From an uncultured Candidatus Saccharibacteria bacterium (GTDB lineage Bacteria > Patescibacteriota > Saccharimonadia > Saccharimonadales > UBA4665): a stretch of 64,000 bases of DNA. Position 1 is the stretch's first letter, and each line of letters begins with the position of its first letter. Below, piece after piece: positions 1-64,000 of the stretch. The translations under genes and the position numbers were made by a program. The DNA lies in assembly GCA_964497565.1 (NCBI GenBank), contig CAZCCP010000006.1, positions 1,449 to 65,448 on the forward strand, read 5' to 3'. The notes beneath the pieces were generated by a model. That model ran no database searches and had not been told where the DNA came from. It saw only the letters and a list, made by a program, of their open reading frames with translations.

Positions 1-1211
1 GCACCGGCCCAGCCGCCATACCGTGAAGCGTAGCCGCTGCACCACTTAAGCTGGGTCACTGGGTTAGATGGCCAGTCTGAGCCAGCACTTGCCATTTTGC
101 TTCCCGGCAAGGCCTGACAGAGACCGTAAGCACCAGATGCGTTATGCGCACCAGGGTTCCACCCAGACTCATGGCTAACGATGTAATCTACGTAAGCATA
201 GTCTCCTTGGGAGATACCTGCAAGCGCCATAACTGCCTTTTTGTCACTTGGAATCTGCACAGCCTTACCCTTGGCGACAATCTGCGCCACTGGCTGTTGC
301 ACGACAACCTCTTGAATTGCACGACGGCTAACCTCGACGCCGTTCTGTAGCTCAACCTCGTATGTTATAACCTTTTTACCAGGAGATCCCTGCTGACGAA
401 TAGCAGTCGTACCAAAGGTTAGCGAGCTGTCTTCAACGTTCTCAACAGGCATAGCGATATCCTCTTGAGAAGACACAATCTGTTTGCCCTTATGGATAAT
501 AAATACTTGCGTATTTGCGGCCAAAGGAGTCGATTCGGCAGGCTGCACGCTGTCTCCATCATGCAGCGTAATGCCCTTTTCCTTCAGAAGTGCGGACACT
601 GTCTTGGCATGTGTGCGCAGACCCACGGCAGTGCCATACAAATTCATATTTACTGGCGTTGCTCGATCGATAACCACACGCTCGCCAATCGAACTGTCGG
701 TTAGGAAGTTCTCTGTTGGCAATAATTTGAGGTTATCTTCTGGGTACACGGTTACGCCAGCCTGCTTAACAATGCTGCGAGGTGTTGCTGCGGCGCTATA
801 CGCAAACGTCTTTTGCTCACCGTCTATAACCGTGACTGGCACAGCGCGATACACGTTTACGCGAAAGTTATCACCGATGATTTGCGTATCACGGCTTGGT
901 TCGACAACGTCGCCTGAGTTGAGGTGAATCGAGAGTTTATCGAGCAATGAGCCAACAGTCTTGGCGCGCGTCGGAACCGTTTGGTGATGTTTGTCGTAGT
1001 CAAGGATAACGATGTTGGTGTCAGATGTCTGGAGCTTTGGGGTGCCGCCGTTCAGTACCAAAACGCCGACCATACCAAGAACAAGGAGCACCATAAATGT
1101 TGCTACCGGGATGGTAAACAGTGGCTTTTTGGCCAGTCGTTTAATATGACGGACGTGCCGACGTCTTGTCATATGAGCGCGACGTTGGAATTGTTGAAGT
1201 TTATTCGGCAT
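1..1211 (-). CDS. Secreted cell-wall protein with DUF348-like repeats, a G5-like domain and a C-terminal lysozyme/transglycosylase-like domain (YabE/RpfB-type architecture). The C-terminus runs off the left edge.
   Basis: Absent from the ORF track because it has no stop codon inside the window. My reverse-complement translation from the ATG at 1211..1209 gives MPNKLQQFQRRAHMTRRRHV. It continues with a TM anchor (LFTIPVATFMVLLVLGMVGVLVL), repeated DUF348-like modules, G5-like TYEVELQNGVEVSRRAIQEVVVQQPV, and then SHESGWNPGAHNASGAYGLCQALPG. Confidence 0.8.
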   Translation of the reverse strand, partial: MPNKLQQFQRRAHMTRRRHVRHIKRLAKKPLFTIPVATFMVLLVLGMVGVLVLNGGTPKLQTSDTNIVILDYDKHHQTVPTRAKTVGSLLDKLSIHLNSGDVVEPSRDTQIIGDNFRVNVYRAVPVTVIDGEQKTFAYSAAATPRSIVKQAGVTVYPEDNLKLLPTENFLTDSSIGERVVIDRATPVNMNLYGTAVGLRTHAKTVSALLKEKGITLHDGDSVQPAESTPLAANTQVFIIHKGKQIVSSQEDIAMPVENVEDSSLTFGTTAIRQQGSPGKKVITYEVELQNGVEVSRRAIQEVVVQQPVAQIVAKGKAVQIPSDKKAVMALAGISQGDYAYVDYIVSHESGWNPGAHNASGAYGLCQALPGSKMASAGSDWPSNPVTQLKWCSGYASRYGGWAG

Positions 1212-1320
1212 AACAAATGACTCGGGCTTGATTTAAAAAAGTAAAACCCCGGCCCAGACGAGTCATAGCTATTGTACCAAATTGCTTAGCTAGATTACCA
1301 CTTTACTCGTGGCTATGATG

Positions 1321-1349
1321 TTGTAATATGTGTATTTTAATTATATAAT
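1321..1349 (+). promoter_or_regulatory. Sigma70-type promoter for the first high-GC membrane-protein unit
   Basis: TTGTAA (1321-1326), a 17-nt spacer, then TATAAT (1344-1349). It sits in an AT-rich stretch immediately before GC-rich DNA. Confidence 0.5.
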
Positions 1350-1435
1350 ATGCTAGTTCTCCACTCCGTGGACCTCAGAACATTCACATTGCAGAGTGGA
1401 AGTGCTTTGGCACTACCCCTCAGGAAGGAATTCCG

Positions 1436-2032
1436 ATGACCGTCATGCCGCCGCCCGCATGGGCGATGGTTGCCGCCGCGCTTGTGATGCTCTTCAGCAT
1501 CGCGTCAGCAACGGTAATGCGCAGCCAGCACAGCACGGACGCCAGCTATTCCCGCCTCTACAGCTTCGTGCTGTCAGGCTTCGGCGGGCTGAACCTCGGT
1601 CTCCTGCTGGCGATGCAACTGGCCTACAAGCCGGGCTTCACCTACGCCGCGGAGCACCCGAAGATCATCTTCGGCTACATCGTCGGCGAGTGGGTCGTGA
1701 TCATCTGCGCCCTATGCAACTCGTTCAGGAACTACGGCGTGTTCACGCTGAAGCCCATCTCGATGGAGCTGTTCCTGAACGGCATGGCGTGCTGCTACCT
1801 GTTCGCACTCGCGTGCAACCAGCTGGCCGCGATCGCAAGCAGCCCCAACGGCGGCCACGAGGCCCTGAAACTGGGAGCGTTCGTCTTCGGGATGACCAGC
1901 GTCGCCGCGATCATGACCCTCGCCAGCTACCTGTCCACCTGGACCGAAAGCCGTTTCAACTCGCCCGCCCCCGCGGACGGCAAGACGGCTCAGTCCAACA
2001 CGGCCAAGCCCAACACGAGCAAGGAGCTCTAA
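1436..2032 (+). CDS. High-GC 5-TM membrane protein (cassette protein A), unknown family
   Basis: ORF track, 198 aa. RBS AGGAAGGA lies 6-7 nt upstream of the ATG. Codon third positions are strongly G/C (ACC GTC ATG CCG CCG CCC ...). Five hydrophobic segments. Overlapping ORFs in other frames look like high-GC shadows. Confidence 0.8.
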   Translation: MTVMPPPAWAMVAAALVMLFSIASATVMRSQHSTDASYSRLYSFVLSGFGGLNLGLLLAMQLAYKPGFTYAAEHPKIIFGYIVGEWVVIICALCNSFRNYGVFTLKPISMELFLNGMACCYLFALACNQLAAIASSPNGGHEALKLGAFVFGMTSVAAIMTLASYLSTWTESRFNSPAPADGKTAQSNTAKPNTSKEL

Positions 2033-2545
2033 ATGCACCTCGACCTCCAGAAGGCCAACGTGGCAGCGCTGCTGACACTCATGCTCATCGGCATCATCCA
2101 CTACGTCATCCTGACGCGGCGGATCGGAAGCAACAAGGTCGACAACGGCTACGGCGTCCGCCTGTTCCTGGTACTCATCAGCCTGGCACTCCTGGACGCC
2201 AACGGCTGGACGATCACCAAGTGGCTGTTCGCCCTGTTCAGCGCGTGCTACTGCGTGGCAACCTTCGGTAAGTTCGTCCGGACTTTCGCCGAGAAGTACA
2301 CACTGGATGCCGCGTTCGAACTGTCGACGACCTTCCTGCTGTTCACCACAGCAACGCTGCTCCTGCAGGTCGCTGTGCACGGCAAGTCCACCGGCTTCAT
2401 CCACGGCATCAACGTCGTCCTGCTGGTGATCGACGCGGCCACGCTCGTGATGGCCCTCATGGTCACCGCCCTGAGCGTCCGTCGCTACACCACCATGTCG
2501 GACATCTACGTGCCCACCCCGGCGGGTAAGCCCCCCATGTTCTAG
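2033..2545 (+). CDS. High-GC 5-TM membrane protein (cassette protein B), translationally coupled to A
   Basis: ORF track, 170 aa. The ATG directly abuts the TAA stop of A (TAAATG). The RBS AAGGAG is embedded in the last codons of A (K-E-L). GC-rich third positions; five hydrophobic segments. Confidence 0.8.
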   Translation: MHLDLQKANVAALLTLMLIGIIHYVILTRRIGSNKVDNGYGVRLFLVLISLALLDANGWTITKWLFALFSACYCVATFGKFVRTFAEKYTLDAAFELSTTFLLFTTATLLLQVAVHGKSTGFIHGINVVLLVIDAATLVMALMVTALSVRRYTTMSDIYVPTPAGKPPMF

Positions 2546-2568
2546 CCCTCGCGGCTGCCTCTACGTAC

Positions 2569-2622
2569 GGTGGGCGCGGGGGGGGGGGGGACTCGGGCTC
2601 ACCCCCCCCCCGCCGCACCACC
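2569..2622 (+). repeat. Inverted homopolymer hairpin: GGTGGGCGC-G13, loop, C10-GCCGCACCACC
   Basis: G run at 2578-2590 (13 nt) and C run at 2602-2611 (10 nt), separated by ACTCGGGCTCA. Flanking bases are also partly complementary. Confidence 0.7.
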
Positions 2623-2653
2623 AAACCACTCTGCAATATCAATCACGTATACG

Positions 2654-2680
2654 CCCCACCTGAGAAAGTGGGGATTTTTA
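2654..2680 (+). terminator. Intrinsic terminator of the A-B unit
   Basis: CCCCAC (2654-2659), loop CTGAGAAA, GTGGGG (2668-2673), followed by ATTTTTA. Confidence 0.6.
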
Positions 2681-2691
2681 GTTCTCACCCC

Positions 2692-2727
2692 TGATAAATA
2701 TTGTGTAAATGTGTATAATATTATAAA
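2692..2727 (+). promoter_or_regulatory. Promoter region for the second membrane-protein unit (exact hexamers ambiguous)
   Basis: TGATAA, 16 nt, then TGTATAAT (TATAAT at 2714-2719). A second TATAAA lies at 2722-2727. AT-rich block between two GC-rich blocks. Confidence 0.35.
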
Positions 2728-2811
2728 ATATGCGCGTATCTTTGCGGCCTTCGCAGAGCGTACCTCGACAACAGAGTGGTTCTCACAAGGAAACCACAGG
2801 AATGAGCAGCA

Positions 2812-3354
2812 ATGCCGCTCACCACAATCGTCGCAGCCAGTGTGCTGGGACTCTTTGCCCTGCTGATCGGCCTGTTCGGCAACAGCTTGGACGAAGACGA
2901 GAACGACTTCTACCGCGGCATCATGTTCGCAGTGGCAGCCGGTGCTGGTTGGATTGTCTTCTGTCTGAGCCACCCGGCTGGGCACATGGAAGATCTCCGC
3001 TACATTGGCGACCACACGGCGCTGGCAATATTCTTCGTTCTCATCGCCAAGGCGGTCTTCGACATCCTCTTCGAGGGTATGAAGGCTCAGCTACGCGATG
3101 TACTCGAAGTTGTCGGCATCTGTGCCCTCATCGGCTCCGTCGGTATGAAAGCCAGAGAAGTAGCCGCTCACGGGGCTCAGCCCAACCTTCACGCAGCCAA
3201 CATCTGGCTCATGATCGCCGGCTACCTGTGCCTCCTGGCGCTCATCATCGGCAGTGTCCTCAAGGGGAGCTGGCGTACGACGACCGCTGAGAGTGACACC
3301 AAAATCCCGAACGGACCACGGCACCGCGCACCCCGCGGACGCAAACACCCCTGA
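2812..3354 (+). CDS. High-GC 5-TM membrane protein (cassette protein C)
   Basis: ORF track, 180 aa. GC-rich third positions. Five hydrophobic segments and a basic C-terminal tail (PRHRAPRGRKHP). Confidence 0.8.
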   Translation: MPLTTIVAASVLGLFALLIGLFGNSLDEDENDFYRGIMFAVAAGAGWIVFCLSHPAGHMEDLRYIGDHTALAIFFVLIAKAVFDILFEGMKAQLRDVLEVVGICALIGSVGMKAREVAAHGAQPNLHAANIWLMIAGYLCLLALIIGSVLKGSWRTTTAESDTKIPNGPRHRAPRGRKHP

Positions 3355-3378
3355 CGTACCGAAAGGACGCGATTCCCA

Positions 3379-3972
3379 ATGACCGCTCTCGCCGTCGCCA
3401 TCGCGCTGTTTCTGACCATCGCCACACCCCAGTTCGTGATGCGCAACCGCGCACGCGACAACAGCAGCATGCCGTACATCGTCGTCGCAGCCGTCTTCAC
3501 CGCAAACGCCCTCTTCGCCACCATCTACCTGAGCATGCCTGGCATGTTCACGGGGCGACTGAGCAGCATCGGAGATGGGATCCTGATGACTGGCATCGCG
3601 TACGCAGCAGCCAAGGCTCTGGCGACCAAGACGGCAGCCCTCACTGACAAGCTGGAGATCTCCCTGGTCATCAGCGGCGCCATCGCGACCGCATCCAGGG
3701 CGTACAGCCTGCACTACACGGGCGCGAACAACCACTTCAATCTGTGGTACTGCGTCTCGGGCGCGACCTTCATCGTGCTGACGACCATCCTCCTGGTGGC
3801 CATCAAGCGCGACAACGACAAGCTCGAAGCCACACTGGCCCAGGCCCGTCGTGACCAAGCGTCCCGCCACCAAGCTCCCATGGAGGAGTGCACCACCGAC
3901 CCGGACCACTGGCTCAAGTATCACGCCCCCAACCCCGGTCCCATCGACCCGCGGTACAAGAAGGAGCTCTGA
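3379..3972 (+). CDS. High-GC 5-TM membrane protein (cassette protein D)
   Basis: ORF track, 197 aa. RBS-like GAAAGGA upstream. Ends in AAGGAGCTCTGA (..KKEL*), almost identical to the 3' end of A (AAGGAGCTCTAA). Confidence 0.8.
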   Translation: MTALAVAIALFLTIATPQFVMRNRARDNSSMPYIVVAAVFTANALFATIYLSMPGMFTGRLSSIGDGILMTGIAYAAAKALATKTAALTDKLEISLVISGAIATASRAYSLHYTGANNHFNLWYCVSGATFIVLTTILLVAIKRDNDKLEATLAQARRDQASRHQAPMEECTTDPDHWLKYHAPNPGPIDPRYKKEL

Positions 3973-4005
3973 ACCAACCGGCCGTCTGGCCTACCTGGAG
4001 TAGAA

Positions 4006-4059
4006 CGCGCGTTCGCGCGGCGGATCCTGGCATCAGCCATCCGTCCGCGCGAACTGCGC
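4006..4059 (+). other. Long GC-rich stem-loop downstream of protein D
   Basis: CGCGCGTTCGCGCGG (4006-4020) pairs with CCGCGCGAACTGCGC (4045-4059) with one bulge. The loop is about 24 nt. Confidence 0.6.
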
Positions 4060-4109
4060 CGCTCCTCTTCAAAAAACCACTCTGTTGTCCTCAAACCCTC
4101 GTCTTATTC

Positions 4110-4141
4110 AAAAGAGCCCCCTGCGTTGGGGGCTCTTTTTA
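4110..4141. terminator. Bidirectional intrinsic terminator shared by the C-D unit (+) and the helicase gene (-)
   Basis: AAAAGAGCCCCC, loop TGCGTT, GGGGGCTCTTTTT. A-run on one side and T-run on the other. It overlaps the helicase stop codon. Confidence 0.7.
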
Positions 4142-6388
4142 TTGCTCGACTTTGGTAATTGGTGCAAAACCTATATTGAGCTTCTTGGCACCTTTGCCCT
4201 TGAAATAAATGGTAGCGTTATCGCCGTCCATCTCCATGACTTGTCCTAACCCAAAGACTGCGTGCTTAACAGCATCACCCTCATACAGCTCGGGGACGTA
4301 GCGCGGTTCATCGTTGTCTACAACAGGGATGTCTTCCGGTTCGGCAGTCGATTCCATTTTGCGAAAACCTTGGCCAAAACCAGACTTCCCCTGGTTACCG
4401 TAGACGCCAGCATCTGGCTGGAAATCGGCGTCAACTTCACTCAAAAAACGTGACGGAGGATTTTGCTGCACTGCGCCGAAAAGCATGCGGCTCACGGTGT
4501 AAAGCATGTAGAGCTCTTCGCGAGCGCGGGTCATGCCGACGTAACAGAGGCGGCGCTCTTCTTCCATCGACGCTTCGTCGTACAGCGAGCGAGAAGTTGG
4601 GAACACCGTTTCTTCCATTCCCACCATAAATACGGCTGGAAATTCCAGACCCTTAGCAGCATGAAGTGTCATGAGCGTAACAGCATTGCCCTCAAAATCA
4701 GCCTGATCAACATCACTCACGAGACTTACTTCCTCAAGAAAAACGTCCAGACCTTCGTCTGTATAATTCTGGGCAACACCGACGAGCTCCTTGACGTTTT
4801 CCGCCTTGGATTCACCGGCAGGAGTACCGTCATTGACGTAGTTTATGTAGTCGAGGCGACGAACGATGCTGTCGATAATGCCGGCAGGCGGTGTGTCTTC
4901 CATGAGGTCGCGAAATGTCGACAGCATCTCACCAAGCTCGCTGAGGCCACGAATAGCGCGATCGGTCAGCATGTCACAATCTTCGACCTGACTCAGTGCC
5001 TGGAACAACGTATATTTGTTGGCCTGCTTCCACAAGAAGAAGTTCTCTACAGACTTCGCGCCCACACCGCGAGTTGGCACGTTGACGACACGCTGGAAAC
5101 TTACGCGATCTTCGGGCTGGTATATAAGACGAACGTACGCCATGAGATCTTTGATTTCTTTGCGGTCGTAGAAACGCTGGCCACCAACGATGCGGTACGG
5201 AATTCCATAATGGATAAATGTTTCTTCGACCATGCGACTTTGAGCGTTGGTACGGTACAGGACGGCGAAGTGGCTATACTTGCGAACACCACTGTCGACG
5301 CCATTACGGATACGGCGAACAATTGCGTCGCCTTCGGCACGTTCGTTAGCCACCTGCAACATCTGCACAGCCAAGCCTTCACCAGACGCCGTCCACAGTT
5401 TCTTGTCGGATCGCTGCTTATTCTTGGTGATAATCGTGTGTGCAGCATCCAAAATCGCTTTTGTACTACGATAATTTTGCTCAAGTTTGATAACCGTCGC
5501 TTGCGGGTAGTCTTTTTCGAAATTCAAAATGTTGCGGAAATCGGCACCGCGCCAGCTGTAAATGCTCTGCCAGTCATCGCCTACTACCGCAATGTTATTG
5601 CTGGCGTTGGTCATCATGCGCACGAGCTTATACTGCGCTGCATTTGTATCTTGGTATTCGTCAATCATAATGTAGCGGAATCGCTTCTGCCACTTCTTGC
5701 GTACTGTTTCTTGGGTGCTCATCATGCGCACCGTTGCGCTAATAAGATCATCAAAGTCTAGTGCGGCTGCTTCACGAAGCGACTGTTCATACAACGGATA
5801 CACTTGCGCCGCTGTTCGTTCTGCCGGGCTAGACTCGTTATTGGCAAATTCCTCAGGACTCATCAGGTCGTTTTTGGCGTTACTTATCATGCTGCCAATG
5901 ACTTTAGCTGGGAATGTCTTCTCGTCGATTGCCAACTGTTTGCATGCTTGTTTTACGGCTGACATGCGATCGGACTCGTCAAAGATGACGAAGCTCTTCG
6001 GAATACCAATGCTTTCACCATCCTGTCGTAAAATACGTACACAAATAGAGTGGAACGTACCCATGTAGGGCATGAAACTTCGGTTATCAGGGTCTTCACC
6101 AAGCAAGTGTGCGACGCGCTCACGCATTTCACGGGCGGCTTTGTTGGTAAACGTCACTGCCAAGATATTAAACGGCGACGCTTTGCGGGTCGAAATAAGA
6201 TACGCGATACGATGGGTTAGTGTTTTGGTTTTGCCAGATCCGGCGCCAGCCTGAATAAGCAGCGGCCCCTCGGTTGTAATAACCGCGCGCTTTTGCTCAT
6301 CGTTGAGCCCCTTAACAAGCTCAGCCTCAGGACCAGTAACAGTACCCGCAGGAACTTCATCGGCCCAGGGGTCAAAAATATCATCCAT
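4139..6388 (-). CDS. pcrA: ATP-dependent DNA helicase, UvrD/PcrA family
   Basis: Walker A AGAGSGKT, DEYQDTN, VGDDWQSIYSWRGA, TLHAAKGLEF, and the C-terminal AVFGLGQV..IYF motif typical of the family. The ORF track starts at a TTG (6418). I prefer the first ATG at 6388 (MDDIFDPW). Confidence 0.92.
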   Translation of the reverse strand: MDDIFDPWADEVPAGTVTGPEAELVKGLNDEQKRAVITTEGPLLIQAGAGSGKTKTLTHRIAYLISTRKASPFNILAVTFTNKAAREMRERVAHLLGEDPDNRSFMPYMGTFHSICVRILRQDGESIGIPKSFVIFDESDRMSAVKQACKQLAIDEKTFPAKVIGSMISNAKNDLMSPEEFANNESSPAERTAAQVYPLYEQSLREAAALDFDDLISATVRMMSTQETVRKKWQKRFRYIMIDEYQDTNAAQYKLVRMMTNASNNIAVVGDDWQSIYSWRGADFRNILNFEKDYPQATVIKLEQNYRSTKAILDAAHTIITKNKQRSDKKLWTASGEGLAVQMLQVANERAEGDAIVRRIRNGVDSGVRKYSHFAVLYRTNAQSRMVEETFIHYGIPYRIVGGQRFYDRKEIKDLMAYVRLIYQPEDRVSFQRVVNVPTRGVGAKSVENFFLWKQANKYTLFQALSQVEDCDMLTDRAIRGLSELGEMLSTFRDLMEDTPPAGIIDSIVRRLDYINYVNDGTPAGESKAENVKELVGVAQNYTDEGLDVFLEEVSLVSDVDQADFEGNAVTLMTLHAAKGLEFPAVFMVGMEETVFPTSRSLYDEASMEEERRLCYVGMTRAREELYMLYTVSRMLFGAVQQNPPSRFLSEVDADFQPDAGVYGNQGKSGFGQGFRKMESTAEPEDIPVVDNDEPRYVPELYEGDAVKHAVFGLGQVMEMDGDNATIYFKGKGAKKLNIGFAPITKVEQ

Positions 6389-6488
6389 GCAAAATGTTCC
6401 AATCCCCGTTTGATCCAACCATATGCTCTATATTGTAGCAGCTAGCGGTACTGCGCGCTGTTGTAACTTATGACGAAAATGAGTAATT

Positions 6489-7298
6489 TTAGAAGAAGTG
6501 AGTATGTGGGATACCGTCTTTGACGAGTATTCCGGAGTCGAGAAGGATATCAACGACGATCACTGCAACAACTGCGAGGATGGCGAATGTTACAAAAAAC
6601 TTGAGCCAGCCATTGCTGTAGTTGTGGTGTGAGACGACAATTTGAGGCTGTGCTGACACGGGTTGTTCATCAGGCATGGTAGGAAGTGGCTCCGCAGTGT
6701 CATCTGGCTTAGACGGTTGCGCCTGTTGTACAGATGCTTGGAAATCGGACGCATCTTCAAACACAATACCCGTCGTACCGGGGTTCTGGGACTCTGGCTT
6801 GGATACTTCAGGTACCGTTGGTTCGGCCGCGGCGGGTACTGGCGGTTCCTGCTCAGACTGTGCTTCGGCTACGCCTGGGTTGCCAGAATCAGATGAGTTC
6901 GTATCGACTGTCGTACTAGTTGCTAACGTTGCTAATTCGTCGGCAACATAGGGCCCATCGTACGGTTTTGTCTGTGTGTCTGACTGGTCCTGCTCAGTAG
7001 GCGTAGGTGCAGTACTAGCGTCTGGCTGTTGATCGCTTGGCTGATCTGCTACGAGTGCATCTGCGACAGGCGCCGGCTTGGACTCATCGTTGGTTGGTTG
7101 AAGTGTGACTTTTTTGTTGCTGTCCATAAGTGAACGCTCCTCATTTCGGTCCGACATCATCGGATCTTTGACCTGCGGCTTGTGGCCCACAATTACCGAT
7201 CGTGCCGTAGGTTCCGCCACTGTTTTGCCAGGGCGCATAACATCAAACACTTTTCGTGGTGCAGTACTTTCAGAATCTTTTTTTGGTTTATGCTTCAT
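6489..7298 (-). CDS. Hypothetical low-complexity protein with a C-terminal TM anchor
   Basis: ORF track, 269 aa. Pro/Glu/Gln-rich body and C-terminal LKFFVTFAILAVVAVIVVDILL. Its start overlaps the end of tpiA by 11 nt, which suggests an operon. Confidence 0.65.
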   Translation of the reverse strand: MKHKPKKDSESTAPRKVFDVMRPGKTVAEPTARSVIVGHKPQVKDPMMSDRNEERSLMDSNKKVTLQPTNDESKPAPVADALVADQPSDQQPDASTAPTPTEQDQSDTQTKPYDGPYVADELATLATSTTVDTNSSDSGNPGVAEAQSEQEPPVPAAAEPTVPEVSKPESQNPGTTGIVFEDASDFQASVQQAQPSKPDDTAEPLPTMPDEQPVSAQPQIVVSHHNYSNGWLKFFVTFAILAVVAVIVVDILLDSGILVKDGIPHTHFF

Positions 7299-8079
7299 GG
7301 TCTAGCTCGTGTTGCATTCGATATGCGGAATCAATGATTCCCGCAAATTTATATGGGTTTATGCTGGCGCCGCCGACAAGTGCGCCGTCACAACCATCGA
7401 CTTCAAGATAGCCGCGAACGAGATGCTCGTCAACGCTTCCTCCGTAAAGAACGCGAATCATGCTTGCCGTGTGTGAGCCATACAGCGACTCAACTTGGGC
7501 GCGAATAAATGTAATAGCCGCTTCGGCTTCGCGAGGTTTAGCAAGCTTGCCACCGAAAGTGCTAATTGCCCAGACTGGCTCATATGCAATGACAACGTTA
7601 GCAACCTCGGCCGTCGTAAGATTACTGAGCGCAGAAGTTACTTGGTCATGTAGTACTTGGTTCGTCAGACCTTCCTCACGCTCGTGTTTGGTCTCGCCAA
7701 CACACAGAATCGGCGTAATATCGTTGCGTACTGCAGCCTGGACCTTGTCACGAATCATATCGAGCGATTCGTTGAAGTAAATGCGGCGTTCAGAGTGCCC
7801 GACAATGACATAATGGACAATGTCACGCAACATTGTAAACGAAACTTCACCCGTAAAAGCACCCTCATCTTTGAGGTAGGCATTTTGGGCCGCGAGTCGG
7901 AACTTGCGGCGGTCAATCTGCGTGCTCATCGGCTGGAGAGCTAACATACTTGGCGCCAGCACAACTTCGATGTCACGATGGATGCGCGTACGCTCCTGTA
8001 AGCGGTGCACAAGCAAACTCGCCTGACTAACATTCAGGTGCATTTTCCAGTTTGCAACTATTAAGAGTTTTCGGGACAT
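7288..8079 (-). CDS. tpiA: Triosephosphate isomerase
   Basis: ANWKMH, VIVGHSERR, AYEPVWAI and YGGSV motifs. Confidence 0.93.
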   Translation of the reverse strand: MSRKLLIVANWKMHLNVSQASLLVHRLQERTRIHRDIEVVLAPSMLALQPMSTQIDRRKFRLAAQNAYLKDEGAFTGEVSFTMLRDIVHYVIVGHSERRIYFNESLDMIRDKVQAAVRNDITPILCVGETKHEREEGLTNQVLHDQVTSALSNLTTAEVANVVIAYEPVWAISTFGGKLAKPREAEAAITFIRAQVESLYGSHTASMIRVLYGGSVDEHLVRGYLEVDGCDGALVGGASINPYKFAGIIDSAYRMQHELDHEA

Positions 8080-8367
8080 ATATACGTTTTTAACTATTTC
8101 TAGCTTAGCATAAGCACGTTACCAATTACAAAGGTTCAACACTTGCATTCGTATATAGCTGGCGCTACACTGCGACTATGGAACAAAGTACACGACTCAC
8201 AAACACCGACCAGTTAAACACTTTAGAGACTATCGACCTGGATGCGACTCCAGATGCAAACCTTGAGGACCGCGTGGTAACCATTGCTACACTTGGTCAG
8301 ATATGTTCACATGGTTGTCGTGACGAAAATGGCGGCTGCCAAGAACCTATCGGTTGCCCTCGCCGCT

Positions 8368-9654
8368 TTAGCGATCTTGAAGCGCCTCAACTCCTGGAAG
8401 CTTACGACCAGCCATTAGTTCTAAGCTAGCACCACCACCAGTTGAAACGTGGTCGAATGCGCCTACAAGGTTACGCTGTTCGATATATCCAACCGTATCG
8501 CCGCCACCAACCAAACTATATGGACGGTGGCCATAATCACCAACAATTGCGTCAATAATGAGTTCCGTACCGCGTGCAAACGGGCCGACTGGCCCCTGTA
8601 AACTCGGCGTCTCTGTCACACCCATAGTACCGTTCCAAACGACGGTATTTGCTAGCTGGATGCCACCAGCGATAAAGGCACCGCTAAATGGACCGATGTC
8701 CAAGATCATTTCGTCATCAGCAATAACGCGGCTCGACTCGGGTGCTTGCTTGGGGTAGTTCTCAACTTCCGCAATCATGTGTGCATCCCAATCGACGATT
8801 CGGGTAGTAGCGTTCTTGTCGAGAGCCGTAGCTATGACGCCATCCTGAGGGATGTAGAAGATAAAGCGCTCTTTTTTGGCCTTTTCACGAGCTTTTGCCA
8901 GGATATCTTTGGCGATTGGCACGTCATTTTCTTCGTATTTGCTTTTGGCGATATCAATACCCTCAGCTGCCAAGAACGTGTTAGCCATAGCGCCGCCAAT
9001 GGCGATAAAGTCAGCAATGTCGATAAAGCGATTCAGGACATCAATCTTATCAGAGATCTTGGCGCCGCCCACAATAGCCATGAGCGGTCGCTCAGGAGTG
9101 TCCATAACACGAGTAATAACATCAACTTCACGTGCCAGCAGCAGTCCCGCCACACTCTCAGGGGCCTGGTGGGTAATAGCCTCTGTGCTCGCGTGAGCAC
9201 GGTGCACAACACCAAAACCATCCTGCACAAACACATCACAATACTGAGCAAGCTGAGCTGCAAAATTGGGATCATTCTTTTCTTCTTCTGGGTGGAAGCG
9301 CAGGTTTTCCAACAGCAAAATCTGACCAGGCTGCAAGCCATCAGCCATCTTCTTGGTTGCTTCACCGATGCAATCAGGCGCCATTTGAACATCGACGCCC
9401 AGCAACTCGCTGAGGCGCTTCGCGACAGGTGCCAAGCTGAGTGCTGCATCTGGCCTACCGTCTGGACGACCAAGATGCGAACATATCACGAGTCGAACGT
9501 TCTTTGCAATCAAGGCCTTTACGGTCTCTAGGGATTGTTTGATGCGGTAGTCATCCGTAATAACGCCGTTCTCGACAGGCACGTTATAGTCTGCGCGCAA
9601 CAGAACCCGCTTGTCCTGCAGCTCGACGTCATTAATTGTCTTTTTTGTAAACAT
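8368..9654 (-). CDS. pgk: Phosphoglycerate kinase
   Basis: RADYNVP, SHLGRP, the GGAKISDKI hinge region and STGGGASLE. Confidence 0.93.
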   Translation of the reverse strand: MFTKKTINDVELQDKRVLLRADYNVPVENGVITDDYRIKQSLETVKALIAKNVRLVICSHLGRPDGRPDAALSLAPVAKRLSELLGVDVQMAPDCIGEATKKMADGLQPGQILLLENLRFHPEEEKNDPNFAAQLAQYCDVFVQDGFGVVHRAHASTEAITHQAPESVAGLLLAREVDVITRVMDTPERPLMAIVGGAKISDKIDVLNRFIDIADFIAIGGAMANTFLAAEGIDIAKSKYEENDVPIAKDILAKAREKAKKERFIFYIPQDGVIATALDKNATTRIVDWDAHMIAEVENYPKQAPESSRVIADDEMILDIGPFSGAFIAGGIQLANTVVWNGTMGVTETPSLQGPVGPFARGTELIIDAIVGDYGHRPYSLVGGGDTVGYIEQRNLVGAFDHVSTGGGASLELMAGRKLPGVEALQDR

Positions 9655-9771
9655 GGCAAACCTCTTATGCTTCTGTCTCGATTATAGATCAGACGAGCTT
9701 ACATCACTAGCGACTTTCCAAAATAAAAACACCCTCGACATAGTGAGGGTGTTTTTAGCAAAAGACGGCTC

Positions 9772-11217
9772 TTATTCGAGAACGCGAACTTTGATGGTAT
9801 CGGTACCGCCGATGAGACCTGGTTGGTGGCCAGAAACGATAACAACACGGTCGCCACTTTCGAAAACGTGCTGTTCCTTAAGCCATTCAGCCAAGTTTGC
9901 ACCAACGTTTTCTACGTCATCGCGCAAGAATGACTTGCTTGCGTACATCAATGCCATCTGGGTAGCAACACGTGGCGTTGAGGTAACAACCACGATTGGC
10001 ATGTTAGGGCGACGAGCAGCGATGCTCAGTGCAGTTGGACCAGACTTGGTCTGTGCAATAATTGCTGCGGCCTTAATCTGCTTAGCAAGCGCCAATGCAC
10101 CAGAGGTGATTGATTCCTGCAAGTTGTCAGTGTTTTCTTCTGCAGTGTAGATTGGGTTAAGCGCAGCGTTGTTCTGAGTGTAGAGAATGATGCGCTTCAT
10201 AGTTGCCACTGCTTCAACAGGATATTTACCGTTGGCAGATTCTTCAGAAAGCATCACGCAGTCAGCGCCCGTAATAACGGCATTCGCGACATCTGAAACT
10301 TCAGCACGAGTTGGATCTGGGTTATCAGTCATGCTCAAGAGCATCTGAGTAGCAACAATACTGATCTTGCCATATTTCTGGCAGAGGCCGAGAATATTGC
10401 GTTGTACAACTGGCACAGCCTCAGGGCTTACTTCGACTGCGAGGTCACCACGAGCAACCATTACACCGTCAGAGACCTTAACAATTGCCTCGAGAGCTGC
10501 ATCTTCGATAGCAGCCTGAGTTTCAATCTTGGCGATAATTTTGGCATCAGAGCCCTTTTCGACCAAGAGCTTGCGCAAGTTGATGATATCGTCAGCTGAT
10601 TGTACGAAGCTCAATGCAACGTAGTCGATGTCTTGTGTTACACCGTAGTCGATATCACGAAGGTCTTTTTCGGTAAGAATGTCGCCACCAAAGTTGGTGT
10701 CAGGAAGGTTCATGCCCTTGCGCTTCAGCAAAAAGCCATCGTTGTCGATCTGCACGGTCAAAACACCTTCTGCAGAAATATCACCAACAATACCGCGCAA
10801 ACGGCCGTCAAAGAGGTAGAGGCGTTCGCCAACTTTCATCTTTTGGCTCAGGTCGTACTGAATAGGAATAATACCGGTAGCTGCGTAATCGCTGCCGTAT
10901 TTGAACTGCAATGCGTCGCCAGCCTTAACGTCAATTTGACCATCGAAGTCACCGAGGCGAATCTTTGGTCCCTGCAAGTCTTGGAGAACTGTTACAGGCT
11001 TACCATATTCAGCACTTGCCTGGCGAACCCACTCGATACGCTGGCCGTGCTCGGCGTGGTCACCGTGGCTAAAGTTAAGACGAAAACCGTTGGCACCGTT
11101 TTTCATCATGTTCAAAATGTGGTCGTAGCTATCACTAGCTGGACCAACGGTAGCAAGGATCTTCGTGCGCTTGAAAACACGTGAAGAAACGTTAGGGGCT
11201 TTATCTGTGTATGTCAT
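9772..11217 (-). CDS. pyk: Pyruvate kinase
   Basis: KILATVGPAS, NFSHG, MVARGDLAVE and the C-terminal regulatory domain. 481 aa. Confidence 0.93.
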   Translation of the reverse strand: MTYTDKAPNVSSRVFKRTKILATVGPASDSYDHILNMMKNGANGFRLNFSHGDHAEHGQRIEWVRQASAEYGKPVTVLQDLQGPKIRLGDFDGQIDVKAGDALQFKYGSDYAATGIIPIQYDLSQKMKVGERLYLFDGRLRGIVGDISAEGVLTVQIDNDGFLLKRKGMNLPDTNFGGDILTEKDLRDIDYGVTQDIDYVALSFVQSADDIINLRKLLVEKGSDAKIIAKIETQAAIEDAALEAIVKVSDGVMVARGDLAVEVSPEAVPVVQRNILGLCQKYGKISIVATQMLLSMTDNPDPTRAEVSDVANAVITGADCVMLSEESANGKYPVEAVATMKRIILYTQNNAALNPIYTAEENTDNLQESITSGALALAKQIKAAAIIAQTKSGPTALSIAARRPNMPIVVVTSTPRVATQMALMYASKSFLRDDVENVGANLAEWLKEQHVFESGDRVVIVSGHQPGLIGGTDTIKVRVLE

Positions 11218-11440
11218 TTTTATTCTCCAAGAATAGATTTGCTTTTGTTGGATATTATTATGCGCCTGGCATACACATAATGCAAACAGGCGCCTAAAAA
11301 TCGGGGTTGAGGTTGCGGGGGTGTGTTTTGTAAAAATGGCGTTATGCCAAACACACCCTCGCGGGCAGAAATCTCGTTGATGAATCGCCTCAGGCGAGTC
11401 AGCTACGCGATAGTTCTACCACCCCTGTACTTCTTGAGCG

Positions 11441-11788
11441 TCAGCCCTTGCGACGCAGCTTGCGCGCGACGAGGACCACGACGATGACGCCGGCGGCGAC
11501 CAGGCCCTTGTTGCGGTGCTTGCGCACCTTGGTGACGGCCAGCTGGCGCTGCTCGGGGTCCTTGGCGGTGTTGACGACGGCGGTGCCGGCGGTCTTGACC
11601 TTGGAACCCGCGCTGCGGACGGTGTCGCTGGTGGCGACCTTCTTGACCGCGGCGACAGTCGTGTCCTTGGCGGACGCGGCGTAGAGGCCGGCGGTAGAAG
11701 CGGCGGTCTTGACCTTGTCGAGCTTGCTCACGTCGGAAACCTCCGTGGTGTCGGTGCCCTCGGCGCCGTTGAGGATGTTGGCGGTCAT
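11441..11788 (-). CDS. High-GC small tail-anchored protein, Ala/Thr/Lys-rich, unknown function
   Basis: ORF track, 115 aa. RBS AAAGGTAGGTAGG upstream. GC-rich third positions. C-terminal TM (LVAAGVIVVVLVA) followed by RKLRRKG. Confidence 0.7.
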   Translation of the reverse strand: MTANILNGAEGTDTTEVSDVSKLDKVKTAASTAGLYAASAKDTTVAAVKKVATSDTVRSAGSKVKTAGTAVVNTAKDPEQRQLAVTKVRKHRNKGLVAAGVIVVVLVARKLRRKG

Positions 11789-12040
11789 GGTGACCTACCT
11801 ACCTTTACATCGAAGTTACAGGAGCTGAGCATGTTCGCTCGATATTCTCAAACGAAAAATCCACCTAAAAGGTGCATACTCAACGATGTATTAAATACTA
11901 TATGAGCTTAAAAATCAAATACATTAGCCAAAATGTAAAACCAAAAGTCCGCGTTAGGTATCTCGGGGAGAGATAACTATCTCTCTACTTAATACGTACG
12001 CGGACTATTCTGGGCAGTCAGCCGGTGTTTCCGGAGGCTA

Positions 12041-12313
12041 TTACGCGGGGCTCATGCCTGGGTTCATACCCGCTTCAGGCCACACATAGGTGATGAGCTG
12101 CTTGCCTTTGGTGCTGAGCCTAATAAGAGAAGACTGGTACCTCGAGCGGCTAAAATAGATCAGCCCTTTGTGATGAAGCGCTTGGATAATATGCGCGAGC
12201 CGTTTCCGATCAAGGCGAAGATATTCAGAAAGTGTGTCCATGTCTTCCTCGCCGTTTTCGTTGACTTGTTGAAGCACTAGCGCGTAGTCTTCTGGTAATT
12301 CGATTGCATGCAT
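12041..12313 (-). CDS. Small winged-helix-like protein, hypothetical
   Basis: ORF track 12041..12334. The internal ATG at 12313 (MHAIELPED) has the RBS AGGGGGA about 8 nt upstream, while the first ATG has none. Confidence 0.6.
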   Translation of the reverse strand: MHAIELPEDYALVLQQVNENGEEDMDTLSEYLRLDRKRLAHIIQALHHKGLIYFSRSRYQSSLIRLSTKGKQLITYVWPEAGMNPGMSPA

Positions 12314-12393
12314 TGTGTTGTTCCCCCTTTGCATTAGGTAACACTACAAGTGTCTCGCCTTATGCTTATAAATTGCTGGGGAAATGCAGAGAT

Positions 12394-12906
12394 CTATTGC
12401 TTGTCAGGGAGAGATTCGACAGCAGCGTGAAACATAGCATTAGTTTTGCGCATAAAGCCGACGATAATCGCCAGTTCTTCGTCATTATATGAGTCAATAA
12501 GTTCGTTGAAAGATTGTTGCAGTGGATCGTACAGTTTGGTAACTTTTTTGCGTGCCTCTACATTATCGATACCACGCACCAAAACACGGCGACGGTCGTT
12601 GGGGTCGGCGTCACGCTGGACGAAACCACGTCGTTCGAGTCGGTCGATCATACCTGTCATGCCACCAGTAGTAATATGGCAGCGCTTAGCTAGCTCGCCT
12701 GCGGTAAACGGACCGTAATCCTGTATGAGGCTCGCGCATTCGAACTCGGCGGCGCTGAGGCCAACATGCTGTGCGATCGCGTGCACCATCAAGACATTGG
12801 TGTTGCCGTTATCCTGTACGGCTTTGTCGAGCTCAGAGATCATCGCCTCACGTTCGGGGCTATCGGATCGTGCTGTATCTAGTATCTTATGTTTTCTTGT
12901 TGACAT
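12394..12906 (-). CDS. MarR-family transcriptional regulator
   Basis: LSAAEFECASLI...TAGELAKRCHITTGGMTGMIDRLERRGFVQRDADPNDRRRVLV is a typical MarR wHTH. It is divergent from an MFS gene. Confidence 0.85.
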   Translation of the reverse strand: MSTRKHKILDTARSDSPEREAMISELDKAVQDNGNTNVLMVHAIAQHVGLSAAEFECASLIQDYGPFTAGELAKRCHITTGGMTGMIDRLERRGFVQRDADPNDRRRVLVRGIDNVEARKKVTKLYDPLQQSFNELIDSYNDEELAIIVGFMRKTNAMFHAAVESLPDKQ

Positions 12907-12923
12907 ATCTTCAGCAAACCTTT

Positions 12924-12940
12924 ATCTTAGTATCTAAGAT
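12924..12940. promoter_or_regulatory. Perfect palindrome in the marR/MFS divergent intergenic region (candidate MarR operator)
   Basis: ATCTTAG-TAT-CTAAGAT. Confidence 0.45.
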
Positions 12941-12998
12941 ATTAAGTAACCTTAATTCTTGTATAGTTAGATAATAACCTAAAACAAAGGACAAATCA

Positions 12999-14690
12999 AT
13001 GGAACACGCCGCCGCGCATAACGCGAGCAAGTTCACTGATAAGCAAAAGAAAATTGCTTTGCTTATTGTGGCCTTCGCATTCGTTATGGACCTGCTCGAC
13101 TCAACTATTGTCAACGTCGCCATTCCTTCTATCCAGGCTAACCTGGGTGCAAGTTACGCCACAATTCAGTGGCTGGTGGCCGGCTACTCACTTACCTTTG
13201 CCCTCCTCCTTATTACTGGTGGACGCATGGGTGACGTGTTTGGCTACAAGAAGATCTTCCTCCTCGGTGTGGGTGGATTTACGATCGCTTCATTATTAAC
13301 AGGTATCGCACCGAACCCAGCATTCCTGGTTGTCGCCCGTCTTGTTCAAGGTGGTATGGCCGCCCTCATGGTGCCGCAGGTGATGTCGCTAATGCAAGTG
13401 ATGTTCAAACCGAGCGAACGCGCAGGCGTCATGGGCATGTTTGGTATGCTTGGTGGTTTGGCCGCCTCACTTGGACCTATCGTTGGTGGTTTGCTTATTA
13501 AGGCAAACATCTTCGGCTGGGACTGGCGCCCAATCTTCCTGATTAACCTTCCCGTTGGTATTTTCGCCCTCATCGCAGGTATGAAATTCCTTCCGGACGG
13601 CAAATCAGAACACCCATTACACATCGACATCAAGGGTACTTTCCTTGTTGTCATCGGATTGAGCTTGCTCGTATTCCCACTTATTGAAGGTCGTGACCTC
13701 GACTGGCCACTCTGGACAATTGCTATGCTGGCTGCATCAATTCCAGCGTTGATGTTCTTCGGTTGGTACGAGACACGCAAGCACAAACGAGACGCTTCGG
13801 CGCTTATCGTGCCGTCACTCTTCAAGATTCGTTCATTCGTCAGTGGTCTATCTCTGAACATTTTGATCGAATCTGTAATGATCGGCTACTTCCTAACCTT
13901 CCAGCTTGCAATGCAGGCAGGCCTTGGCTACAGCCCAATTAAATCTGCGCTTACTGGTGTTCCAACCGCTTTCGGTATGACCATTGGTTTTGCAGTACTT
14001 GGCAACAAGCTTATCCCTAAGTTTGGTCGCTACGTCATTAGCTTTGGTTCAACTGCTTTCGCAGCTGGCCTGGTATACGCAAGTTGGATTCTCAGCCACT
14101 ATGGTTTGGCTGCACATCCATGGCAGTTCATTCCTGGCCTGTTTATCGTTGGCGTTGGTTTGTCACTTGTTATGGCTCCAATCTTCTCAGCTGCACTCCA
14201 AGACGTTGACCCAGGTCACGCCGGCTCAGCATCTGGCATTTTGAATGCCGTACAGCAAGTTGGTGCCGCTATCGGTATCGCCGTTATCGGTGTCATCTTC
14301 TTCGGTCAATTGAATCATGGCGCATACAAGAGCTTTGACGATGTGTCTCCTAAGCTTCGCAAGGATCTCACTGCATTGCACGTTCCCGCACAAGCTCAGA
14401 GCAGTATCATTGCTCAAACTCGTGAATGTTTCCACGACCGCAGTACTGCGGATGATCAAAACATTGTGCCAGAAAGCTGCAAGCAAGCCCAAGCAGCTGC
14501 GCCAACCACTGAAGCCGGCAAGGCTGCCGGTGAAGCAATTTCAGCAAGCGCCAAAAGCGCAAATGCTGCAAACTTTGCACACGGCTTCCGTTCTAGTGTC
14601 ATCTACGTCATCTTGCTACTCGTTGTAGCATGTGGCCTCAGCATGACACTCCCCAAGAAGTTCCGCGTTGTCGAAGAAGGCGCTGTCTAA
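12999..14690 (+). CDS. MFS drug:H+ antiporter, DHA2/EmrB-QacA type (about 14 TMS)
   Basis: 563 aa. LDSTIVNVAIPSI and GGRMGDVFGYKK motifs, with many TM segments. Confidence 0.9.
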   Translation: MEHAAAHNASKFTDKQKKIALLIVAFAFVMDLLDSTIVNVAIPSIQANLGASYATIQWLVAGYSLTFALLLITGGRMGDVFGYKKIFLLGVGGFTIASLLTGIAPNPAFLVVARLVQGGMAALMVPQVMSLMQVMFKPSERAGVMGMFGMLGGLAASLGPIVGGLLIKANIFGWDWRPIFLINLPVGIFALIAGMKFLPDGKSEHPLHIDIKGTFLVVIGLSLLVFPLIEGRDLDWPLWTIAMLAASIPALMFFGWYETRKHKRDASALIVPSLFKIRSFVSGLSLNILIESVMIGYFLTFQLAMQAGLGYSPIKSALTGVPTAFGMTIGFAVLGNKLIPKFGRYVISFGSTAFAAGLVYASWILSHYGLAAHPWQFIPGLFIVGVGLSLVMAPIFSAALQDVDPGHAGSASGILNAVQQVGAAIGIAVIGVIFFGQLNHGAYKSFDDVSPKLRKDLTALHVPAQAQSSIIAQTRECFHDRSTADDQNIVPESCKQAQAAAPTTEAGKAAGEAISASAKSANAANFAHGFRSSVIYVILLLVVACGLSMTLPKKFRVVEEGAV

Positions 14691-14715
14691 GCCCCGAACT
14701 CGTAACAACAAAAGA

Positions 14716-14749
14716 AGAGCACGTTCCCTACTGTGGACGTGCTCTTTTA
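14716..14749 (+). terminator. Intrinsic terminator after the MFS gene
   Basis: AGAGCACGT, loop, ACGTGCTCT, followed by TTTAT. Confidence 0.7.
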
Positions 14750-14866
14750 TATGAACGTATCTGTTGACTCGGCCAATCTAGACATACGGCTTATATATTG
14801 TATACTTATACAGTTCACCTCTAGAGGGTATCTACACTACGCGAAAACCGAAAGGCATCGCCACCA

Positions 14867-15208
14867 ATGGCATATCGTACGTTTGACGTCGACTATCCCA
14901 ATGGCGACATGGACTGCACTGTCCGCGTCCGCACACACGATGCAGATGACGTCAGATTTCTCAGCCTGAACGGTACGGCTATCGACTTCCCTGTCGAGCT
15001 CGAAGATGGTTGGAAAATCATCATCTTCGTTCAGGCCGCACCCCATAGCAGGGCAGCCGAAAGCACAGACCTCCCGTACATCACGGGCGTCACCGAGCTC
15101 GCACCCAAGGAGGAAGATACGCCCAGCGGCGTAGCCGTACGGCATATGCAGCGCATCCGCGCTGTCACGCGAGTTATGCCGATCTATCCGGAAGACAGTT
15201 CCGGCTGA
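14867..15208 (+). CDS. Elevated-GC hypothetical protein (113 aa)
   Basis: In the + frame most third positions are G/C with GAC/GTC/CGC/ATC codons. The overlapping minus ORF 14837..15280 has its third positions on + first positions, which marks it as a shadow. The gene is bracketed by GTTCACCTC (14813-14821) and GAGGTGAAC (15207-15215), like the other cassettes. Confidence 0.55.
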   Translation: MAYRTFDVDYPNGDMDCTVRVRTHDADDVRFLSLNGTAIDFPVELEDGWKIIIFVQAAPHSRAAESTDLPYITGVTELAPKEEDTPSGVAVRHMQRIRAVTRVMPIYPEDSSG

Positions 15209-15282
15209 GGTGAACATAGGGTCGCAGGTGTGATAGCCGAAGCGTTCTGCTTCAATTATCGCGCCTGCACCCTCCACCAAAA

Positions 15283-15678
15283 CTACTTGTCTTTTACTTC
15301 AATAAATCTGCTTGGATCTGTGCGGTAGTATTCCGCCCACTTACTGCCTTCATCAGGGCTTACCGTTTCAACAAAGAGAGCTTTCTTAAAACCGCCGGCC
15401 TTTGCTTCGCGGTTTTTTTGTACGTCTGCGACTTCTTGCGAGGTAATTTCCAGAGAGGCCTTGAGGTCGTCGAGCACCTGCTGGACATCAGCAATTTCTT
15501 TGACCGCTTCCTGTCTGTTGTCTGCTGGAATTTCTTTGGCTTCTTCAATAATTTTTGCTATGAGCGCTGTCACGTGTTGCTCCGGGTCGAGTGTGTGATA
15601 AACAGGCCGCTGACCGGACTGCAGCTGGTCATCAACGATCTTGTCGCGAACGAGCTTGTTGAGAATAAATGTAGGCAT
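15283..15678 (-). CDS. MazG/HisE-like all-alpha nucleoside triphosphate pyrophosphohydrolase
   Basis: N-terminal NKLVRDKIVD and acidic helices (EEAKE...EIADV). 131 aa. Family assignment is from memory of the LVRDKI signature. Confidence 0.7.
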   Translation of the reverse strand: MPTFILNKLVRDKIVDDQLQSGQRPVYHTLDPEQHVTALIAKIIEEAKEIPADNRQEAVKEIADVQQVLDDLKASLEITSQEVADVQKNREAKAGGFKKALFVETVSPDEGSKWAEYYRTDPSRFIEVKDK

Positions 15679-15856
15679 AAGCCCATCCTAGCAGGTGTTC
15701 GTTGTTAGAGCTATTGTAAAACTGACAAGACATTGCCCGTTAAATGCTTGTGAATCGTGCAGCATATACCCTCCTGTTATGGAGTTGGCTATACGCCTGA
15801 CGTCAAAAGGATTAGCGGGGTGCCCTTGAAAGCAGGACACCCCTAGGGTGCGACCG

Positions 15857-17062
15857 TTACCGAACGTATTTCATAAATGTCCGGTATGCGGGTAGCGCGC
15901 AGCTAAGACCGAACACGGCTATCGCGATATAGGCCGCGCCCACTGAGACATGATCGATGAGTGCCCCTACGAGCGGGCCAATCACTGCATACAGCAGCGA
16001 TATGATGCTCGTCATCACCGACAGCTCAGTTGTTCGTGAACTGGGGTCATGGGGTAGTACTTCGTGCAGATAGCTTCTAATGATCACCCCGAGTAGGTTG
16101 ATTGCGTACACGGAAACCAGCATGTATACCAGGACCGGCAACAGGCTCGTCGTCACGCCAGCGCAAAGCGCCAAGCTGGTGATGGCAATGATCGACCACA
16201 GCCAGATGCGCTCGTCATGTTGCTTCTTTTCGCCACGAACCTTGCGGTTTAGCAGCGTCAGGGAGGCGACGATCGCATACTGACAGAAGTAAATCACTCC
16301 GAAATACTTCGGCTCCACGCCAGCGACCTTCAGCCGCGGCTGAAAGATCCAGAACGCCACGAATGTGCAGCAGGAGACCGAAGCGTACAGCAGAATCGCG
16401 TAACGAACTGCCGGGCGATCTCGAAGCATCAGCTTGACGATATCCCGCAAGCTACGGCGTGTTGTGTGTATCTGTATCTGGTGTGTTGGCTTACGAAGCC
16501 CAAACCCCAGGCAGAGACAAACCAGCCATATGAAAGGCTGCACCATGAATGGCACACTAATGCCGCCCAAGTATACCGCCATGCCACCGCCCAGTGTTCC
16601 GACGCAAATCCCCCAGCTTCGGGCTCGACTTGCGGCGGATTCGTAGGCCTCGTATCGAGCGGCTCGCTCCTCGCCATCCTTGATGTATGCCACGCTCGCA
16701 GTTATGAGCGAGCTGCTCGAGTTTGACTGTGCCGAAACATACAACCCGGTTCCAATCAGCGCGAGCTGAAACTGCCAGAAGGTCGTACACAGCATAAAGC
16801 CGCTGCCCTGGGCGAGCTGCAGGAGATTGCCTGTAAAGATGACTCGCCGTACGCCGAACTTGTCGGCGAGGTAGCCGAAAGGCATGTCGCTCAGAACGAA
16901 CACGACGTTCAACGTTGTCTGTAGCCAGAAAATCTGGGTCTGCGTTAGGCCATGAGCATCCGTGTAGTAGGTGTTCATTACCGACGAGCCGAGAAAGATC
17001 TGGCGCACGAAGTCTAGTGCTACGCAAACGCGTGTGTTTCGGCGCTCAATTTCCTCGTCCAT
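15857..17062 (-). CDS. MFS transporter (12 TMS type), intermediate-to-high GC
   Basis: 401 aa with many TM segments and a GYLADKFGVRR-type loop motif. Several shadow ORFs around it indicate raised GC. Confidence 0.8.
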   Translation of the reverse strand: MDEEIERRNTRVCVALDFVRQIFLGSSVMNTYYTDAHGLTQTQIFWLQTTLNVVFVLSDMPFGYLADKFGVRRVIFTGNLLQLAQGSGFMLCTTFWQFQLALIGTGLYVSAQSNSSSSLITASVAYIKDGEERAARYEAYESAASRARSWGICVGTLGGGMAVYLGGISVPFMVQPFIWLVCLCLGFGLRKPTHQIQIHTTRRSLRDIVKLMLRDRPAVRYAILLYASVSCCTFVAFWIFQPRLKVAGVEPKYFGVIYFCQYAIVASLTLLNRKVRGEKKQHDERIWLWSIIAITSLALCAGVTTSLLPVLVYMLVSVYAINLLGVIIRSYLHEVLPHDPSSRTTELSVMTSIISLLYAVIGPLVGALIDHVSVGAAYIAIAVFGLSCALPAYRTFMKYVR

Positions 17063-17156
17063 CAGGTATGGACAACCTCTCTGTGAAAGTGCAAAGTCTT
17101 AGCCCTCTAGTTATACCACAGAGGTCTGCGCAGACGATGCTTGGTGCAAAATAGAA

Positions 17157-17209
17157 CAAAATGAAAAGCACCTACAGGTATTGACCGGTCGGGTCGACAC
17201 CTGTAGGTG
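17157..17209 (-). terminator. Terminator hairpin downstream of the CHAP gene
   Basis: CACCTACAGGT (17169-17179) pairs with ACCTGTAGGTG (17199-17209), with a 19-nt loop. On the minus strand it is followed by GCTTTTCATTTT. Confidence 0.6.
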
Positions 17210-17244
17210 TAATGCTTTTCAGAGCTCGGTGTCGAGCAGGGCCG

Positions 17245-17757
17245 TTACTTCTTGTAGATGAAGAAGTCCGGCTTGGGCGACTTCGACGCGTGCGGACCGA
17301 TGCCAGTGGCACCGATGTCCCGGAACGAAGGTCCCACTGTGTTCCAGCGGACCTCCCTCACTCGGAACGTGGCAGCACCAGCCCTGTAGCTGTAGACGTA
17401 CGCGAAGTGCGTACGGTGCGAAGTCCACACTGCCAGCGCGCCGGCCTTCGGCTTCGTACCGACCTTGTAGCCCCTGTTGAGGGCAGTCGACTTGAAGTTT
17501 TGGGTCCGCACATGGTCGAATTTGGTCCCAGTCCAGTGCTCCCACGCCCAGACGGCGTAGTCAGCGCACCAGCCCTTCGTGAGGGCTGCAGGGCTGTTGC
17601 CGCTGCTGTAGCCCGCGAAGGGATAGGACTTCGTGCTGTAGAACTGAGCGAGGGTCATGCTCTTGGCCTCGGCCAAGGGCGCAACCACGACGCCAGCCGT
17701 CAGCGTGAACACCAGTGCGGTGCCACCGACAGCCAGGCGTTGTTTTACTCGATTCAC
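17245..17757 (-). CDS. Secreted CHAP-domain (NlpC/P60-superfamily) peptidoglycan hydrolase, high GC
   Basis: Cys motif GWCADYAVWAW, His motif HRTHFAYVY and downstream REVRWN. Signal peptide ...VVVAPLAEA/KS. I place the start at the GTG at 17757, preceded by GGAGAA. The ORF track extends to 17823. Confidence 0.8.
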   Translation of the reverse strand: MNRVKQRLAVGGTALVFTLTAGVVVAPLAEAKSMTLAQFYSTKSYPFAGYSSGNSPAALTKGWCADYAVWAWEHWTGTKFDHVRTQNFKSTALNRGYKVGTKPKAGALAVWTSHRTHFAYVYSYRAGAATFRVREVRWNTVGPSFRDIGATGIGPHASKSPKPDFFIYKK

Positions 17758-17831
17758 GAGTTCTCCAGAGGTTCGCGACAATGTCGCACCGAAAACTGTT
17801 TGCCACTGATGTGGCGAAAGCACAGTTGTAC

Positions 17832-17859
17832 ATTATACACCTATTATGTGTATGTCCAA
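17832..17859 (-). promoter_or_regulatory. Promoter of the CHAP gene
   Basis: On the minus strand: TTGGAC, 16 nt, then TGTATAAT. Confidence 0.5.
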
Positions 17860-17875
17860 GGAGCTATCATAAAAT

Positions 17876-18379
17876 CTATGTATCGAGGGAGAACGTATAG
17901 TTCCCGGGCCAACATTCAGTCGGAACATATTCTTTGAAGTCGAGTTTTTTCTGGTATATTGCGGCTAGTGTCGGATTGTGCAATATTTCTTGTTCGGGAT
18001 GAGAGCTGGTGCCCGCCTGGATATACACGAAACCACTCGCACCGCCATACGGGAATGTACTTGGCGGATTGGCATGCAATGTCAACGTGCAGACTTTGTT
18101 GTTGGGGTTATCGTCCCGCCCCTGTCTTTTATAGTGACCGCTGTATCTGTAGGTAACGATGTCTGTCATGGTGGAAAGATCGCTGGAGCTGAAGCCTCGC
18201 GCGTCAAAACCGCGCTCGTTGATAGCAGTCTGTGCGATAGGGCCGTCGAATAGTCGGCTGTTGCTACTGTGTGTTATCGCAGCATGGATCATGGGAGCTA
18301 GCGCAATAAGCGCCGCGAGGGCGCCAAAAATACCCGCGATAGCACCGACTTTCTCCCAGTTGAATGAAGCAGCTTTCAT
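17876..18379 (-). CDS. Hypothetical N-terminally anchored protein
   Basis: ORF track, 167 aa. N-terminal TM VGAIAGIFGALAALIALAPMI. Confidence 0.65.
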   Translation of the reverse strand: MKAASFNWEKVGAIAGIFGALAALIALAPMIHAAITHSSNSRLFDGPIAQTAINERGFDARGFSSSDLSTMTDIVTYRYSGHYKRQGRDDNPNNKVCTLTLHANPPSTFPYGGASGFVYIQAGTSSHPEQEILHNPTLAAIYQKKLDFKEYVPTECWPGNYTFSLDT

Positions 18380-18536
18380 GGGCTCAGTATAACACTAGCG
18401 ATAAAATGTCTCGTGATGCATGCTTCGCGTAACTTACGAAAAGCCCCTCCCCAAGGATGGATCTCACGGAGAATAGTTTTGAGTTTTCACAGAGCAATTT
18501 GAATTTTAAGTATTTTTATTATAAAATACTACTAAT

Positions 18537-19550
18537 ATGGCTGATCGGGAATCGATAATCAACCCCTTTGAACAAGAGGGGATACTCAACACATTTGACG
18601 AGATACAAGCTGAGTCATTCTTTGCTACGCCAGAACTGCGAAGCGCTTTTTTACGCGACCTTACGTTCGAAGACTATACGAATTTCCTAACACTTATCAA
18701 TGAATCGTTTCAATTTGACGTAAGCGAGGTGCTTGACCCTACGAACACTAGTCAACATATGATCATAAGAAGCGATACAAACCAGGAGACGGGCAAGGTC
18801 CAAGATAAATGGCCGATATACATTGCACCAGGCCATGAACACAGGCCCTTACTACTTAATGAAGCGTTCACCGTCGCACAAGAGTTAGAAGATGTCGAAC
18901 AGGCAGCTACGCTATTGGGGCTATCGCTAAGTATGGTTCATCCTTTTAATGATGGTAACGGCCGTACAAGTAGAATTTTGTATAGCCTACTGACGCATGG
19001 CTATGATGGATCAAGTGCAGATAGACAATATTTTACTGAGCTCAGTAGTCACGAAGGAAGAGAGATAGTCTACTTTTCCCAAGAAGCTGCTAATCTACCT
19101 GGTTTGTTCGTAGGACGCGAGCTACGAACAAAGCAACTTTACGATGAGCCAAAGCAGTTGATCGATTTGCAACCACGAAAAGGCGACAGTTGGAAGTGGA
19201 GAACACGAGAGTTCCTGCTTGGTAAAACAGGCGTTGACCTCATGCTTCAAGAAGGCTACTTTGGCTTACCACTACTCATGGAAAAAGTGAAAGAAGACGG
19301 CCGTCGGCTTCAAGACTGCAGCGCTGTCACAATAAGCGTATCAGGGCAAACAATACAAAGGCTTGACATAGGAGAAGTCTACGCACGACCCAAAGACATA
19401 GACCAGCGTGCAACCACAGCCAGACATACACAACTCAAGCTTGAATATATACGCACTGTCATTGATTGTTTTCGGCCAGAAACACCAGACCCACTAATCA
19501 GTTCCGACGAAATCACTCGTGTATACGCTTCGCCCACAAAGAATGCTTAG
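18537..19550 (+). CDS. Fic/DOC-family protein (putative AMPylase)
   Basis: Canonical Fic motif HPFNDGNGRTSR, matching HxFx(D/E)GNGRxxR. Confidence 0.85.
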   Translation: MADRESIINPFEQEGILNTFDEIQAESFFATPELRSAFLRDLTFEDYTNFLTLINESFQFDVSEVLDPTNTSQHMIIRSDTNQETGKVQDKWPIYIAPGHEHRPLLLNEAFTVAQELEDVEQAATLLGLSLSMVHPFNDGNGRTSRILYSLLTHGYDGSSADRQYFTELSSHEGREIVYFSQEAANLPGLFVGRELRTKQLYDEPKQLIDLQPRKGDSWKWRTREFLLGKTGVDLMLQEGYFGLPLLMEKVKEDGRRLQDCSAVTISVSGQTIQRLDIGEVYARPKDIDQRATTARHTQLKLEYIRTVIDCFRPETPDPLISSDEITRVYASPTKNA

Positions 19551-19803
19551 TACAGGACTGCAGCGTAGTCGATTCTTTTATAAACAAGAAAAAAGCCCCA
19601 AGCGTACGCTTGAGACTCTTTTCTTGGTGAACCTACCCGCCCAGTTTTGGAAGACCTTTTGGCCTAGTCTGGAATTATTGCATGACAACTTAATCATGTT
19701 GGGTGTGTCCGACCACGAACTAATGCTGGAGGGTGGCGCTAATGTTGGCGTGGCTTCGGCTCGTGCATATAGAGAAGGAATCTAGTAGCAGACGGATTCA
19801 ACC

Positions 19804-21105
19804 CTATTTCTTAAGAGACACATTGAGTAGGGCTTTGGCGGTGGCATCTAATAGAAGCTCGAACTTGTTGTAGTCAGCCTTTGTGTCAACTAATGGATGA
19901 AAAAGCACCATAGCGATTTCGCGTTTTTCGTTGTCATAATATTTAATCTCCATTGCATCCCTTGTGAGAATCTCATGGTCTTCGTGCATTCGGACTATAA
20001 ATCGTCCCATCTCTTTTTGTGACTCGACGTATTCGTCGCCAATCAGTATGCGAAACGCGTCCCATTTTTGCATGGCATCAACTTTAGCATTTACTTCAGT
20101 ATCGCTTAGCTTAGCCTTTTTCTCTCTAATGACATTTGTATAACTAGCTTCTGACTCGTGCGCGACATAATTACGCTTTCGTTTTATCCACTTTATCCAC
20201 TTATTCATTGTTAATTCTGAATATAGAGCATAAAGATCATCATTCTTTGTTTTTAACTGCTCCAAGAACTTTTCATGTTCTATGTTAGGACGAACGTCCT
20301 TCCCACTTATACTAAAGAGCTCAGTGAGTAATCTTCCAATGATGTCGAATGAGCCAGAAAATAAGAAGTAGAGGTTGCTAAGATGGTAATTAAGCTCAAA
20401 TGAATAATCGTAAAAACTATCATAACCATAGGAGTCTTTAATCTTGTAGTTACGCTCAGCGTAATGCTTTCTTTGAACTAGAGACAGTATGGTTTCTTCA
20501 CAATACCTTATTTGTATGGCTTTATGTTGCAGGGCTCGGACGAAACTCATGTGCGTATTCGTGTAACCTAGTTCTCTAGGTGCTACGTTATTCAGATTCC
20601 GAAGGTTATCTAGAAGCGGTTTAGTTTCGATATATTTCGAGAACCAAGTCGCGTTCCATACTGGCTGGTTAAAATCCCATGGTACATTCTTTCCTGTTAC
20701 GTATGCTTCTATCTCGTTTTCAAGCTGTGCCGTAGTTTCAGCGTACTGGAACGGTTTACCAGTTTTGTAGAGATCGGCTATAAGTTTTAGATCATCGCTA
20801 TAAATAAGGTCAATATTATTCGAGTGAGCATAACTCAGTATTGGATCTACACCCTTATTGAGATCGTCAAATACGCTGTATCTATACTTTTCTTGGTTAG
20901 AAGCAAGACTTTCAGTGTTCGCAACTCTTATCTCGATTTCAAAATCAGCACCTATGTCGCTAACATAGTGCTTTAATATCTCTAGTTTTTGCATTAAAGA
21001 GTACAAGTAGCTCTCATTAGTATCCAGCAGCATTACTCTAAAAATAGCATTAGGTGCAGGATGTATGTTTAACTCTGGGAAGGTCGTACCATTTATTGTT
21101 GGCAT
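19804..21105 (-). CDS. Hypothetical 433-aa protein with a candidate HEPN Rx4H motif
   Basis: ORF track 19804..21108, which starts at a GTG. The ATG at 21105 follows the RBS GAGGAG. C-terminal region KRKRNYVAHESEAS contains R-x4-H. AT-rich codon usage. Confidence 0.75.
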   Translation of the reverse strand: MPTINGTTFPELNIHPAPNAIFRVMLLDTNESYLYSLMQKLEILKHYVSDIGADFEIEIRVANTESLASNQEKYRYSVFDDLNKGVDPILSYAHSNNIDLIYSDDLKLIADLYKTGKPFQYAETTAQLENEIEAYVTGKNVPWDFNQPVWNATWFSKYIETKPLLDNLRNLNNVAPRELGYTNTHMSFVRALQHKAIQIRYCEETILSLVQRKHYAERNYKIKDSYGYDSFYDYSFELNYHLSNLYFLFSGSFDIIGRLLTELFSISGKDVRPNIEHEKFLEQLKTKNDDLYALYSELTMNKWIKWIKRKRNYVAHESEASYTNVIREKKAKLSDTEVNAKVDAMQKWDAFRILIGDEYVESQKEMGRFIVRMHEDHEILTRDAMEIKYYDNEKREIAMVLFHPLVDTKADYNKFELLLDATAKALLNVSLKK

Positions 21106-21356
21106 CACAACTCCTCTAGATTGGTATTATCGTTTGAATTCTTCGAAGCTCTCACGAGCTGTTTTGAAGATCAACTTCACAATGTTGTAGTGGGGGTCGT
21201 TCTTATCTTCATCGTGCAGATCTGTTATTTTTGATCGCATTCGCTGCGAGAGTTCTTATATGTATATTACATCTCAAAACGCTGCTGCTTGCAATTTCAA
21301 CTCCTCTTAGGCATGCTTAAGAAAAGTAACGTGGTGGGCATGTGAGGGGGTAGCAC

Positions 21357-21977
21357 GTGGCCAAAGAAAACGAACAGCTCGATACGCTTCTTAAAATTAA
21401 AGAGTTGCTAAAGCCTTTGGAAAATAAAGAACTGCTTAGCGCAAATGAAAAAGAAGTTTCTGAAATTGCGCTAGAAGAAAATAAAAAAGAACTAATCCAG
21501 CTTTCGCTAGTAGAATTACGGCGTGTATACGATGGCGTACTCAGTTCACTGGATGCCTTACGCACTAAAGCTCTTGCGCTTCTTGCTGCTGAGGTTGCGA
21601 TTGTTGCATTTCTTTTCGCACCTACAGGAAGATCAGACACGGCATTCTTTGCATATGACACACCTGTTTATGGCGTTGTACTCTTTGGCCTAGGCCTATC
21701 GCTATTGTTCTCCTCGTTTGTACTTTTCTTAATTTCCATATCCTCAGTCAATGTTACCCACCCCCCTGACGAAAAAGATATTGTCGACATTTATGGACGT
21801 TTCCAAAATAGCCCTCTAAAATTTTTAGAGTATCTGAAATCAGAATATATGCGTGCTCTTTCGCAGTGTATCTCTAGAGTTAACCATCGCTCAAAAAGAT
21901 TTACGTGGGGAGTGTACTCGTTTGCTATTGGCATAGCCCTACTTATCTTGGTAAAATATTGTAGCAACGTAATATGA
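21357..21977 (+). CDS. Hypothetical protein: N-terminal coiled-coil-like region plus 3 TM segments
   Basis: ORF track, 206 aa. GTG start preceded by GAGGGGG. TM segments ALALLAAEVAIVAFLFA, VVLFGLGLSLLFSSFVLFLISI and VYSFAIGIALLILV. Confidence 0.7.
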   Translation: MAKENEQLDTLLKIKELLKPLENKELLSANEKEVSEIALEENKKELIQLSLVELRRVYDGVLSSLDALRTKALALLAAEVAIVAFLFAPTGRSDTAFFAYDTPVYGVVLFGLGLSLLFSSFVLFLISISSVNVTHPPDEKDIVDIYGRFQNSPLKFLEYLKSEYMRALSQCISRVNHRSKRFTWGVYSFAIGIALLILVKYCSNVI

Positions 21978-22030
21978 CGGGGGCGCAAACTATGACAAAA
22001 CAATATGACTACACAACAGCCTAAATAGGT

Positions 22031-22055
22031 AGAGCCCCCGTAAGGGGCTCTTTTT
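22031..22055. terminator. Bidirectional terminator between convergent genes
   Basis: GAGCCCC, loop CGTAA, GGGGCTC, then TTTTT. Confidence 0.7.
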
Positions 22056-22176
22056 ATTGTGGTAGTGGTGCTGTAAATGGCGGTACACCTGTAAGTTCAG
22101 TGCCACATGTAGGGCAATTGGTCTCTTCGTTCGAAACCCCCACTTCGCACTGAGGACACCATTTAAGTTCTGCCAT
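22054..22176 (-). CDS. Unlisted 40-aa zinc-ribbon protein
   Basis: My translation is MAELKWCPQCEVGVSNEETNCPTCGTELTGVPPFTAPLPQ*, with two CxxC pairs. RBS AAGGAG lies 6 nt upstream of the ATG (22176). The stop is embedded in the terminator. It falls below the ORF-track length cutoff. Confidence 0.55.
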   Translation of the reverse strand: MAELKWCPQCEVGVSNEETNCPTCGTELTGVPPFTAPLPQ

Positions 22177-22333
22177 ATTTAACTCCTTGTTATTTGGTAA
22201 CCTTACTGTAGCTTTGTCAATAAGAGTTTAGCAAGTATATTTTTTGCAACAGACATGATTTCATCCCCGTAGCCGAATCTCAAACTCCCCTTCGTTTACA
22301 GAGAGGATTAAAATTAACAGGGGGTCAAAGTTT

Positions 22334-22358
22334 TGGTGACCGGCGTGGAGAATCCACC
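22334..22358 (-). repeat. Degenerate copy of a tRNA 3' end (T-loop and acceptor-CCA-like)
   Basis: The plus strand TGGTGACCGGCGTGGAGAATCCACC resembles the tRNA-Glu 3' end TGGTGATCTCGCGGAGAATCGAAC, sharing TGGTGA...GGAGAATC. It does not fold into a full tRNA. Confidence 0.35.
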
Positions 22359-22461
22359 AGGTTGGCAGAACTATGCTCCCAGCATAGTTCCTACTATTCG
22401 TCGATTCTCTACTCAGCAATGACCAAAGAAAAACGCCCATCTTGCGATGAGCGCCTTTCTT

Positions 22462-22536
22462 TGGTGATCTCGCGGAGAATCGAACTCCGATTGCCGGGAT
22501 GAAAACCCGGTGTCCTAACCGTTAGACGACGAGACC
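22462..22536 (-). tRNA. tRNA-Glu (anticodon UUC), CCA encoded
   Basis: The minus strand reads GGTCTCG..GTCTAACGGTTAGGAC..CCGGG-TTTTCAT-CCCGG..CGGAG-TTCGATT-CTCCG-CGAGATC-A-CCA, which folds into a cloverleaf by hand. Confidence 0.9.
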
Positions 22537-22799
22537 ATTTTTGTGTTGGCATGACTGCCAATAACTGCTCTATTCTAACACATCTTTGTTAAAAAGAAAA
22601 TCCCCTGTCTCTCGATAGAGGATTAAACTTAGAGCGGTCAGTCACGATCGTTACTCTTACGTTAACATACGGTGTGTATGATTACTACGGTTATCCACAG
22701 CTTTGTTGTAAAAACGTTGTCATGCGGTGATAGCCAGCACAGTAATTCAGCGCCCTATTGGGGTAAACTATACGGTACATGTCAGCCCCAAGTGGCAGC

Positions 22800-24995
22800 T
22801 TACTTCGTTGGAACAACCAGTTCTTTGGTCTTGGCAAAGGTAAAACCAAACATGCTCCCCTTGCCCTCTTGGCTCTTGAAGATAACGGCGCCGCCCTGGG
22901 CGATGATCACTTTCTTGGCCATAAACAAGCCGAGGCCCGTTCCATCAGGCCGCGCTCTTTTGGCATTATTGGCACGATAGAATTTAGAAAATAGGTGGTG
23001 TTGCTCGGATTTGGGTACGCCAATGCCATCGTCGATTACAGCTAGTTCGATAGACTGTTGCTTGTCGACAAGGCTAATCGTAATGTGGCCACCACTTGGC
23101 GTGTAATAAATAGCGTTGTCAATGAAGTTCATGATGACCTGGCGCGTTTTAGTTTCATCGAGCCTGAGCGTTGGGAAGTGCTCTGGCTTGTGATACGTCA
23201 GCTCAAGGTTGCGGCCCTTGGCAGTCTCTACGAGCTGCTTTACTTCCTCGGCAACCATGTTGGCAAGGTTTGTTGGTACCGGTTCAATCACAAACTTGCC
23301 AGTACGCAAACGTGAGACGTTGAGGAGGTCAGAGATAAGGTAGACCATACGCTGGGCGCTGATGAAGGATTGGTTGAGCAGCTTCTTTTGGAGCGGCGTG
23401 AGGTCGCCCGCGTCACCATCGAGCACCATACTGACATAGCCCTTTACGCTGGTAAGCGGCGTGCGCAACTGGTGTGACGCCATACTAATGAAGTCATCCT
23501 TGGTTTCATCGAGTTGGCGAAGCTTATCGTTAGTGCGGCGCAATTTGCGGGTCGCGTCATCAACTTTTTGTTGCAGCGTCGCGTTAAAAGTTTCGATTTC
23601 CTCGAAGCGCAAAGCGTTCTGAATAGCGATCACCAGCTCGTTGGCGATAGTTTCGATAATTGTAATGTCTTGCGTTGTATACGGGTTTCCGCTTTTCTTT
23701 GGTCCTAATATAAGGTGTCCCATATCACGGCCAGATGCGCTCAACTGCACGAGTACGGCAATGTCATTTTTCTCCAGTACTTTACGGAGATTTGCCTCAT
23801 CATAGTCGAGTTCGTCGGTTGCAATGATCGAGGAATGGTTCTTGCTGCGGACCGATCGTGCGTGCGCTATCTTGATATCTTCACTACTAAATTTCTTGTT
23901 AGCGTTTCCCACTATGTGGCTTGGCCTGCCCTCCTGGTCTATAAGGGCAACTATAAAGAACTCGCACTTAAGGCTGTTGCTTACTGTTTCTACGACGCTG
24001 TTCAACAGCCTGTTAAGGTCGGCAGTTGTGACCAAGACTTTGTTCAAGCGGTTGAGCAACTCTTGCGGATCATAGGCATCGCGATAGAATAGTCGGTTGG
24101 TTAGCTTATCGAAGAATCTCTTGAGAACCGGAAAAACAAGCGCAGCAATAATCGCAAGCGTCACGTATAGCACACGTTCTAGCGGCGGGATGGTCTGCCC
24201 ACCTGGCAAAATCAACGAGATGACAATACTCAATGCACCGTACAGAATGACAAGTGCCGACAGTACAAATATATAAGCAATGGAGCGCGCTACAACCAGA
24301 CGCACATCAAAGAGACGGTGCTTCACAATCGCGTAGGTAATAAGCGCAATAAAGAACAGAAGTCCTATATATGAGACATTGCCGGCAAAAAGATTTATGG
24401 TCTCAGAGCTCGTAAGCTGGGGCACAATGAGATTGGCTGACATAAGAGCAACCGCCGCAATAGCCACCGCCCAAAGAATAATCATTAGCTGCGCGCGCGT
24501 AGAGTTACGGGCAACCCTCTTGGCGGTAATAAGATTGCCGATACTGGATAGTGCGATGATTGCTACTGCAGCCGTGTAAGGCACAAACATGTATCGATAG
24601 GTTATCGCAAGCTCACCGTCAACAAAGTGTGGGTGAGCAACAATGCCCGTTAATACAAGGAGGGAGAAAACTACCGCAAGCCCAAAGAAGACCATGCTGC
24701 TGGGCGTCTTAATGTTCTTCTTTTCCTTGGCTTGAACAAGCTGGCTATACGTAAAGCGCCAGAACGTATATACGAGTACTGGACCTAAGAAAAAGTCGGC
24801 GTACGTAAAATACAGTGCGTAACTATGTGTTTTGAAGTTCGCACCAATACAGTTTGCAATGACCCATATAGCCAAAAAGAATGTAAAGACGGCAAAGCTG
24901 CGATTAACATCAGCTTTGGTATTGCGCACATAGGTAAAGGAGCCTAGTCCCATCAAGGCCATTGCGATAAGTGCTACCCAGAAAGTCAGAATCAT
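22800..24995 (-). CDS. Sensor histidine kinase with a large polytopic N-terminal membrane domain
   Basis: H-box SHQLRTPLTSVKGY, N-box NFIDNAIYYT and G-boxes DDGIGV / GTGLGL. About 8-10 TM segments in the first ~290 aa. Confidence 0.9.
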   Translation of the reverse strand: MILTFWVALIAMALMGLGSFTYVRNTKADVNRSFAVFTFFLAIWVIANCIGANFKTHSYALYFTYADFFLGPVLVYTFWRFTYSQLVQAKEKKNIKTPSSMVFFGLAVVFSLLVLTGIVAHPHFVDGELAITYRYMFVPYTAAVAIIALSSIGNLITAKRVARNSTRAQLMIILWAVAIAAVALMSANLIVPQLTSSETINLFAGNVSYIGLLFFIALITYAIVKHRLFDVRLVVARSIAYIFVLSALVILYGALSIVISLILPGGQTIPPLERVLYVTLAIIAALVFPVLKRFFDKLTNRLFYRDAYDPQELLNRLNKVLVTTADLNRLLNSVVETVSNSLKCEFFIVALIDQEGRPSHIVGNANKKFSSEDIKIAHARSVRSKNHSSIIATDELDYDEANLRKVLEKNDIAVLVQLSASGRDMGHLILGPKKSGNPYTTQDITIIETIANELVIAIQNALRFEEIETFNATLQQKVDDATRKLRRTNDKLRQLDETKDDFISMASHQLRTPLTSVKGYVSMVLDGDAGDLTPLQKKLLNQSFISAQRMVYLISDLLNVSRLRTGKFVIEPVPTNLANMVAEEVKQLVETAKGRNLELTYHKPEHFPTLRLDETKTRQVIMNFIDNAIYYTPSGGHITISLVDKQQSIELAVIDDGIGVPKSEQHHLFSKFYRANNAKRARPDGTGLGLFMAKKVIIAQGGAVIFKSQEGKGSMFGFTFAKTKELVVPTK

Positions 24996-25051
24996 ATCTA
25001 CCTCTAAGTATATTGCAACATAACCGATTTGGGTAGTAGGGACTCCTTGGT

Positions 25052-25717
25052 CTATACGTCTTTTTGGGTGTTGCGCTTGATGCCGCTCAGCATTGCCTTA
25101 CGCACTGCAACGGTAACCGCAAGGTCAGCTGCAGCAAAGCTGAGCATGCCGTACGACTCTGGAGGCAATTCGGCTATAATACCCGTCGAGATAATTGCGG
25201 CCGATCCTACAGCTCCTACGGTATTAACCCAGAAACCAGCTTTAAAAAGCTTGCTGTCATTGGCTTTTTCGCAGATGTCGGGCAAGCGTTCCTTGAGTTT
25301 GAGCGGGTTGCCAACTTTGGTACCGACAGCAGTTGCCATCATCGCCAGACCACCAACAAACATTGTCTCGCTGGTCGCGATACCAATGCCAACCATGGGG
25401 GCTGCATCGACAACTTCGTGGGTCACTTCACCGAGGGGATTGAGTGTGAGCGTGAGCGTTGCACTTGCGACGGCGGCGCCTAAGGCCAGTTTACCTTTGT
25501 GACGAGCTGCCCATTCACGGGCACGCTGCCAGCCATTGCGATGCTCATTGACATCGACAGCACTGAGAGCATTGAAGTCTGCGGCAGTTGGTTCGACAAC
25601 ATCAATACTGCGTTCATCTGTAGCAAGAAAATCTTGCTCGAGATTCGTGTCATCAACTGGAGCAGACTCAACCGGCAAGAGCGGCTGCCTTGCCAGTGCA
25701 AAATCTTCGTTATACAT
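25052..25717 (-). CDS. Hypothetical membrane protein
   Basis: ORF track, 221 aa. Acidic N-terminus, then Gly/Ala-rich TM segments. Confidence 0.65.
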   Translation of the reverse strand: MYNEDFALARQPLLPVESAPVDDTNLEQDFLATDERSIDVVEPTAADFNALSAVDVNEHRNGWQRAREWAARHKGKLALGAAVASATLTLTLNPLGEVTHEVVDAAPMVGIGIATSETMFVGGLAMMATAVGTKVGNPLKLKERLPDICEKANDSKLFKAGFWVNTVGAVGSAAIISTGIIAELPPESYGMLSFAAADLAVTVAVRKAMLSGIKRNTQKDV

Positions 25718-25718
25718 A

Positions 25719-26915
25719 TTAGAATGCCTTGCTCATCAACCAGCGTGATTTGGCGACTGCCTGCACGGTCTTACCGACAACTTTGCGAGCGAAGAGGTTC
25801 TTTTGGAGTGACTCAGGAAGTGGGTTTTCAAAGATACCAACAGCACCAAAGTTCATCGATTGAGCATCATCATAAGCATCAGCTACCACGCGAGTAAATC
25901 TACAGCCGGCGCCATCGTAGATACGGATAAGACGATCGAGTGGCACTTCCTTGCCCTTTGAGTTGGTTTTCGTAGAGTGGAAGTAGCGCTCAGCAAGTTC
26001 CATCTGTTCATCCTTAGTAAGGTTTTCGTAGTCGCGACCAGATTCCTTACATTCGCGTTGTGCCCAAGCGCCAAGGCCTGGAAGACGACTTTCGAAGAAT
26101 GCGCGCTTGCGGCCTCCCTCAATAAGCTTACCGATCTGGTTGGTAAAGAGCATGTTACGTGCTGCTTCACCCACACCCGGGAGCATACTGAGGCTTACAA
26201 CGTAGACGTTCTCTCCGTCAGGGTCATACGTTGACTCTAACGTACCGTTATCGGTGGTCTTTTCCCAAGATTCAAAGTCTTCAGGAGTCTTGCTGGTTGG
26301 GCAGCAAGTCATAAAGCCAGCAATGATACCGTCTCGTTCAACGAGGCGCATCCAGTCGCCGCCGACCATGTCAAAGCGACCAGTAAACTTTTCGATAAGG
26401 TCAGCGCGCAATGCGTCACCCTTAAGTTCATAGTCCTTGTAAACATTGGCGAAAGCGATCATATCAACTTCTACCAATTGTGCGATATCCTCGCGTGTAA
26501 CAGCACGTTCCTTCAGTTGGTGTTTCGTGATAACTGCTTCGTGAGTTGGCACGTAGTTCTTATCCACCAACTGTGGAGCTGGTGCTGTTTCAGCAATTTT
26601 GGGGGTAGGAAAAAGTTCGGTAGCCGTGCCTGTAGGAAGTAGCTGCAACGTGTCGGCTAGCGGTTTGATGCCATATGCTTCATTGATCGCATTGCGAGCT
26701 ACTTCAAGGTCAACAACCTCAGCAAGAGTGTCGAGTGCTTCCTGATTGACCGTATTACGGAGAATAGCTTCGCTCAAGTGGTGGACAGTTGCGAGCTCCT
26801 CATTCTCTTCTTGAGGTAGTTGCGCTACCTCTTGTTCTGGTGAATGATTCTGCTCCATAACACCCCCACCTAACATAAATACATTGTCACTAAAACCTAT
26901 TTCATATGCAGCCAT
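25719..26915 (-). CDS. Hypothetical protein with a GNAT-like acyltransferase C-terminal region
   Basis: The ORF track starts at a TTG (26930). The ATG at 26915 follows the RBS GGAGG. The region VDMIAFANVY...IIAGFMTC...VYVVSLSMLPG...GKLIEGG resembles a GNAT fold, from memory only. Confidence 0.6.
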   Translation of the reverse strand: MAAYEIGFSDNVFMLGGGVMEQNHSPEQEVAQLPQEENEELATVHHLSEAILRNTVNQEALDTLAEVVDLEVARNAINEAYGIKPLADTLQLLPTGTATELFPTPKIAETAPAPQLVDKNYVPTHEAVITKHQLKERAVTREDIAQLVEVDMIAFANVYKDYELKGDALRADLIEKFTGRFDMVGGDWMRLVERDGIIAGFMTCCPTSKTPEDFESWEKTTDNGTLESTYDPDGENVYVVSLSMLPGVGEAARNMLFTNQIGKLIEGGRKRAFFESRLPGLGAWAQRECKESGRDYENLTKDEQMELAERYFHSTKTNSKGKEVPLDRLIRIYDGAGCRFTRVVADAYDDAQSMNFGAVGIFENPLPESLQKNLFARKVVGKTVQAVAKSRWLMSKAF

Positions 26916-27581
26916 TACGTAAGCCTCCAAAAATTCAACATATATATAGCCGGGGAAACAACACCACCCGGACGGGTGGTGGATTTTTCAACATTAATAA
27001 ACTGGTTCGCGGCGACACACAAGTCACCACGTGCACTGTCGTCGTGCACAAAGTCTGAAGTTACTGCCAATTTTGGCAAACGTGTTACAACCAGTTCTGT
27101 ATTCTTGCTTTTCACTCTCATTTACCACGGTGTCACCGTGATACTCCACTTATATAAACAAAAAACGACACCAGCGATTTGATTCGCTAGGTGCCGCTAT
27201 AGTTTACTAATCTGCGATCTGACTAATTTCAGATACTGTTAGGTATAATACTACGAAAAGGTGTAATTGTCAATGATGATTTTTGCACAATACCCGTCTG
27301 GTGATATACGCATGTGATGTGTATGTACGATTTTATATCTGTTTTAGCTGTTTATACACCATAACGGCTATATATTTATATTAGAAATTGCTTAACTATG
27401 ATACATTAGCTATACGCCATGCCATGTATGGTGTAAATAAGTCAATACTGCGTTCGTATCTGTTAATCGTGACATAAACGCATGTTTTGATGAGTGCCAC
27501 AGCAGTATACCTTGCTATGCACTAGCGTAATATGCTACTACTTACAGTAGTTAGTTCTAACTAGAAAGCTCATAGGAATCA

Positions 27582-27971
27582 ATGTCACCAACCAGTTTTA
27601 AGGCAGCAGTCATCGAGGACGACCCAGACTTGCAGTTCATCTACAAGCTGAAACTGGAACGTGAAGGTTTTATGGTCAAAACCGCCGCTAACGGTGAAGA
27701 AGGCCTCGAGATTGCCCAACAATTTCAACCACATATCATTTTACTGGACCTTATGATGCCGGTCATGAATGGCACAGAGATGCTCACGCGTCTCCGTGCC
27801 CAAACATGGGGTACAGAGGTTCGTGTTGTCGTGTTAACCAATATTAGTAAGGATGAAGCGCCGCAAGCGCTTCGTTTTTTACACGTGGACCGTTACATCG
27901 TAAAGGCGCACCACACACCGGCCCAAGTTATCGAAATAGTACGCGAGATACTTGGCAAACCATCGTACTGA
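27582..27971 (+). CDS. Stand-alone response-regulator receiver (REC) protein
   Basis: VIEDD, LLDLMMPVMNG and LTN..K motifs. 129 aa, no output domain. Confidence 0.85.
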   Translation: MSPTSFKAAVIEDDPDLQFIYKLKLEREGFMVKTAANGEEGLEIAQQFQPHIILLDLMMPVMNGTEMLTRLRAQTWGTEVRVVVLTNISKDEAPQALRFLHVDRYIVKAHHTPAQVIEIVREILGKPSY

Positions 27972-28024
27972 TGGTCTCGATAGAGAAAAGTGATACACTT
28001 ATAATTACAGAAAAAGAGGGCAAT

Positions 28025-28396
28025 ATGACTAAAATAGCAATCATCGAAGACGACCAAGCAATCTCTCAGATGTACCGCATCAAATTTGAAGCGGAAGGAT
28101 ACGACGTTGAGACTGCCGAAAATGGCAAGCTCGGCTTTGAGCTTGCTGAGTCGATGCAGCCCAACATTATTCTCTTGGACCTTATGATGCCAGTGATGAA
28201 CGGCGAAGAAATGCTCGCCAAGCTTCGCAAAACAGAATGGGGCAAGGATATGAAGGTGATTATCCTGACCAACCGCGGTGAGCAAGAAATCCCACCAGAG
28301 GTCAAAGAGCTCGGCGTGACAGCTCTCATTCTTAAGGCAGACATGACACCTCGTCAGGTTGCTGAACTTGTCAAAACCAAACTAAGCGAAAAATAA
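28025..28396 (+). CDS. Stand-alone response-regulator receiver (REC) protein
   Basis: IIEDD, LLDLMMPVMNG and LTN..LKAD. ATG at 28025 preceded by AGAGGG. The ORF track starts earlier, at 27971. Confidence 0.85.
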   Translation: MTKIAIIEDDQAISQMYRIKFEAEGYDVETAENGKLGFELAESMQPNIILLDLMMPVMNGEEMLAKLRKTEWGKDMKVIILTNRGEQEIPPEVKELGVTALILKADMTPRQVAELVKTKLSEK

Positions 28397-28407
28397 GGAG
28401 TACGTCT

Positions 28408-29703
28408 GTGCGGGTAGCAATTATTGGGTTTGCTTTGGAAGGTCAATCAGCACTGAGCTATTGGCAAAAACAGGGCGCGGACATCACTATCTGCGATCAG
28501 GACACTTCTAAGGAAATTCCGAACGGCATTAGCAGCCAACTCGGCGAAGGCTATCTTCACGACCTTGGCCGCTTTGACATCGTGATGCGCTCTGCGGGCA
28601 TTAACCCAAACATTATTTTGGCCAAAAACCCAGGCATTGAAAGCAAAATCACCACTGTTATTGACGAGTTTCTGCGCGCCTGCCCTACCAAGAATGTTAT
28701 CGGCATTACCGGCACCAAGGGCAAAGGTACAACCTCTACCCTGACAGCACAAATGCTCGAAGCTGCTGGCAAGGAAGTGTTCTTGGGCGGCAACATTGGC
28801 GTCTCGCCATTTGATTTCATCGACCAGCTTACCCCTGATTCTTGGGTTGTTCTGGAGCTTTCCAGCTTCCAACTCTACGATCTTAAGCACAGCCCGCATA
28901 TTGCACTGTGCTTGATGATTGTTCCAGAACATCTCAACTGGCACAGCGATATGAATGATTATATCCGCGCCAAATCTCAGTTATTTGCGCACCAGACACC
29001 CGATGATACAGCCATTTACTTCGCTGAGAACCCCATCTCGCACCAGATCGCCAGCGCCAGTCCAGGCAAGAAAATTGCCTACTATGCCAAACCGGGTGCA
29101 TATATCGATGGCACTAAGATCGTTATCGATAACCACGAGATCTGTGACGTATCTGAGCTGAAATTACTCGGTAAACACAACTGGCAAAATGTCTGCGCCG
29201 CGGCAACTGCTGTCTGGCAAGTTGTGCAGTCACCAGACGTCATTCGGAAGGTTGCAATTAGCTCTGCCGGATTGCCGCATCGCATCGAATTCGTTCGGGA
29301 GCTCGATGGCGTTAGCTACTATGATGATTCATTCGGCACCACACCAGAAACTGCCATCGTGGCGCTTGAAGCATTCGAACAACCCAAAGTTGTAATTCTC
29401 GGTGGTGGCGTTAAAGGGGTGACCTTTGACCATCTCATCGACGCGGTACTCAAAAATAACGTTCGTCACGTTATTGCCATCGGTACTACCGGCCCAGAAG
29501 TAACCCAAAAATTGCTTGAAAAAGGCTTTACCGATGTAACTGCTGGCGGCCAAACCATGCAAGAAATTGTCGGTGCAGCTCGCAGCTTTGCACAATCTGG
29601 CGACATCGTACTACTTTCGACCGGCTTCTCGAGCTTTGGTCTCTTTAGCGACTACAAAGACCGTGGTAACCAGTTCAAGCAAGTCGTCACCGACCTCCGC
29701 TAG
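28408..29703 (+). CDS. murD: UDP-N-acetylmuramoylalanine--D-glutamate ligase
   Basis: Mur-ligase P-loop GITGTKGKGTTSTL, N-terminal Rossmann-like VAIIGFALEG, and length and architecture typical of MurD. Confidence 0.88.
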   Translation: MRVAIIGFALEGQSALSYWQKQGADITICDQDTSKEIPNGISSQLGEGYLHDLGRFDIVMRSAGINPNIILAKNPGIESKITTVIDEFLRACPTKNVIGITGTKGKGTTSTLTAQMLEAAGKEVFLGGNIGVSPFDFIDQLTPDSWVVLELSSFQLYDLKHSPHIALCLMIVPEHLNWHSDMNDYIRAKSQLFAHQTPDDTAIYFAENPISHQIASASPGKKIAYYAKPGAYIDGTKIVIDNHEICDVSELKLLGKHNWQNVCAAATAVWQVVQSPDVIRKVAISSAGLPHRIEFVRELDGVSYYDDSFGTTPETAIVALEAFEQPKVVILGGGVKGVTFDHLIDAVLKNNVRHVIAIGTTGPEVTQKLLEKGFTDVTAGGQTMQEIVGAARSFAQSGDIVLLSTGFSSFGLFSDYKDRGNQFKQVVTDLR

Positions 29704-30279
29704 CTAGATACCACGTACTATCTTTTTTGGCGGATCCATCTTTTTAAAGGAGTCTACGTAGGTGTCTAGCTCAGACATAGAGATAACATGACCTTTTTTG
29801 GTCGGGAATCTAGAGTCAATGGCTGCATTGCCTTTCGCAAACTTTATCTCGTAGACGCTAATTCTCCCATAGTCAAGCCAGTGGCATAGCCTATAACTCT
29901 GATTAAGTTTAGTGGCCCGTTGGGCACATGTAGGTGTTACGCTATTAATGTCAAAATCCTTCAGGCCTGTCGTCTCGGATTGTCCATTACTGCGATATTC
30001 GCCAACCGAATACACCCAGTCCTCTGTTCGAAAGTTTAATTCTGCGCTTACTGAATAGATCTCATCAGCCTCTTCAAATACGCTGATACGGGAGTCCGTT
30101 ATATGGATTCCTTGAGGTAACTTTTGGGGCATGTAAAACTGGAAGCTCCATTTTGGGTCGGATAACGGATGGTCATATATCCATTTCTTCTGGTGTGATT
30201 TAAAGCCGCACCAAACGCCCAAACAAATTGCTATGATAGCAAACGCCCAAACAAGTATTTGATTTCTCGATTTTATCAT
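29704..30279 (-). CDS. Hypothetical N-terminally anchored protein
   Basis: ORF track 29704..30288. The second ATG (30279, MIKSRNQ) is 9 nt downstream of AGGAG. One TM segment. Confidence 0.65.
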   Translation of the reverse strand: MIKSRNQILVWAFAIIAICLGVWCGFKSHQKKWIYDHPLSDPKWSFQFYMPQKLPQGIHITDSRISVFEEADEIYSVSAELNFRTEDWVYSVGEYRSNGQSETTGLKDFDINSVTPTCAQRATKLNQSYRLCHWLDYGRISVYEIKFAKGNAAIDSRFPTKKGHVISMSELDTYVDSFKKMDPPKKIVRGI

Positions 30280-30499
30280 TGCACTCATCTCCTAAAATTA
30301 AGAAACTATAGCTCATCTTCTGAGCGAACATGCACCAACCATGCTCGCATATTGCCGTAACCGGGCTCTTGCTGCAACCACATCTTGTGTAGCGCAGACC
30401 AGGTCCATCCTCTTTGACTATACGAGACCGCGCGGCTCCCATCTTCACTCCATCCAGAGACTAACGGATATTCTGAGTTATTACTAGCGAAACCTGTCA

Positions 30500-31333
30500 C
30501 TAAATCTGCATGATGATTTGGTCGAGCAACTGCTCGGCTTTTTCGGGCTGTTCGCGCAAGCGAGGCGCAATCGAATGGTCGCAACCCGCAACTTCGATGA
30601 ACTGCTTTCGTCCATCCGGCGCAGCGGCCATAATCATGTCAATAACTTCTTTAGGGATAGGGCTGTAGTAGGGCCGACCATCAATTTCAATGTGGCCAAC
30701 TGAGCCGCCGGCTGGTTTGCCATAAGCTACGGGGTCGAGGCCATCGTATTCACCACAGATCAAAAGTACCTTGCCCGGAAACGAACGTAGCAGTTCAATT
30801 GTGTCATTGTTGCGATAGCTGTATGGCTGGCTGATGACAGATCTGAAGGGTTCGCCAAAATGTTTATCATAACTAGCTGCGTCATAAATACCGGGGTAAA
30901 ACAATATGAGCTTCTCGATGTCGTCGGCGTGTTCCCTTAACAAGTTAAGGGCTGATGTTCCACCCATGCTATACCCAATGACAATCTTCTTGCGATCAGG
31001 GTTGAGATATTCAAAGAAAGCCGCAGCTTCACGTATATTATTGCCAAGCGACGTGTCCTCCGGCGCGACCCCACTCGCCACGCTATGGCCAGAGAGCGTC
31101 ATGCTCAAAACGGAATAGCCCCGGTCGCGCAAACCAAGCGTAAACAGGTCATTCTTGGTGTAGTCGCCTTTGGCGCCGTGCATTGAGATAACCCATGGAG
31201 TTTCATGAGCCTGATTGTAGACAATGCGTGCCTCTGAGCTGTAATCACCGAAATCATGTGTAAGATACTGCGCGTTATCGGGCAGCTCATCAGAGAATAG
31301 TCCCTGTGATTTTGGCTGATCGTACATATCCAT
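30500..31333 (-). CDS. Alpha/beta-fold hydrolase
   Basis: Nucleophile elbow GYSMGG, a later acidic residue (GEYDGLD) and a C-terminal His (CDHS). Confidence 0.8.
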   Translation of the reverse strand: MDMYDQPKSQGLFSDELPDNAQYLTHDFGDYSSEARIVYNQAHETPWVISMHGAKGDYTKNDLFTLGLRDRGYSVLSMTLSGHSVASGVAPEDTSLGNNIREAAAFFEYLNPDRKKIVIGYSMGGTSALNLLREHADDIEKLILFYPGIYDAASYDKHFGEPFRSVISQPYSYRNNDTIELLRSFPGKVLLICGEYDGLDPVAYGKPAGGSVGHIEIDGRPYYSPIPKEVIDMIMAAAPDGRKQFIEVAGCDHSIAPRLREQPEKAEQLLDQIIMQI

Positions 31334-31980
31334 TACTTCCTTTCGAGTACTTTGACGAGTTGGCGAATGACGGCTTGCTCCGGCTGCATAACCTCAGCGC
31401 GACCTTTGGTCATTCCGCGAATCTTTTCTTCAATCCAGTGGTAATGGGTGCAGCCCAGCACAATGACATCGGCACCGCGCTCACACATGGCATTAACTTG
31501 GGCAGCGATATACACGTCGTTTACCTTGTTGTGCTCGATCATGTATGACCATTGGCTGCAGTCTGGTTCAATAATAGTTTTATCGCTCGCATACGTAGTT
31601 TTGAGCCACTGGTAGCGTTCGCTACTAAGAGTTGTGGGTGTCGCACATACTGCAATCACTCCAGTTTTGGTGTGTTCGGCAGCCGGTTTGACCATTGGTT
31701 CGATACCGATCAACGGCACAGGTATAATTTCTCGCAAACGCGCAATCAGTGTCGTCGTCACCGTATTGCAGGCGATAACAATCGCATCGCAGCCATCATG
31801 CACAAGCTTTTGCAAGATAGGCGTTACAAAACCCAGCAAAACTTCGGGCGTTTTGCCGCCATAGGGTACATGCTTGCGATCATTAACGTATATAACCTCG
31901 TGGTCTGGATAGGCACGTTCGATGGCATTCGCTACAGAGAGACCGCCAACACCTGAATCGAAGACTCCGATCTTGGCCAT
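31333..31980 (-). CDS. murI: Glutamate racemase
   Basis: GVFDSGVGGLSV, ACNT and GCTHY catalytic motifs. At 215 aa it is shorter than I would expect for MurI. Confidence 0.85.
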   Translation of the reverse strand: MAKIGVFDSGVGGLSVANAIERAYPDHEVIYVNDRKHVPYGGKTPEVLLGFVTPILQKLVHDGCDAIVIACNTVTTTLIARLREIIPVPLIGIEPMVKPAAEHTKTGVIAVCATPTTLSSERYQWLKTTYASDKTIIEPDCSQWSYMIEHNKVNDVYIAAQVNAMCERGADVIVLGCTHYHWIEEKIRGMTKGRAEVMQPEQAVIRQLVKVLERK

Positions 31981-31988
31981 ACGACAGG

Positions 31989-32813
31989 TTAGGCCTCGAG
32001 CTCTTGTGTTTCGGCTGCCCGCTTGGCGGCGCGAATCACATTGTCGAAGAGAGCGCAGACGGTCAGAGGACCAACGCCACCCTTGGTTGGCGTAATACTA
32101 AGGTCATCACGTTCGTATACTTCAGGGGCAACATCACCAACGGTCTTGCCTTCTTCACCAGCAACGCCAGCGTCAACAACAACTGCGCCTTGCTTTATCA
32201 TGTTTGAGTACAAAATTGCAGGGCTGCCTGTCGCCGTAATAATAATGTCAGCTTCGCTCGTTACAGCCTTAAGGTCTTCGGTCGAACGATCGGCAACAGA
32301 TACGTCAACGCCAGAGGCTTTAAGCATATGCTCCAGGGGTGCCCCCACGAGCTTACCGCGCCCGATGAGCAAGACTTTTTTGCCCCTAAAGTCCACGTTG
32401 TAGCCAGCCAACAGCCACAAAATAGCCATTGGTGTTGCTGGGTCAAACGCTGGCTTTGGACCCAAACCATCGACGTCCTTTTCTGGCGCCACAAGGCTAA
32501 CGATAGCCTCGGTTTCCTCAGGTCGTTCCAGGGGTAGTTGCACGATAATGCCATGTACGCTTGGATCTTCGTTAAGCTGCTGGATCGTTGCTGCTGCCTC
32601 ATCTTGGGCAACGCGATGAACGTCTACATCTACGAGAATATCAGCACCGTAGCGCTGTTTCATGCGCATGTAGACATTAATCACCGGGTGATCAATTGTC
32701 ACGACAATAGCGAGCTTGGGTTGTATGTCCCACGCTTGGCGTAATGCGCGTACCTGAGACGACTGGCGCTCTTCAATATAACTGGCAAGTTCTTTGCCAT
32801 TCAATAATTTCAT
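31989..32813 (-). CDS. folD: Bifunctional methylenetetrahydrofolate dehydrogenase/cyclohydrolase
   Basis: HGIIVQLPLP-like motif, DVDG, GRGKLVGAPL and VVDAGV. Confidence 0.9.
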   Translation of the reverse strand: MKLLNGKELASYIEERQSSQVRALRQAWDIQPKLAIVVTIDHPVINVYMRMKQRYGADILVDVDVHRVAQDEAAATIQQLNEDPSVHGIIVQLPLERPEETEAIVSLVAPEKDVDGLGPKPAFDPATPMAILWLLAGYNVDFRGKKVLLIGRGKLVGAPLEHMLKASGVDVSVADRSTEDLKAVTSEADIIITATGSPAILYSNMIKQGAVVVDAGVAGEEGKTVGDVAPEVYERDDLSITPTKGGVGPLTVCALFDNVIRAAKRAAETQELEA

Positions 32814-32861
32814 GTCACAATTATACCAGATAATCAGATGGTGGGAGATAGCGGAGCGTAA

Positions 32862-33260
32862 ATGTCAGTCGAAACCAATCTTCCGGAGATCGTAGAAGAG
32901 CAATTGCCGGATGAGCTCGATGAGCTTTTAATGCGGGCACGAGGGCTTGCGTGGCACGAAGACGCCAGATGTAGTACCGCCGAAGACAAGTCCGTCTTTT
33001 ACCACGCTGAAGGTGAGCGTGGTGCCGATAAGATCAGCCGCGATGAAGCTGCCAGAGAAATCTGTCGCCTGTGTATCGTACGCTTCGAATGTATCGCCTC
33101 ATCTGTTCAGAACCGCGAAACCTATGGGTTCTGGGGTGTCAGCGAAGATGAACGCTCCATAGCACTTCACCACGCAAAGAATGCCCAGCAGCGCCGACAG
33201 CTAACTGATCATGAAGCAAATCGACTAGCTTACGACCGACTTATTGAGACAATTGAGTAA
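32862..33260 (+). CDS. WhiB-like (Wbl) iron-sulfur transcription factor with an N-terminal extension
   Basis: Four Cys in the Wbl pattern (ARCSTAE ... CRLCIVRFEC), followed by YGFWGVSEDER, a G(V/I)WGG-like turn. Confidence 0.75.
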   Translation: MSVETNLPEIVEEQLPDELDELLMRARGLAWHEDARCSTAEDKSVFYHAEGERGADKISRDEAAREICRLCIVRFECIASSVQNRETYGFWGVSEDERSIALHHAKNAQQRRQLTDHEANRLAYDRLIETIE

Positions 33261-33328
33261 TTTTTGTCACGTGATTGGCTTGCAAAAACAGAGGTAATGG
33301 TGTACTATAGTTCTTGTCTACAGACTGT

Positions 33329-33405
33329 GGGCCACTAGCTCAGCTGGTTAGAGCGTCTGCCTCTTAAGCAGAATGTCCTGGGTTCGAGTCCCAGGTGGCC
33401 CTCCA
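33329..33405 (+). tRNA. tRNA-Lys (anticodon CUU), CCA encoded
   Basis: GGGCCAC-TA-GCTC-AGCTGGTTA-GAGC-G-TCTGC-CTCTTAA-GCAGA-ATGTC-CTGGG-TTCGAGT-CCCAG-GTGGCCC-T-CCA. Confidence 0.9.
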
Positions 33406-33408
33406 AAA

Positions 33409-33444
33409 GAAAACATCCTTCCTCGCCGAAGGATGTTTTCTTTT
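33409..33444 (+). terminator. Intrinsic terminator after tRNA-Lys
   Basis: GAAAACATCCTTC, loop CTCGCC, GAAGGATGTTTTC, then TTTT. Confidence 0.75.
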
Positions 33445-33513
33445 GTTGAGCTAATCTGGGCGAGATGGAGAATGTGAAAGACCGCCAGTGGCGGTTTTTC
33501 TTCGCACAGAGAA

Positions 33514-33577
33514 CGAGTCCCAGGTGGCCCTGCAGAGAGCCAAAAGAAACCATTCTTCCTCGCCGAGGAGTGTTTCT
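33514..33577 (+). repeat. Duplicate of the tRNA-Lys 3' end plus its terminator (att-like scar)
   Basis: CGAGTCCCAGGTGGCCCT (33514-33531) is identical to 33385-33402. It is followed by a diverged copy of the terminator whose stem is preserved through G-U pairs. Confidence 0.7.
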
Positions 33578-33764
33578 AGAGAGTGAATATATATTCTACG
33601 GGTTTATCAAATAGACTGGCAATTTTAAAGGCCAGTGGCAGACTGGGGTCATAGCGTCCAGTTTCGATAGCGTTAACTGTCTGTCGCGACACACCAAGCA
33701 GATCGCCAAGCTCAGCTTGGCTCCATTTTTGCTCCACGCGTAGTTGTCTGACTATATTGGTCAC
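33576..33764 (-). CDS. Small XRE-family helix-turn-helix regulator
   Basis: WSQAELGDLLGVSRQTVNAIETGRYDPSL is a classic Cro/C1 HTH. 62 aa. Confidence 0.85.
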   Translation of the reverse strand: MTNIVRQLRVEQKWSQAELGDLLGVSRQTVNAIETGRYDPSLPLAFKIASLFDKPVEYIFTL

Positions 33765-34192
33765 TAACGAGATCTGTATTCAATCATTTTTTGCAACATC
33801 GTCCACAATACGATACCTCCAATAAACAGTATCTGAAGTATGGGATTGAGGTTTATCTGCTTCAACGCATTCACCATTTCGGCTGTGAATAGTCCGAGTA
33901 AAATCGCCAAAAAAGTGATTGCGGCAGCCTTAAGCTGGACAAGCTGCTGTCGTTCGTCGGCACGGCGGTACGCTAAATATGAAGCGAGCAGTAGTGTTAG
34001 TACGCCAACAAAAGAAATGAGCGCCCAGATGATATCTCTAGCGCTAGGATTGTGAGAATCAACTTGTGGCGCAGAGCCTATCAGCAGAGCTATAAGTAAT
34101 ATCGCCCCGACTGCTATCCCGTCACGCAAATTAGTTTTGCGACGTTTAATTTCATTTGCGCTTTCCGGTAGATTTGTAAGTTTTTTATTCAT
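33764..34192 (-). CDS. Membrane protein co-transcribed with the XRE regulator
   Basis: ORF track, 142 aa with four TM segments. Its stop overlaps the XRE start. Confidence 0.7.
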   Translation of the reverse strand: MNKKLTNLPESANEIKRRKTNLRDGIAVGAILLIALLIGSAPQVDSHNPSARDIIWALISFVGVLTLLLASYLAYRRADERQQLVQLKAAAITFLAILLGLFTAEMVNALKQINLNPILQILFIGGIVLWTMLQKMIEYRSR

Positions 34193-34313
34193 ATTTTGAG
34201 TGTAATTTTTGTCACTACATATGTCAAGTAAACTTTACATTATTATTTTTTATCGGACTCGAATGAGCAAAAATGAGGGGTAAACCCGCTGCCGCATGTG
34301 CGCTCTGTGATGC

Positions 34314-35231
34314 CTATACGGGAACGGGTTTATACTCAATTTGTAGCGGAAGCCAGAAGCCATAGCGACTGGTGTCGTGGACTACGGACTGCGACTGTTC
34401 GCTCAATGGCAAATAAATGCCCGGTTCTGTGTTTGAATCATCGTACGATGCCCACCGGCTTCGTTTTGAGACAAAGGGCGTAACGGAGCGTGGGGTGCCG
34501 ACAATTGTTCGACCATCTTCAGTTACAACTAGGTCATCAAGGCTATGAATAATCGTAACATTGGGTGGTACCTCTCCCATTTGGCTCAACAACAGTGGGC
34601 CACGCTGCAGCCAAAAACCCTTGTATGCAGCCGTATCAGGGAAGCCATCGAAGGCTTTGGCCTTGTCGTCGATAAACGTTAAGGTTTGTGCGGCATATTT
34701 GGCTCGCCCTGGGGTTGCCAGATACATATCGAACGTCCCTGTATCGGATGAGCTCGGTGTGCGCAAACTCATGAGTGCTAAACTCTTATGCGGTGTATCG
34801 GTAAGTACAAAACCCATGGGATAACCGCTAGCTGCTAGCTTTAGCTTTTGCCACTCAAAGTTTGGGCCGTAGGTCATGATGATATGCGGCACATCAGCAT
34901 GCTGCAAGCGACCCAGAAATCGGCGGGCATCAGGGTACAAAATATCACCTTCGGCGTTTGTGAAGCTGTAACACAGGCGATCATAGCCTTCCGTGGTCAA
35001 ACTGTCCTTAAGAAAAGAGAGCGGTTCAAACGTTTTACCGTCGTCCTCAGTAGCTTGGCGCGCAGCATCGATATGCGCTACGTCCACACCTTCGGTCTCG
35101 GCGACGCGATACAAACGCTTCATATACTCAGCGTTATCGCTCAGCATACGATCAAAATCCAGCACCAATACTTCCGGAATAGCGAACTCGGGGGTACTGT
35201 CCCACTCAGGGCTTGTCACCAACGTTTCCAT
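34314..35231 (-). CDS. Hypothetical protein, possibly HAD-superfamily-like
   Basis: LVLDFDRML (DxD-like) and FIDDKAKAF. I favour the ATG at 35231 (METLVTSPEW), which is preceded by TTGCAT, 18 nt, ATAAAT. The ORF track starts at a GTG at 35291. Confidence 0.6.
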   Translation of the reverse strand: METLVTSPEWDSTPEFAIPEVLVLDFDRMLSDNAEYMKRLYRVAETEGVDVAHIDAARQATEDDGKTFEPLSFLKDSLTTEGYDRLCYSFTNAEGDILYPDARRFLGRLQHADVPHIIMTYGPNFEWQKLKLAASGYPMGFVLTDTPHKSLALMSLRTPSSSDTGTFDMYLATPGRAKYAAQTLTFIDDKAKAFDGFPDTAAYKGFWLQRGPLLLSQMGEVPPNVTIIHSLDDLVVTEDGRTIVGTPRSVTPFVSKRSRWASYDDSNTEPGIYLPLSEQSQSVVHDTSRYGFWLPLQIEYKPVPV

Positions 35232-35342
35232 GCCTGTATTTATGCCGCACTGTGCCGAGATATGCAAGTCAATGCTTATTCCCAGCTCCACCAGAACGCC
35301 TTCGACCTAGGTGGAGCTGGTGCTCTATGTCATACTAAAGAC

Positions 35343-35681
35343 ATGACTGAAATCGATGGCTTTTTGCAGCACGTCCCCAAGGCTCAACGCCAGACACTCG
35401 AGCACATTCGCGATATTGTACGTCGTATGGTGCCAGATGCTGAGGAGCGTATTAGCTACGGCATACCCTCATTCAAGTACAAAAACCACTATATGATTGG
35501 GTTTGCTGCGTATAAAGACCATCTGAGCCTCTTTCCCTCTTCTGAGCCTATTGAATTCTTCAAGGATCAGCTCAAAGAGTTTACGACGTCGAAGGGAACC
35601 ATCCAGTTTAGCGTTGATCATCCGCTGCCCGATACGCTCATCGAGGCAATTGTCCAGCATCGTCTTGATGCTATGAAATAA
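35343..35681 (+). CDS. DUF1801/YdhG-like small protein
   Basis: Only the last 112 aa of track ORF 34848..35681 are non-overlapping. MTEIDGFLQHVP...ISYGIPSFKY...GFAAYKDHLSLFP matches my memory of the YdhG-like family. Confidence 0.7.
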   Translation: MTEIDGFLQHVPKAQRQTLEHIRDIVRRMVPDAEERISYGIPSFKYKNHYMIGFAAYKDHLSLFPSSEPIEFFKDQLKEFTTSKGTIQFSVDHPLPDTLIEAIVQHRLDAMK

Positions 35682-35688
35682 CTAAAAA

Positions 35689-35718
35689 AGACCCGAGCTT
35701 GCGAGCTCGGGTCTTTTG
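35689..35718. terminator. Bidirectional terminator
   Basis: AGACCCGAGC, loop TTGCGA, GCTCGGGTCT, then TTTT, with an A-run upstream. Confidence 0.7.
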
Positions 35719-35732
35719 CGAAAACGGTTCTA

Positions 35733-36218
35733 CTAGAGCATTGCTGCCATTTTGTCGAAGGACTGATTCCATCCTTGTTCCATTTGGTCAGATGGTGCAC
35801 CAGCTGCCATACCGACATGGGTGAGCGTCATCTTGGTTTTGCCGTCGTCAGTATCTTCAAAGACGATGGTCACACCAAGTTCGAGCGGGATATCACCAGG
35901 CATACCATAGTGGCTTGCCGGCACAACATTGCCCTTTTCATCAGCAAAGCTATCCGTGCAAACAATCTTTTCAAGAGGCACGATTTCTTTGTATGTACCG
36001 GTACTCCAGAAATCTACTTCTGCCATTCCTGGAGCAGGGGCACCTCGCATGCAATACAGGTACGAGCCGCCTACGCGGAGGTCTACTTTGATAGTTGGTG
36101 CCGTAAAGCCAGCTGGACCCCACCACTTCTTAAGTTCTTCGGGGTCGGTCCATGCCTGCCACACGCGTTCACGTGGTGCGTCAAAAATACGAGTGATAAC
36201 AACTGTGTTGTCTGCCAT
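35733..36218 (-). CDS. SRPBCC-superfamily protein (Aha1/AHSA1 domain)
   Basis: ITRIFDAPRERVWQAWTDPEELKKWWGP is the typical N-terminal signature. Confidence 0.85.
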   Translation of the reverse strand: MADNTVVITRIFDAPRERVWQAWTDPEELKKWWGPAGFTAPTIKVDLRVGGSYLYCMRGAPAPGMAEVDFWSTGTYKEIVPLEKIVCTDSFADEKGNVVPASHYGMPGDIPLELGVTIVFEDTDDGKTKMTLTHVGMAAGAPSDQMEQGWNQSFDKMAAML

Positions 36219-36219
36219 A

Positions 36220-36552
36220 CTATTGCTCCTTTGTTTCCTTTAAATACGCGTCCAACGAATCGAGACGATTCTCCCACAAGCTGCGATACGCCTCAAGGTA
36301 GTCTGCTGCTGGTGCTAGGCTGGCCGGTGCCAATTGCACAAACTGCTCTTTACCTTTTTTGTGCTTTACCACGAGCTTGGCTTTTTCCAGCACTTTAATA
36401 TGCTTCGATATGGCCGCAAACGTTAGATCATAGAACTTTGCAATTTCACCAATAGTCAGGGAAGTACCAGACACTCGCTGCAAAATATCGCGACGTGTTG
36501 GGTCCGCTAGTGATGAAAAGACAGAATCTAGTGTTTGTGGATATTCAACCAT
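36220..36552 (-). CDS. ArsR/SmtB-family transcriptional regulator
   Basis: LADPTRRDILQRV...IGEIAKFYDLTFAAISKHIKVLEKAKLV. Confidence 0.85.
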   Translation of the reverse strand: MVEYPQTLDSVFSSLADPTRRDILQRVSGTSLTIGEIAKFYDLTFAAISKHIKVLEKAKLVVKHKKGKEQFVQLAPASLAPAADYLEAYRSLWENRLDSLDAYLKETKEQ

Positions 36553-36602
36553 ATAGTTGAATATTACTGCACGGGCCTTTGTTTGTCAAATATACTACTG
36601 GC

Positions 36603-37628
36603 CTACTCCGTGCGCGCTAGTTCGATGAGACCAGTGAGAAGCTCGGCATATGTCATACCAGCATGCTGCATAAGCTGCGGATACATACTGATCCCCGTAA
36701 ACCCTGGTAACGTGTTTATCTCGTTGAGGTATATCTTACCTACCGGGTCCAAAAAGAAGTCGATACGAGACAGACCTTCGCATTCCAAAGCCATGAAAGC
36801 TTTTTGAGCGTATGTGCGAATTTGCTGCGAGACATTCTCTGGAATATCAGCTGGAACTTTAACCTGTGAGACTGCTGCCTCATCATATTTTGCCTCAAAA
36901 CTATAGAATTCTCGGTCAGGGATAATTTCACCCACCACGCTCACCATAGGGGTTTGGTTGTGACCAAATGCCGCAACCTCAAGTTCACGTGCCGTAATGC
37001 CGGCTTCGATAAGAACCTTGGAGTCATAGTCGAATGCCGTCTGCAGCGCAGCATGGAATTCATCTTCATTAGTTACTTTGCTGACACCAACAGATGATCC
37101 GAGCCGTGCCGGCTTCACAAAAAGTGTTGTTCCAAGTTCCTTTGATAGTTTAGTGTAATCAGGCACTGGCGATTCCTTGCCACACACGACAAACGGCACG
37201 ATTGGAATGTCGTTATAGTCGAGTAGCTGCTTGGCTATACCTTTGTCGATGCACATGCTTGAGGAAGCGATGCCACAGCCCACAATTGGCACATGCAGCA
37301 GTTTCGCCAGACCCTGTACGGTGCCATCCTCGCCATGCTCACCATGCAAAACAGGGAACAACACGTCAATCCTATATCTTTGGCCTTCGCACTCCACAGC
37401 TGACTGGCCTAAGAGCGGCGTAAGTGCTCGTTTGTGCGTCGGCTTAATGGCGTCAGTGAGCCACCAGGCTCCGTGCACATCGATATAACACAAAAGAATA
37501 TCGTAGACAGAGGCATCGAGTGCTTCATAGACATTCGTGGCCGATACAATTGATACTTCATGCTCTGGAGATTCACCGCCGTATGCAAGCAAAACGACTG
37601 GCTTGGATGGATGGATTTGCTGTTTCAT
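36603..37628 (-). CDS. ddl: D-alanine--D-alanine ligase
   Basis: EHEVS, HGEHGEDGTVQGLL, the ATP-grasp region FVKPARLGSSVG, and NEINTLPGFT. Confidence 0.92.
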   Translation of the reverse strand: MKQQIHPSKPVVLLAYGGESPEHEVSIVSATNVYEALDASVYDILLCYIDVHGAWWLTDAIKPTHKRALTPLLGQSAVECEGQRYRIDVLFPVLHGEHGEDGTVQGLAKLLHVPIVGCGIASSSMCIDKGIAKQLLDYNDIPIVPFVVCGKESPVPDYTKLSKELGTTLFVKPARLGSSVGVSKVTNEDEFHAALQTAFDYDSKVLIEAGITARELEVAAFGHNQTPMVSVVGEIIPDREFYSFEAKYDEAAVSQVKVPADIPENVSQQIRTYAQKAFMALECEGLSRIDFFLDPVGKIYLNEINTLPGFTGISMYPQLMQHAGMTYAELLTGLIELARTE

Positions 37629-37771
37629 ATGTTCCAGTGTAGATCAGCGTGTTACGTCTGTAAAAAACGGACGACTCGGCGTACTTTATTACCCCTGTTC
37701 TTTATCTGTTCCATACATATCGTCCAATTCTATTAGACATTCATGCGTATACAGGTGCTATACTAGACACT

Positions 37772-38527
37772 ATGGATAGAATACTCGTGCAATGCCTTAT
37801 GCAGCTTGGCTGCTCCGACAAACATATCAAGTTTTATCGCGCCAATTTGGCGCTTGGTGCAGCAACGCTCAGCGAAATTATTAAAGCAGCCCATCTGCAA
37901 CGATCAACAGCTTACCTTATTGCCAGCGAAATGGTCACCATGGGACTCGCCCAAGAAGATCACAAGGCGTATAAGAAGCTTTTCGTGGCAGCCGAGCCGG
38001 AAGTGCTTTTGCGTAAACTCGAAGCCAAGCATCGCAGCCTGGGCCGCAGCACAATTACGTTCAAAGAAGCATTGCCCGAGCTACAGGCAGCGCACCATGC
38101 CACCACAACTCGACCGAGCGTACGAACATTCGAAGATAAGACCGGTCTTCAGGCGGTCTGGAAAGATATTCTCGAGTCTAAGAGTGAGATTTTACTGTGG
38201 TCAAATCAAAGTAGTGAGGAACATATTTTTGATGCTGAGGCGCATGGTTCGTTCATTCGTGAACGCATCGCCAAGAACATTCCCATACGCGTGCTGGCAG
38301 TCAATAATGACCTTGGCCGAGAGCTACAGGCCAATGACAGTGGCAATCTCAGGCACACCAAACTACTCCCCGATTCAGTCCCTTTCACGAGCGAGACCTA
38401 CATGTACGACGACAAGGTTGCGGTGCTCGATTTTGGCAAAAAAGTATTTGGCGTCATCACGCAAAATCAGCAGATTGCGGAGTCCCAGCGTGCAATTTTT
38501 GAGTACGTGTGGGCACAGCTCTCGTAA
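37772..38527 (+). CDS. TrmB-like transcriptional regulator
   Basis: N-terminal wHTH (LMQLGCSDKHIKFYRANLALGAATLSEIIKAAHLQRSTAYLIASEMVTMGL) plus a C-terminal domain. The +1-frame ORF 37806..38546 looks like basic, Ser-rich junk. Confidence 0.7.
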   Translation: MDRILVQCLMQLGCSDKHIKFYRANLALGAATLSEIIKAAHLQRSTAYLIASEMVTMGLAQEDHKAYKKLFVAAEPEVLLRKLEAKHRSLGRSTITFKEALPELQAAHHATTTRPSVRTFEDKTGLQAVWKDILESKSEILLWSNQSSEEHIFDAEAHGSFIRERIAKNIPIRVLAVNNDLGRELQANDSGNLRHTKLLPDSVPFTSETYMYDDKVAVLDFGKKVFGVITQNQQIAESQRAIFEYVWAQLS

Positions 38528-38610
38528 GTTGCCAGGACAGCTATAAGCATAGGCTTACATACCGTAAAAATATCACAGCGTGAGCTATTTGAGCCGTATA
38601 TCGTTGGTAT

Positions 38611-39843
38611 ATGTTACGTTTACCGGAGAACGAAAAATCATTGTGGCGAGAAGCCTATTCGCCGCCCCTATATCCAACACTACGCGAAGACATCGAGGTT
38701 GACGTCGCCATTGTCGGCGCAGGTATTACCGGTTTGACTGCCGGACATATACTAAAGCAGGCTGGCATGCGTGTGGCGGTTATCGATAAAAGCTCAGTTG
38801 GCGGTGGTACAACGGGACGTACTACGGGCAAAGTTACGGCCCAACATAATCTTATTTACATGGAACTGCAAAAGCGCCACGGCAATAGTGTCGCTCGCTC
38901 GTATGCGCAAGCGAACTTAGCTGCGTTGGAACGCATCGCCAAAACCATCCAAAAAGAACATATTGATTGTGACTGGCAACGCGATGACGCCTATATATTC
39001 ACAACCGACAAGCAGCAGGTTGCCGAGTTTAAGCACGAAGCCAGGGCCGCCGAAGCACTCGGTTTGCCTGCCAGCTTTGAGCCGTCAGCACCATTGCCCT
39101 TTGACGTCGAAGGTGCAGTTAAGTTCGCAAATCAGGGAAAGTTTCATGCTCAGAAATATCTCATGGGTTTGGCTCGCGCAATTGAGGGGGATGGTAGTTA
39201 TATTTTTGAGAAAAGCACGATTACCAGTATTCATGATGGGCTGCGCTGTGTCGTCAAAGCTCGCACGGCAGCAGTACTCGCCAATCATGTCATTATCGCA
39301 ACCAATGTGCCGACGTTCCCGCTCGCTGCACGTGGCGGCTATTGCCTCATGGAATTTCCAGTAGAATCGTATATAGTCGCGGGAAAATTGCCCAAAAAAC
39401 AGTCCGGCATGTATATATCATCTGGTAAAAAGTATCGCTCAATTTTGCCAATTACCATCAACGACGAGCGCATGATACTTATTGGTGGCAATGCTCACCT
39501 CTCTGGCTTGCGTGGGAATAAAACCGCTCGATATCAACAGCTTGCGGATTATGCCGAAGAGCATTTTGGCGTTACGGAAATCACACATCGGTGGTCGGAC
39601 CGGGATTACATCGCGTACGACGACATACCACTTGTAGGCAAGATGTACCCGTGGTCCAAAAATCTGTACGTTGCCACCGCTTTTCACAAATGGGGACTTA
39701 CCAATGGCACCGCCGCAGCCATGATGCTTAGCGATGCAATTCTGGGAGTTGAAAACCCATGGGCACATGCCTTTGACAGTCAACGGCTAAAGCCAATCGC
39801 CTCGATTCCACATGCATTGACAAAGATTATTCGCAGCACGTAA
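38611..39843 (+). CDS. FAD-dependent oxidoreductase (DAO family)
   Basis: Dinucleotide-binding VAIVGAGITGLTAGHILKQAGMRVAVIDK. Confidence 0.8.
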   Translation: MLRLPENEKSLWREAYSPPLYPTLREDIEVDVAIVGAGITGLTAGHILKQAGMRVAVIDKSSVGGGTTGRTTGKVTAQHNLIYMELQKRHGNSVARSYAQANLAALERIAKTIQKEHIDCDWQRDDAYIFTTDKQQVAEFKHEARAAEALGLPASFEPSAPLPFDVEGAVKFANQGKFHAQKYLMGLARAIEGDGSYIFEKSTITSIHDGLRCVVKARTAAVLANHVIIATNVPTFPLAARGGYCLMEFPVESYIVAGKLPKKQSGMYISSGKKYRSILPITINDERMILIGGNAHLSGLRGNKTARYQQLADYAEEHFGVTEITHRWSDRDYIAYDDIPLVGKMYPWSKNLYVATAFHKWGLTNGTAAAMMLSDAILGVENPWAHAFDSQRLKPIASIPHALTKIIRST

Positions 39844-39860
39844 GAGAGTCTTGAATAGGG

Positions 39861-40658
39861 TTACATATCCATTGAGGACATGTTGTGGGATGATGAACTG
39901 CCCGAGCTACAGGTAATCTTTTGTTCATCAGCGTATGAGATCATCGAGAGCACGATATGGTAGTGCGGCTCGCTGAATCCAGCATGGCCGGCGGCCTCGT
40001 ACATGACATCAATGTGATCGTATTTCTGGCCGTGTAGCGCCAAGTCTAATGTCTTGTTGTTAGCGATGTTACTCTGCGCGAGCATGTACTCAATACCCGT
40101 TACTTTATTGTTCCATACATTATAGATGGGACCTTCAGGTATATTGCTCGGTAGCACATACTGAGTTCCCTCACCGACAGCGCATTGCGCAACCATAGTC
40201 GCATTTTGAGGGATCTTAAGGGCGGTCATCGCTGTGGCTGCGGCTTGATCGCTTTTACCGTTTTTGTACCCGCGGCTATTTCCAATTTTGTAGGTGGCGA
40301 ATGCAGCAGCTGCCAATACCATGATAGCCAGCACTACGGCTATCATCACCATCAAAGGCTTACGGATCCGGGATTCCTTCGGAGGGACTGGCGCATGTGT
40401 TTCGGCAGGCAAAAGTGGCTCAGCCGGAGCTGGCGGCAAGATAGGTGCAGGAGGCACTGGGGAAGAAGGTTCTACCTTGGCTTCCATAGTTGTTTGAGAA
40501 GTAGGCGATTCGATAGATTCGGGCGCCTGGGGAGTGTCAAGAGTATCAGCTAGTGGAGCTTTGCTGTCGATATTTTCCGGAGTAATTGAGGGGATATCGC
40601 TATCCATATCAGGTACTACGGGTTTGTTGCTGTCTGGCTTAATAAGATCATCATTCAT
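39861..40658 (-). CDS. Hypothetical Pro-rich, single-TM anchored protein
   Basis: ORF track, 265 aa. PVPPAPILPPAPAEP region, then TM MVMIAVVLAIMVLAAAAFA. Confidence 0.65.
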   Translation of the reverse strand: MNDDLIKPDSNKPVVPDMDSDIPSITPENIDSKAPLADTLDTPQAPESIESPTSQTTMEAKVEPSSPVPPAPILPPAPAEPLLPAETHAPVPPKESRIRKPLMVMIAVVLAIMVLAAAAFATYKIGNSRGYKNGKSDQAAATAMTALKIPQNATMVAQCAVGEGTQYVLPSNIPEGPIYNVWNNKVTGIEYMLAQSNIANNKTLDLALHGQKYDHIDVMYEAAGHAGFSEPHYHIVLSMISYADEQKITCSSGSSSSHNMSSMDM

Positions 40659-40759
40659 AGCTATCCACCTTTATATATGTACTAAACGTAACCGTGTTAC
40701 CCACTGACTGTCAATATGCAGTTTACATGCAAGGGTTTGATCACTATAGTTTACCTATA

Positions 40760-43030
40760 ATGCTTAAGCCCATAAAACTTGGCATCCGCCCTAAAATCTT
40801 GCTGCTGATTATGGCTGCAACTATTATTCCTTTGCTGTCGCTTAACCTCTTCTGGACCAACTCACAGCGCCAGTCTCTCGTTGATGATGTGCGTTCGCGT
40901 CAGGCGCTGCTTACCGAAAATAATGCGAGTGAAGTCAATAACTTTATCACTGAAAAAGTACGCACACTTATTATTCATTCGCAAAGTCCAAGCTTGCAGC
41001 AATTCAATACTGCTAAGACGCCGCTTGAGATTAGCACCCTGCTCTATCAGGATAAGGACCTCATGCGCGCCGCTCTCGTTAACCAAAGTGGCCAAGAAAC
41101 TGTAGCGCTCACGAGTGACCTCAAAAATGCTTCTCTAAAAAACGTCAAGGATAGCGATGCCTTCAAAGTTGTCACCTATTACGCTGGCAACGACTATGTG
41201 AGCCCTATTAGTATGGATAGCGCCGGACATCCGACGATAACCATTGCTGTGCCACTCGTGCAGTTTACGACGCCACAGGAGCTCGGTACGTTATCTACTG
41301 CTGAGCCTGGGCTCGTACGTAACCCTCAGGACATTAGAGGAGCTCTGATTGCCCAGGTAAGCCTAGAGAACTTATGGAATTCGGTGCTCTCGTCTGCCAG
41401 CACTTCGAGCAAAGGGTACGCCTACGTCGTTGACGACAAGGGCATCGTCATTGCTCATCCAGACAGCTCATATGCCAACAGCCACAAAGACCTATCGTCC
41501 ACACCGATTATCTCCCTCTTCAAGCAAAGTCTGGCGAGCTCGAGCTCAACGCCACACAGCCTGCAAGGAAAGTCTGAGAAAAATATCGAAGTCATGGCGA
41601 CCTATCAAAAGATTTCTGCAACCGACTGGGGCGTCGTCTACGAGCAACCAATGAGTGCTATATATAAGAACGTTAACCACGTTTCCTACCTTGGCCTAGG
41701 CTTATCGGCAGCGGCAATTATCTTCATGGCCCTCCTGAGCCTTTGGCTGAGCCGCTTCATCAGCAAACCGATTCTCCAGATTGCACGTGTCGCTGAACGC
41801 ATCGGTAAGGGTAATTTCACTGAACATATCACTATGAACCGCAGCGACGAAATTGGCGCCTTGAGCGATAGCGTTAACGCCATGGGCGCCAACCTACAAT
41901 CGTTCATTGACCGTATCGATCACCAGCGACGACAACTGGAAGTTATCCTCAACAGCACGACTGACAGTATTCTCTTGCTTGATGCCAGTGGTGTGATTTT
42001 GATCGCCAACCAAGTAACTGCCGACCTTTGCGGGCGGCCCACCTTGCCAATTGGCGAAAACATTTCTACCCTCTTTACCTGGACACAAAACCAACGCCCT
42101 TACAATGTTGACTACAAGGCCGAGGGCACGAACACACACTACGATCTTCAGTACGTTAACAAAGATGGCGCGATTCACTTTGTAAACCTTATTGTCGTTA
42201 AGGCTGGGGAGCGCACGATTGTCACTGTCCATGACGAGACCAAAAGCCGCGAGCTTGAAGACATGAAGCTCGACTTCGTATCAATGGCTGCGCACGAACT
42301 GCGCACACCACTTTCAACTATTCGAGGCTACCTGGAGCTCATATCCTACAAGTCAACTGATACATCTGAGAATACCCAGCACTACATCAAGCAAGCACGT
42401 CGTAGTGCAGAAGAGTTAGCGTCACTCATCAGCAACCTGCTCGATGTTTCGCGCATTGAACGCGGCACACTCGTACTCACCATGGACAAACTCGACATTG
42501 CTGCAAGCATCAAACAATCTGTTCAGAATCTTCACTTTAATGCCGAGGGCAAACACACCACATTGAGCTACGAAGGTCCCGATGAGGGTAGTTACGTTGT
42601 GGCCGACGGCGTAGCCATCCGTGAAGTTACCGACAACCTTATAGATAATGCCATCAAATACACGCCAAACAATGGTCATGTTGCTGTTCGCCTCAGCGAG
42701 CAGGCTGACCGCTACACTATTTCCATAACAGATAATGGCGTCGGTATTCCTGCCAATGCGCTGCCGTATCTCTTTACCAAATTCTACCGCGTTCACGGCG
42801 GGCTTGAGAGTGGCAGCACGGGCACGGGCCTTGGATTGTTTATTTCAAAATCAATTATTGAGCGTCATGGCGGTACAATTACAGTAGAGTCTAAACACGG
42901 TGAGGGTTCAACGTTTACCGTGACCATTCCGAAATTTACTGAAGAGAAATTTGCCGAGACGCGCAAAGCAAAAGGAGCAGAAAATGTCAGCAGACGGCGT
43001 GGCTGGACTACAAAAAATATTGCTCGTTGA
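40760..43030 (+). CDS. Sensor histidine kinase (periplasmic Cache-like domain, HAMP, PAS, HisKA, HATPase)
   Basis: H-box AAHELRTPLSTIRGY, N-box DNLIDNAIKYTP, and DNGVGI / GTGLGL. HAMP-like region after the second TM. I prefer the ATG at 40760 (MLKPIKLG) over the track start at 40694. Confidence 0.88.
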   Translation: MLKPIKLGIRPKILLLIMAATIIPLLSLNLFWTNSQRQSLVDDVRSRQALLTENNASEVNNFITEKVRTLIIHSQSPSLQQFNTAKTPLEISTLLYQDKDLMRAALVNQSGQETVALTSDLKNASLKNVKDSDAFKVVTYYAGNDYVSPISMDSAGHPTITIAVPLVQFTTPQELGTLSTAEPGLVRNPQDIRGALIAQVSLENLWNSVLSSASTSSKGYAYVVDDKGIVIAHPDSSYANSHKDLSSTPIISLFKQSLASSSSTPHSLQGKSEKNIEVMATYQKISATDWGVVYEQPMSAIYKNVNHVSYLGLGLSAAAIIFMALLSLWLSRFISKPILQIARVAERIGKGNFTEHITMNRSDEIGALSDSVNAMGANLQSFIDRIDHQRRQLEVILNSTTDSILLLDASGVILIANQVTADLCGRPTLPIGENISTLFTWTQNQRPYNVDYKAEGTNTHYDLQYVNKDGAIHFVNLIVVKAGERTIVTVHDETKSRELEDMKLDFVSMAAHELRTPLSTIRGYLELISYKSTDTSENTQHYIKQARRSAEELASLISNLLDVSRIERGTLVLTMDKLDIAASIKQSVQNLHFNAEGKHTTLSYEGPDEGSYVVADGVAIREVTDNLIDNAIKYTPNNGHVAVRLSEQADRYTISITDNGVGIPANALPYLFTKFYRVHGGLESGSTGTGLGLFISKSIIERHGGTITVESKHGEGSTFTVTIPKFTEEKFAETRKAKGAENVSRRRGWTTKNIAR

Positions 43031-43379
43031 GGATGATCAGCTTATCCGCGAAATGTACCAATTGTTCTTGGCGGACAAAGGGTTCACTGTAGGAGTTGCT
43101 GGCGATGGCGACGAGGCACTTACTGTTGCTAAAACATTTCAGCCAGACCTCATCTTCCTCGATATCATGATGCCGAAACGAAATGGGCTTGAGGTGCTCG
43201 ATATACTGCGCAAAGACCCTAGCTATGGCTGCACAAATTGCAAGATTGTCATGCTCACCAACCTGGGCGACGATACCATTGCCGAGCGCGTTCAGGACAA
43301 AATTGATGGGTATGCTATTAAGGCCGAGATTACACTGTCTGACCTCCTCCACATTATTGATTCATTTAAAGAGAGCTAG
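42984..43379 (+). CDS. Stand-alone response-regulator receiver (REC) protein
   Basis: LVEDDQ, FLDIMMPKRNG, LTN and KA motifs. ATG at 42984 preceded by AAAGGAG. It overlaps the kinase 3' end by 47 nt. Confidence 0.85.
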   Translation: MSADGVAGLQKILLVEDDQLIREMYQLFLADKGFTVGVAGDGDEALTVAKTFQPDLIFLDIMMPKRNGLEVLDILRKDPSYGCTNCKIVMLTNLGDDTIAERVQDKIDGYAIKAEITLSDLLHIIDSFKES

Positions 43380-43420
43380 ATTTTTTAGCGCTCGTTACAT
43401 TTAAGCGATATACTTACATT

Positions 43421-43759
43421 GTGAATATTCTTAAAGCCCTCAACCTTGGCCTTGCATTCTTCCTAGAGCTCTTCATGTTAATCGCATTCGTCTGGGGCGG
43501 TTTCTCATTGCACGTCTCCACCGGTCTCAAAGTACTCATCGGCATTGGTGTGCCGCTTGTAGTAGTCGTAATCTGGGGCATGTACTTTGCTCCCAACAGT
43601 AACCATCGTCTAGCCACACCCTGGCTCCAGCTCGCAATTTTTGCACTCTACGGTATTGCAGCATTCGTCCTTGCCAGAGGCGCCAGCAAGCACGCTGCCA
43701 TAACATTCCTGACGCTAGGGCTCGTCAATCTACTGCTCAGTATCATCTGGAAGCAGTAG
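43421..43759 (+). CDS. Small 4-TM membrane protein (DUF2568/YrdB-like, from memory)
   Basis: ORF track, 112 aa. GTG start. Four hydrophobic helices. Confidence 0.6.
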   Translation: MNILKALNLGLAFFLELFMLIAFVWGGFSLHVSTGLKVLIGIGVPLVVVVIWGMYFAPNSNHRLATPWLQLAIFALYGIAAFVLARGASKHAAITFLTLGLVNLLLSIIWKQ

Positions 43760-43820
43760 TCTCTGAAGTTTTCCCCAAGAATCCAACCACCGCACCTTGC
43801 GACAACAGCCCCAGGGCAAT

Positions 43821-43842
43821 ATAGTTAATCAATAGTAACTAT
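43821..43842. promoter_or_regulatory. Inverted repeat upstream of the MMPL gene (candidate MarR operator)
   Basis: ATAGTTA, 8 nt, TAACTAT, immediately upstream of the MMPL-marR operon. Confidence 0.4.
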
Positions 43843-43859
43843 TATTATAAAGGACTCTT

Positions 43860-45968
43860 ATGCTCCAAAAACTTGGAACTTTTATTACGAAATGGCGCTG
43901 GGTCGTCATTGCAGTTTGGATCGTAGCCGCCGGGCTCATCATCAACTTCTCGCCAAAACTGAGCGATGTCAGCTCAACTGACCAGTCGAGCTTCCTGCCG
44001 ACTCACTATGAGTCAATTCAGGCACAGCAAATTTCTGAAAAATACTTCTCGACAAGTCGTGGCGCGACTGCGATGGTTGTCTTCAAGCGCGACGATGGCC
44101 AGGCCCTGACCAAGAACGACCAAGACAAAATCACACAAACGATGCACGCGATAGAGAGAGCCGACCTACCCAAAGTAACGAGTGCTGGCACCGATAAATC
44201 GCAGCTATCAGGCGATAAGAAGATGCAGCTCGGCGTCGTGCAATTCGACGGCACAGCTCAAGACGAAAAGGTTATCAATGCTGTCAAAAGCTTGCGTACC
44301 GAGTTGCACAGCCAACTTGATGGCAGTAGCCTGAAATCTGGTGTAACTGGCGACGTTGCCATTCAGCTCGACACAGAAGATTCTGCGAAGAACGCTGAAA
44401 AAATCGTGAGCATGGTGACTATCCTTCTCATTCTTATTCTGCCTGGATTCATTTTCCGTAGCCCTGTTGCTGCGATCCTGCCAGTTCTTGCAGTTAGCCT
44501 CGTGTTTAGTATTTCAAATGCATTGCTCGCACTTGCGGCTCAAACGTTTAACTTCAAGGTTGACGGCCAGCTCACGACGCTACTCATCGTTGTTCTGTTT
44601 GGCATCGGTACTGACTACATTCTGTTCCTGCTTTTCCGCTACCGTGAACGTTTGCGCAGTGGCGACCACAGCCGTGGCGCAGTAAGTTTTGCACTGTCGC
44701 GTGCCGGCGAACCGATCTTATCGGCCGCACTAGTTGTAACTGCAGCTTTTGCAGCTCTCTTTGCTGCATCACTCGGTTTCTTTAGTTCACTTGCTCCAGG
44801 ATTGGTTATCTCTGTTATCGTCATGTTGCTCGCCGCGCTAACACTCGTGCCGGCACTGATCGCTATTGTCGGTGACAAGATTTTCTGGCCATCCAAAAAG
44901 TGGCAGCACGAGCCAGCTGAAGGCACAATCGCCAAGAAAGTTGGTGTGTTTGTTTCTCGGAAACCAGGCCGTGTAACTGTTGCCCTGACGCTCGTGCTCC
45001 TCGTGCTTGCTGCATTCGTCACGCAGTACAAAGGCACATTCGACACAATTAGCCAGCTGCCAGCCAAGGCTGAATCAACCGCAGCATACAAAGACCTGAC
45101 TCACAGCTTTGCAGCTGGTGTAGCCAGCCCAACTCTCGTATATGTAAAGAGTGATGAGCGCCTTACTGATGCACAGCTCACAGCAATTCGCAGCAAACTG
45201 AGTGCTGTTCCCGGCGTATCATCAGTAAGCATGGCGCAAACCAGCAGCAACGACAAAGCTGCCCAAATTTCTGTGATTCTTAAAGACAGCCCAACATCCG
45301 ACAAGGCAATGGAAACTGTTAAGGGTCCTATTCGTACTGCCGCACACAACACAGGCGTCAACAATGTCACCATCGTTGTTGGTGGCGAAACTGCAACCTA
45401 TGTCGACCTCCAGGCCGCAGTCAATCGCGACCTGCGCGTGGTCTTCCCGCTCGCCGCAGTCCTCATCCTCGTCATTCTGGCCCTACTACTTCGCAGCCTT
45501 GTTGCGCCGTTCTATCTCCTCGGAACCGTCGGCCTCGGCTTTGTGGCCACATTGGGTGCCTGTGTGATTGCGTTTATCACACTTGGTGGCAATAGCGGAC
45601 TAAACTTCATCTTCCCGATTTTCCTCTATGTCTTCGTCGTGGCAGTTGGCACCGACTACAACATTCTGATGATTACTCGATTGCGCGAAGAAGTTCGTAC
45701 TGAGGGCAACAAGCCCGCACTAGCAGCCGAACGTGCAGTTGAACACAGCTCGGCAACACTAGCATCTGCAGGGCTCATCCTTGCCGGTACGTTCGTTTCC
45801 CTGACCTTCACCGGCCTCAGCATGCTGACCCAGATTGGCGTTGGCGTAGCACTTGGCATTAGCCTTGGCGCATTCGTCATCTCTATGCTCCTGATCCCAG
45901 CAATTTCTACATTGCTTGGCTATAAGGTGTGGTGGCCTGGACACCGTCCAACCAAAAAGTCTCAGTAA
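43860..45968 (+). CDS. MMPL-family (RND-superfamily) membrane transporter
   Basis: 702 aa. Two blocks of 5-6 TM helices, each preceded by a soluble loop, with the repeated motif GTDY(I/N)(L/I)(F/L). Confidence 0.9.
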   Translation: MLQKLGTFITKWRWVVIAVWIVAAGLIINFSPKLSDVSSTDQSSFLPTHYESIQAQQISEKYFSTSRGATAMVVFKRDDGQALTKNDQDKITQTMHAIERADLPKVTSAGTDKSQLSGDKKMQLGVVQFDGTAQDEKVINAVKSLRTELHSQLDGSSLKSGVTGDVAIQLDTEDSAKNAEKIVSMVTILLILILPGFIFRSPVAAILPVLAVSLVFSISNALLALAAQTFNFKVDGQLTTLLIVVLFGIGTDYILFLLFRYRERLRSGDHSRGAVSFALSRAGEPILSAALVVTAAFAALFAASLGFFSSLAPGLVISVIVMLLAALTLVPALIAIVGDKIFWPSKKWQHEPAEGTIAKKVGVFVSRKPGRVTVALTLVLLVLAAFVTQYKGTFDTISQLPAKAESTAAYKDLTHSFAAGVASPTLVYVKSDERLTDAQLTAIRSKLSAVPGVSSVSMAQTSSNDKAAQISVILKDSPTSDKAMETVKGPIRTAAHNTGVNNVTIVVGGETATYVDLQAAVNRDLRVVFPLAAVLILVILALLLRSLVAPFYLLGTVGLGFVATLGACVIAFITLGGNSGLNFIFPIFLYVFVVAVGTDYNILMITRLREEVRTEGNKPALAAERAVEHSSATLASAGLILAGTFVSLTFTGLSMLTQIGVGVALGISLGAFVISMLLIPAISTLLGYKVWWPGHRPTKKSQ

Positions 45969-45975
45969 ACTCACT

Positions 45976-46401
45976 ATGAACATTGCAACAAAGCTGGCAG
46001 TACTGAGCGACCGTTTTGCAGTTTGCATGCTCAAGCGACCACAGATAGCCCATGAAGGCCTTAGCATCCTGGGCCTTCGGACGCTAGCATTAGTCCACTT
46101 TAGCGACCAGCCGCCGACTATGAAGCAGCTTGCCAGCCAGCTTGGCGTACGCCTGCCAAGCGCTAGTGTTATTGTCGATAAGCTGGAGCACGAAGGCTAC
46201 GTTGAGCGGCACCACGAAGATTCAGACAAGCGCATTATCCGGGTGCATCTGACTGGGAAGTCTCAGAATTTTCTCAAGCACCACCGCGACCAACGTTTGA
46301 GCCTCATGACGAGTGCGCTCGATCAGCTCTCGCTACAAGAACAGCAGGCAGTCATACGTTTCTTTGAGAACTGTATCAAAATTGCCGAAAAACAAGATTA
46401 A
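45976..46401 (+). CDS. MarR-family transcriptional regulator
   Basis: MKQLASQLGVRLPSASVIVDKLEHEGYVERHHEDSDKRIIRVHLT. ATG at 45976, just after the MMPL stop. Confidence 0.85.
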   Translation: MNIATKLAVLSDRFAVCMLKRPQIAHEGLSILGLRTLALVHFSDQPPTMKQLASQLGVRLPSASVIVDKLEHEGYVERHHEDSDKRIIRVHLTGKSQNFLKHHRDQRLSLMTSALDQLSLQEQQAVIRFFENCIKIAEKQD

Positions 46402-46459
46402 TTTGCGGCAAAGCACAACCTTTATCTATACTGTATAAAGATAAAAGGACATATCCATA

Positions 46460-47944
46460 ATGGCTCGCTTACCACAACCTGGCGGTGATACTAACCAATG
46501 GGGCGACGTGCTCAATACATTTCTGCTTGTTGAGCACAATAACGATGGTAGCCTTAAGCTTCGCACAGACGGTACGTTTTATCAGAAGCCAGGCAGTGGT
46601 ATCCCTGCAAGTGATCTTACCTCGAGTCTGCAAAACAGCATCGCCAACGCCGTCGCCAAAGGATCGCAAATTCTCTACAGTGCTGATTACGGCGTAACCG
46701 CTGACGGCACAACTGACGATGCGGCAAACTTGCAAACAGCGATTGGTGCTGCTGTAAGTACCGGGAAGATGCTCGTGTTGTCGCCGGGCACAATGATCGT
46801 TGGCACAACGCTCACTATCACCGACTCTGTAACAATTATTGGCAGTGGCCGCGAAGCGACCATCCTCAAAGCCAAAAATGGCCTTAACGCTGATGTCATC
46901 ACATTCAACCCGGGCAGTGACGGTATTGTAGGCGCGCACTTGTCCGACTTCACCATTGATGGTAACTCTGCCAATATGACAAGTGGCAATGGCATTACCG
47001 CAGACGGCGCGGTTCAGTGTAGTTTTGAGCGCATTCATTTCACCAGCATCTACAACTGGGGACTTCAGCTTGGCCCACTCCCTAGCAGCGGCTTTGGCCA
47101 TCATAACCGTGTTAGCGCATGTTTGTTCGACAACGCTGGCAGTAGTGCAGGTTTTGGCGGTGGCGTACGCACGACTTCGAGCGATGAAAACTGGTTTATC
47201 GCCAGCGACTTCGAGTTCCTTGGTGGGGCAACAGCGCCTGCAGGGTCCGGAAATCCTGTTATGTTCTATGACCAGGCAGGCCTGCAAACTATTATGGGAT
47301 GCTGTTTCGTGTCTGGATCGCACAACTGTATCGGTGTCCGTGTCCAGAACACCAAAGGTACCAAGATCGTCAATTCAACCTTTGACGGCATCGGTGGCGA
47401 CAGCGTGTTCATCGTAGCCAACAAGTGTGTCGTTAGCAACAATCTCTTCACCGGTATCGGCGATGCTGGCTCTACACCCATCTCTGGTATTCACCTAGAG
47501 TTCAATACGCACTACAACACTATTACCGGTAACTCACTCGAGACTTCAAACACTGCCGGCAAGACGCATAGCCTTATCCGCGAGGAAGGCATCGGTGGTG
47601 CTGGTGACAACGTCATTACTGGCAATACTCTGTCCCAAAACTCAGCCCCGACGATTACCATGCTCGAAACTGGTGGCGCTAATACTATTGTGCGCAACAA
47701 CATCGGCTATGCCACTGAGGCAAACGGCACCGCGACGATTACGACAGCCGCAACAAGTGTCAACGTCACGCATGGCCTTGGCATGACGCCAGCGCTCGCC
47801 AATATCACCGTTACACCGAGTAACAATCTTGGCACTGCCACAAGATTCTGGGTTAGCAATGCAGGTGGTACGACATTTACGATTAACGTCGATGCTGCCC
47901 CCGGCGCTGGTACCGCGACATTCGTGTGGTCGGTTCGATCCTAA
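46460..47944 (+). CDS. Right-handed parallel beta-helix protein (pectate-lyase superfamily / tailspike-like)
   Basis: YGVTADGTTDDAANLQTAIGAA...LVLSPGTMIVGTTLTI, followed by many Gly/Asn/Thr-rich approximately 22-25-aa repeats. The N-terminus PQPGGDTNQWGDVLNTFL resembles phage fibre or surface proteins, from memory. Confidence 0.7.
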   Translation: MARLPQPGGDTNQWGDVLNTFLLVEHNNDGSLKLRTDGTFYQKPGSGIPASDLTSSLQNSIANAVAKGSQILYSADYGVTADGTTDDAANLQTAIGAAVSTGKMLVLSPGTMIVGTTLTITDSVTIIGSGREATILKAKNGLNADVITFNPGSDGIVGAHLSDFTIDGNSANMTSGNGITADGAVQCSFERIHFTSIYNWGLQLGPLPSSGFGHHNRVSACLFDNAGSSAGFGGGVRTTSSDENWFIASDFEFLGGATAPAGSGNPVMFYDQAGLQTIMGCCFVSGSHNCIGVRVQNTKGTKIVNSTFDGIGGDSVFIVANKCVVSNNLFTGIGDAGSTPISGIHLEFNTHYNTITGNSLETSNTAGKTHSLIREEGIGGAGDNVITGNTLSQNSAPTITMLETGGANTIVRNNIGYATEANGTATITTAATSVNVTHGLGMTPALANITVTPSNNLGTATRFWVSNAGGTTFTINVDAAPGAGTATFVWSVRS

Positions 47945-47948
47945 TAAA

Positions 47949-47980
47949 ATAAGCCCCTGGAAATCCGGGGGCTTATTTGT
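47949..47980. terminator. Bidirectional terminator
   Basis: AAATAAGCCCC, loop, GGGGCTTATTTG. Confidence 0.7.
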
Positions 47981-47998
47981 TTGCAAACGCTACACGGT

Positions 47999-49468
47999 TT
48001 AGTGCATAGCGATAGGCGTTGGAGTGCTACCATCTTGGTTAGCGTACTTAGCCAAGTGGTGCTTGTGCTGCTTGACAACAGTCGTTGCAACAAAGGCAGC
48101 CAGAAGGGCAAAGGCAAAACCGACATAGAAGGCATTCGTCCAACCACCAACAGTTGCCGTAACAATCTCGTTGGCAGATGGCATGTGGCCAAGCTTGCTC
48201 AGAACGTCAGTGGTGTGTGATGCAGCAACTCCAGAGAGAACTGCAAGACCCAACGCGCCACCAATCTGCTGCGAAGTGTTAAACAGACCAGAAGCAAGAC
48301 CTGCTTCGTTGCCTGGAACACCTGAAGTAGCAGTAATTGTGGCTGTCACAAAGATTGCGCCCATACCAACAGCGACGAGCGACAAACCTGGGAGAATATT
48401 ACCCACGTAGGTACCGTCAACTGGAAGGTGACCGAGCCAGAACAAACCGCCAGCGACAAACAATGGGGCGACCATCAGAATGCGCTTATAACCAATCTTG
48501 GCGACCTGTCCCGACATAACTGTCGCGACAATACCAATGATAAAGGTTACTGGCAGGAGGCTCACACCAGTCATAACTGGCGAGTAGTCCATAACTGTCT
48601 GGATGTAGAGTGATACAAAGAAGAACATCGACATCATGGCAGCCGTAATTGGCATCATGACGAGGTTAGCACCAGTAAGGTTGCGGATGCGGAAAATTGA
48701 CAGTGGCATAAGCGGGTGCTTAACACGTGACTCGTTCCAGACAAATGCACCAAGTAATGCTATAACGGCTACGAACAAACTCAGTGTCGTACCGTTGGTC
48801 CAACCCCATTCAGGAGCCTTCGTAAGCGCAAACACCAAGGTCATAAGACCACCGGTTACCGTAATGGCGCCAGGAAGATCGAGGTCGTTGTGATCTGCTT
48901 CACTCTCGTGCAATGGAATAATGCGACGAGCGATAAGGATCACGAACAAACCAACAGGGATGTTTACAAAGAAGTTCCATTCCCAGCTTGTGTATTCAGT
49001 AAGAAGTCCGCCGAACACAACACCCGCTGCAGCACCACCGGCTGCAACTGCGCCCCAGATACCAAGGGCTTTGTTTCGGTCAGCGCCTTCCTTGAATGAC
49101 GTCAGAACAATAGACAATGCTGCTGGTGACATCAAGGCCGCGAACAAACCTTGTAGACCACGAGCTATAATCATCATTGTGCTGTCTTGTGACAAGCCGA
49201 CGAGTAGTGACATAGCAGTAAAACCGGCAACACCGATGATGAACATCTTGCGACGCCCGTAAAGGTCAGCTGCGCGACCACCGAGGAGCAAGAAACCGCC
49301 AAACGCAAGCGTATACGCAGTAATCACCCATTGCAGGTCACTGGCATTGAAGTCCAGCGCTTTTTGGATAGCCGGCAATGCAACGTTTACGATCGATGTA
49401 TCGAGAACGACCATAAACTGCGCAAGCGCAAGCAATCCAAGCAAACCCCATTTAAAAGGTTGCTTCAT
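47999..49468 (-). CDS. MFS drug:H+ antiporter, DHA2 type (14 TMS)
   Basis: LDTSIVNVALPAI and GGRAADLYGRRK motifs. 489 aa. Confidence 0.9.
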   Translation of the reverse strand: MKQPFKWGLLGLLALAQFMVVLDTSIVNVALPAIQKALDFNASDLQWVITAYTLAFGGFLLLGGRAADLYGRRKMFIIGVAGFTAMSLLVGLSQDSTMMIIARGLQGLFAALMSPAALSIVLTSFKEGADRNKALGIWGAVAAGGAAAGVVFGGLLTEYTSWEWNFFVNIPVGLFVILIARRIIPLHESEADHNDLDLPGAITVTGGLMTLVFALTKAPEWGWTNGTTLSLFVAVIALLGAFVWNESRVKHPLMPLSIFRIRNLTGANLVMMPITAAMMSMFFFVSLYIQTVMDYSPVMTGVSLLPVTFIIGIVATVMSGQVAKIGYKRILMVAPLFVAGGLFWLGHLPVDGTYVGNILPGLSLVAVGMGAIFVTATITATSGVPGNEAGLASGLFNTSQQIGGALGLAVLSGVAASHTTDVLSKLGHMPSANEIVTATVGGWTNAFYVGFAFALLAAFVATTVVKQHKHHLAKYANQDGSTPTPIAMH

Positions 49469-49490
49469 ATAAAATCCCTTTCAGTTATTA

Positions 49491-49505
49491 ATTGATTTCA
49501 TCAAT
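49491..49505. promoter_or_regulatory. Palindrome in the MFS/marR divergent region (candidate operator)
   Basis: ATTGAT-TTC-ATCAAT. Confidence 0.4.
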
Positions 49506-49529
49506 GATTGTAAATCTAAATATTTGAGG

Positions 49530-49559
49530 TTGTCAAGTATTTGCTACATGACGTATAAT
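49530..49559 (+). promoter_or_regulatory. Promoter predicting a near-leaderless marR transcript
   Basis: TTGTCA (49530-49535), 18 nt, TATAAT (49554-49559). The ATG at 49569 begins 10 nt after the end of the -10 element. Confidence 0.45.
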
Positions 49560-49568
49560 AACTATGTT

Positions 49569-50060
49569 ATGCAAGATAAGTACGAAGACCTCAACACGTT
49601 TTGGCTAACTTTCGAGCTCATGCTGCGGATGAAACCGCGATTTATTGAGTCGGCTGTTAAGCGCGGTCTTACGACGCAGCAATTGCACGTGCTTGGGTTT
49701 TTGAGTGATAACCGCCCTCACCCTATGAGCTGGATGGCTGCACTCTTGTCTTGCGATGCCTCCAACGTTACTGGTATCGTTGACCGATTGGTCGCCATGG
49801 ACCTCGTTGAGCGCGTCGAGAACGAAAAAGATCGTCGCGTTAAAATGATTCAGCTCACCAAACACGGAGAAAAGATGCGCGCCGAAGTTATGGCTGAGCT
49901 GACACACGACAGCCAGGAGCGTATCGATAGCATGCTTACACGTGAGGAACAAAAAGTCTTCCGTGACATTGTCATCAAGCTACTCAAAACGACCGAAGCA
50001 GAAGCGCTTGAGGCCTGCCCTGTCGCCAAGATCTACGAAAAAATCAAAAGCCGCTCCTAG
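49569..50060 (+). CDS. MarR-family transcriptional regulator
   Basis: LTTQQLHVLGFL...VTGIVDRLVAMDLVERVENEKDRRVKMIQLT. The track ORF starts at a TTG at 49524. I prefer 49569. Confidence 0.85.
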   Translation: MQDKYEDLNTFWLTFELMLRMKPRFIESAVKRGLTTQQLHVLGFLSDNRPHPMSWMAALLSCDASNVTGIVDRLVAMDLVERVENEKDRRVKMIQLTKHGEKMRAEVMAELTHDSQERIDSMLTREEQKVFRDIVIKLLKTTEAEALEACPVAKIYEKIKSRS

Positions 50061-50075
50061 ATAAGAGCGGCTTTT
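50046..50075. terminator. Bidirectional terminator
   Basis: AAAAGCCGCTC, loop CTAGATAA, GAGCGGCTTTT. It overlaps the marR stop codon. Confidence 0.7.
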
Positions 50076-50181
50076 CTGGTAGCAAAGTAGGTGGGCTCTT
50101 GAGTGTATGCGTAAAAATGCCAGTGGCATCACATACACCCGAGAGCCGGACGGCTACCTCCTTAATTGAGAGCGGTTTGGA

Positions 50182-51099
50182 CTATCGGCGAGGCCGACGT
50201 ATCGGGAAGCGCTGCGCGAGATGCAGATCGTTGTCGTGTGATCCGCCAGGTGTGCGGTGCGATTGGTCGAGAACGACCTTCAGCTCGCCGCTGAGCTGCG
50301 GGTGAATGCCGAGGGTGTACATGAAGTGCACCACATCGACCTCCAGTCCCTTGAGCAACTCCAGCGGATCCAGTTCGAAGAGCGTTGAGCTCTCGTAGGT
50401 TGCCGTGACCGCCTGAGCGCGTACAGAACGCACGTCCAGGAAGTACGCCAGCCCGCAGGTAGCCTCAAGGCTGGGAACAAAAGACCGCTGCTGCTTGGTG
50501 ATGCGGACGGTGACCGTCGCCGTACACATGCGTCCCAGCCTGCTGTCATACGGAATACGTACGATGGCATGGCCGGTAGCCTCGTAGATCGGCTTGATCG
50601 CGCTGGAAAGCACGAGGCGTGCTGCCTCCGAGTTGCAGAGCGTCAGACAGTTGTTCTCGATGCAGAGCTGCCAGTCGCCCGCCAGGCCCGGATCTTGCTG
50701 GATCCAGCCGTCGACCAGCTCATTGAGCCGTTGTACGGTGAACGCCTGCTCGGGCCGCAGTACCACGATGTCGTCGTTCATGCTGTTGGTGTCGATGAAG
50801 AGTACGTCTGGCACACTCTTGTCGAACTCCGCCTGAAGCACGCGCAGCGGGATCTCCAGGTTGTACAGAGCCTCCTGGTCAATCGGATGCTCGTCGTCAT
50901 TCGGAAGTACGAAACACAGCCCAGACCTTCGGTCCCAGCTGACGCTCGCGCTGCCCTCCACGATGAGCACCTGCAGTGCCTGCAGCGTTGCGTTGATGCT
51001 GGCTGCCGTAAACGGCACCTCAGCAGGAACGCCAAGGACCAGTCTGTGCTGATCCCGGTTCGGCTGCTCAAGCAGTCCCTCTCCCCTGACGGTTGCCAT
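50182..51099 (-). CDS. High-GC paralog P1 (305 aa), unknown family
   Basis: RBS GAGAGGA upstream. GC-rich third positions (CTG/GAG/ATC/GAC codons). Shares VPFTAASINATLQAL, GLCF and C-terminal LGIHP..ELKVVLD with P2-P4. Confidence 0.8.
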   Translation of the reverse strand: MATVRGEGLLEQPNRDQHRLVLGVPAEVPFTAASINATLQALQVLIVEGSASVSWDRRSGLCFVLPNDDEHPIDQEALYNLEIPLRVLQAEFDKSVPDVLFIDTNSMNDDIVVLRPEQAFTVQRLNELVDGWIQQDPGLAGDWQLCIENNCLTLCNSEAARLVLSSAIKPIYEATGHAIVRIPYDSRLGRMCTATVTVRITKQQRSFVPSLEATCGLAYFLDVRSVRAQAVTATYESSTLFELDPLELLKGLEVDVVHFMYTLGIHPQLSGELKVVLDQSHRTPGGSHDNDLHLAQRFPIRRPRR

Positions 51100-51150
51100 G
51101 GGAATGTCCTCTCAATTGGTCCACGATGTGGAACGGTAGCTGACAAATAT

Positions 51151-51179
51151 ATTATACAATCAAAAAATAATAATCACAA
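51151..51179 (-). promoter_or_regulatory. Promoter of P1
   Basis: On the minus strand: TTGTGA, 17 nt, TATAAT (as TGTATAAT). The surrounding 40 nt are about 15% GC by hand count. Confidence 0.55.
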
Positions 51180-51190
51180 AGGTGTGCTTC

Positions 51191-51247
51191 GGCTGGGTGG
51201 TGTTCGGTAAAGATGGTCGCTATGCAACCGATGAACACCACCCAACC
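51191..51247 (-). other. Long-stem, large-loop hairpin downstream of P2
   Basis: 15-nt arms, GGCTGGGTGGTGTTC and GAACACCACCCAACC on the plus strand, with one G-U position in the minus-strand RNA. 27-nt loop. Confidence 0.6.
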
Positions 51248-51257
51248 CTGGCAACTA

Positions 51258-52169
51258 CTACGACCTGGCGCTTACGGCTCCAGGGAGAAAACTCAACGCT
51301 CGCTGGCTGTCGATGTTGACTCGGAACTCTGTGACATCTGGGTGGTATCCCAGTGCCCGAGCGAAAGCCAGCGACTGCTGCCAGACGATGTTGTCAGTGA
51401 CCAAGTCGGTCATCAGCCCGGTGTACGTAGTGCCCTGAGGCAAACCGATGAGCCGGGCGCGGGCAACTCCTTCAGCAGTCTGTTCGACGCCAACGATGTT
51501 GGGCACGAGTCGTGCTGCATCGAGGTCGAATGACAGGTCGATCCGATAGCCGGGCGTGCCGGTGACCGTGATCCAGATGCGCTCGATGAAGCCCTGGTCG
51601 AGCTCACATGTCACGTCGAGTTTGCAGTGCTTGTAGCGGGGACTGAAGCTGTACCGGAAGTCGCTCATAGACGAGCTGTCGCCGTCTCGCAAGGCGAGGT
51701 AGGGACGTGACATGTCGAACGACAGGTACTTGCTGCTGTGGCCCAGCTGCTCGAAGAGCGACTTAAAGCTCGCTGTTGTCACCGGCTGATCTGGTTCAAG
51801 GATCGCCAAGCACTCATCTCTGCCATATGGCTCACGGGCCGTCAGGAACAGGATGTCCTGCGTTGCTTCCGGCTTGTCATCGACTGCGAAGTCGAAGTCA
51901 AAGGCCTTGAGCTGGCGTCGAACGTCCTGCTCCTCGCGGAAGTAGTGACTGATCCGGAAGTGCAGAGCTGTACCGCCCACAACCGCGAGCTCAGACTTGG
52001 TGAGCACGCTGTCGATAGACGAGTCGCCAGCAAGGTGCTGCCGCAGTCGTTGGAGATCCCGGTACAGTGTACGGGTCGTAAAGACCTCCCTGGGGTCGAT
52101 GTAGATGTAGAAGTGCGAGTGATCGTCGAAAGATGGCATCGACAATACGGGCCGGCGCTTTGGGCGCAT
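51258..52169 (-). CDS. High-GC paralog P2 (303 aa), unknown family
   Basis: The track ORF starts at a TTG (52217) inside the promoter. The ATG at 52169 (MRPKRRP) follows the RBS GAGGGAAG. C-terminal ALGYHPDVTEFRVNID. Confidence 0.8.
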   Translation of the reverse strand: MRPKRRPVLSMPSFDDHSHFYIYIDPREVFTTRTLYRDLQRLRQHLAGDSSIDSVLTKSELAVVGGTALHFRISHYFREEQDVRRQLKAFDFDFAVDDKPEATQDILFLTAREPYGRDECLAILEPDQPVTTASFKSLFEQLGHSSKYLSFDMSRPYLALRDGDSSSMSDFRYSFSPRYKHCKLDVTCELDQGFIERIWITVTGTPGYRIDLSFDLDAARLVPNIVGVEQTAEGVARARLIGLPQGTTYTGLMTDLVTDNIVWQQSLAFARALGYHPDVTEFRVNIDSQRALSFLPGAVSARS

Positions 52170-52205
52170 TCTCTTCCCTCTCGTCGTGTAGTTGACGTGG
52201 GATAT

Positions 52206-52234
52206 ATTATGCAACAAATAAATAATAATTACAA
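52206..52234 (-). promoter_or_regulatory. Promoter of P2
   Basis: On the minus strand: TTGTAA, 17 nt, CATAAT (as TGCATAAT). It is nearly identical to the P1 promoter block over about 45 nt. Confidence 0.55.
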
Positions 52235-52248
52235 AGGTGGTGCTGGCT

Positions 52249-52301
52249 CTTGGGGTACGTTATCTTTGCGATGGAAGTCCATCAGACAAACATACCCCAA
52301 G
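52249..52301 (-). other. Long-stem, large-loop hairpin downstream of P3
   Basis: CTTGGGGTA (52249-52257) pairs with TACCCCAAG (52293-52301). 35-nt loop. Confidence 0.5.
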
Positions 52302-52328
52302 GGCCGTGTCAGCAGCCGAGCACATTGC

Positions 52329-53189
52329 TCAGCTTCGATCGCTCATCGGCGGTGGCTTGTAGAGCAGCTCATGGCTGTCATCGATCCTGATACGGAACTC
52401 CAGGTCACGCGGGTGGTAGCCCAGAGCTTTGGCGAACTTGACCGTGAACTTCCACACCTTAGCGGCGTTGACGAAGTCGGCCATGAAGCCCGGATAGGTC
52501 AGGAGCCAGGGTTGGCCCGCCAGACGTGCGGTGACGGCACTATGCTCCTCCACGACGTCCGCAGCGAAGTTGAGCGCTTTTGCGGCGTCCAGGTTGTAGC
52601 CAATCTGGCCCTCAGCGGCCCGAGTACCCTCGACATGCATGATGATGCGGTCGATGTAGTGGTTGCGGACAGTTGCCACGGCGTAGACGCGAGCCTGCTT
52701 GTAGCGAGGCTTGAGCACCCGGACTGCGTTCTCACCCAGGCGGTCGTGCCAGACCTGACAGACCCAGAGGTACGGCGCATCCGCCTTGATGTACCAGTCC
52801 TCGCCTTGGTCGTTGAGGCCAGCCAGGTAGGTGTTGATCGTCGTTACGCTCAGCGGCTGCTCGGGGTCGATTGCACCGCCACACTGGCCGGCAACGAAGA
52901 GAATCTCCGGAACTTCCGGCACGGCGTCCACTGCATACGTGAACTTGTATGCCATCAGTCGCTCGCGAAGCTCGTCGAGCTCGTCCGGGTTGCCGCCGAA
53001 GCGGAAACACAGACCCTTGTCGGAGCTGGTCTTCAATGCAACCCTGTTGAACTCGAACTCAGCGCGAAGCTTCTCCAGCTGAGCGATCACGCTATTCGGC
53101 GTGAACACCTCGTCCCGGTGCATGTGTACGAGCACCTCTCGGTGGCTGGTACTCACTTCGACAGCAGGCTGTCGGCTTTCAAAGTGCAT
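52329..53189 (-). CDS. High-GC paralog P3 (286 aa), unknown family
   Basis: RBS GGGAGAGG upstream. GC-rich third positions across the whole ORF, checked codon by codon. Contains GLCFRFGGNPDEL and ALGYHPRDLEFRIRID. Confidence 0.8.
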   Translation of the reverse strand: MHFESRQPAVEVSTSHREVLVHMHRDEVFTPNSVIAQLEKLRAEFEFNRVALKTSSDKGLCFRFGGNPDELDELRERLMAYKFTYAVDAVPEVPEILFVAGQCGGAIDPEQPLSVTTINTYLAGLNDQGEDWYIKADAPYLWVCQVWHDRLGENAVRVLKPRYKQARVYAVATVRNHYIDRIIMHVEGTRAAEGQIGYNLDAAKALNFAADVVEEHSAVTARLAGQPWLLTYPGFMADFVNAAKVWKFTVKFAKALGYHPRDLEFRIRIDDSHELLYKPPPMSDRS

Positions 53190-53234
53190 GAACCTCTCCC
53201 TACTCGTTCGTGCGAAGTATAGCTGACAAGACTA

Positions 53235-53263
53235 ATAATATAATGTTCTTCATACATTGGCAA
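53235..53263 (-). promoter_or_regulatory. Promoter of P3
   Basis: On the minus strand: TTGCCA, 17 nt, TATTAT, followed by the TTGTCAGCTA 5'UTR element shared with P1. Confidence 0.45.
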
Positions 53264-53324
53264 CGTAGCTACTCTATCGAAATGACACGAGTATCATCTT
53301 TAAGAACAGCTAGGTTGTGTGTTC

Positions 53325-53380
53325 GGGTCTCCTGGGGTTGTATGTTGATACCATACTGGCATCGCAACCCCGGGAGACCC
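53325..53380 (-). other. Long-stem, large-loop hairpin downstream of P4
   Basis: GGGTCTCCTGGGGTTG (53325-53340) pairs with CAACCCCGGGAGACCC (53365-53380), 15 of 16 positions. 24-nt loop. Confidence 0.6.
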
Positions 53381-53406
53381 TCGCAACTACATGTCATTCA
53401 CCTCTT

Positions 53407-54372
53407 TCAGGCGCGGTCGGACAGGATGTCGAAGTGGTGACTCAGTTCGATGGTCTGGAGGGCGCTGCCGTAATCCAGCGTGATGCTGTACTTCGGCATG
53501 CCGACCACCGGGAAGATGTTCAGGGCCTTGGCCAGTTCGACGCTGAGGGCGTGGACTGCGAAGATGAACTTCCTCGGATCACCGAAGGTGAACAGCTCCG
53601 AACCGGCGGTTTCGACGTGAACCTGGTTGAACTGGTCAACCTCGACGTTTACGACGCCAGCGACGAGCTTCACGCGGCTGAGGTCGAACTCGTGCGGCTC
53701 GATCGGCGAAATGACGCGGATCATGTGGTGGACGGAGGCCAGTTGGTCTTCCTCGTTGTACCCGCAGGAGGCCGTGATGATGCCACAGTACGGGTACTTC
53801 GCGACCACACGGAGTGCCATGGCGCTGTAGTCGATGGCGGTGTCGCGCAGGTCCTCCTGGTCGTCCTCGTCCAGATCGTCGTCGTAGCCGCAGTCCTCGT
53901 CGTCGAGATGCTCCAGCAGGAACGCTCCCCAGCCGACTGATGCCGTCCAGTCTTCCCGCCGTTTAGCGAGCTTTCCGGTGAAGCGGTCGATCAAGTCGAT
54001 GAACATGGCACCGGTGAGCACCTGTAGCGGCTCGATAACGAGCTGCGGGTACTTACTGGTGCAGTCCAGTGACAGGACTTCGAGAGCTTCGCTCGTGACT
54101 TTGCCATCAGCCCTGAGGGACGTCTTGATGTTGGCGGCTCGCTCGAGAACTTCTGGCGACGTTTCGTAGCCGAACCGTACGATCAGCCCGTTGTTCTCAC
54201 CCGAATAACGGATGGACACGTCGTCCAGTTCCTCGTCGGTGAGCTCTTCGATTGTGGCGGTGACGCTGGCGGCCGTAAACGGCATGTCCAGCGGCATCAG
54301 GAATGCCGGGCAGCTTTCGTCGGTGACAAGCTTGCCGCCGAGATCTGCGATTGAGTACACTTCTTCTCCCAT
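53407..54372 (-). CDS. High-GC paralog P4 (321 aa), unknown family, with an acidic insert
   Basis: MPFTAASVTATIEEL, GLIVRF and C-terminal AKALNIFP are homologous to P1-P3. Asp/Glu-rich insert DDEDCGYDDDLDEDDQED. Confidence 0.8.
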   Translation of the reverse strand: MGEEVYSIADLGGKLVTDESCPAFLMPLDMPFTAASVTATIEELTDEELDDVSIRYSGENNGLIVRFGYETSPEVLERAANIKTSLRADGKVTSEALEVLSLDCTSKYPQLVIEPLQVLTGAMFIDLIDRFTGKLAKRREDWTASVGWGAFLLEHLDDEDCGYDDDLDEDDQEDLRDTAIDYSAMALRVVAKYPYCGIITASCGYNEEDQLASVHHMIRVISPIEPHEFDLSRVKLVAGVVNVEVDQFNQVHVETAGSELFTFGDPRKFIFAVHALSVELAKALNIFPVVGMPKYSITLDYGSALQTIELSHHFDILSDRA

Positions 54373-54409
54373 CGTCGTCCACTGAGGTGAAATGGTAGTT
54401 GACGTGCAT

Positions 54410-54438
54410 ATTATACAATATTCTACTGCAATTAAAAA
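54410..54438 (-). promoter_or_regulatory. Promoter of P4 (clear -10, weak -35)
   Basis: On the minus strand: TGTATAAT, followed by ATGCACGTCAACTAC, which is shared with the P2 5'UTR. Confidence 0.35.
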
Positions 54439-54481
54439 TGATCGTTTGCTTGCCCACCCAAAAAGCAGGTATTATAGGGGC

Positions 54482-55135
54482 ATGACTACTGAACCAGAGA
54501 TTTCCCAAACCACAAAAACAGCATCCCGGCTTACGAGTAAGTTAGCGTTTCTGCTCTACGGCTTACTGCTAGGCGTTGTTGTTATTCTGGGCATCCGCTT
54601 CTTTACCTACAATCCGGCACATACGCACTACCACGCCAACTTCCAGGTTTACATCAATGGCAAACGCGAACTGTTCAAAGACTCAACCTATTACGAAGAC
54701 GTGGCCGCCTGCTCTGCCTACGACAACATTACGCCAGCCGAGCGCGCACATATGCATGATGAAGTTAACGACGTCATACACGTCCACGACCACGCCGTCA
54801 CATGGGGTCAGTTCTTCGAAAATATCGGCTGGTTTGTTGGTGATGATTTCGTAAAAACCAAAGATGGCACGCTGTACGTAGCCAACGGCAACGAAAAACT
54901 ACACATTATGTTAAACGGCCAAGATTACACAGACCTGACGCCTATCACCGATATGACTATTGGTGACCAGGACAAGCTACTCATAAGTTTTGGCGACCTT
55001 TCCGATTCGACTATCAAAACTGAGTACAACGGCATCAAAAATAATGCCAAGAAGAGCGATGAGACCAAAGATCCCGCCTCGTGTAGTGGCGATATCAAGC
55101 CTTCGACGACCGACCGCTTGAAGCATTTATTCTAG
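54482..55135 (+). CDS. Hypothetical single-TM protein with a His-rich extracytoplasmic domain
   Basis: ATG at 54482 (MTTEPEIS). TM LAFLLYGLLLGVVVILGI. HTHYHANF and HMHDEVNDVIHVHDH suggest metal binding. Confidence 0.7.
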   Translation: MTTEPEISQTTKTASRLTSKLAFLLYGLLLGVVVILGIRFFTYNPAHTHYHANFQVYINGKRELFKDSTYYEDVAACSAYDNITPAERAHMHDEVNDVIHVHDHAVTWGQFFENIGWFVGDDFVKTKDGTLYVANGNEKLHIMLNGQDYTDLTPITDMTIGDQDKLLISFGDLSDSTIKTEYNGIKNNAKKSDETKDPASCSGDIKPSTTDRLKHLF

Positions 55136-55585
55136 GTTAGGATCTCTCTTTTCTGTCTCTCGGACAGCTATCGTGCATGCTGCTGCCACCGCCAAAGATC
55201 CAGCTGCACCGTACGCAAAATCATAAACATCGCCCGTAGTGTCTTCCGCAAATATAGCCGAGAACTGTGGTTCGTGTGCCAAGGAAGTTTCGCTGACCAT
55301 GTTCATGCCCAACCCAACGCCCATCACCATTCCGCCAACAGCTACAGCTTTGCGGAGCGGTAGGTTGCGTGGTGACTTTGCGACATCAATAGCGAGCGAT
55401 GCCGCACTCGTAACTATGAGGCTATCGAAAAAATTATTGGCGTGAGCTACTACATCAAGTGGGCCTCCATCAGATATCCAGCCTTTGCTGCGTGCGTATT
55501 CAACACCGACAACGTTACCCAAAAAACCAATGACTGCAGCGGGCAGTGCGAAGCGAACCACCCTTAGTTTCTCTTTTATGCTCAT
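55127..55585 (-). CDS. Hypothetical membrane protein
   Basis: ORF track, 152 aa. Gly/Ala-rich TM segments. Convergent with the previous gene, overlapping it by 9 nt. Confidence 0.6.
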   Translation of the reverse strand: MSIKEKLRVVRFALPAAVIGFLGNVVGVEYARSKGWISDGGPLDVVAHANNFFDSLIVTSAASLAIDVAKSPRNLPLRKAVAVGGMVMGVGLGMNMVSETSLAHEPQFSAIFAEDTTGDVYDFAYGAAGSLAVAAACTIAVRETEKRDPNLE

Positions 55586-55657
55586 GCCCCACTTATAGCA
55601 GCTTGGCTTGACGCTCGCAAATTGTTACCATGAGGGCATTACTTTAAGGGGGATCTC

Positions 55658-55918
55658 ATGGAAAAATCGTTGCGACCAATTGTAGACCACATTAAAGAAA
55701 AAGCTCCCGCCTATGCGCTTGCCGTCGTTGTCGGTGTTGGCTCCCTAGCCCTTATGGGCGAAGGTGATGGCCAAAACCCAGGCAAAGTGACTCATGGCGA
55801 CACTCCCGCTGTAGGCATACCGGTCCCGACCCCTGAGCCAATTGCGCCTCAAGAAATGAGCTTTGGCGAGTTTCGTGACCAGCAAATGCAACAACACGAA
55901 CTACTAGAGGATCGTTAG
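55658..55918 (+). CDS. Small hypothetical single-TM protein
   Basis: RBS AAGGGGGA. TM YALAVVVGVGSLALM. 86 aa. Confidence 0.6.
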   Translation: MEKSLRPIVDHIKEKAPAYALAVVVGVGSLALMGEGDGQNPGKVTHGDTPAVGIPVPTPEPIAPQEMSFGEFRDQQMQQHELLEDR

Positions 55919-55943
55919 CTCAACCTGTGCTAACATAAGAGGT

Positions 55944-56711
55944 ATGCGACCAATCTGGACAGGATCAATTAGTTTCGGGCTCGTAAACATCCCCGTTAAG
56001 ATGTTTAGCGGCGTTCACCCACATGAAGGCCTCGATCTGGATATGCTCCACAAAGAAGACCACGCACCAATCCGTTATGCGCGCATTTGCCGCAAAGATG
56101 GCAAAGAAATTGCATGGGACGACATCGTTAAGGGCTACGAGTACCAGGACGGCGACTATGCCGTGCTTACCGAGGCCGATTTTGACAAAGCAAACCCCAA
56201 GAAAACCCAAACTGTTGATATCCACCAGTTTGTCGATGACAGCGAAATCGACATTCGCTACCTCGAAAAGCCCTATTATCTCGAACCTATTAAGGGTGGC
56301 GAGAAAGCCTACGCACTCTTACGTGCTGCGCTCCAGAAGTCCAACAAGCTAGCACTCGCTCGCTTTGTCATTCACCAGAAGGAACACCTGGGCGTCATTA
56401 AGCCTGTTGGTCGGGCATTAGTGCTCAACCAAATGCGCTTTCCGACTGACCTTCGTGAGCCTACTTCATTAAAATTCCCGACCGATAGTGACCTTACCGA
56501 AAAAGAAATTGAAGTCGCCATGAAGCTCATCAAGCAAGAGACAAAGCACTTTATCCCTGAAGATTTCCATGATACCTATACCGAGGAACTTGAGGAAATT
56601 ATCAAGGCAAAGACTAAGGGCAAAAAACCAGCCCATCACGATAAGGCACCCAAAGACACACCAGCCAGCGACCTCATGGAAGCGCTAAAGGCTAGTCTAA
56701 ACCAGTCATAA
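55944..56711 (+). CDS. ku: Ku protein (non-homologous end joining)
   Basis: MRPIWTGSISFGLVNIPVKMF is the canonical bacterial Ku N-terminus. Basic C-terminal tail. Confidence 0.92.
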   Translation: MRPIWTGSISFGLVNIPVKMFSGVHPHEGLDLDMLHKEDHAPIRYARICRKDGKEIAWDDIVKGYEYQDGDYAVLTEADFDKANPKKTQTVDIHQFVDDSEIDIRYLEKPYYLEPIKGGEKAYALLRAALQKSNKLALARFVIHQKEHLGVIKPVGRALVLNQMRFPTDLREPTSLKFPTDSDLTEKEIEVAMKLIKQETKHFIPEDFHDTYTEELEEIIKAKTKGKKPAHHDKAPKDTPASDLMEALKASLNQS

Positions 56712-56715
56712 CGCT

Positions 56716-59226
56716 ATGGGACTTGGCAAGTATTTCTCGAAACGACGCTTCGATAAAACGCCTGAACCAAAAGGTTCCGTTCGTAACCAGCACGGTAAAC
56801 AACTCGCCTTCGTAATTCAGGAACATCATGCCTCCAGTTTGCATTATGATTTTCGGCTTGAACTCGATGGCGTACTCAAGAGCTGGGCCGTTCCTAAAGG
56901 CCCGAGTATGGACCCACATGTACGACATCTGGCCGTGCCTGTCGAAGATCACCCATACGAATATCGGAAGTTCGAGGGTGTTATTCCCGAGGGCCAGTAC
57001 GGAGCCGGGAATGTTATTATCTGGGACCAAGGTACATACGAGCCACGGGCCGAAACAGACAACCCCGAAGCGACGTTGCGCAAGGAGCTTGAGGCCGGGC
57101 ATCTGACGTTTATACTGCATGGCACAAAGCTCCATGGAGAATTCGCACTGATAAAAATGCATGGTCAAGACGAAGACGCATGGCTGCTTGTCAAAAAAAC
57201 CGACGACTACGCTTCGGGCAAAGACATCACGCAAGAAACAGCGTCTGTTGTTAGTGGCAAAGCGGTCGATGATCTTGGTGCCCACAATAAGCTGCCAGAC
57301 CTCTCGAGTTACCCCAAAGAGAAGCAGCCCTGGCACGTAAGACCTATGCTCTGCACACTCGTCGAAGAACCGTTCGACCGCGATAACTGGCTGTTTGAAA
57401 TCAAGTGGGACGGCTACCGAGCAATCGCGAGCAAACACGGCGCTGCGCGCACGCTCTACTCGCGCAATAGTCTCGACTTTAGCGAAAAATTTGCACCAGT
57501 TTACGAAGCACTCAACGGCCTCGATCACGATGTCATCCTCGATGGCGAAGTTGTTGTTGTCGATCAAGAAGGTTCACCGCACTTTGAGTGGCTCCAGAGT
57601 TGGCGCAAAGCACCGCAAGGCTCACTCCACTACTATGTCTTTGATATTTTGTGGTGCGATGGACGCGACGTGCGCACAATGCCGCTCGTTAAGCGCAAGG
57701 CATTGCTCAAGGCTGTATTGCCCCAAAACTCACTACTTCGTTACAGCGATCATATTGAGACCAAAGGCGCAGCACTCTTTCATCAGATGCAAGAACGAGG
57801 GCTTGAAGGGATTGTCGCCAAACGGGCCGACAGCGAATATCGCGAGGCAAATCGTGGTGACGATTGGCTCAAGATCAAAACGCACCTGCGGCAAGAAGTC
57901 GTTATCGGTGGCTTTACCGAACCGCGAGGTAGTCGCGACTATTTGGGCGCCCTCATTGTGGGTGTCTACGACAAGGGCGAGCTTCGGTATGTTGGCCACT
58001 CAGGTGGTGGTATTCCCGACAATCAGCGCAAGCTGCTCCGTGCCAAGCTCGACAAACTGGAGCGCAAAACTTCGCCGTTCTCAACCGAGCCAAAACCCAA
58101 CGCGCCTGTTCACTGGGTGAGGCCAGAGCTGGTGTGCGAAATGAACTTTGCTGAATGGACAAGCGACGGCTCGATGCGCCAACCGAAGTTCGTCGGTATG
58201 CGTGAAGACAAGAAGCCCGTTAACGTGAAGCGAGAGAGATCACGCGCGACCCCTTTGGATAAAAGTGGGTCAAGCGTAGTGCAGCCGGGCTCGCCAAAAG
58301 ACGATCCGCGCGAAACGCACACTTTTAAGCAAAGGGAGAAGAAAGTGATTGAGCAAGAGTTTACACATCTGGACAAGGTGTTCTTCCCGAAACACAAGTA
58401 CACAAAAGGTGACCTGATCCACTACTACGAAAGCGTGGGCGACTTTATGCTTCCGTATCTCAAAGATCGCCCTCACTCGCTCTTGCGGCAGCCAGGTGGC
58501 GTTACCGACCATGGATTCTTCCAGAAGAATATGGAGCATTTGCCAGATTGGGTCCCAGCAACTGATATTTATTCTGAGTCAAATAACGGCAATCTCCACT
58601 GGATTGTCGGTGGCTCAATCGAAACGCTTACCTACATGGTGCAACTTGGCTGTATTGAGATAAATCCGTGGAATTCGCGCATCCAGAACCTCGACAAACC
58701 AGATTGGCTCGTTATCGATCTGGACCCTGAGGGTGTAACGTTCGAGGACGTCATTACTGTAGCCAAAGCCACCCATGAAGTCTGTGACGAACTGCACATT
58801 GACGCCTTCCCTAAGACCTCTGGCAAAACTGGTATTCACGTCTATATTCCGCTCCATGCAAACTACAACTATGAACAAGCCAAAAATCTGGCACACTTAC
58901 TCGCAATTGAGATTAATAAGCGGGTTCCAAAGCTCACGAGTTTAGAGCGCATGCCCGTGAAGCGGCAACATCGTATTTACCTTGATTATTTACAAAACCG
59001 CGAAGGCCAGACACTCGCCGCACCATATTCAGTCCGCCCGACACCAGATGCAAATGTCGCCACCCCGCTCCACTGGGACGAAGTAAAGAAAGGCTTGAAG
59101 CCAGAGAATTTCACCATCGCAAACATCCATAAACGACTGGCACGCACGGGTGATCTCTGGAAACCAGTTTTGGGCAAGGGTGTCGATATTGGTCGCATTA
59201 TCGAGGAGCTCGAGAAGCGCGCCTAG
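56716..59226 (+). CDS. ligD: Multidomain ATP-dependent DNA ligase LigD (phosphoesterase, ligase, polymerase/primase)
   Basis: N-terminal PE domain (FVIQEHHASSLHYDFRLE), ligase motif I (EIKWDGYR) and C-terminal Pol domain (...KTSGKTGIHVYIPL). 836 aa, immediately downstream of ku. Confidence 0.92.
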   Translation: MGLGKYFSKRRFDKTPEPKGSVRNQHGKQLAFVIQEHHASSLHYDFRLELDGVLKSWAVPKGPSMDPHVRHLAVPVEDHPYEYRKFEGVIPEGQYGAGNVIIWDQGTYEPRAETDNPEATLRKELEAGHLTFILHGTKLHGEFALIKMHGQDEDAWLLVKKTDDYASGKDITQETASVVSGKAVDDLGAHNKLPDLSSYPKEKQPWHVRPMLCTLVEEPFDRDNWLFEIKWDGYRAIASKHGAARTLYSRNSLDFSEKFAPVYEALNGLDHDVILDGEVVVVDQEGSPHFEWLQSWRKAPQGSLHYYVFDILWCDGRDVRTMPLVKRKALLKAVLPQNSLLRYSDHIETKGAALFHQMQERGLEGIVAKRADSEYREANRGDDWLKIKTHLRQEVVIGGFTEPRGSRDYLGALIVGVYDKGELRYVGHSGGGIPDNQRKLLRAKLDKLERKTSPFSTEPKPNAPVHWVRPELVCEMNFAEWTSDGSMRQPKFVGMREDKKPVNVKRERSRATPLDKSGSSVVQPGSPKDDPRETHTFKQREKKVIEQEFTHLDKVFFPKHKYTKGDLIHYYESVGDFMLPYLKDRPHSLLRQPGGVTDHGFFQKNMEHLPDWVPATDIYSESNNGNLHWIVGGSIETLTYMVQLGCIEINPWNSRIQNLDKPDWLVIDLDPEGVTFEDVITVAKATHEVCDELHIDAFPKTSGKTGIHVYIPLHANYNYEQAKNLAHLLAIEINKRVPKLTSLERMPVKRQHRIYLDYLQNREGQTLAAPYSVRPTPDANVATPLHWDEVKKGLKPENFTIANIHKRLARTGDLWKPVLGKGVDIGRIIEELEKRA

Positions 59227-59253
59227 ACGCTTATGCTATAGTTGAGAGTACGC

Positions 59254-59706
59254 ATGCAACTACAAACAATCGATCTCAAACTGATCAGCTGGCTCCGAAA
59301 GGCCTTTGTGCCGATGGCTCGCGTTGCAGTATTTATTGTCTACTTTTATTTTGGTATTCTGAAGCTTCTCGATTTGAGCCCAGCAAGCCCGCTCGCGGCA
59401 TCGCTTACAGCCAAAACAATTGGTGCCGAGCATTTTCACGCAGCCTTTATACTTTTGGCAGTGTTTGAGTGCCTGATCGGCCTGCTCTTCTTGTTCCCAC
59501 GCGCAACGCGTGTCGTCATACCGCTGCTGCTCGTCCACATGGCTATAGTTTGTGCACCACTTGTACTCATCCCAGATCAAGTCTGGTCTCGTATGTTTGT
59601 GCCGAACCTTGAAGGTCAATACATAATCAAAAACGTTGTAATTATCGCAGTAGCCATTGGCATCGCCTCACAAACGCCACCGCTTGCCAAGCCTACACAT
59701 CGCTAA
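59254..59706 (+). CDS. Hypothetical 4-TM membrane protein
   Basis: The first ATG of track ORF 59242..59706 is at 59254. Four hydrophobic helices. Confidence 0.6.
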   Translation: MQLQTIDLKLISWLRKAFVPMARVAVFIVYFYFGILKLLDLSPASPLAASLTAKTIGAEHFHAAFILLAVFECLIGLLFLFPRATRVVIPLLLVHMAIVCAPLVLIPDQVWSRMFVPNLEGQYIIKNVVIIAVAIGIASQTPPLAKPTHR

Positions 59707-59851
59707 CACCTCTCGTTCGCTAAGTGTGCCGATTATATAACCGCGTCCCCGTTATATTCTTACGTCCCTCATGTAAGCTATTTCCTAGTTGTACTTCTAC
59801 CCGAGCCCTATACTACTAAATGCAAACTAACTGACTAAGGAGGGATGCGAT

Positions 59852-60070
59852 ATGGCAACTGGACAAGGACGAGGCTGGCATGGTGACTCAGCAGGTCATG
59901 CAGCTGCAGGTAGAATTGGCGGCCAGAAAAGCGGTGGAAATTTTGCTCGCGACCGCGTTAAGGCCAGTCGGGCCGGCAGCAATAGCGGTGGAAATTTTGC
60001 TCGCGACCGTAAGAAAGCAAGCACTGCTGGAAGAGTTGGCGGACAACGCTCAAGTCGCGTCACAGCCTAA
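59852..60070 (+). CDS. Small Gly/Arg-rich stress-protein-like repeat protein (KGG/GsiB-like)
   Basis: Strong RBS AAGGAGGGA. The peptide repeat SGGNFARDR(V/K)KAS is encoded by a 25-26-nt perfect direct DNA repeat (59931-59955 and 59985-60009). Confidence 0.7.
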   Translation: MATGQGRGWHGDSAGHAAAGRIGGQKSGGNFARDRVKASRAGSNSGGNFARDRKKASTAGRVGGQRSSRVTA

Positions 60071-60095
60071 TAGTAAACGAGCAACGTATACCTAT

Positions 60096-60125
60096 AAAAG
60101 AGACCGGATTATCCGGTCTCTTTTA
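60096..60125. terminator. Bidirectional terminator
   Basis: AAAAGAGACCGGA, loop TTA, TCCGGTCTCTTTT. Confidence 0.75.
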
Positions 60126-60141
60126 TGTAGTAGCCCCATAG

Positions 60142-61647
60142 CTAGCGAATACTGCTACGAGCGTCTAGTTCGGCGAATTCGTCATTGTCATGATTGGACA
60201 TGATCGTTAGATACACCGATGCCAAGCCCGATACGACCATCAAGATACATGGCAGCGGGCTTCTGTCGAGCGTCATTGTTGCCGCCAGCAGCACGAGTAC
60301 AAACGTGATCTCGTGCAAGTTGGCACGCACTGCAGCGCCCCACTGTATGTGCTGCCCTGTCTTGGGCGTTACGATAAATGTAGAGCTACCAAACAGCGAC
60401 TTTGCACTTGCCCGAAGGCTTGTGTAAAACATTGAGCCATATAGCAGCGATGTCTGGAAAAGATATACCATAAGTGAATGGAACCGGCGCTTGCGGACGT
60501 AGTAGAAGAAGTCATTAAGCATCGGCGCCAGCAAGAAGAGCGCTGTCGGAACAACCATCCACATAGGATAAATGATCGAGTAGTCCAACATCGGCAACGC
60601 CACCACATTGATAATGAGATAGAACGAGAAGAAAACGGTTAATGGTAGGCTGTATGTAAACAATATGATGTCTAGTTTTTCGTACCATTTCATCGGTGAA
60701 GTAATGATAACACCGGTGAACTTTTTGATAAATTCCATGTTGCCCTGCGTCCACTTGGAATGTCGCTTCTTGAACGCCAAATAGTCCACGGGGTATTCTT
60801 CTTCACACATAATATCTGGCGCAAACACCACCAGGTAGCCGCAGTTGCGTGCTTTGATGCTCAAGCACAGATCCTCGGCAACCATGTGCGGAAAGCCACC
60901 AGCGGCCGTGTAGCACTCCTTGCTGACCATTGCACCGTGCCCTAGAAGTGACAAGAACCCATGATGGTCCTTAACAGCCTGGTATGTCCCCCAATGCGAA
61001 TCGACGCCGATAGCATAGGTACGCATGAACTTGTTACGATTACGCGTTGCTATGTGATTTGCCTGGACAATGCCGGCGTTGTCGTACGCTGCAAAATAAT
61101 CGAGTGCACGAGTGATAAAGTCCGCTGGGATAATTTCATCACTGTCCAAAATGACAAAGTAGTCGAACAAGCCTTTGCTCAAGAAATGGTTCAAGTTGCC
61201 AGCCTTGAAGCCTTCGTGTGTCTGGCGACGGATGATCGGCACGCCATGACGCGCCGAAAAGTCATTCACCTTTTTGATGTACTCGGGCTTCTGCGAATCG
61301 TCCAAAATAACGGTATAGCAGTTCTCGTAATCCTGCTGCATGCTCTTGAGCAAACTTGTTCCATCAAAGTCATTGCAGGTGCAGTACACCATAACCACGC
61401 GGGGCTGGTTATCAACCGAGCCAATACCGCGAGTTGGGGTTTTTAATAATTCTTTTTTGTGTCGGTAAAAATAAAATGTATAGACGAGGTCTTTGAGACC
61501 GTTAAGCCAAAAATATCCGACGAATGCCGTACTTACTACTACCAAGCCCGCGATGAGCGGGCCGGCACGGAAAGCTTCATCTATTTGCTTCATGAATGGC
61601 AAGAACGCCACCGCCAAAAGAGCAAACCAGCACAATAGAATCTGCAC
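60142..61647 (-). CDS. Family-2 glycosyltransferase, processive membrane-embedded type (cellulose-synthase/OpgH-like)
   Basis: D, DxD and D motifs (YCTCNDFD, ILDDS, ILDSDE) and a Q/RxxRW-like KRHSKWTQG. TM helices at both ends. GTG start. Confidence 0.85.
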   Translation of the reverse strand: MQILLCWFALLAVAFLPFMKQIDEAFRAGPLIAGLVVVSTAFVGYFWLNGLKDLVYTFYFYRHKKELLKTPTRGIGSVDNQPRVVMVYCTCNDFDGTSLLKSMQQDYENCYTVILDDSQKPEYIKKVNDFSARHGVPIIRRQTHEGFKAGNLNHFLSKGLFDYFVILDSDEIIPADFITRALDYFAAYDNAGIVQANHIATRNRNKFMRTYAIGVDSHWGTYQAVKDHHGFLSLLGHGAMVSKECYTAAGGFPHMVAEDLCLSIKARNCGYLVVFAPDIMCEEEYPVDYLAFKKRHSKWTQGNMEFIKKFTGVIITSPMKWYEKLDIILFTYSLPLTVFFSFYLIINVVALPMLDYSIIYPMWMVVPTALFLLAPMLNDFFYYVRKRRFHSLMVYLFQTSLLYGSMFYTSLRASAKSLFGSSTFIVTPKTGQHIQWGAAVRANLHEITFVLVLLAATMTLDRSPLPCILMVVSGLASVYLTIMSNHDNDEFAELDARSSIR

Positions 61648-61854
61648 ATAAAGCTTTCCGCTCTTACTCTTTGTGACACTAATAGGCGATCCTCCTTATG
61701 AATAACATGTTTCATGTTTGTCCAAGGTGGTTGTGCATGTCAAATTACGCAGCATATGCGTAGGACCAAAGTTTCAGCTAAAAATCTCACATGCGCATAA
61801 CAGGGAGGCTGTTGTAGAAATAATTATCTCTATTTTGTTGTGGAATTACCTACA

Positions 61855-63120
61855 TTAAGCGCCATTTTGAGCAAGAGCGAGTGGGCGAACGTGGTTGAGC
61901 AAATACAGCGATCCGGCTACTACGACGACGGGTTCTGGAGCTTCTAGGAGCGCCTTGAATGCTTGAGCTGGCTGCACTTCGGCAATGATCCGTGTCAATC
62001 CCAAATGCTTACCCTTCTGAATGATGTCACCGACTGGTACGCTCACGTGTGGCGCATCCTCGGGGCCACCGAACTGCGTTGCGATCAATGTAGTAGCAGC
62101 TTTGCCGCATAGGCTCAGACAGTCATCGAGGCGAGCATCCGCACCGGCACTCTCGATAAAACCAAGCAACATTGCGATTGGCTGTCCAGGGTACATGGCC
62201 TGCACGCTCTGCAGCAGTGCGTTCATTTTCTGGCCATTGTGCGCGCCATCCAAGATAACATGCTTGCCGCCGATCATCACTGTCTCCATACGACCCGGAA
62301 TAAGAATTTTGGATGCCGACTGTACCATATCGTCAGTTAGTTTCCGGCCATCCTTTTCACATACATAGGCAACTGCTTGGCGCGCCAAGCTAAAGTTCCG
62401 CCTCTGGAAGAGCGGCAGATCAAGCTTGAGTATATCGTCCTCGGAATATATGTGCACCTCCGCCTGCTTGAGTCGTGATCGATCGTGAATTGCACCCAAT
62501 ACAGCACTGCCCTGGTCGTAGGTAAAGGCCACGTTGTGGCTCTGAATAATGCCGGCCTTTTGTGCAGCGATTTCGGGTATCGTATGGCCCAGAATGTGCA
62601 TATGATCAAAACCAATGTCCGTAATAATGCACACTTTGTCTGGAGCAGTTAAGACGTTTGTCGTATCGAGCAAGCCGCCAACGCCCACTTCAACCACAGC
62701 GTGTGACGCGCCTAAGCGGGCAAATTCCCAGAGCGCAAAACCAAACATAATCTCAAAATACATCGGTCGCAAACCGCTGTCGACAATCAGCTGGAGAAAT
62801 TCTTCGAAGTCTCGTGCAAACGTCTCTTCAGCCAAAGGTTGACCGTCAATCTGTACGCGATCATTCATCTCAATAGTGTGAGGCGATATCGTCAGGCCCA
62901 CCCGGTAGCCTGCCCGCTTCAATAATGCAGCAGTGTAGTACGCCGTCGACGTTTTGCCTGACGTTCCGGCCACGTGAATAATCTTGAGTGATTCCTGGGG
63001 GCTGCCAAGGACGGCAAGGAGCTGGTGCATGCGCTCAATACTCTCTCCGGGCAGCATACTGCCTGACGGAAAATATGTGTCGAGCTTAGCTCGTACATCA
63101 CTGAACGTACTCATTGTCAT
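61855..63120 (-). CDS. folC: Folylpolyglutamate synthase/dihydrofolate synthase (Mur-ligase family)
   Basis: HVAGTSGKTSTAYY P-loop, VVEVGVGGLLDTTNV and DGAHNGQ. Confidence 0.88.
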   Translation of the reverse strand: MTMSTFSDVRAKLDTYFPSGSMLPGESIERMHQLLAVLGSPQESLKIIHVAGTSGKTSTAYYTAALLKRAGYRVGLTISPHTIEMNDRVQIDGQPLAEETFARDFEEFLQLIVDSGLRPMYFEIMFGFALWEFARLGASHAVVEVGVGGLLDTTNVLTAPDKVCIITDIGFDHMHILGHTIPEIAAQKAGIIQSHNVAFTYDQGSAVLGAIHDRSRLKQAEVHIYSEDDILKLDLPLFQRRNFSLARQAVAYVCEKDGRKLTDDMVQSASKILIPGRMETVMIGGKHVILDGAHNGQKMNALLQSVQAMYPGQPIAMLLGFIESAGADARLDDCLSLCGKAATTLIATQFGGPEDAPHVSVPVGDIIQKGKHLGLTRIIAEVQPAQAFKALLEAPEPVVVVAGSLYLLNHVRPLALAQNGA

Positions 63121-63234
63121 GCACGTATTGTATCGGATTTATGCGAGGTAACATACTCATTGAGGCCGCGTTCTCCGGCAGCCATCAAAAACCATATCCA
63201 GCAAAGATGTGCAGATTTGTGATACAATCCGCTC

Positions 63235-63609
63235 ATGCACCATTCAAAATCTGACATATTTTGGAAATGCTGGCTCTGGGCAGCAATCTTCGGTAGTGTC
63301 CTTGCGGGATTCTACGCATTCGTTTCCAATATTGGACCTCGCTGGATCAACGGCGGCGATTTCTTCGCTATTATGATTGTTTTCGGAATTGTTGGCTCGT
63401 ACTTTGGCGCTGGCCTCGTGGGTTGGCGCATTGCTGACAAATATTTCCACGCATATGAAAAAATCTTCATCAAGCGCTACATACGCTACTGTCTTATTAC
63501 ACTCGCCGTGCTCATCGCGATTAGTTATTCGCCACTGTCTATTCTTGGTCTGCTGTGGAGCTTTGCTGCACCGTTCTGCGTCTTGCAGGCGCTCAAAGAA
63601 AAGCTCTAG
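63235..63609 (+). CDS. Hypothetical 4-TM membrane protein
   Basis: ORF track, 124 aa. Four hydrophobic helices. Confidence 0.6.
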   Translation: MHHSKSDIFWKCWLWAAIFGSVLAGFYAFVSNIGPRWINGGDFFAIMIVFGIVGSYFGAGLVGWRIADKYFHAYEKIFIKRYIRYCLITLAVLIAISYSPLSILGLLWSFAAPFCVLQALKEKL

Positions 63610-64000
63610 TTAGTTCGCAGGCGCAAGTAGCTTAATGTTGGCAAAAAATTCAGATACGAGCAGCTGATCCCAGGGCAAGAAAAGCGGCACGGGTAGCTCT
63701 CCAAATGTAATCCATTTTTGCGCAAGGCATTTGTCTGGCTCAACGATACGCGCCTCTCCGCTATCCCAATCACTCACCATCCAAATCGTGACGTAATGTT
63801 TGTCTTCAGCCTCAAAATAGTCATTCGTAACCGCGCCAAAGTGCACGTTCTTAATAGCTATTCCTGTTTCCTCCATAACTTCACGGCGTGCAGTATCCTC
63901 AAATGATTCGCCAAACTCGAGGTGGCCGCCCGGAACCGACCATGAGCCTGCTCCATGCGCACCCTGGCGCTGCTGTATCAGAAACTTCCCGTCCTTAAAT
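63610..64000 (-). CDS. NUDIX hydrolase; the N-terminus runs off the right edge
   Basis: Extending track ORF 63610..63876 upstream in frame gives ...GGHLEFGESFEDTARREVMEETGI, which is a Nudix box (GX5EX7REUXEEXGU). Confidence 0.85.
   Translation of the reverse strand, partial: FKDGKFLIQQRQGAHGAGSWSVPGGHLEFGESFEDTARREVMEETGIAIKNVHFGAVTNDYFEAEDKHYVTIWMVSDWDSGEARIVEPDKCLAQKWITFGELPVPLFLPWDQLLVSEFFANIKLLAPAN

Follow-up and report, generated by a model that had tools for sequence, protein, structure and literature searches.

The hbs mRNA of B. subtilis carries a 14-bp interaction between its 5' and 3' UTRs that modulates cleavage by RNase Y and so the stability of the message (Braun, Durand and Condon 2017, PMC5737220). 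In icaR of S. aureus, pairing with the 3' UTR hides the Shine-Dalgarno sequence and gives RNase III a target (Ruiz de los Mozos et al. 2013, PMC3868564). Here we describe a candidate for a comparable arrangement in Saccharibacteria, epibionts on Actinobacteria whose hosts attack them with Esx effectors (PMC13622651). The locus is an island of membrane-protein genes within a stretch of 64 kb (hereafter, as a whole, the window). The island consists of two units, A-B and C-D, and its new feature is a perfect 5'UTR/3'UTR complement of 12 to 15 nt that brackets each unit inside its predicted transcript.

Host chromosome and distribution of the island

The helicase next to the island has its best relatives in Saccharibacteria MAGs (closest, 88% identity) and, on sequence grounds, the source of the island is a Candidatus Saccharibacteria (TM7) chromosome. 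The island is flanked by uvrD/pcrA on one side and, on the other, by an rpfB-like gene for a putative cell-wall hydrolase; triosephosphate isomerase and phosphoglycerate kinase genes are also nearby. The rpfB-like gene has transglycosylase-type features, read from translation alone. The island was found in L003 and L002, strains of one other species, and was missing from about 160 other loci. As judged from these loci, it is lineage-restricted, the closest relatives alone carrying one. It holds four membrane genes in the window versus two (X1 and X2) in L003, and its orientation is the same in all four assemblies (window, L001, L002 and L003). The large ORFs of the 64-kb window included no mobility genes.

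Four small membrane proteins, two of them paralogs

The four ORFs proposed by a sequence-only reading of this DNA were present in the same frames, all on the + strand: A (1436..2032, 198 aa, GC3 0.905, C-terminal KEL), B (2033..2545, 170 aa, GC3 0.906), C (2812..3354, 180 aa, GC3 0.735), and D (3379..3972, 197 aa, GC3 0.859). As also proposed, each has five hydrophobic segments and a polar tail, with an N terminus of 3 to 10 residues and a tail of 26 to 55 residues. Their K+R bias fits an N-out, C-in topology, and all four look like N-out, C-in five-helix proteins; an AlphaFold2 model of D, of low confidence, has five long helices. The final codons of A, AAGGAG, are the Shine-Dalgarno sequence of B, and the stop codon of A directly abuts the start codon of B.

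The proposal that all four are paralogs stood for C and D, which are similar in pairwise alignment (Smith-Waterman z = 8), but not for A and B, which are not demonstrably related. X2 of L003 bridges the first pair, matching both C (E = 4e-34, 37.5% identity over the membrane part of C) and D (E = 1e-16, 30% identity over the full length), and the tail motif of D, CTTDxDHWLxxHAPxPGP..KEL, is conserved. A and B gave no match by BLAST, phmmer, or hhalign, and the Smith-Waterman signals of B-X1 (z = 3.9), B-C (z = 3.5), and A-C (z = 2.9) were weak. At the level of sequence comparison, demonstrable homology is thus confined to C-D, and A and B are orphans. They have their architecture in common with C and D, not their protein sequence, and the A-B unit shares its scaffold with C-D, namely the promoter, the arm core CAGAGTGG/CCACTCTG, and the AAGGAGCTCT-stop context.

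Searches of Pfam, NCBIfam, PHROGs, and PADLOC with A to D were empty, as was a fold search with the modelled D. An exhaustive search with D against 1.84 billion representatives returned X2 as the sole match, and a word-index search with A and C against 5.8 billion proteins found no homologue outside the clade. Neither A and B against phage and plasmid records nor the C/D family against viral contigs gave a match. Immunity, exclusion, and holin-like functions had been suggested for these proteins, and none of the libraries searched lent support to any of them. A holin-like function is unlikely in view of the five segments, the length of 170 to 198 aa, the chromosomal context, and the lack of a prophage and of any PHROG or phage match. 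As to known immunity families and toxin adjacency, there was no Pfam, NCBIfam, or PADLOC match, and the neighbours are the rpfB-like gene and uvrD. A putative immunity or exclusion-type role is our best guess, held with low confidence.

A persistent excess of G and C at third codon positions

A GC contrast between the island and its surroundings, reported from hand counts, had been offered as refutable by a computed profile. The counts were exact (0.667 for 1441-1500 and 0.433 for 4141-4200), and the contrast survived at 0.61 in the island versus 0.50 elsewhere (0.613 and, for the rest of the window, 0.498). The third codon positions are indeed G/C-rich, with GC3 at 0.73 to 0.91 in the island ORFs versus about 0.5 elsewhere. 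GC at codon positions 1, 2, and 3 is 0.52/0.48/0.91 in A, 0.56/0.39/0.91 in B, 0.63/0.44/0.74 in C, and 0.56/0.48/0.86 in D and, since it peaks at position 3, the A-D frames are the coding frames. Overlapping long ORFs at 1396-2271, 1712-2404, 2730-3290, and 3091-3924, in which GC peaks at position 1, were rejected as artefacts of GC-richness. Between the L002 and L003 strains, codon position 3 holds 9/10 ORF substitutions, indicating that the island genes are coding and constrained. The proteins are products of real genes under purifying selection within the species. Between species, C and D are 33 to 37% identical to X2, versus 86 to 88% for uvrD and pyruvate kinase, so that the island proteins outpace core proteins by far in divergence.

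Plain, recent horizontal transfer from high-GC Actinobacteria or their phages or plasmids, in which case the GC excess would be a relic still to be ameliorated and the inverted repeats would be incidental, is unlikely. It would fit third positions that are C-rich and, at GC3 0.73 to 0.91, like those of actinobacterial genes, as well as the scattered GC3-rich ORFs in other Saccharibacteria loci. In a more distant relative, L004 (helicase 78% identical), another gene occupies the island site, a 153-aa ORF that is NUDIX-like by eye, and Saccharibacteria live on Actinobacteria (PMC13622651). However, out-of-clade homologues were absent from the searches described above (D, 1.84 billion; A and C, 5.8 billion; A and B, phage and plasmid records; C/D, viral contigs), the large ORFs of the window lack mobility genes, and the promoters, leaders, and 3' UTRs look native and are conserved between species. 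Amelioration is also overdue. Window and L003 core genes have a 4-fold-site identity of 0.37 to 0.48, and yet the orthologous units keep a GC3 of 0.7 to 0.96, GC at the 4-fold sites of the island genes being 0.71 to 0.96 in both genomes. Because high GC3 persists despite near-saturated core synonymous sites and no donor was found, simple recent transfer is disfavoured. The island does not match the pattern of a recent horizontal-transfer island: its deviant composition notwithstanding, these searches found no homologue outside the clade, and its GC3 excess outlasts near-saturating synonymous divergence. In our preferred reading, the island genes maintain a high GC3, and it is no fading trace of recent transfer. 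That selection for mRNA stability is its cause is a conjecture.

Predicted promoters, leaders, and terminators of the two units

The sequence-only reading had described two promoter-to-terminator units, each with a TTGnnn -35 element. Both units do have a promoter-like site and a terminator-like hairpin, but the -35 element of unit 2 is CTGATA. A promoter scan placed the site of unit 1, TTGTAA-17-TATAAT, at 1321..1349 (+), with a -10 region, ATTATATAAT, that is conserved in L003, and that of unit 2, CTGATA-17-TATAAT with a TG extension (TGTATAATAT), at 2691..2719 (+). The scan gave five promoter-like sites versus 1.3 expected. The sequence TRTATAATAT occurs four times in 64 kb (0.2 expected by chance), each copy preceding an island unit, two at the membrane-protein island and two at the soluble-protein array at 50-54 kb.

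Three leader hairpins, all on the + strand, differ in a compensatory manner between the window and L003. The 5'-proximal hairpin of unit 1, CCAC-tcc-GTGG (1359..1373, read from the alignment), has the counterpart CCTGC-gct-GCAGG in the same place, and the second one, AGTGC-tttg-GCACT (1400..1414), corresponds to ATGCT-cgagt-AGCAT. In unit 2, the local hairpin GTGGTT..AAACCAC (2776..2797; GTGGAT..ATCCAC in L003) overlaps the 5' arm described below and would therefore compete with the long-range helix.

At the 3' end of each unit, a GC-rich hairpin followed by a terminator was present, as had been claimed. In unit 1, the hairpin is built on G13 and C10 tracts (2569..2622, +), its 3' half, GGCTCAC..CCCGCCGC, being kept in L003, and precedes an intrinsic-terminator-like hairpin (2654-2673) with a T run (2654..2679, +). 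In unit 2, the hairpin GTTCGCGCGG..CCGCGCGAAC (4010..4059, +) is conserved in L003, and the palindromic terminator AAAAGAGCCCCC..GGGGGCTCTTTT (4110..4140, core hairpin 4118-4132) is common to the convergent uvrD/pcrA and has no assigned strand. The transcription start sites and 3' ends of both units are predictions from the sequence.

The island had been likened to the array at 50-54 kb. Promoter type and GC3 excess are shared, and the GC3 excess of the soluble family persists in the comparison with L163 as that of the island genes does with L003; however, every array gene is preceded by a promoter of its own, and none has a significant 5'/3' complement. The common copy number of four turned out to be a coincidence, as relatives have two membrane genes (L003) or three soluble genes (L163).

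Complementary ends of the predicted transcripts

In unit 1, the 5' arm ATTCACATTGCAGAGTGG (1382..1399, +; perfect 12-nt core at 1388-1399) is complementary to the 3' arm CCACTCTGCAATATCAAT (2626..2643, +). In unit 2, GACAACAGAGTGGTT (2767..2781, +) and AACCACTCTGTTGTC (4075..4089, +) form a perfect 15-nt match. The perfect complement is 12 and 15 nt long in units 1 and 2 of the window and 12 and 14 nt in the X1 and X2 units of L003. In each unit, the observed length was reached by at most 1/2000 shuffles (P<=0.0005), and a complement of at least 12 nt occurred in just 3/910 ordinary control genes. Units of the soluble array and GC3-rich genes of other Saccharibacteria reach 6 to 9 nt, which is within the control range, and the clamp is hence not general.

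When the four units were aligned on a 16-pair helix, 86% of the cells were paired, versus 33 to 52% with the partner slid. Both sides had changed in 6/16 pairs, and the observed score was reached by 0/500 shuffles, the four units being a paralogous pair from each of two species and thus representing few independent events. G-U pairs are nearly absent, with one U-G cell among 64, so that pair type cannot separate RNA pairing from DNA inverted repeats. For the 1417-nt unit 2 transcript, both the minimum-free-energy fold and the centroid fold contain the helix, as do the minimum-free-energy folds of the unit 1, X1, and X2 transcripts; long RNAs tend to pair their own ends in such folds regardless.

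In both units, the arms fall within the stretch from the predicted -10 element to the predicted terminator, the 3' arm between the GC-rich hairpin and the terminator. The 5' arms stop 36 nt (unit 1) and 30 nt (unit 2) before the start codons and leave the Shine-Dalgarno-like sequences GGAAGGA and AGGAA outside. The arms are not cassette boundaries, since homology between the window and L003 does not stop at them but extends inward to the second leader hairpin and the 3' GC hairpin. Given the perfect complement of leader and 3' arm, a full-length mRNA can close into a panhandle, and the predicted mRNA of each unit is probably closed in this way. The 8-nt core CAGAGTGG/CCACTCTG is invariant and might be bound by a protein.

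The arms might instead act in DNA, as recombination sites or terminal repeats, with a fixed promoter driving a cassette that can be inverted (on/off) or exchanged; we consider this very unlikely. Perfect inverted repeats surround the ORFs, the core CAGAGTGG is found in 4/4 units, as expected of a recombinase site, the ORF content between the arms differs by species (A-B in the window, X1 alone in L003), and the scarcity of G-U pairs is compatible with a DNA-level constraint. Nevertheless, while an inverton would share these repeats, the large ORFs of the 64-kb window yielded no recombinase, integrase, or transposase, and the window, L001, L002, and L003 assemblies show one orientation. Target-site duplications are absent from the sequence, which was read directly, the duplicated unit extends beyond the arms to promoter and terminator, and homology between species continues inside them. 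In addition, matched arm changes between units are easier to explain by pairing than by a single site-specific protein. Integron gene cassettes were rejected, each unit having its own promoter and arms paired around it instead of lone sites dividing one cassette from the next, and no integrase having turned up in the large ORFs of the window.

An ordinary fast-evolving accessory locus, with GC3 raised at a hotspot of recombination through GC-biased gene conversion and the complement a functionless by-product of duplication, has the slimmest chance of being right: gene number and sequence do vary between close relatives, both units are clearly duplicates of each other, and Saccharibacteria are naturally competent, but duplication copies the arms and leaves unexplained both the in-step changes of each unit's two arms and the pairing that the other species preserves through additional matched changes, the GC3 shift from about 0.5 to about 0.9 far exceeds the usual effects of biased conversion, and the UTRs flanking the ORFs are not GC-enriched.

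A model for the island

The reading that we prefer, and to which we give an even chance, is that of a lineage-restricted accessory island made of two duplicated, self-contained, clamped units, A-B and C-D, for envelope proteins with maintained GC3. From 5' to 3', each unit would have a sigma-70-type promoter close to the consensus, a structured leader, a pair of GC3-rich ORFs, a GC-rich 3' hairpin, and an intrinsic terminator. The leader arm would pair with the arm between 3' hairpin and terminator, giving a panhandle mRNA. With hbs as a model, the clamp may, together with the 5' hairpins and the GC-rich body, yield a long-lived, RNase-protected message; alternatively, these features may gate its decay and translation. 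The proteins would serve the cell envelope where the epibiont is in conflict with phages or with the Actinobacteria that host it. More broadly, and in our view improbably, a subset of Saccharibacteria would possess dedicated clamped expression units for fast-evolving envelope proteins, with selection and not recent transfer holding GC3 at ~90%. If this were true, host-conflict proteins would be made from unusually durable messages, for instance for protection against host Esx effectors.

Comparison with known systems

Phage morons are independent promoter-ORF-terminator units of deviant composition. The island resembles them in its self-contained promoter-to-terminator units and in a composition sharply unlike its flanks, but it lies among core chromosomal genes, outside any prophage, and matches no PHROG, phage, or viral contig. 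Tandem polytopic immunity proteins adjoin type VII or polymorphic toxins, as in the case of S. aureus TsaI. With such arrays, the island has in common small multi-pass membrane proteins in tandem, variable copy number, fast divergence between close relatives, and an ecological setting of attack on the epibiont by the Esx effectors of its hosts (PMC13622651). Unlike them, it has no toxin gene nearby and no similarity, in sequence or profile, to an immunity family, and 2/4 of its proteins are demonstrable paralogs.

In icaR as in the island, the 3' UTR is complementary to the 5' UTR of its own transcript. However, the island arms lie 20 to 35 nt upstream of the Shine-Dalgarno sequence and not over it, and icaR-type control was rejected because this region is left outside the arms. 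Features of hbs- and icaR-type interactions found in the island units are a complement of at least 12 to 14 nt and compensatory changes, across four sequences. By analogy, the hbs interaction is the closest precedent for the island clamp. The hbs mRNA is short and monocistronic and encodes a nucleoid protein, whereas the predicted island duplex would close two-gene messages of 1.2 to 1.3 kb for membrane proteins and is carried by two paralogous units in two species. What the two have in common is a highly structured leader and, ahead of the terminator, a duplex of about 14 bp, predicted in the case of the island, between that leader and the message's own 3' UTR.

Island genes and transcription signals

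The GC-rich island holds four open reading frames (ORFs), A (1436-2032), B (2033-2545), C (2812-3354), and D (3379-3972), located where the sequence-only reading had placed them. GC content by codon position gives them the signature of true coding frames (GC3 of 0.905, 0.906, 0.735, and 0.859, respectively), while in the overlapping long ORFs it peaks at codon position 1, indicating that these are by-products of GC-richness. The earlier hand counts of GC were exact (0.667 for 1441-1500 and 0.433 for 4141-4200), and the contrast persisted in a computed profile, at 0.613 for the island versus 0.498 in the remaining window.

The island had been described as two units, each running from a TTGnnn-type promoter to a terminator. 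A consensus scan recovered both, with promoter-like sites at 1321-1349 for unit 1 (A-B; TTGTAA-17-TATAAT) and at 2691-2719 for unit 2 (C-D; CTGATA-17-TATAAT) and terminator-like hairpins at 2654-2673 and 4118-4132; the TTGnnn -35 element holds for unit 1 but not for unit 2, which has CTGATA. The sequence TRTATAATAT occurs 4 times in the 64 kb, against 0.2 expected, and every copy lies upstream of a GC-rich unit, two in the island and two in the array of soluble-protein genes at 50-54 kb. The 3' hairpin of unit 1 (2573-2613) is made of G13 and C10 tracts, and such homopolymers are prone to slippage and assembly error. Overall, the island is real and was well described by the sequence-only reading.

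The likeness that had been drawn to the soluble array extends to the promoter motif, the GC3 excess, and the long 3' hairpins, but not to unit structure, since the array genes are singly promoted. This array (50182-54372, minus strand) encodes four proteins of 286 to 321 aa with GC3 of 0.74 to 0.81; every gene has a promoter to itself and a stem of 15 to 17 nt in its 3' hairpin. The four proteins are genuinely paralogous (S2-S3, E = 1e-33), and in a relative, L163, the same MarR/MFS-to-Ku/LigD context holds three copies. An AlphaFold2 model of the soluble family (pLDDT 70) found no match in the PDB (best E-value, 0.4). A Ku and LigD end-joining gene pair (55944-59226, plus strand) adjoins the array, as it does in L163. 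Elsewhere, a low-GC stretch at about 18.5 to 22 kb (0.38 to 0.41 GC), with genes for a Fic-domain protein (18537-19550) and a Cthe_2314-like HEPN protein (19804-21108), may represent a second, AT-rich accessory island.

Genomic context and relatives of the island

The genes flanking the island are chromosomal: on one side a minus-strand rpfB-like gene with transglycosylase-type sequence features, as read from its translation alone, and on the other UvrD/PcrA, triosephosphate isomerase, and phosphoglycerate kinase. The large ORFs of the window include no integrase, transposase, or recombinase, and Rfam returned two tRNAs and nothing else. The nearest relatives of the helicase are from Candidatus Saccharibacteria MAGs, the best being L003 (88% amino acid identity); a metagenome scan with the helicase C terminus found no close relative (best, 73%), and no protein of the window had a second member in 90% clusters. 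An independent assembly, L001 (run SRR9179560), is identical to window positions 492-2051.

A syntenic island lies between the same two genes in L003 and in L002, a 98%-identical strain fragment (SRR21875705), and consists of just two single-gene units, encoding X1 (201 aa) and X2 (209 aa). Of the ten ORF substitutions between these two strains, nine fell at codon position 3, which gives good support for translation of the ORFs and for purifying selection on them. In the more distant L004 (helicase 78% identical), the interval between uvrD and the rpfB-like gene holds instead a 153-aa ORF (L004 12243-12704) that is NUDIX-like by eye.

A common architecture but only two demonstrable paralogs

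All four proteins, like X1 and X2, share the five-helix architecture previously proposed, with five hydrophobic segments and a very short N terminus. In all six, lysine and arginine are concentrated in alternate loops and the C-terminal tail, implying an N-out, C-in topology. An AlphaFold2 model of D from three sequences likewise showed five helices, at low confidence (pLDDT 53).

The claim that A to D are four paralogs was half right. C matched X2 with 37.5% identity over 152 residues (E = 4e-34) and D matched it over its full length with 30% identity (E = 1e-16), so that C and D are paralogs; X2 combines a C-like membrane part with a D-like tail bearing the motif CTTDxDHWLxxHAPxPGP..KEL. A, B, and X1, on the other hand, gave no match by BLAST, phmmer, or hhalign, and the scores of a C/D/X2 profile against them in hhalign were no better than those of reversed-sequence controls. 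Smith-Waterman z scores of 3.9 (B-X1), 3.5 (B-C), and 2.9 (A-C) are unconvincing for membrane proteins. At the nucleotide level, A (2021-2033), D (3961-3973), and X2 (L003 ~12438-12450) all end in a conserved AAGGAGCTCT plus stop codon despite protein identities of at most 30%. The one in A doubles as B's Shine-Dalgarno sequence, and in D and X2 no ORF lies downstream of it.

A to D stand outside every described family. Pfam, NCBIfam, PHROGs, and PADLOC gave nothing above noise for A to D, X1, the soluble proteins, or the 115-aa product of a third GC-rich unit. A word-index search of 5.8 billion proteins with A and C returned each query alone, though it is insensitive here, as with C it missed X2. 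D, searched exhaustively against 1.84 billion representatives, had X2 as its sole match apart from two repetitive low-complexity proteins, which were disregarded. When viral sequences were scanned with the two protein families and with the conserved sequence of the 3' hairpin, the only hits were chance matches to high-GC phage genes.

The GC3 excess is maintained

Recent transfer from a GC-rich donor does not easily account for the island. No donor homologue was present in any protein, phage, plasmid, or viral collection searched. Moreover, 4-fold sites are near saturation between the window and L003 (identity of 0.37 in uvrD and 0.48 in pyruvate kinase), and yet the island genes of both genomes retain 0.71 to 0.96 GC at these sites. 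The soluble family behaves similarly between the window and a third genome, L163: its orthologs share 43 to 45% identity, compared to 78% in the neighboring MFS transporter, and GC at 4-fold sites is 0.65 to 0.80 versus 0.35 to 0.41. The excess is therefore maintained by selection or a persistent bias; selection for a structured, nuclease-resistant message as its cause is our conjecture. An excess that outlives synonymous saturation without a donor would be a caution that a compositional island need not reflect recent horizontal transfer.

The ends of each unit are complementary

Each unit is bracketed by complementary 5' and 3' untranslated segments, or arms, of the form CAGAGTGG...CCACTCTG. 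The arms of unit 1 are ATTGCAGAGTGG (1388-1399) and CCACTCTGCAAT (2626-2637), extensible to 18 nt with 89% complementarity, and those of unit 2 are GACAACAGAGTGGTT (2767-2781) and AACCACTCTGTTGTC (4075-4089); the L003 units carry perfect complements of 12 and 14 nt at equivalent places. The predicted transcript includes both arms. The 5' one is located 33 to 42 nt past the predicted start and about 30 to 36 nt upstream of the start codon, and the 3' one is flanked by the GC-rich hairpin and the terminator.

We scored the longest exact complement against shuffles rather than using RNAduplex on whole UTRs, which over-extends and hence failed to separate cognate from non-cognate pairs. At most one of 2000 shuffles per unit attained the observed length (P ≤ 0.0005). 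In 910 ordinary genes of the Saccharibacteria loci, the 110 nt upstream were compared with the 160 nt downstream; their longest complement averaged 7 nt, and only three genes reached 12 nt. With the four units in register, a 16-pair helix has 86% of its cells paired, compared to 33 to 52% when the partner is slid; 6 of the 16 pairs changed on both sides across the units, and none of 500 shuffles attained the observed score. Minimum-free-energy and centroid folds of the full unit 2 RNA (1417 nt) both contain the helix, as do the minimum-free-energy folds of the three other units. Three local leader hairpins also differ between the window and L003 by matched changes (CCAC/GTGG to CCTGC/GCAGG, AGTGC/GCACT to ATGCT/AGCAT, and GTGGTT/AACCAC to GTGGAT/ATCCAC). 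The local hairpin of unit 2 uses GTGG of the arm, making hairpin and arm helix mutually exclusive.

The arm motif pair was absent from about 160 further loci in genome and metagenome scans. We dropped the idea that such pairing is general to GC3-rich units, as the complements of 6 to 9 nt in soluble-array units and other Saccharibacteria lie within the control range and represent background.

The third GC-rich unit (11441-11788, minus strand, UTRs about 11290-11900; L003 1222-1587) encodes the 115-aa protein, which carries a membrane anchor at its C terminus. The gene has a GC3 of 0.94 and is followed by a long 3' hairpin. Its positional L003 ortholog is undetectable by tblastn, yet the 3' UTR is conserved, and a bulged 5'/3' helix (CUCCUGUAaCUUC with GAAGUACAGGGG) has one compensatory change in L003. 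The more remote Saccharibacterium L007 (69% helicase identity) has a unit at 1190-2130 with a 215-aa soluble ORF (GC3 0.97). Upstream of the ORF are TTGCAT-17-TATAAT(AT) and a long hairpin in the leader, and downstream are a GC hairpin plus a terminator, but the unit lacks a long 5'/3' complement. GC3-rich ORFs are also present in L028, L031, L037, and L058.

The arms could in principle work as DNA, and pair type does not decide, G-U pairs being nearly absent (one U-G cell among 64). Judging from sequence, we favor the RNA level: the duplicated unit extends beyond the arms to take in the promoter and the terminator; homology between the window and L003 continues inward of the arms, reaching the second hairpin as well as the 3' GC hairpin; target-site duplications are lacking, as are recombinase genes among the large ORFs of the window; and orientation is identical in all four assemblies.

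Possible role and comparison with known systems

Saccharibacteria live as obligate epibionts and have tiny genomes, and variable, strongly signalled accessory genes kept in such genomes are likely tied to dealings with hosts and phages. The island proteins evolve much faster than core proteins, are membrane located, and vary in number between close relatives, and hosts of Saccharibacteria attack epibionts with Esx-secreted effectors (PMC13622651). Taken together, these points make envelope protection, of an immunity or exclusion type, our best guess for A to D.

The most interesting content of the island is the end-to-end mRNA complementarity with covariation, together with the maintained, donorless GC3 excess; both go beyond the sequence-only reading. 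A covarying complement between 5' and 3' UTRs would provide a clear natural instance of mRNAs pairing end to end beyond two Firmicute examples, here in duplicated units and directly testable, as some Saccharibacteria are now genetically tractable. In icaR, the Shine-Dalgarno sequence is masked by pairing with the 3' UTR (PMC3868564), a type that does not fit the island because its arms leave the Shine-Dalgarno sequence uncovered. The closest precedent is the hbs mRNA of B. subtilis, in which a 14-bp interaction of the 5' UTR with the 3' UTR modulates RNase Y cleavage (PMC5737220).

Follow-up and report, generated by a model that had tools for sequence, protein, structure and literature searches.

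Within the 64,000-nucleotide window of Saccharibacteria DNA analyzed here, two adjacent units encoding membrane proteins are each bracketed by perfect inverted repeats. This raises the question of whether the repeats pair as RNA, joining the two ends of one mRNA, or act as DNA, as the termini of a mobile or recombined cassette. Intramolecular 5'/3'-UTR interactions represent a rarely documented form of mRNA control, with few cases described in bacterial mRNAs. The present case is recognizable from sequence alone, and combines clade-wide conservation with natural compensatory changes in the little-studied Patescibacteria/CPR.

Inverted repeats around two membrane-protein units

The two units sit between a G5/SLT gene and pcrA, at an intergenic site that measures 120–165 bp in distant relatives (Table 1). 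In unit 1, the 5' arm ATTGCAGAGTGG is the exact reverse complement of the 3' arm CCACTCTGCAAT over 12 nt, with a weaker extension to 18 nt at 89% (1382–1399 / 2626–2643), while the unit 2 arms, GACAACAGAGTGGTT and AACCACTCTGTTGTC, are exact reverse complements over 15 nt. Both repeats had been noticed in an initial sequence-only reading and were confirmed here, as was their placement, with 5' arms in the leaders and 3' arms between a long hairpin and a predicted terminator. The 8-nt core said to be common to both pairs, CAGAGTGG, indeed occurs four times at the locus in alternating order (+ − + −), and a fifth copy lies within an ORF at 13707–13714. This raw count of five, against 1.8 expected, is weak evidence because five or more copies were reached in 6 of 100 shuffles; clustering and pairing carry the weight. 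Core copies in opposed orientation 0.5–1.7 kb apart were found only at this locus and in its clade across 179 loci (mostly Saccharibacteria/CPR). As the pairing statistic we used a local complement score, whole-UTR duplex energies being inflated by long internal loops. The longest 5'UTR/3'UTR complement was 12 nt for unit 1 and 15 nt for unit 2, vs. shuffled values of 6.5–6.8 ± 1 (0/300 each), and in 57 control ORFs of ordinary type from the window the mean was 6.4 and the maximum 10 nt, which bears out the earlier judgment that such repeats are unlikely by chance.

Table 1. Coordinates of units 1 and 2 and of similar loci in the window.
Feature	Coordinates	Strand	Remarks
Predicted promoter, unit 1	1321–1349	+	TTGTAA-17-TATAAT, sigma-70-type; −10 at 1344–1349
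5' leader hairpin SL1, unit 1	1356–1381	+	Folds in every genome
5' arm, unit 1	1388–1399	+	Core 1392–1399; weaker extension from 1382
Hairpin SL2, unit 1	1402–1413	+	Directly 3' of arm, upstream of Shine-Dalgarno
ORF A	1436–2032	+	198 aa, multi-pass membrane protein
ORF B	2033–2545	+	170 aa, multi-pass membrane protein
Long GC hairpin, unit 1 3'UTR	2573–2619	+	G13/C10 in this genome
3' arm, unit 1	2626–2637	+	Weaker extension to 2643
Predicted intrinsic terminator, unit 1	2654–2679	+	
Predicted promoter, unit 2	2691–2729	+	Sigma-70-type; −10 TATAAT 2714–2719, or TAAAAT 2724–2729 by homology with relatives
5' leader hairpin SL1, unit 2	2740–2758	+	
5' arm, unit 2	2767–2781	+	Core 2772–2779
Hairpin SL2, unit 2	2776–2797	+	5' strand GTGGTT
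ORF C	2812–3354	+	180 aa, helical membrane protein, paralogue of D
ORF D	3379–3972	+	197 aa, helical membrane protein, paralogue of C
Long GC hairpin, unit 2 3'UTR	4007–4059	+	RNAalifold on 9 genomes
3' arm, unit 2	4075–4089	+	
Predicted terminator, unit 2	4110–4140	+	Overlaps pcrA stop codon (other strand)
Analogous unit I	11421–11825	−	115-aa ORF 11441–11788, GC3 0.94
5' arm, unit I, GCTCCTGTAACTTC	11812–11825	−	
3' arm, unit I, GAAGTACAGGGGT	11421–11433	−	
Analogous island 2	50061–54409	−	Four tandem ~300-aa paralogues E–H, GC3 0.74–0.81

The transcript starts, the terminators, and the pairing of the arms in the cell are all predicted. The 5' arms finish 30–36 nt upstream of the start codon and leave the Shine-Dalgarno uncovered, while 16–20 nt separate the 3' arm from the terminator hairpin in the window, with similar distances in relatives. 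The −10 block of unit 1 is conserved in L002, L088, L091, L095, and L096. The predicted unit 2 terminator shows compensatory changes in L002, and no terminator was evident downstream of the unit 1 3' arm in that same contig. Searched against Rfam 15, the window contained two tRNAs alone at gathering score, and nothing below E = 0.26 in 1200–4200.

Covariation and predicted folding of the arms

The same locus is found on eight related contigs (L002, L088, L091, L094, L095, L096, L098, and L099), which together with the window provide 15 complete units from nine genomes, all 15 of which carry both arms. PcrA as a metagenome query yielded only distant relatives (71% or less) and no additional instances, and a DNA search of phage records gave no match. 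The core, CAGAGTGG/CCACTCTG, does not vary at any of the four sites in any genome, which points to sequence-specific recognition beyond what pairing alone requires. Around it, 3–5 flanking pairs vary among units and genomes yet remain complementary (~7 compensatory events), with natural compensatory changes at 7 of 15 arm pairs. Across the 15 units, 84.9% of arm cells are paired vs. 76.0 ± 1.5% in shuffles (0/500), the covariation score is 0.226 vs. 0.087 (0/500), and slid-register controls are 30–53% paired. At positions −1, −2, and −3 relative to the core, pairs alternate among AU/GC, AU/UA, and CG/UA/AU, respectively, and 44 of 45 cells stay paired. All variable arm pairs change from Watson-Crick to Watson-Crick without G-U intermediates; this strict pattern, which comprises just ~7 events, would also suit true DNA inverted repeats.

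When whole transcripts (0.8–1.4 kb) were folded, the long-range helix appeared in the minimum-energy structure of every unit (15/15), including all eight core pairs in 14 units and seven of eight in the other, with a mean pair probability of 0.93–1.00 and an arm helix energy of −18 to −25 kcal/mol. The arms occupy unstructured spacers between covarying hairpins within the predicted transcript, and these hairpins, judging from their patterns of substitution, behave as RNA. In the 3' hairpin of unit 2, eight of 16 pairs carry changes in both partners, and G-U pairs are present (RNAalifold, nine genomes). The 5'UTR hairpins, whose variable sequences could not be aligned by MAFFT, were folded one at a time, and both SL1 and SL2 form in every unit despite differing sequences: the inner stem of unit 1 SL1 alternates between CCAC/GTGG and CCTGC/GCAGG, and the SL2 stem of this unit has a different sequence in each genome with pairing retained. 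A mixed-sequence GC hairpin takes the position of the unit 1 3' hairpin in relatives. Since the 5' strand of unit 2 SL2 overlaps the arm, this hairpin should compete with the long-range helix. Retention of the arms in all units, compensatory changes, folds, and covarying hairpins thus favor end-to-end pairing of the mRNA, one of two explanations offered by the sequence-only reading.

Pairing between molecules is unlikely by comparison with these data. The 3' end, comprising the single-stranded seed CCACUCUG and the terminator hairpin, would then be released as a 3'UTR-derived small RNA acting in trans on both 5'UTRs. Its position in an A/C-rich unstructured spacer right before the terminator hairpin is the usual small-RNA layout, and an invariant 8-nt core in both units resembles a seed fixed by several targets. 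However, the arm extensions are unit-specific (ATTG/CAAT vs. GACAA/TTGTC) and covary within each unit, which favors cognate, probably intramolecular, pairing, and no other target sites were found in the window or related loci. The invariance of the 8-bp core at all four sites in all genomes could also reflect operators for a DNA-binding protein looping each unit, with incidental arm complementarity, and an HTH/MarR-type gene lies two genes from the units in relatives. We nevertheless regard this as very improbable, as it leaves unexplained the covariation of arm flanks within a unit, the constant position of the arms inside the predicted transcript and in unstructured spacers, and the recurrence of unrelated arm pairs at other loci.

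Enclosed genes and exchange of alleles

The enclosed genes differ from their surroundings in codon composition, with GC3 values of 0.90–0.91 for ORFs A and B, 0.73–0.86 for ORFs C and D, and 0.66–0.95 across the clade, vs. 0.51–0.54 for neighboring genes. Pfam, PADLOC, and PHROG yielded no credible family for any of the cargo proteins. ORF A was an orphan among 5.8 billion proteins, and the same index returned almost only the query proteins themselves for the C/D and E–H families. An exhaustive HMMER search of 1.84 billion representatives identified ten members of the C/D family, and every one that was traced maps to this locus. The AlphaFold model of protein C is a five-helix protein (pLDDT 80), for which no structural neighbor was found in the PDB (best E = 0.47). 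By these searches, the enclosed genes are clade-restricted.

The enclosed proteins also evolve ~10–35 times faster than PcrA, and whole ORF alleles are sometimes replaced inside a conserved UTR frame between near-identical strains; e.g., L091 and L095 are ~96% identical outside unit 2, as opposed to 40–45% inside. This exchange is the part of the proposed recombined cassette that stands. On its right side, the replaced allele breaks at the stop codon, ~110 nt upstream of the 3' arm, and the arms are therefore not cassette boundaries. The 5'UTRs are mosaic, joined near the 5' arm.

Such hypervariability, the joins near the 5' arm, the strictly Watson-Crick arm changes, and the shared core in inverted and alternating orientation would all suit DNA recombination sites that serve either to invert the segment (phase variation) or to exchange the genes between them. 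We consider this quite unlikely given the breakpoint position and several further observations: units have one orientation in all nine genomes and many independent assemblies, no recombinase gene occurs within ~25 kb, the arms lack the kind of internal dyad usually seen in recombinase core sites, and other islands have different arm sequences, some of them bulged. An invertible segment (inverton) is not supported, given the single orientation in these assemblies and the lack of a recombinase within ~25 kb. An integron cassette with attC was set aside: every unit has a predicted promoter to itself, the arms stand on either side of the ORFs instead of building a single attC, and no integrase was found.

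The other explanation of the sequence-only reading, terminal inverted repeats of a transposable or MITE-like cassette, is barely plausible, even though short perfect inverted repeats do bracket foreign-looking DNA (GC3 up to 0.91 vs. 0.51–0.54 in neighbors). The units always occupy one locus, without further copies in the window or the 179 loci; neither flanking direct repeats (target-site duplications) nor a transposase among the ORFs scanned (within ~25 kb) were detected; and the repeats enclose neither promoter nor terminator, both of which are conserved along with the repeats. Moreover, GC3 is high in all lineages despite 55–75% protein divergence, so the genes are not a recent import. Recent transfer of the C/D family from high-GC Actinobacteria was likewise set aside, no homologue being found outside the locus. 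Among other candidates, a DNA uptake sequence was rejected since the motif lacks genome-wide enrichment, and retron a1/a2 repeats and a diversity-generating retroelement were rejected since no reverse transcriptase occurs among the ORFs scanned. No long direct repeats fit to serve as a template/variable pair were found within 1200–4200.

Known 5'/3'-UTR interactions and a possible role for the helix

Pairing of distant flanks as a closing stem is known from rRNA-gene processing stems and the RNase III sites of phage T7 early mRNA. These stems are usually at least 20 bp long and surround non-coding RNA or lie between cistrons, whereas the helix proposed for the present units is short and encloses an operon that codes for proteins.

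The closest analogue of the units is the 5'/3'-UTR interaction of Bacillus subtilis hbs mRNA, in which a fully complementary 14-nt segment just 3' of the 5' hairpin base-pairs immediately before the terminator (−19 kcal/mol), and this pairing, validated by compensatory mutation, restricts RNase Y cleavage (Braun, Durand and Condon 2017, PMC5737220). The arms described here are similar in length (12–15 nt), energy (−18 to −25 kcal/mol), and position relative to leader hairpin and terminator, the UTRs are likewise complementary within the predicted transcript, and the pairing is supported by natural compensatory changes, as that of hbs is by engineered ones. In both cases, pairing lies outside the ribosome-binding site and is therefore compatible with translation. 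Unlike the short monocistronic hbs mRNA (<600 nt; PMC5737220), the helix here spans as many as two ORFs over 0.8–1.4 kb; the sequences show no similarity to hbs, and the core is invariant over paralogous units and genomes.

A second precedent is Staphylococcus aureus icaR, in which the motif UCCCCUG of the 3'UTR base-pairs to the Shine-Dalgarno region, blocks initiation, and forms an RNase III substrate (Ruiz de los Mozos et al. 2013, PMC3868564). By contrast, the arms of units 1 and 2 end at 1399 and 2781, upstream of the start codons at 1436 and 2812 and, in unit 1, of the Shine-Dalgarno GGAAGGAA (1423–1430), clear of the region targeted in icaR. Both hbs and icaR were established by experiment, and comparative support of the present kind was not found in their accounts. 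B. subtilis RNase III also cleaves long-range intramolecular mRNA duplexes of 10–36 bp, with sequence preferences, over spans of up to 505 nt (PMC11780869), whereas the predicted spans here are 750–1300 nt.

Overall, we consider it probable that each unit forms one transcript whose 5' arm pairs with its own 3' arm, and we propose that the resulting helix would control nuclease access. The transcript would run from promoter through 5' hairpin, 5' arm, second hairpin, and ribosome-binding site to one or two ORFs, followed by a long GC hairpin, the 3' arm, and the terminator. After transcription, the two arms of one RNA would pair with each other, such that a 12–15-bp helix encloses the whole coding region. 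As to function, which for hbs and RNase Y is experimental, we infer by analogy that the helix could mask a leader cleavage site, as in hbs, or alternatively serve RNase III processing. Either role would explain an invariant 8-bp core with covarying flanks, and GC-rich codons together with hairpins at both ends may yield an unusually stable mRNA. The locus offers a concrete target for the study of mRNA stability control in reduced epibionts.

A broader and rather improbable extension is that the clade uses an "armored transcript" design for its fastest-evolving clade-specific genes, in which conserved UTR frames (a 5' hairpin, a closing 5'–3' helix whose core is sequence-specific, and long hairpins at the 3' end) and an enforced GC-rich third codon position would give very long-lived or specifically processed mRNAs, the frames doubling as homology anchors for ORF-allele swaps by natural transformation. 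In favor of the main reading, end-to-end pairing, a similar 5'–3' closing helix appeared across other GC3-rich clade-specific genes in seven of nine minimum-energy folds, although such folds alone are weak support because the ends of long RNAs often pair in predictions. Complements at these other islands are 8–9 nt, only at the high end of the control-gene distribution, with weaker statistics than units 1 and 2. L082 and L002 conserve or compensate the pairs of the analogous loci, and the bulged helix is retained in the L002 orthologue of unit I, where one pair has undergone a compensatory switch from C:G to U:A. Along with these two similar loci, the hypervariable membrane-protein locus may matter for host interaction. 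The 5'-terminal arms of island 2, of GTCAACTAC or TGTCAGC type, have their partners either immediately 3' of the stop codon or spanning it, with a long hairpin thereafter, and unit H carries the sole arm that covers its ribosome-binding site.

Complementary arms in two membrane-protein units

The two units, whose neighbours are a G5/DUF348/SLT gene and pcrA/uvrD, each have a predicted sigma-70-type promoter and a predicted intrinsic terminator, with unit 2 following the part order of unit 1. Their cargo, ORFs A–D, encodes multi-pass membrane proteins without a match in Pfam, PADLOC or PHROG, and a five-helix model of protein C (pLDDT 80) has no neighbour in the PDB. In both units, a leader segment (5' arm) is complementary to a segment before the terminator (3' arm). 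These are the inverted repeats of the sequence-only reading, recovered at their exact positions and perfect over 12 nt (unit 1) and 15 nt (unit 2); the unit 1 helix is extensible to 18 nt at 89% (1382-1399 / 2626-2643). Of the five occurrences of the shared core, CAGAGTGG, across the window, four belong to the two units and alternate in orientation, the arrangement which that reading had described.

Features of the units and of similar designs in the window
Feature	Position	Strand	GC3
Unit 1 -10 element, predicted	1344-1349
Unit 1 hairpin SL1	1356-1381
Unit 1 5' arm	1388-1399
Unit 1 hairpin SL2	1402-1413
Unit 1 Shine-Dalgarno sequence	1423-1430
Unit 1 ORFs A and B	1436-2545
Unit 1 GC hairpin	2573-2619
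Unit 1 3' arm	2626-2637
Unit 1 terminator, predicted	2654-2679
Unit 2 hairpin SL1	2740-2758
Unit 2 5' arm	2767-2781
Unit 2 hairpin SL2	2776-2797
Unit 2 ORFs C and D	2812-3972
Unit 2 hairpin	4007-4059
Unit 2 3' arm	4075-4089
Unit 2 terminator, predicted	4110-4140
Unit I, 115-aa ORF, bulged closing helix	11421-11825 (region 11421-11850)	minus	0.94
Island 2, four tandem ~300-aa paralogues E-H	50061-54409	minus	0.74-0.81

The complementarity is not a product of chance, in line with the original judgement. When each 5'UTR was scored against the 3'UTR of the same unit, the local complement was 12 (unit 1) and 15 (unit 2) vs. 6.5-6.8 ± 1 in shuffles, a level reached by 0/300 shuffles. In a 6 x 6 comparison of 5'UTRs with 3'UTRs, no non-cognate partner outscored the cognate one in any row. 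Ordinary ORFs of the window (n = 57) had a longest 5'/3' complement of 6.4 nt on average and 10 nt at most. The sole ordinary ORF with a 10-nt complement (upstream 80 nt vs. downstream region) lies at 39861-40658 on the minus strand. The G13/C10 homopolymer hairpin at 2573-2619 is found in this genome only, whereas relatives carry a GC hairpin of mixed sequence at the equivalent position; such homopolymer runs are liable to slippage or assembly error.

Covariation and folding of the arms

Conservation and covariation in homologous loci, a test set by the sequence-only reading, were both observed across 15 complete units (the window and eight related contigs at the pcrA-G5 locus). Both arms are present in 15/15 units, and the 8-bp core is unchanged while flanking pairs vary yet remain complementary.

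Arm sequences in the window and in related loci from other genomes (L numbers)
Unit	Source	5' arm	3' arm
1	Window, L091	ATTGCAGAGTGG	CCACTCTGCAAT
1	L088	ATGCAGAGTGG	CCACTCTGCAT
1	L096	TTTACAGAGTGGG	CCCACTCTGTAAA
2	L088, L091, L094, L095, L096, L098	GACAACAGAGTGG	CCACTCTGTTGTC
2	L002	CAACAACAGAGTGG	CCACTCTGTTGTTG

By pair counting over these units, 84.9% of cells were paired vs. 76.0 ± 1.5% in shuffles (0/500), the covariation score was 0.226 vs. 0.087 (0/500), and sliding the partner by 1-3 columns as a control reduced paired cells to 30-53%. Changes on both sides were found at 7 of 15 base pairs. No one-sided G-U change was seen in the arms, a pattern that a DNA-level reading would formally fit as well, although only ~7 independent events are available across the 15 units. 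The hairpins around the arms behave as RNA: 8 of 16 pairs of the 3' hairpin changed on both sides, G-U pairs included, and both SL1 and SL2 form in all units, with sequences that differ.

When the predicted full-length transcripts (813-1413 nt) were folded, a check proposed at the outset, the core helix was part of the minimum-energy structure for all 15 units, with mean pair probabilities of 0.93-1.00 in whole-transcript folds and arm helix energies of -18 to -25 kcal/mol. The arms are located in A/C-rich unstructured spacers between hairpins, and no Rfam family was matched. SL2 overlaps the 5' arm by 2-6 nt, so that local hairpin and long-range helix compete for GUGG, a competition which may enable a switch after transcription of the 3' arm.

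Pairing of the two arms of one mRNA is thus well supported as a new, phylogenetically supported 5'/3'-UTR interaction. The nearest documented parallel is hbs mRNA in B. subtilis, where 14 nt immediately downstream of a 5' hairpin pair with a site immediately upstream of the terminator (-19 kcal/mol, confirmed via compensatory mutation) and limit RNase Y cleavage (PMC5737220). Unlike the 3' motif of icaR mRNA, which covers the Shine-Dalgarno region (PMC3868564), the arms leave this region uncovered. The arm helix would most likely control nuclease access, by masking or by RNase III processing. Long-range duplexes of 10-36 bp are cut by B. subtilis RNase III, which shows sequence preferences (PMC11780869), and such a preference offers one possible explanation for the invariant core.

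A fixed locus with diverging cargo

A PcrA scan of species-representative genomes placed the window within Candidatus Saccharibacteria, more than 20 of which keep the order PGK-TPI-hypothetical-PcrA-[gap]-G5. The gap spans 2.9 kb in the window and 120-165 bp in four relatives (L012, L014, L015, L019), where the site is empty; in others it is filled by unrelated genes, e.g., in L004. The site resembles a hot spot for genes specific to individual lineages. The L004 cargo consists of a 329-aa and a 170-aa ORF, and L006 carries 6.4 kb of unrelated cargo. The same two-unit element, with all four core copies within the gap, is found in L002 (PcrA 88% identical). An exhaustive HMMER search recovered only 10 C/D family proteins among 1.84 billion representatives, every traceable member being at this locus (L088, L091, L094, L095, L096, L098, L099), and a search of 179 fetched loci for the core found paired motifs only in this clade.

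These data also bear on the two readings initially proposed for the repeats, namely end-to-end mRNA pairing, favored by covariation and folds, or the terminal repeats of a mobile element. Against the latter, the element occupies one fixed site in all genomes with it, has no copies elsewhere in the fetched loci and no detected flanking direct repeats, and the neighbouring ORFs that were scanned yielded neither a transposase nor a recombinase; a mobile element was therefore rejected. The data do not support an invertible element either, since orientation relative to the promoter is identical for every unit in every assembly and the scanned neighbours include no recombinase.

Within this fixed locus, the cargo diverges rapidly. 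PcrA is 95% identical between the window and L088/L091/L095, vs. 37-41% for A-type, 57-59% for B-type, and 26-46% for unit-2 proteins. Across the pairs compared, cargo dN is 0.02-0.87, in most of them exceeding that of PcrA (0.001-0.03) by a factor of 10-35, and dN/dS is 0.35-1.1 vs. 0.01. GC3 of ORFs A-D is 0.73-0.91 vs. 0.51-0.54 in flanking genes, and cargo GC3 is high in all lineages (0.66-0.95), so that the GC-rich third position is maintained rather than a residue of recent import. It is held in every lineage while the proteins (1436-3972 and homologues) diverge to 20-60% identity, and synonymous divergence is lower in cargo genes than in pcrA. Cargo third positions are constrained or biased by something, the candidates being selection at the RNA level and biased gene conversion. 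Most intriguing is the apparent link between the arms and these genes, which are GC3-rich, hypervariable and restricted to the clade.

Loci L091 and L095 are ~96% identical, but only 40-45% from the unit-2 promoter/leader to the stop codon; their unit-2 proteins (L091 4850-5566) are only 27% identical, and their 5'UTRs are mosaics with a junction near the 5' arm. The right breakpoint lies at a conserved C-terminal K/R-K-x-L motif, not at the 3' arm. These breakpoints indicate that whole alleles were swapped within a conserved UTR frame, to which the arms belong without being its boundaries. Nearly all A, D, and C/D family proteins terminate with a short motif of this type (e.g., window 2018-2032, 3958-3972; TSKEL, YKKEL, FRKEL, LKKKL, LKKHL) on otherwise hypervariable, proline-rich tails.

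Similar designs elsewhere in the window

Each E-H unit is equipped with a promoter of its own. The 5' terminus of each carries a segment of the GTCAACTAC or TGTCAGC type, whose complement lies at the stop codon or immediately downstream of it, and a long hairpin follows that complement. A syntenic island in L082 retains such pairs. Identity to the window is 40-43% for the proteins of this island vs. 70-85% for neighbouring genes. The L082 island has three units (L082 9900-13150) vs. four in the window. E-H (50061-54480, minus strand) are cytoplasmic and matched no family. The unit I helix is retained in L002 (1150-1700) with a compensatory C:G to U:A change, and no similarity between the two proteins was found by tblastn (E <= 1e-3); the unit I protein is tail-anchored and Ala/Thr/Lys-rich. 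A closing helix was in the minimum-energy fold of 7 of 9 such transcripts, a count tempered by the frequent pairing of long-RNA ends in predicted folds. Since the complements of the other islands (8-9 nt) also fall in the upper tail of control genes, the same design beyond the two units is only suggestive.

A 192-aa ORF at 17130-17850 (minus strand; GC3 0.76), probably secreted and with both a promoter of its own and a long terminator hairpin, lacks a closing helix in its predicted fold. A low-GC region (0.38-0.45) at 18537-22536, adjoining tRNA-Glu, encodes Fic/DOC and HEPN (Cthe_2314-like) proteins and may represent a toxin or defence islet. Genes for Ku and LigD, which act in non-homologous end joining, lie side by side at 55944-59226 and are kept in L082.

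Follow-up and report, generated by a model that had tools for sequence, protein, structure and literature searches.

Gene units whose mRNA ends pair with each other are a design rarely documented in bacteria. Among the closest known systems is the B. subtilis hbs gene, in which the 5' UTR was shown experimentally to interact at long range with the 3' UTR, in a helix of 14 bp (Braun, Durand and Condon, 2017, PMC5737220). In S. aureus icaR, an anti-SD-like UCCCCUG in the 3'UTR masks the genuine SD, and an RNase III site arises (Ruiz de los Mozos et al., 2013, PMC3868564). Other points of comparison are horizontally acquired genomic islets and integron cassettes, which are promoterless, have one 3' attC with conserved R/L boxes and adjoin an integrase.

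We have analyzed a 64,000-nt stretch of DNA (the window) from an uncultured Candidatus Saccharibacteria (GCA_964497565.1, contig CAZCCP010000006.1, positions 1,449-65,448, forward strand), a genome labeled G000 in the orthologue comparisons. Three single-gene units with raised GC and a common layout had been described there (ORF1-ORF3, Table 1); this observation was confirmed as a whole, and the interpretation attached to it is supported in part: for a recurrent layout of high-GC genes it is, for a way of packaging or acquiring foreign genes it is not. Our best reading, which has in our opinion an even chance of being right, is that these units are inherited vertically and that the 5' and 3' ends of their mRNAs pair in the manner of hbs/icaR; judging from their sequences, the mRNA ends of each unit are probably able to pair with each other. 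The units share with hbs (PMC5737220) complementary 5'UTR and 3'UTR segments in one short monocistronic mRNA, an organism with RNase Y and RNase J and without RNase E, and, as predicted outcome, a modulated access of endonuclease or 5'-exonuclease. Unlike in hbs, the helices here are predicted ones of 7-16 bp, and they concern not a single housekeeping gene but GC3-rich orphan genes as a class. The units also have terminal hairpins of unusual length and a CDS with biased composition. The SD/anti-SD-like pair of ORF2 and of the paralog P4 recalls icaR, although here the 5' arm is upstream of and separate from the gene's own SD, and the SD-like word of ORF2 is at the 3' end. With integron cassettes the units share the single gene, the imperfect inverted repeats and the presence or absence of whole units between relatives, but they have their own promoter, gene-specific arms that bracket the CDS and fixed syntenic positions. 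Like genomic islets they are small, raised in GC/GC3 and patchily distributed; unlike them, they have syntenic orthologues and conserved native-GC regulatory flanks, without donor homologues or amelioration.

Table 1. Features of the three units, in window coordinates.
Feature	Position	Strand	Description
ORF1 3' hairpin	11315..11362	-	GGGUGUGUUU / AAACACACCC stem and inner GGC/GCC stem
ORF1 3' arm	11422..11433	-	sense GAAGUACAGGGG; 8-19 nt past stop
ORF1 CDS	11441..11788	-	115-aa tail-anchored protein; GC 0.68, GC3 0.94
ORF1 5' arm	11812..11824	-	sense CUCCUGUAACUUC; 24-36 nt 5' of ATG
ORF1 leader hairpin and U5	11857..11874	-	small, terminator-like; CACCU-UUU-AGGUG GAUUUUU
ORF2 promoter-like site	14779..14806	+	TAGACA, 16 nt, TATACT (TGTATACT)
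ORF2 5' arm	14813..14821	+	GUUCACCUC; starts 7 nt past -10 box, the predicted transcript 5' end
ORF2 CDS	14867..15208	+	113-aa orphan protein; GC 0.58, GC3 0.66
ORF2 3' arm	15207..15215	+	GAGGUGAAC; overlaps stop codon; exact 9-mer complement of 5' arm
ORF2 long 3' hairpin	15218..15273	+	-39.2 kcal/mol, z -5.8
ORF3 terminator	17162..17221	-	12-bp stem and inner hairpin, flanked by A-tract and U-tract
ORF3 3' arm	17225..17235	-	sense UCGACACCGAG, core CACCGAG
ORF3 CDS	17245..17757	-	170-aa secreted hydrolase with CHAP domain and signal peptide; GTG start; GC 0.62, GC3 0.80
ORF3 5' arm	17784..17793	-	sense UUCGGUGCGA; overlaps base of local 5'UTR hairpin GCGAC-AUU-GUCGC
ORF3 promoter	17832..17859	-	TTGGAC, 16 nt, TATAAT (as TGTATAAT)

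All three ORFs are real genes, and the raised GC reported for them is there (0.58-0.68 against 0.50 for the genome, where mean GC3 is 0.53). The C-terminus of ORF1 has a TM segment, VAAGVIVVVLVA, followed by RKLRRKG, and its orthologues in G002 (39% identity) and L020 have GC3 of 0.94-0.96. ORF2 gave no match in a family search and an AlphaFold2 pLDDT of 43; its frame is intact in four orthologues and divergence peaks at codon position 3 in the annotated frame, a pattern that the antisense frame does not have. ORF3 reaches 28.1 bits for Pfam CHAP (cut-off 26 bits), with Cys and His invariant in an alignment of 13 homologues. A genome-wide GC3 scan, as had been proposed, gave 83 high-GC3 genes; the three ORFs belong to this class of ~80 GC3-rich genes, which is best read as lineage-restricted and vertically inherited, with fast-evolving proteins.

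That the units have the same promoter holds in part. On the minus strand, ORF3 has TGTATAAT at 17832-17839 and TTGGAC at 17854-17859, the 16-nt spacing being measured to the TATAAT hexamer, and this promoter is almost identical in G002, L020, L022 and L026. ORF2 has TGTATACT with TAGACA 16 nt upstream, and its orthologues have TAGAAT equally far from the 5' arm. ORF1, in contrast, has just a conserved TATAGT, with no clear -35 element upstream. Over the whole high-GC class, the regions upstream of the genes are enriched in TGnTATAAT and TGTATAAT boxes. The hairpin described for ORF1 is present as GGGTGTGTTT (11319) / AAACACACCC (11349); its folding energy is -24.1 kcal/mol (z -4.7), G002 and L020 have it as well, and no U-run lies directly 3' of it. 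The leader hairpin of ORF1 is also kept in these two genomes with a different stem (CACCCA...UGGGUG). ORF2 orthologues have a different 3' hairpin with a compensatory change from GAGUGG/CCACUC to GAAUGG/CCAUUC, and the ORF3 terminator (-33.8 kcal/mol, z -7.8) is conserved in every CHAP locus with wobble changes that fit minus-strand (mRNA) RNA.

All six arm words are exactly where they had been reported: CCTGTACTTC (11424-11433) and GAAGTTACAGG (11812-11822) in ORF1, GTTCACCTC (14813-14821) and GAGGTGAAC (15207-15215) in ORF2, and TCGGTGTCGA (17226-17235) and TCGCACCGA (17784-17792) in ORF3. The likeliest rival, though itself unlikely, is that these short repeats are coincidental and that unrelated constraints keep the conserved words: the 5' word might belong to the promoter or to the first transcribed stretch, the 3' word to a terminator module or to a neighbour's promoter, and UUCGGUG might be kept only as the base of a local 5'UTR hairpin. 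Taken from this genome alone, the inverted repeats are indeed weak to marginal evidence, as among 1162 ORFs scored the same way those of ORF1, ORF2 and ORF3 fall in the top 6.1, 2.2 and 19.5% (chance tails of 6, 2 and 20-40% in G000), which for ORF1 and ORF3 taken singly is short of significance. What appears to lift them above chance is the arm conservation, the CHAP family and a test of the class. In the 83 high-GC3 genes the complementarity of the 5'UTR to its own 3' flank exceeds that of mismatched pairs (p=0.0007; scores of at least 22 in 16.9% against 5.5%), also when the contig of the window is removed (p=0.010), whereas native genes show no enrichment of own over mismatched pairs (p=0.37). 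This restriction to high-GC genes argues against coincidence; the excess is modest, ~10-15% of genes above control. With these results and the promoter boxes, the proposed recurrent layout (own promoter, 5'UTR arm, GC-rich CDS, stop-proximal arm and long hairpin) is supported for the high-GC class.

Support for end pairing is good in ORF2, where the two arms are conserved islands in four orthologues while the flanks around them are 50-61% diverged, a point against coincidence. In the 5' arm CAGTTCACCTC is unchanged in all four, with the 5' flank around 50% diverged, and the 3' arm is kept in L020 and L022 and reads ..AAU, a G.U wobble, in G002. The helix has also been lengthened differently by lineage: in L020 the stop is 18 nt earlier, the 3' arm is still kept and the helix reaches 16 bp (9 bp here). 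On the side of chance, GGUG of the 3' arm may pair with CACC (15275-15278) at the hairpin base, a local alternative to the long-range helix. For ORF1 the support is moderate. The arm duplex has -18.2 kcal/mol in G000 and -15.6 to -18.2 kcal/mol over three species, and the 5' arm is a conserved block flanked by variable positions in the 5'UTR alignment. The 3' arm is present also in G002 and L020; it sits within a 155-nt block, upstream of pyruvate kinase, that is uniformly conserved (~92% overall), so its conservation is not arm-specific. In L020, a U-to-C change together with a CA inserted in the partner of the 5' arm leaves helices of 5 and 6 bp.

In this genome ORF3 has the weakest support of the three, its 7-bp core having a shuffle P of 0.33-0.42, and its 5' arm overlaps the local hairpin, which is backed by covariation and better so than the rival long-range pairing. 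The CHAP family adds more. UUCGGUGCG is the sole block common to the five CHAP 5'UTRs compared, and in all five of the loci first tested the 3'UTR contains a Watson-Crick/G.U partner for the invariant 5' UUCGGUG (joint chance 5e-4, or ~2e-3 once three candidate motifs are taken into account). In the set of ten CHAP loci, the best helix between 5' and 3' sides is stronger than in shuffles (Fisher p 0.002-0.008), and a CACCGAA-type motif recurs in seven of the ten, now nearer to the stop and now farther from it, in 3'UTRs that are otherwise unalignable, which also speaks against coincidence. The partner is shifted in L025, bulged in L023 and replaced by a different helix in L024, deviations that leave room for post-hoc fitting. 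Again against chance, where arm substitutions are of wobble type, pairing is preserved solely on the mRNA-sense strand in 6/6 cases: one each in ORF2 (C>U, G002), ORF1 (G/A), ORF3 of G000 and ORF3 of L020, and two in ORF3 of L007. In the compared orthologues, lineages that are few and partly dependent on one another, the arms showed no case of a clean double compensatory change, a point in favor of chance; most arm positions are invariant. Arm sequences vary from gene to gene, as expected where complementarity alone matters.

A reading limited to ORF2 and P4 seems to us very improbable, namely that the stop-proximal GAGGUGA is SD-like and holds or recycles terminating ribosomes, with the 5' UUCACCUC as an anti-SD mimic titrating it. 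P4 does have, as had been noted, the same TTCACCTC/GAGGTGAA pair as ORF2 (53397 and 54384), and an identical word pair in two apparently unrelated genes counts for this idea, as does GAGGUGA serving no downstream gene and being a match to the canonical SD consensus. However, the 16S 3' end is missing from the assembly and the anti-SD sequence is a presumed one, TTCACCTC is not over-represented genome-wide (28 copies against 35 expected) and the remaining units have unrelated arm sequences.

We also consider very unlikely that high-GC genes were acquired horizontally, for example from hosts among the Actinobacteria or from phages of these, and that the layout captures or packages them. Their atypical composition (GC3 0.66-0.94 against 0.53) would fit, as would their patchiness within the family (matches in 2-5 of 41 relatives) and the whole units present or missing between relatives, such as an extra 265-aa high-GC gene beside CHAP in G002 and L022. 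However, L020 retains a remnant of the 3' end of this extra gene, which indicates loss and not insertion. Orthologues of ORF1-ORF3 keep order and orientation in a genome of the same genus, and the three are found together again on a 1.27-Mb metagenomic contig, with gene insertions and a rearranged order. The check on phylogenetic origin that had been suggested gave no homologues outside the lineage, and no donor, in 5.8 billion proteins, 1.84 billion representatives, GTDB genomes and phages. GC3 is not ameliorated with proteins down to ~40% identity, and the 0.94-0.96 of ORF1 at that identity argues against a foreign gene ameliorating towards host composition. The flanks are native in GC and more conserved than the CDS in ORF1 (divergence 0.08-0.23 against 0.32-0.40) and in the ORF3 promoter/5'UTR, though not in ORF2. 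The arms are gene-specific without a common core, unlike recombination sites, and the units showed neither an integrase nor direct repeats. On these sequence comparisons, ORF1-ORF3 are inherited fast-evolving genes and not recent imports.

A function in DNA, with the repeats as crossover sites for site-specific inversion of the CDS relative to the promoter (phase variation) or for an exchange of allelic cassettes between conserved flanks, is highly improbable: the repeats do enclose just the variable part and leave a conserved promoter and terminator beyond them, and the CDS evolves far faster than the flanks, as at antigenic-variation loci, but arms of just 7-12 bp that differ between genes could not all be recognised by a single recombinase, substitutions convert exact DNA repeats to G.U-only RNA pairs, orientation is identical in the G000, G002, L020 and L022 assemblies, and orthologous CDSs remain homologous, without swaps for unrelated sequence.

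Under mRNA end pairing, each unit would be its own transcription unit with a sigma-70-type promoter, often TGTATAAT-like, and with predicted transcript ends; the 5'UTR would hold a short gene-specific segment with its complement at or just past the stop codon, the coding region would be held at high GC3, and the unit would end in a very stable hairpin. The two arms would pair inside the mRNA and the molecule would close on itself, in the manner of B. subtilis hbs or S. aureus icaR. Pairing, 3' hairpin and A/U-poor CDS may together limit attack by RNase Y/RNase J, possibly the reason for the selection on GC3, or may tie decay to translation. RNase E/G is absent from the organism, and RNase J and RNase Y are both encoded.

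We have examined the three lone ORFs of raised GC in the window, and they are genuine genes. ORF1 shows the GC3 > GC1 > GC2 signature, ends in a C-terminal transmembrane segment with a basic tail, and is matched by intact orthologues in two further genomes. For ORF2 four intact orthologues (103–113 aa) were found, and its divergence is greatest at codon position 3 of its own frame, a pattern absent from the antisense ORF. ORF3 belongs to the CHAP family (Pfam PF05257, 28.1 bits against a cut-off of 26 bits), has a signal peptide, and keeps C64 and H117 invariant across 13 homologues; its start is the GTG at 17757 assumed in the original prediction, with a GGAG Shine-Dalgarno, giving 170 aa where the homologues have 167–172 aa. 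The CHAP match, the intact orthologues and the codon pattern of ORF2 thus speak against non-coding or antisense artefacts, and the raised GC ascribed to the three ORFs holds for each. No family was found for ORF1 or ORF2 in Pfam (E up to 5) or PHROGs, the AlphaFold2 model of ORF2 had a pLDDT of 43, and the CHAP profile of ORF3 gave only marginal ydhK matches in the PDB. Searching window positions 9000–20000 against Rfam returned only sub-threshold chance matches.

Coordinates and composition of the features discussed (window positions unless a contig or locus is named)
Feature	Position	Strand	GC	GC3
Window	C6:1449-65448
Genome mean (assembly of 1.147 Mb, 31 contigs)			0.50	0.53
155-nt segment, ORF1 stop to pyruvate kinase start	11285-11440
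ORF1, tail-anchored protein, 115 aa	11441-11788	-	0.68	0.94
ORF1 leader box and hairpin	11857-11905	-
ORF2, orphan, 113 aa	14867-15208	+	0.58	0.66
MFS-401	15857-17062			0.68
MFS-401 conserved leader	17063-17140
Site without the 265-aa gene	~17063-17160
A-rich strand before CHAP terminator stem	17205-17215
ORF3, CHAP hydrolase	17245-17757	-	0.62	0.80
First bases of CHAP 5'UTR	17815-17825
CHAP promoter spacer	17832-17859	-
ORF2 orthologue in L020	L020:12806-13117 (= L005:6806-7117)
265-aa gene in G002	L016:15294-16290
265-aa gene in L022	L022:7236-8033
Extra high-GC ORF in G002	L016:3461-3925		~0.60
RNase J match	C5:2701-4368
Clusters of high-GC3 ORFs	C1:6-30 kb; C2:96-99 kb; C2:146-149 kb

The three ORFs had been taken for foreign high-GC genes, and their layout for a way of packaging or acquiring such genes. 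Comparison with related genomes speaks against both ideas. In G002, a genome of the same genus, the three ORFs lie on one contig in the same order and orientation, and the loci are also syntenic in two metagenomic contigs with further orthologues, L020 (1.27 Mb) and L022 (14.9 kb). Between the genome under study and G002, identity is 67–91% for the neighbouring genes (MarR 67, MFS-563 75, MFS-401 81, a 167-aa protein 91), against 39%, 42% and 55% for the three ORFs. GC3 is stable among orthologues, at 0.94–0.96 for ORF1 and 0.65–0.69 for ORF2, and the divergence of ORF1 is nearly equal at codon positions 1, 2 and 3 (0.36/0.40/0.32), with only 0.08–0.23 in its flanks. The high GC3 has therefore been inherited and kept while the proteins evolved fast. 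A recent horizontal acquisition was rejected given this conservation within the genus and since no homologues from a donor lineage, or from anywhere outside the lineage, were found: a word-indexed search of 5.8 billion proteins returned only the query itself for ORF1 and ORF2, and metagenome scans with an ORF2 alignment and a 21-nt pattern from the ORF1 flank returned nothing. The CHAP family has 13 members in the same index and 5 representatives among 1.84 billion proteins, all members examined having a GC of ~0.60 in a background of ~0.48; its alignment found only G002 in a GTDB-wide scan, and tblastn against phages gave no match.

Relatives also differ by the presence of entire units. Between MFS-401 and the CHAP gene, G002, L022 and the locus L026 have a high-GC gene of 265 aa, preceded by a perfect TGCTATAAT promoter; this gene is absent from the genome under study. 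Since L020 retains ~25 nt from the 3' end of the gene (GTCCACTTCCGGATGCC), we take the unit to have been lost by deletion. G002 also has an extra high-GC ORF between phosphoglycerate kinase and pyruvate kinase that is not found in our genome. Besides, MFS-401, downstream of the CHAP gene, has a moderately raised GC3, with a TGGTATAAC box of its own and a leader that is conserved; being 81% identical to the G002 copy, it indicates that raised GC3 is not always tied to fast protein evolution.

All six repeat words, the two hairpin words, TGTATAAT and TTGGAC are located where they had been reported, and so is the word pair that ORF2 shares with paralog P4. The arms (short complementary segments in the 5'UTR and at or after the stop codon) have predicted duplex energies of -18.2 (ORF1), -19.7 (ORF2) and -16.3 (ORF3) kcal/mol. 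The downstream hairpins are also real features of the sequence, with -24.1, -39.2 and -33.8 kcal/mol, z values of -4.7 to -7.8 and no shuffle equally stable. Energies obtained with RNAduplex over long windows were inflated and uninformative, and a contiguous-helix score was used in its place. To set a chance level, every crude ORF call in the genome (n=1162) was given a score for how well its 70-nt 5' flank complements the 40-nt flank on its 3' side. The score of ORF2 (9, an exact 9-mer) was reached by 2.2% of the ORFs, that of ORF1 (8) by 6.1% and that of ORF3 (7) by 19.5%, and shuffling the 3'UTRs gave P values of ~0.02 for ORF2, 0.13–0.16 for ORF1 (ungapped helix) and 0.33–0.42 for ORF3. 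Within this genome alone, only the repeat of ORF2 stands out from chance.

The comparison of orthologues was most telling for ORF2. Its 5' arm CAGTTCACCTC is unchanged in the four orthologues, each of which also retains the 3' arm CTGAGGTGAA(C/T), while the flanks outside the arms have diverged by 50–61%, so that the arms are islands of conservation. Their sole change is a C>U in G002 that maintains a G.U pair. In every species the 5' arm starts 7 nt past the -10 box, where the transcript is predicted to begin. The L020 orthologue has a premature TAA 6 codons (18 nt) before the ancestral TGA, and the arm word GAGGTGAAC and the hairpin are kept downstream of this early stop. There the predicted helix extends to 16 bp (-26.8 kcal/mol), and in G002 and L022 it is extended in another register.

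The arms of ORF1 are found in the three species compared, with predicted duplexes of -15.6 to -18.2 kcal/mol. At a G/A difference the pair is U.G in one species but U-A in another, and in L020 a U>C change plus a CA insertion in the middle of the helix reduce it to two stretches of 5 and 6 bp. Variable positions lie on both sides of the 5' arm, itself a conserved block. The conservation of the 3' arm is uninformative because it lies inside the 155-nt segment that runs to the pyruvate kinase start, which is ~92% identical to G002 as a whole. This segment, well kept in L020 too and conserved far above the ORF1 coding sequence, holds a hairpin of -24 kcal/mol and a small GCC-UGA-GGC hairpin. No Rfam family matched it, and it may be a leader or promoter element of pyruvate kinase, or a small RNA. 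The ORF1 leader, in turn, has a conserved TATAGT box followed ~25 nt on by a terminator-like hairpin with U5, whose stem changes between species yet stays paired (CACCU/AGGUG vs CACCCA/UGGGUG). An attenuator is one candidate function for it, termination of the HTH gene upstream another.

For ORF3 we compared the CHAP gene and its flanks at ten loci, starting with five 5'UTRs. The sole block common to these five is UUCGGUGCG, and its first 7 bases have a full Watson-Crick/G.U partner in each of the five 3'UTRs (CACCGAA, CACCGAG, CACCGGA or UGCCGAA), 3–27 nt past the stop and in mutually unalignable contexts. Shuffling puts the joint probability at 5e-4, or at ~2e-3 once three candidate 7-mers are allowed for. 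The 3' motif recurs in 7 of the 10 loci. Among four further ones, L026 fits the pairing, L025 has a shifted 8-bp helix (GGUGCGGC/GCCGCACC), the helix of L023 is bulged, and L024, without the motif, has another 10-bp 5'/3' helix (UGCUUCUUGC/GCAAGAAGCA). Best-helix scores against shuffles combine to a Fisher p of 0.002–0.008, and the helix is weakest in the genome under study. The 5' arm is also the base of a local 5'UTR hairpin with clear covariation (GCGAC/GUCGC, GCGGAU/AUCCGC, GCGGC/GCCGU, GCGGCCC/GGGCUGC), a structure that would compete with the long-range pairing. The repeat could thus be read as a mere part of this hairpin, a reading set aside because the CACCGAA-type partner appears in unalignable 3'UTRs of other lineages. 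The architecture proposed as common to the three loci has good evidence for ORF2, moderate evidence for ORF1 and, for ORF3, evidence at the level of the family only.

Other elements were seen at the CHAP loci. The first bases of the 5'UTR, GUGCUUUC or, in other lineages, GUGCUUCUU, are complementary to the A-rich strand immediately preceding the terminator stem (GAAAAGCAC / CAAGAAGC). They would thereby form a second candidate 5'/3' helix, one that covaries between lineages (L021, L024, L025). The promoter spacer contains a palindrome, ATACAC-ATAATAG-GTGTAT, that overlaps the -10 box; four genomes have it in identical form, and it may serve as an operator.

Over the three families, all six wobble-type arm substitutions pair on the mRNA-sense strand and give C.A mismatches on the other strand. 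These changes favour a putative role at the RNA level, on the coding strand, over one at the DNA level. No double compensatory changes were seen across the orthologues, which represent few lineages.

The original prediction had called for a genome-wide scan for high-GC3 ORFs and for an enrichment test against native genes, and both were carried out. With GC3 >= 0.70 and GC3 > GC1 > GC2 we found 83 such ORFs, ~7% of the genes. Once the start codons had been refined, each gene was assigned the score of the best Watson-Crick/G.U helix that its own 5'UTR (80 nt) can form with its own 3' region (62 nt), with mismatched 5'/3' pairs from the same class as control. In the 83 genes own pairs scored higher (Mann-Whitney p 0.0007), 16.9% of them reaching a score of at least 22 against 5.5% of the mismatched ones. 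Leaving out the contig of the window, the values were p 0.010, 14.9% and 5.3%; for native genes they were p 0.37, 4.7% and 5.3%. A perfect TGnTATAAT lies upstream of 12% of the class against 4.4% (p=0.006), and 32% of the 37 genomic copies of TGTATAAT precede DNA of at least 0.58 GC, against a background of 6%. The arm sequences are gene-specific throughout the class. GC3 reaches 0.95 in these ORFs; many are clustered and most look orphan, membrane or secreted.

A mobile element of MITE or IS-like type, with terminal inverted repeats common to its copies, target-site duplication and varying genomic position, was rejected on the gene-specific arms, on TTCACCTC not being over-represented and on the synteny of the loci in G002, L020 and L022. 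Integron cassettes, which are promoterless ORFs with a single attC of shared core adjoining an integron integrase, were discarded since each unit here has its own conserved promoter and arms that bracket the coding sequence and differ by gene.

The account of the hbs mRNA from B. subtilis in PMC5737220 includes a 14-bp 5'/3'-UTR helix that modulates cleavage by RNase Y and access by RNase J, and that of the S. aureus icaR mRNA in PMC3868564 a Shine-Dalgarno region paired by the 3'UTR. Our loci likewise carry complementary segments before the start and at or after the stop of one gene. We infer that the units would yield mRNAs self-closing by pairing of their 5' and 3' arms, whose decay would be limited or regulated by this paired 5' end together with an A/U-poor body and a large 3' hairpin. 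RNase J and RNase Y are both encoded in the genome, with matches above curated cut-offs, and no RNase E/G was found in it, which makes a Bacillus-type decay set.

A broader reading, which we put forward tentatively and consider rather improbable, is that selection at the three loci acts mainly on the mRNA and not on the protein. Some 80 nuclease-resistant, self-closing mRNAs would then be kept as a dedicated class, with GC3 of 0.8–0.95 across species-level divergence, gene-specific end pairing, giant terminal hairpins and near-consensus promoters, their products being fast-evolving surface or secreted proteins at the host interface. In its extreme version, host-like codon usage would reflect expression of the transcripts or genes inside a high-GC actinobacterial host, which is very unlikely.

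To our knowledge, intramolecular 5'/3'-UTR pairing has been demonstrated in only a handful of bacterial mRNAs. If true, class-wide end pairing would be a general design principle in an organism with RNase Y and J, and would offer natural test cases by the dozen. The CHAP hydrolase could plausibly serve as a tool on the host cell wall, and the way it is regulated would bear on the epibiont lifestyle. The result is also a caution against taking local high GC for horizontal transfer: here GC3 near 0.95 is an inherited property, kept up actively in a 50%-GC genome over nearly freely diverging proteins. This raises the question of what selects composition at such loci in episymbiotic bacteria of reduced genome.

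As to the decay enzymes themselves, the RNase J match (458.8 bits) has one in-frame TAA within its open-frame stretch. This codon may fall beyond the gene proper, or stem from a sequencing error or from recoding.
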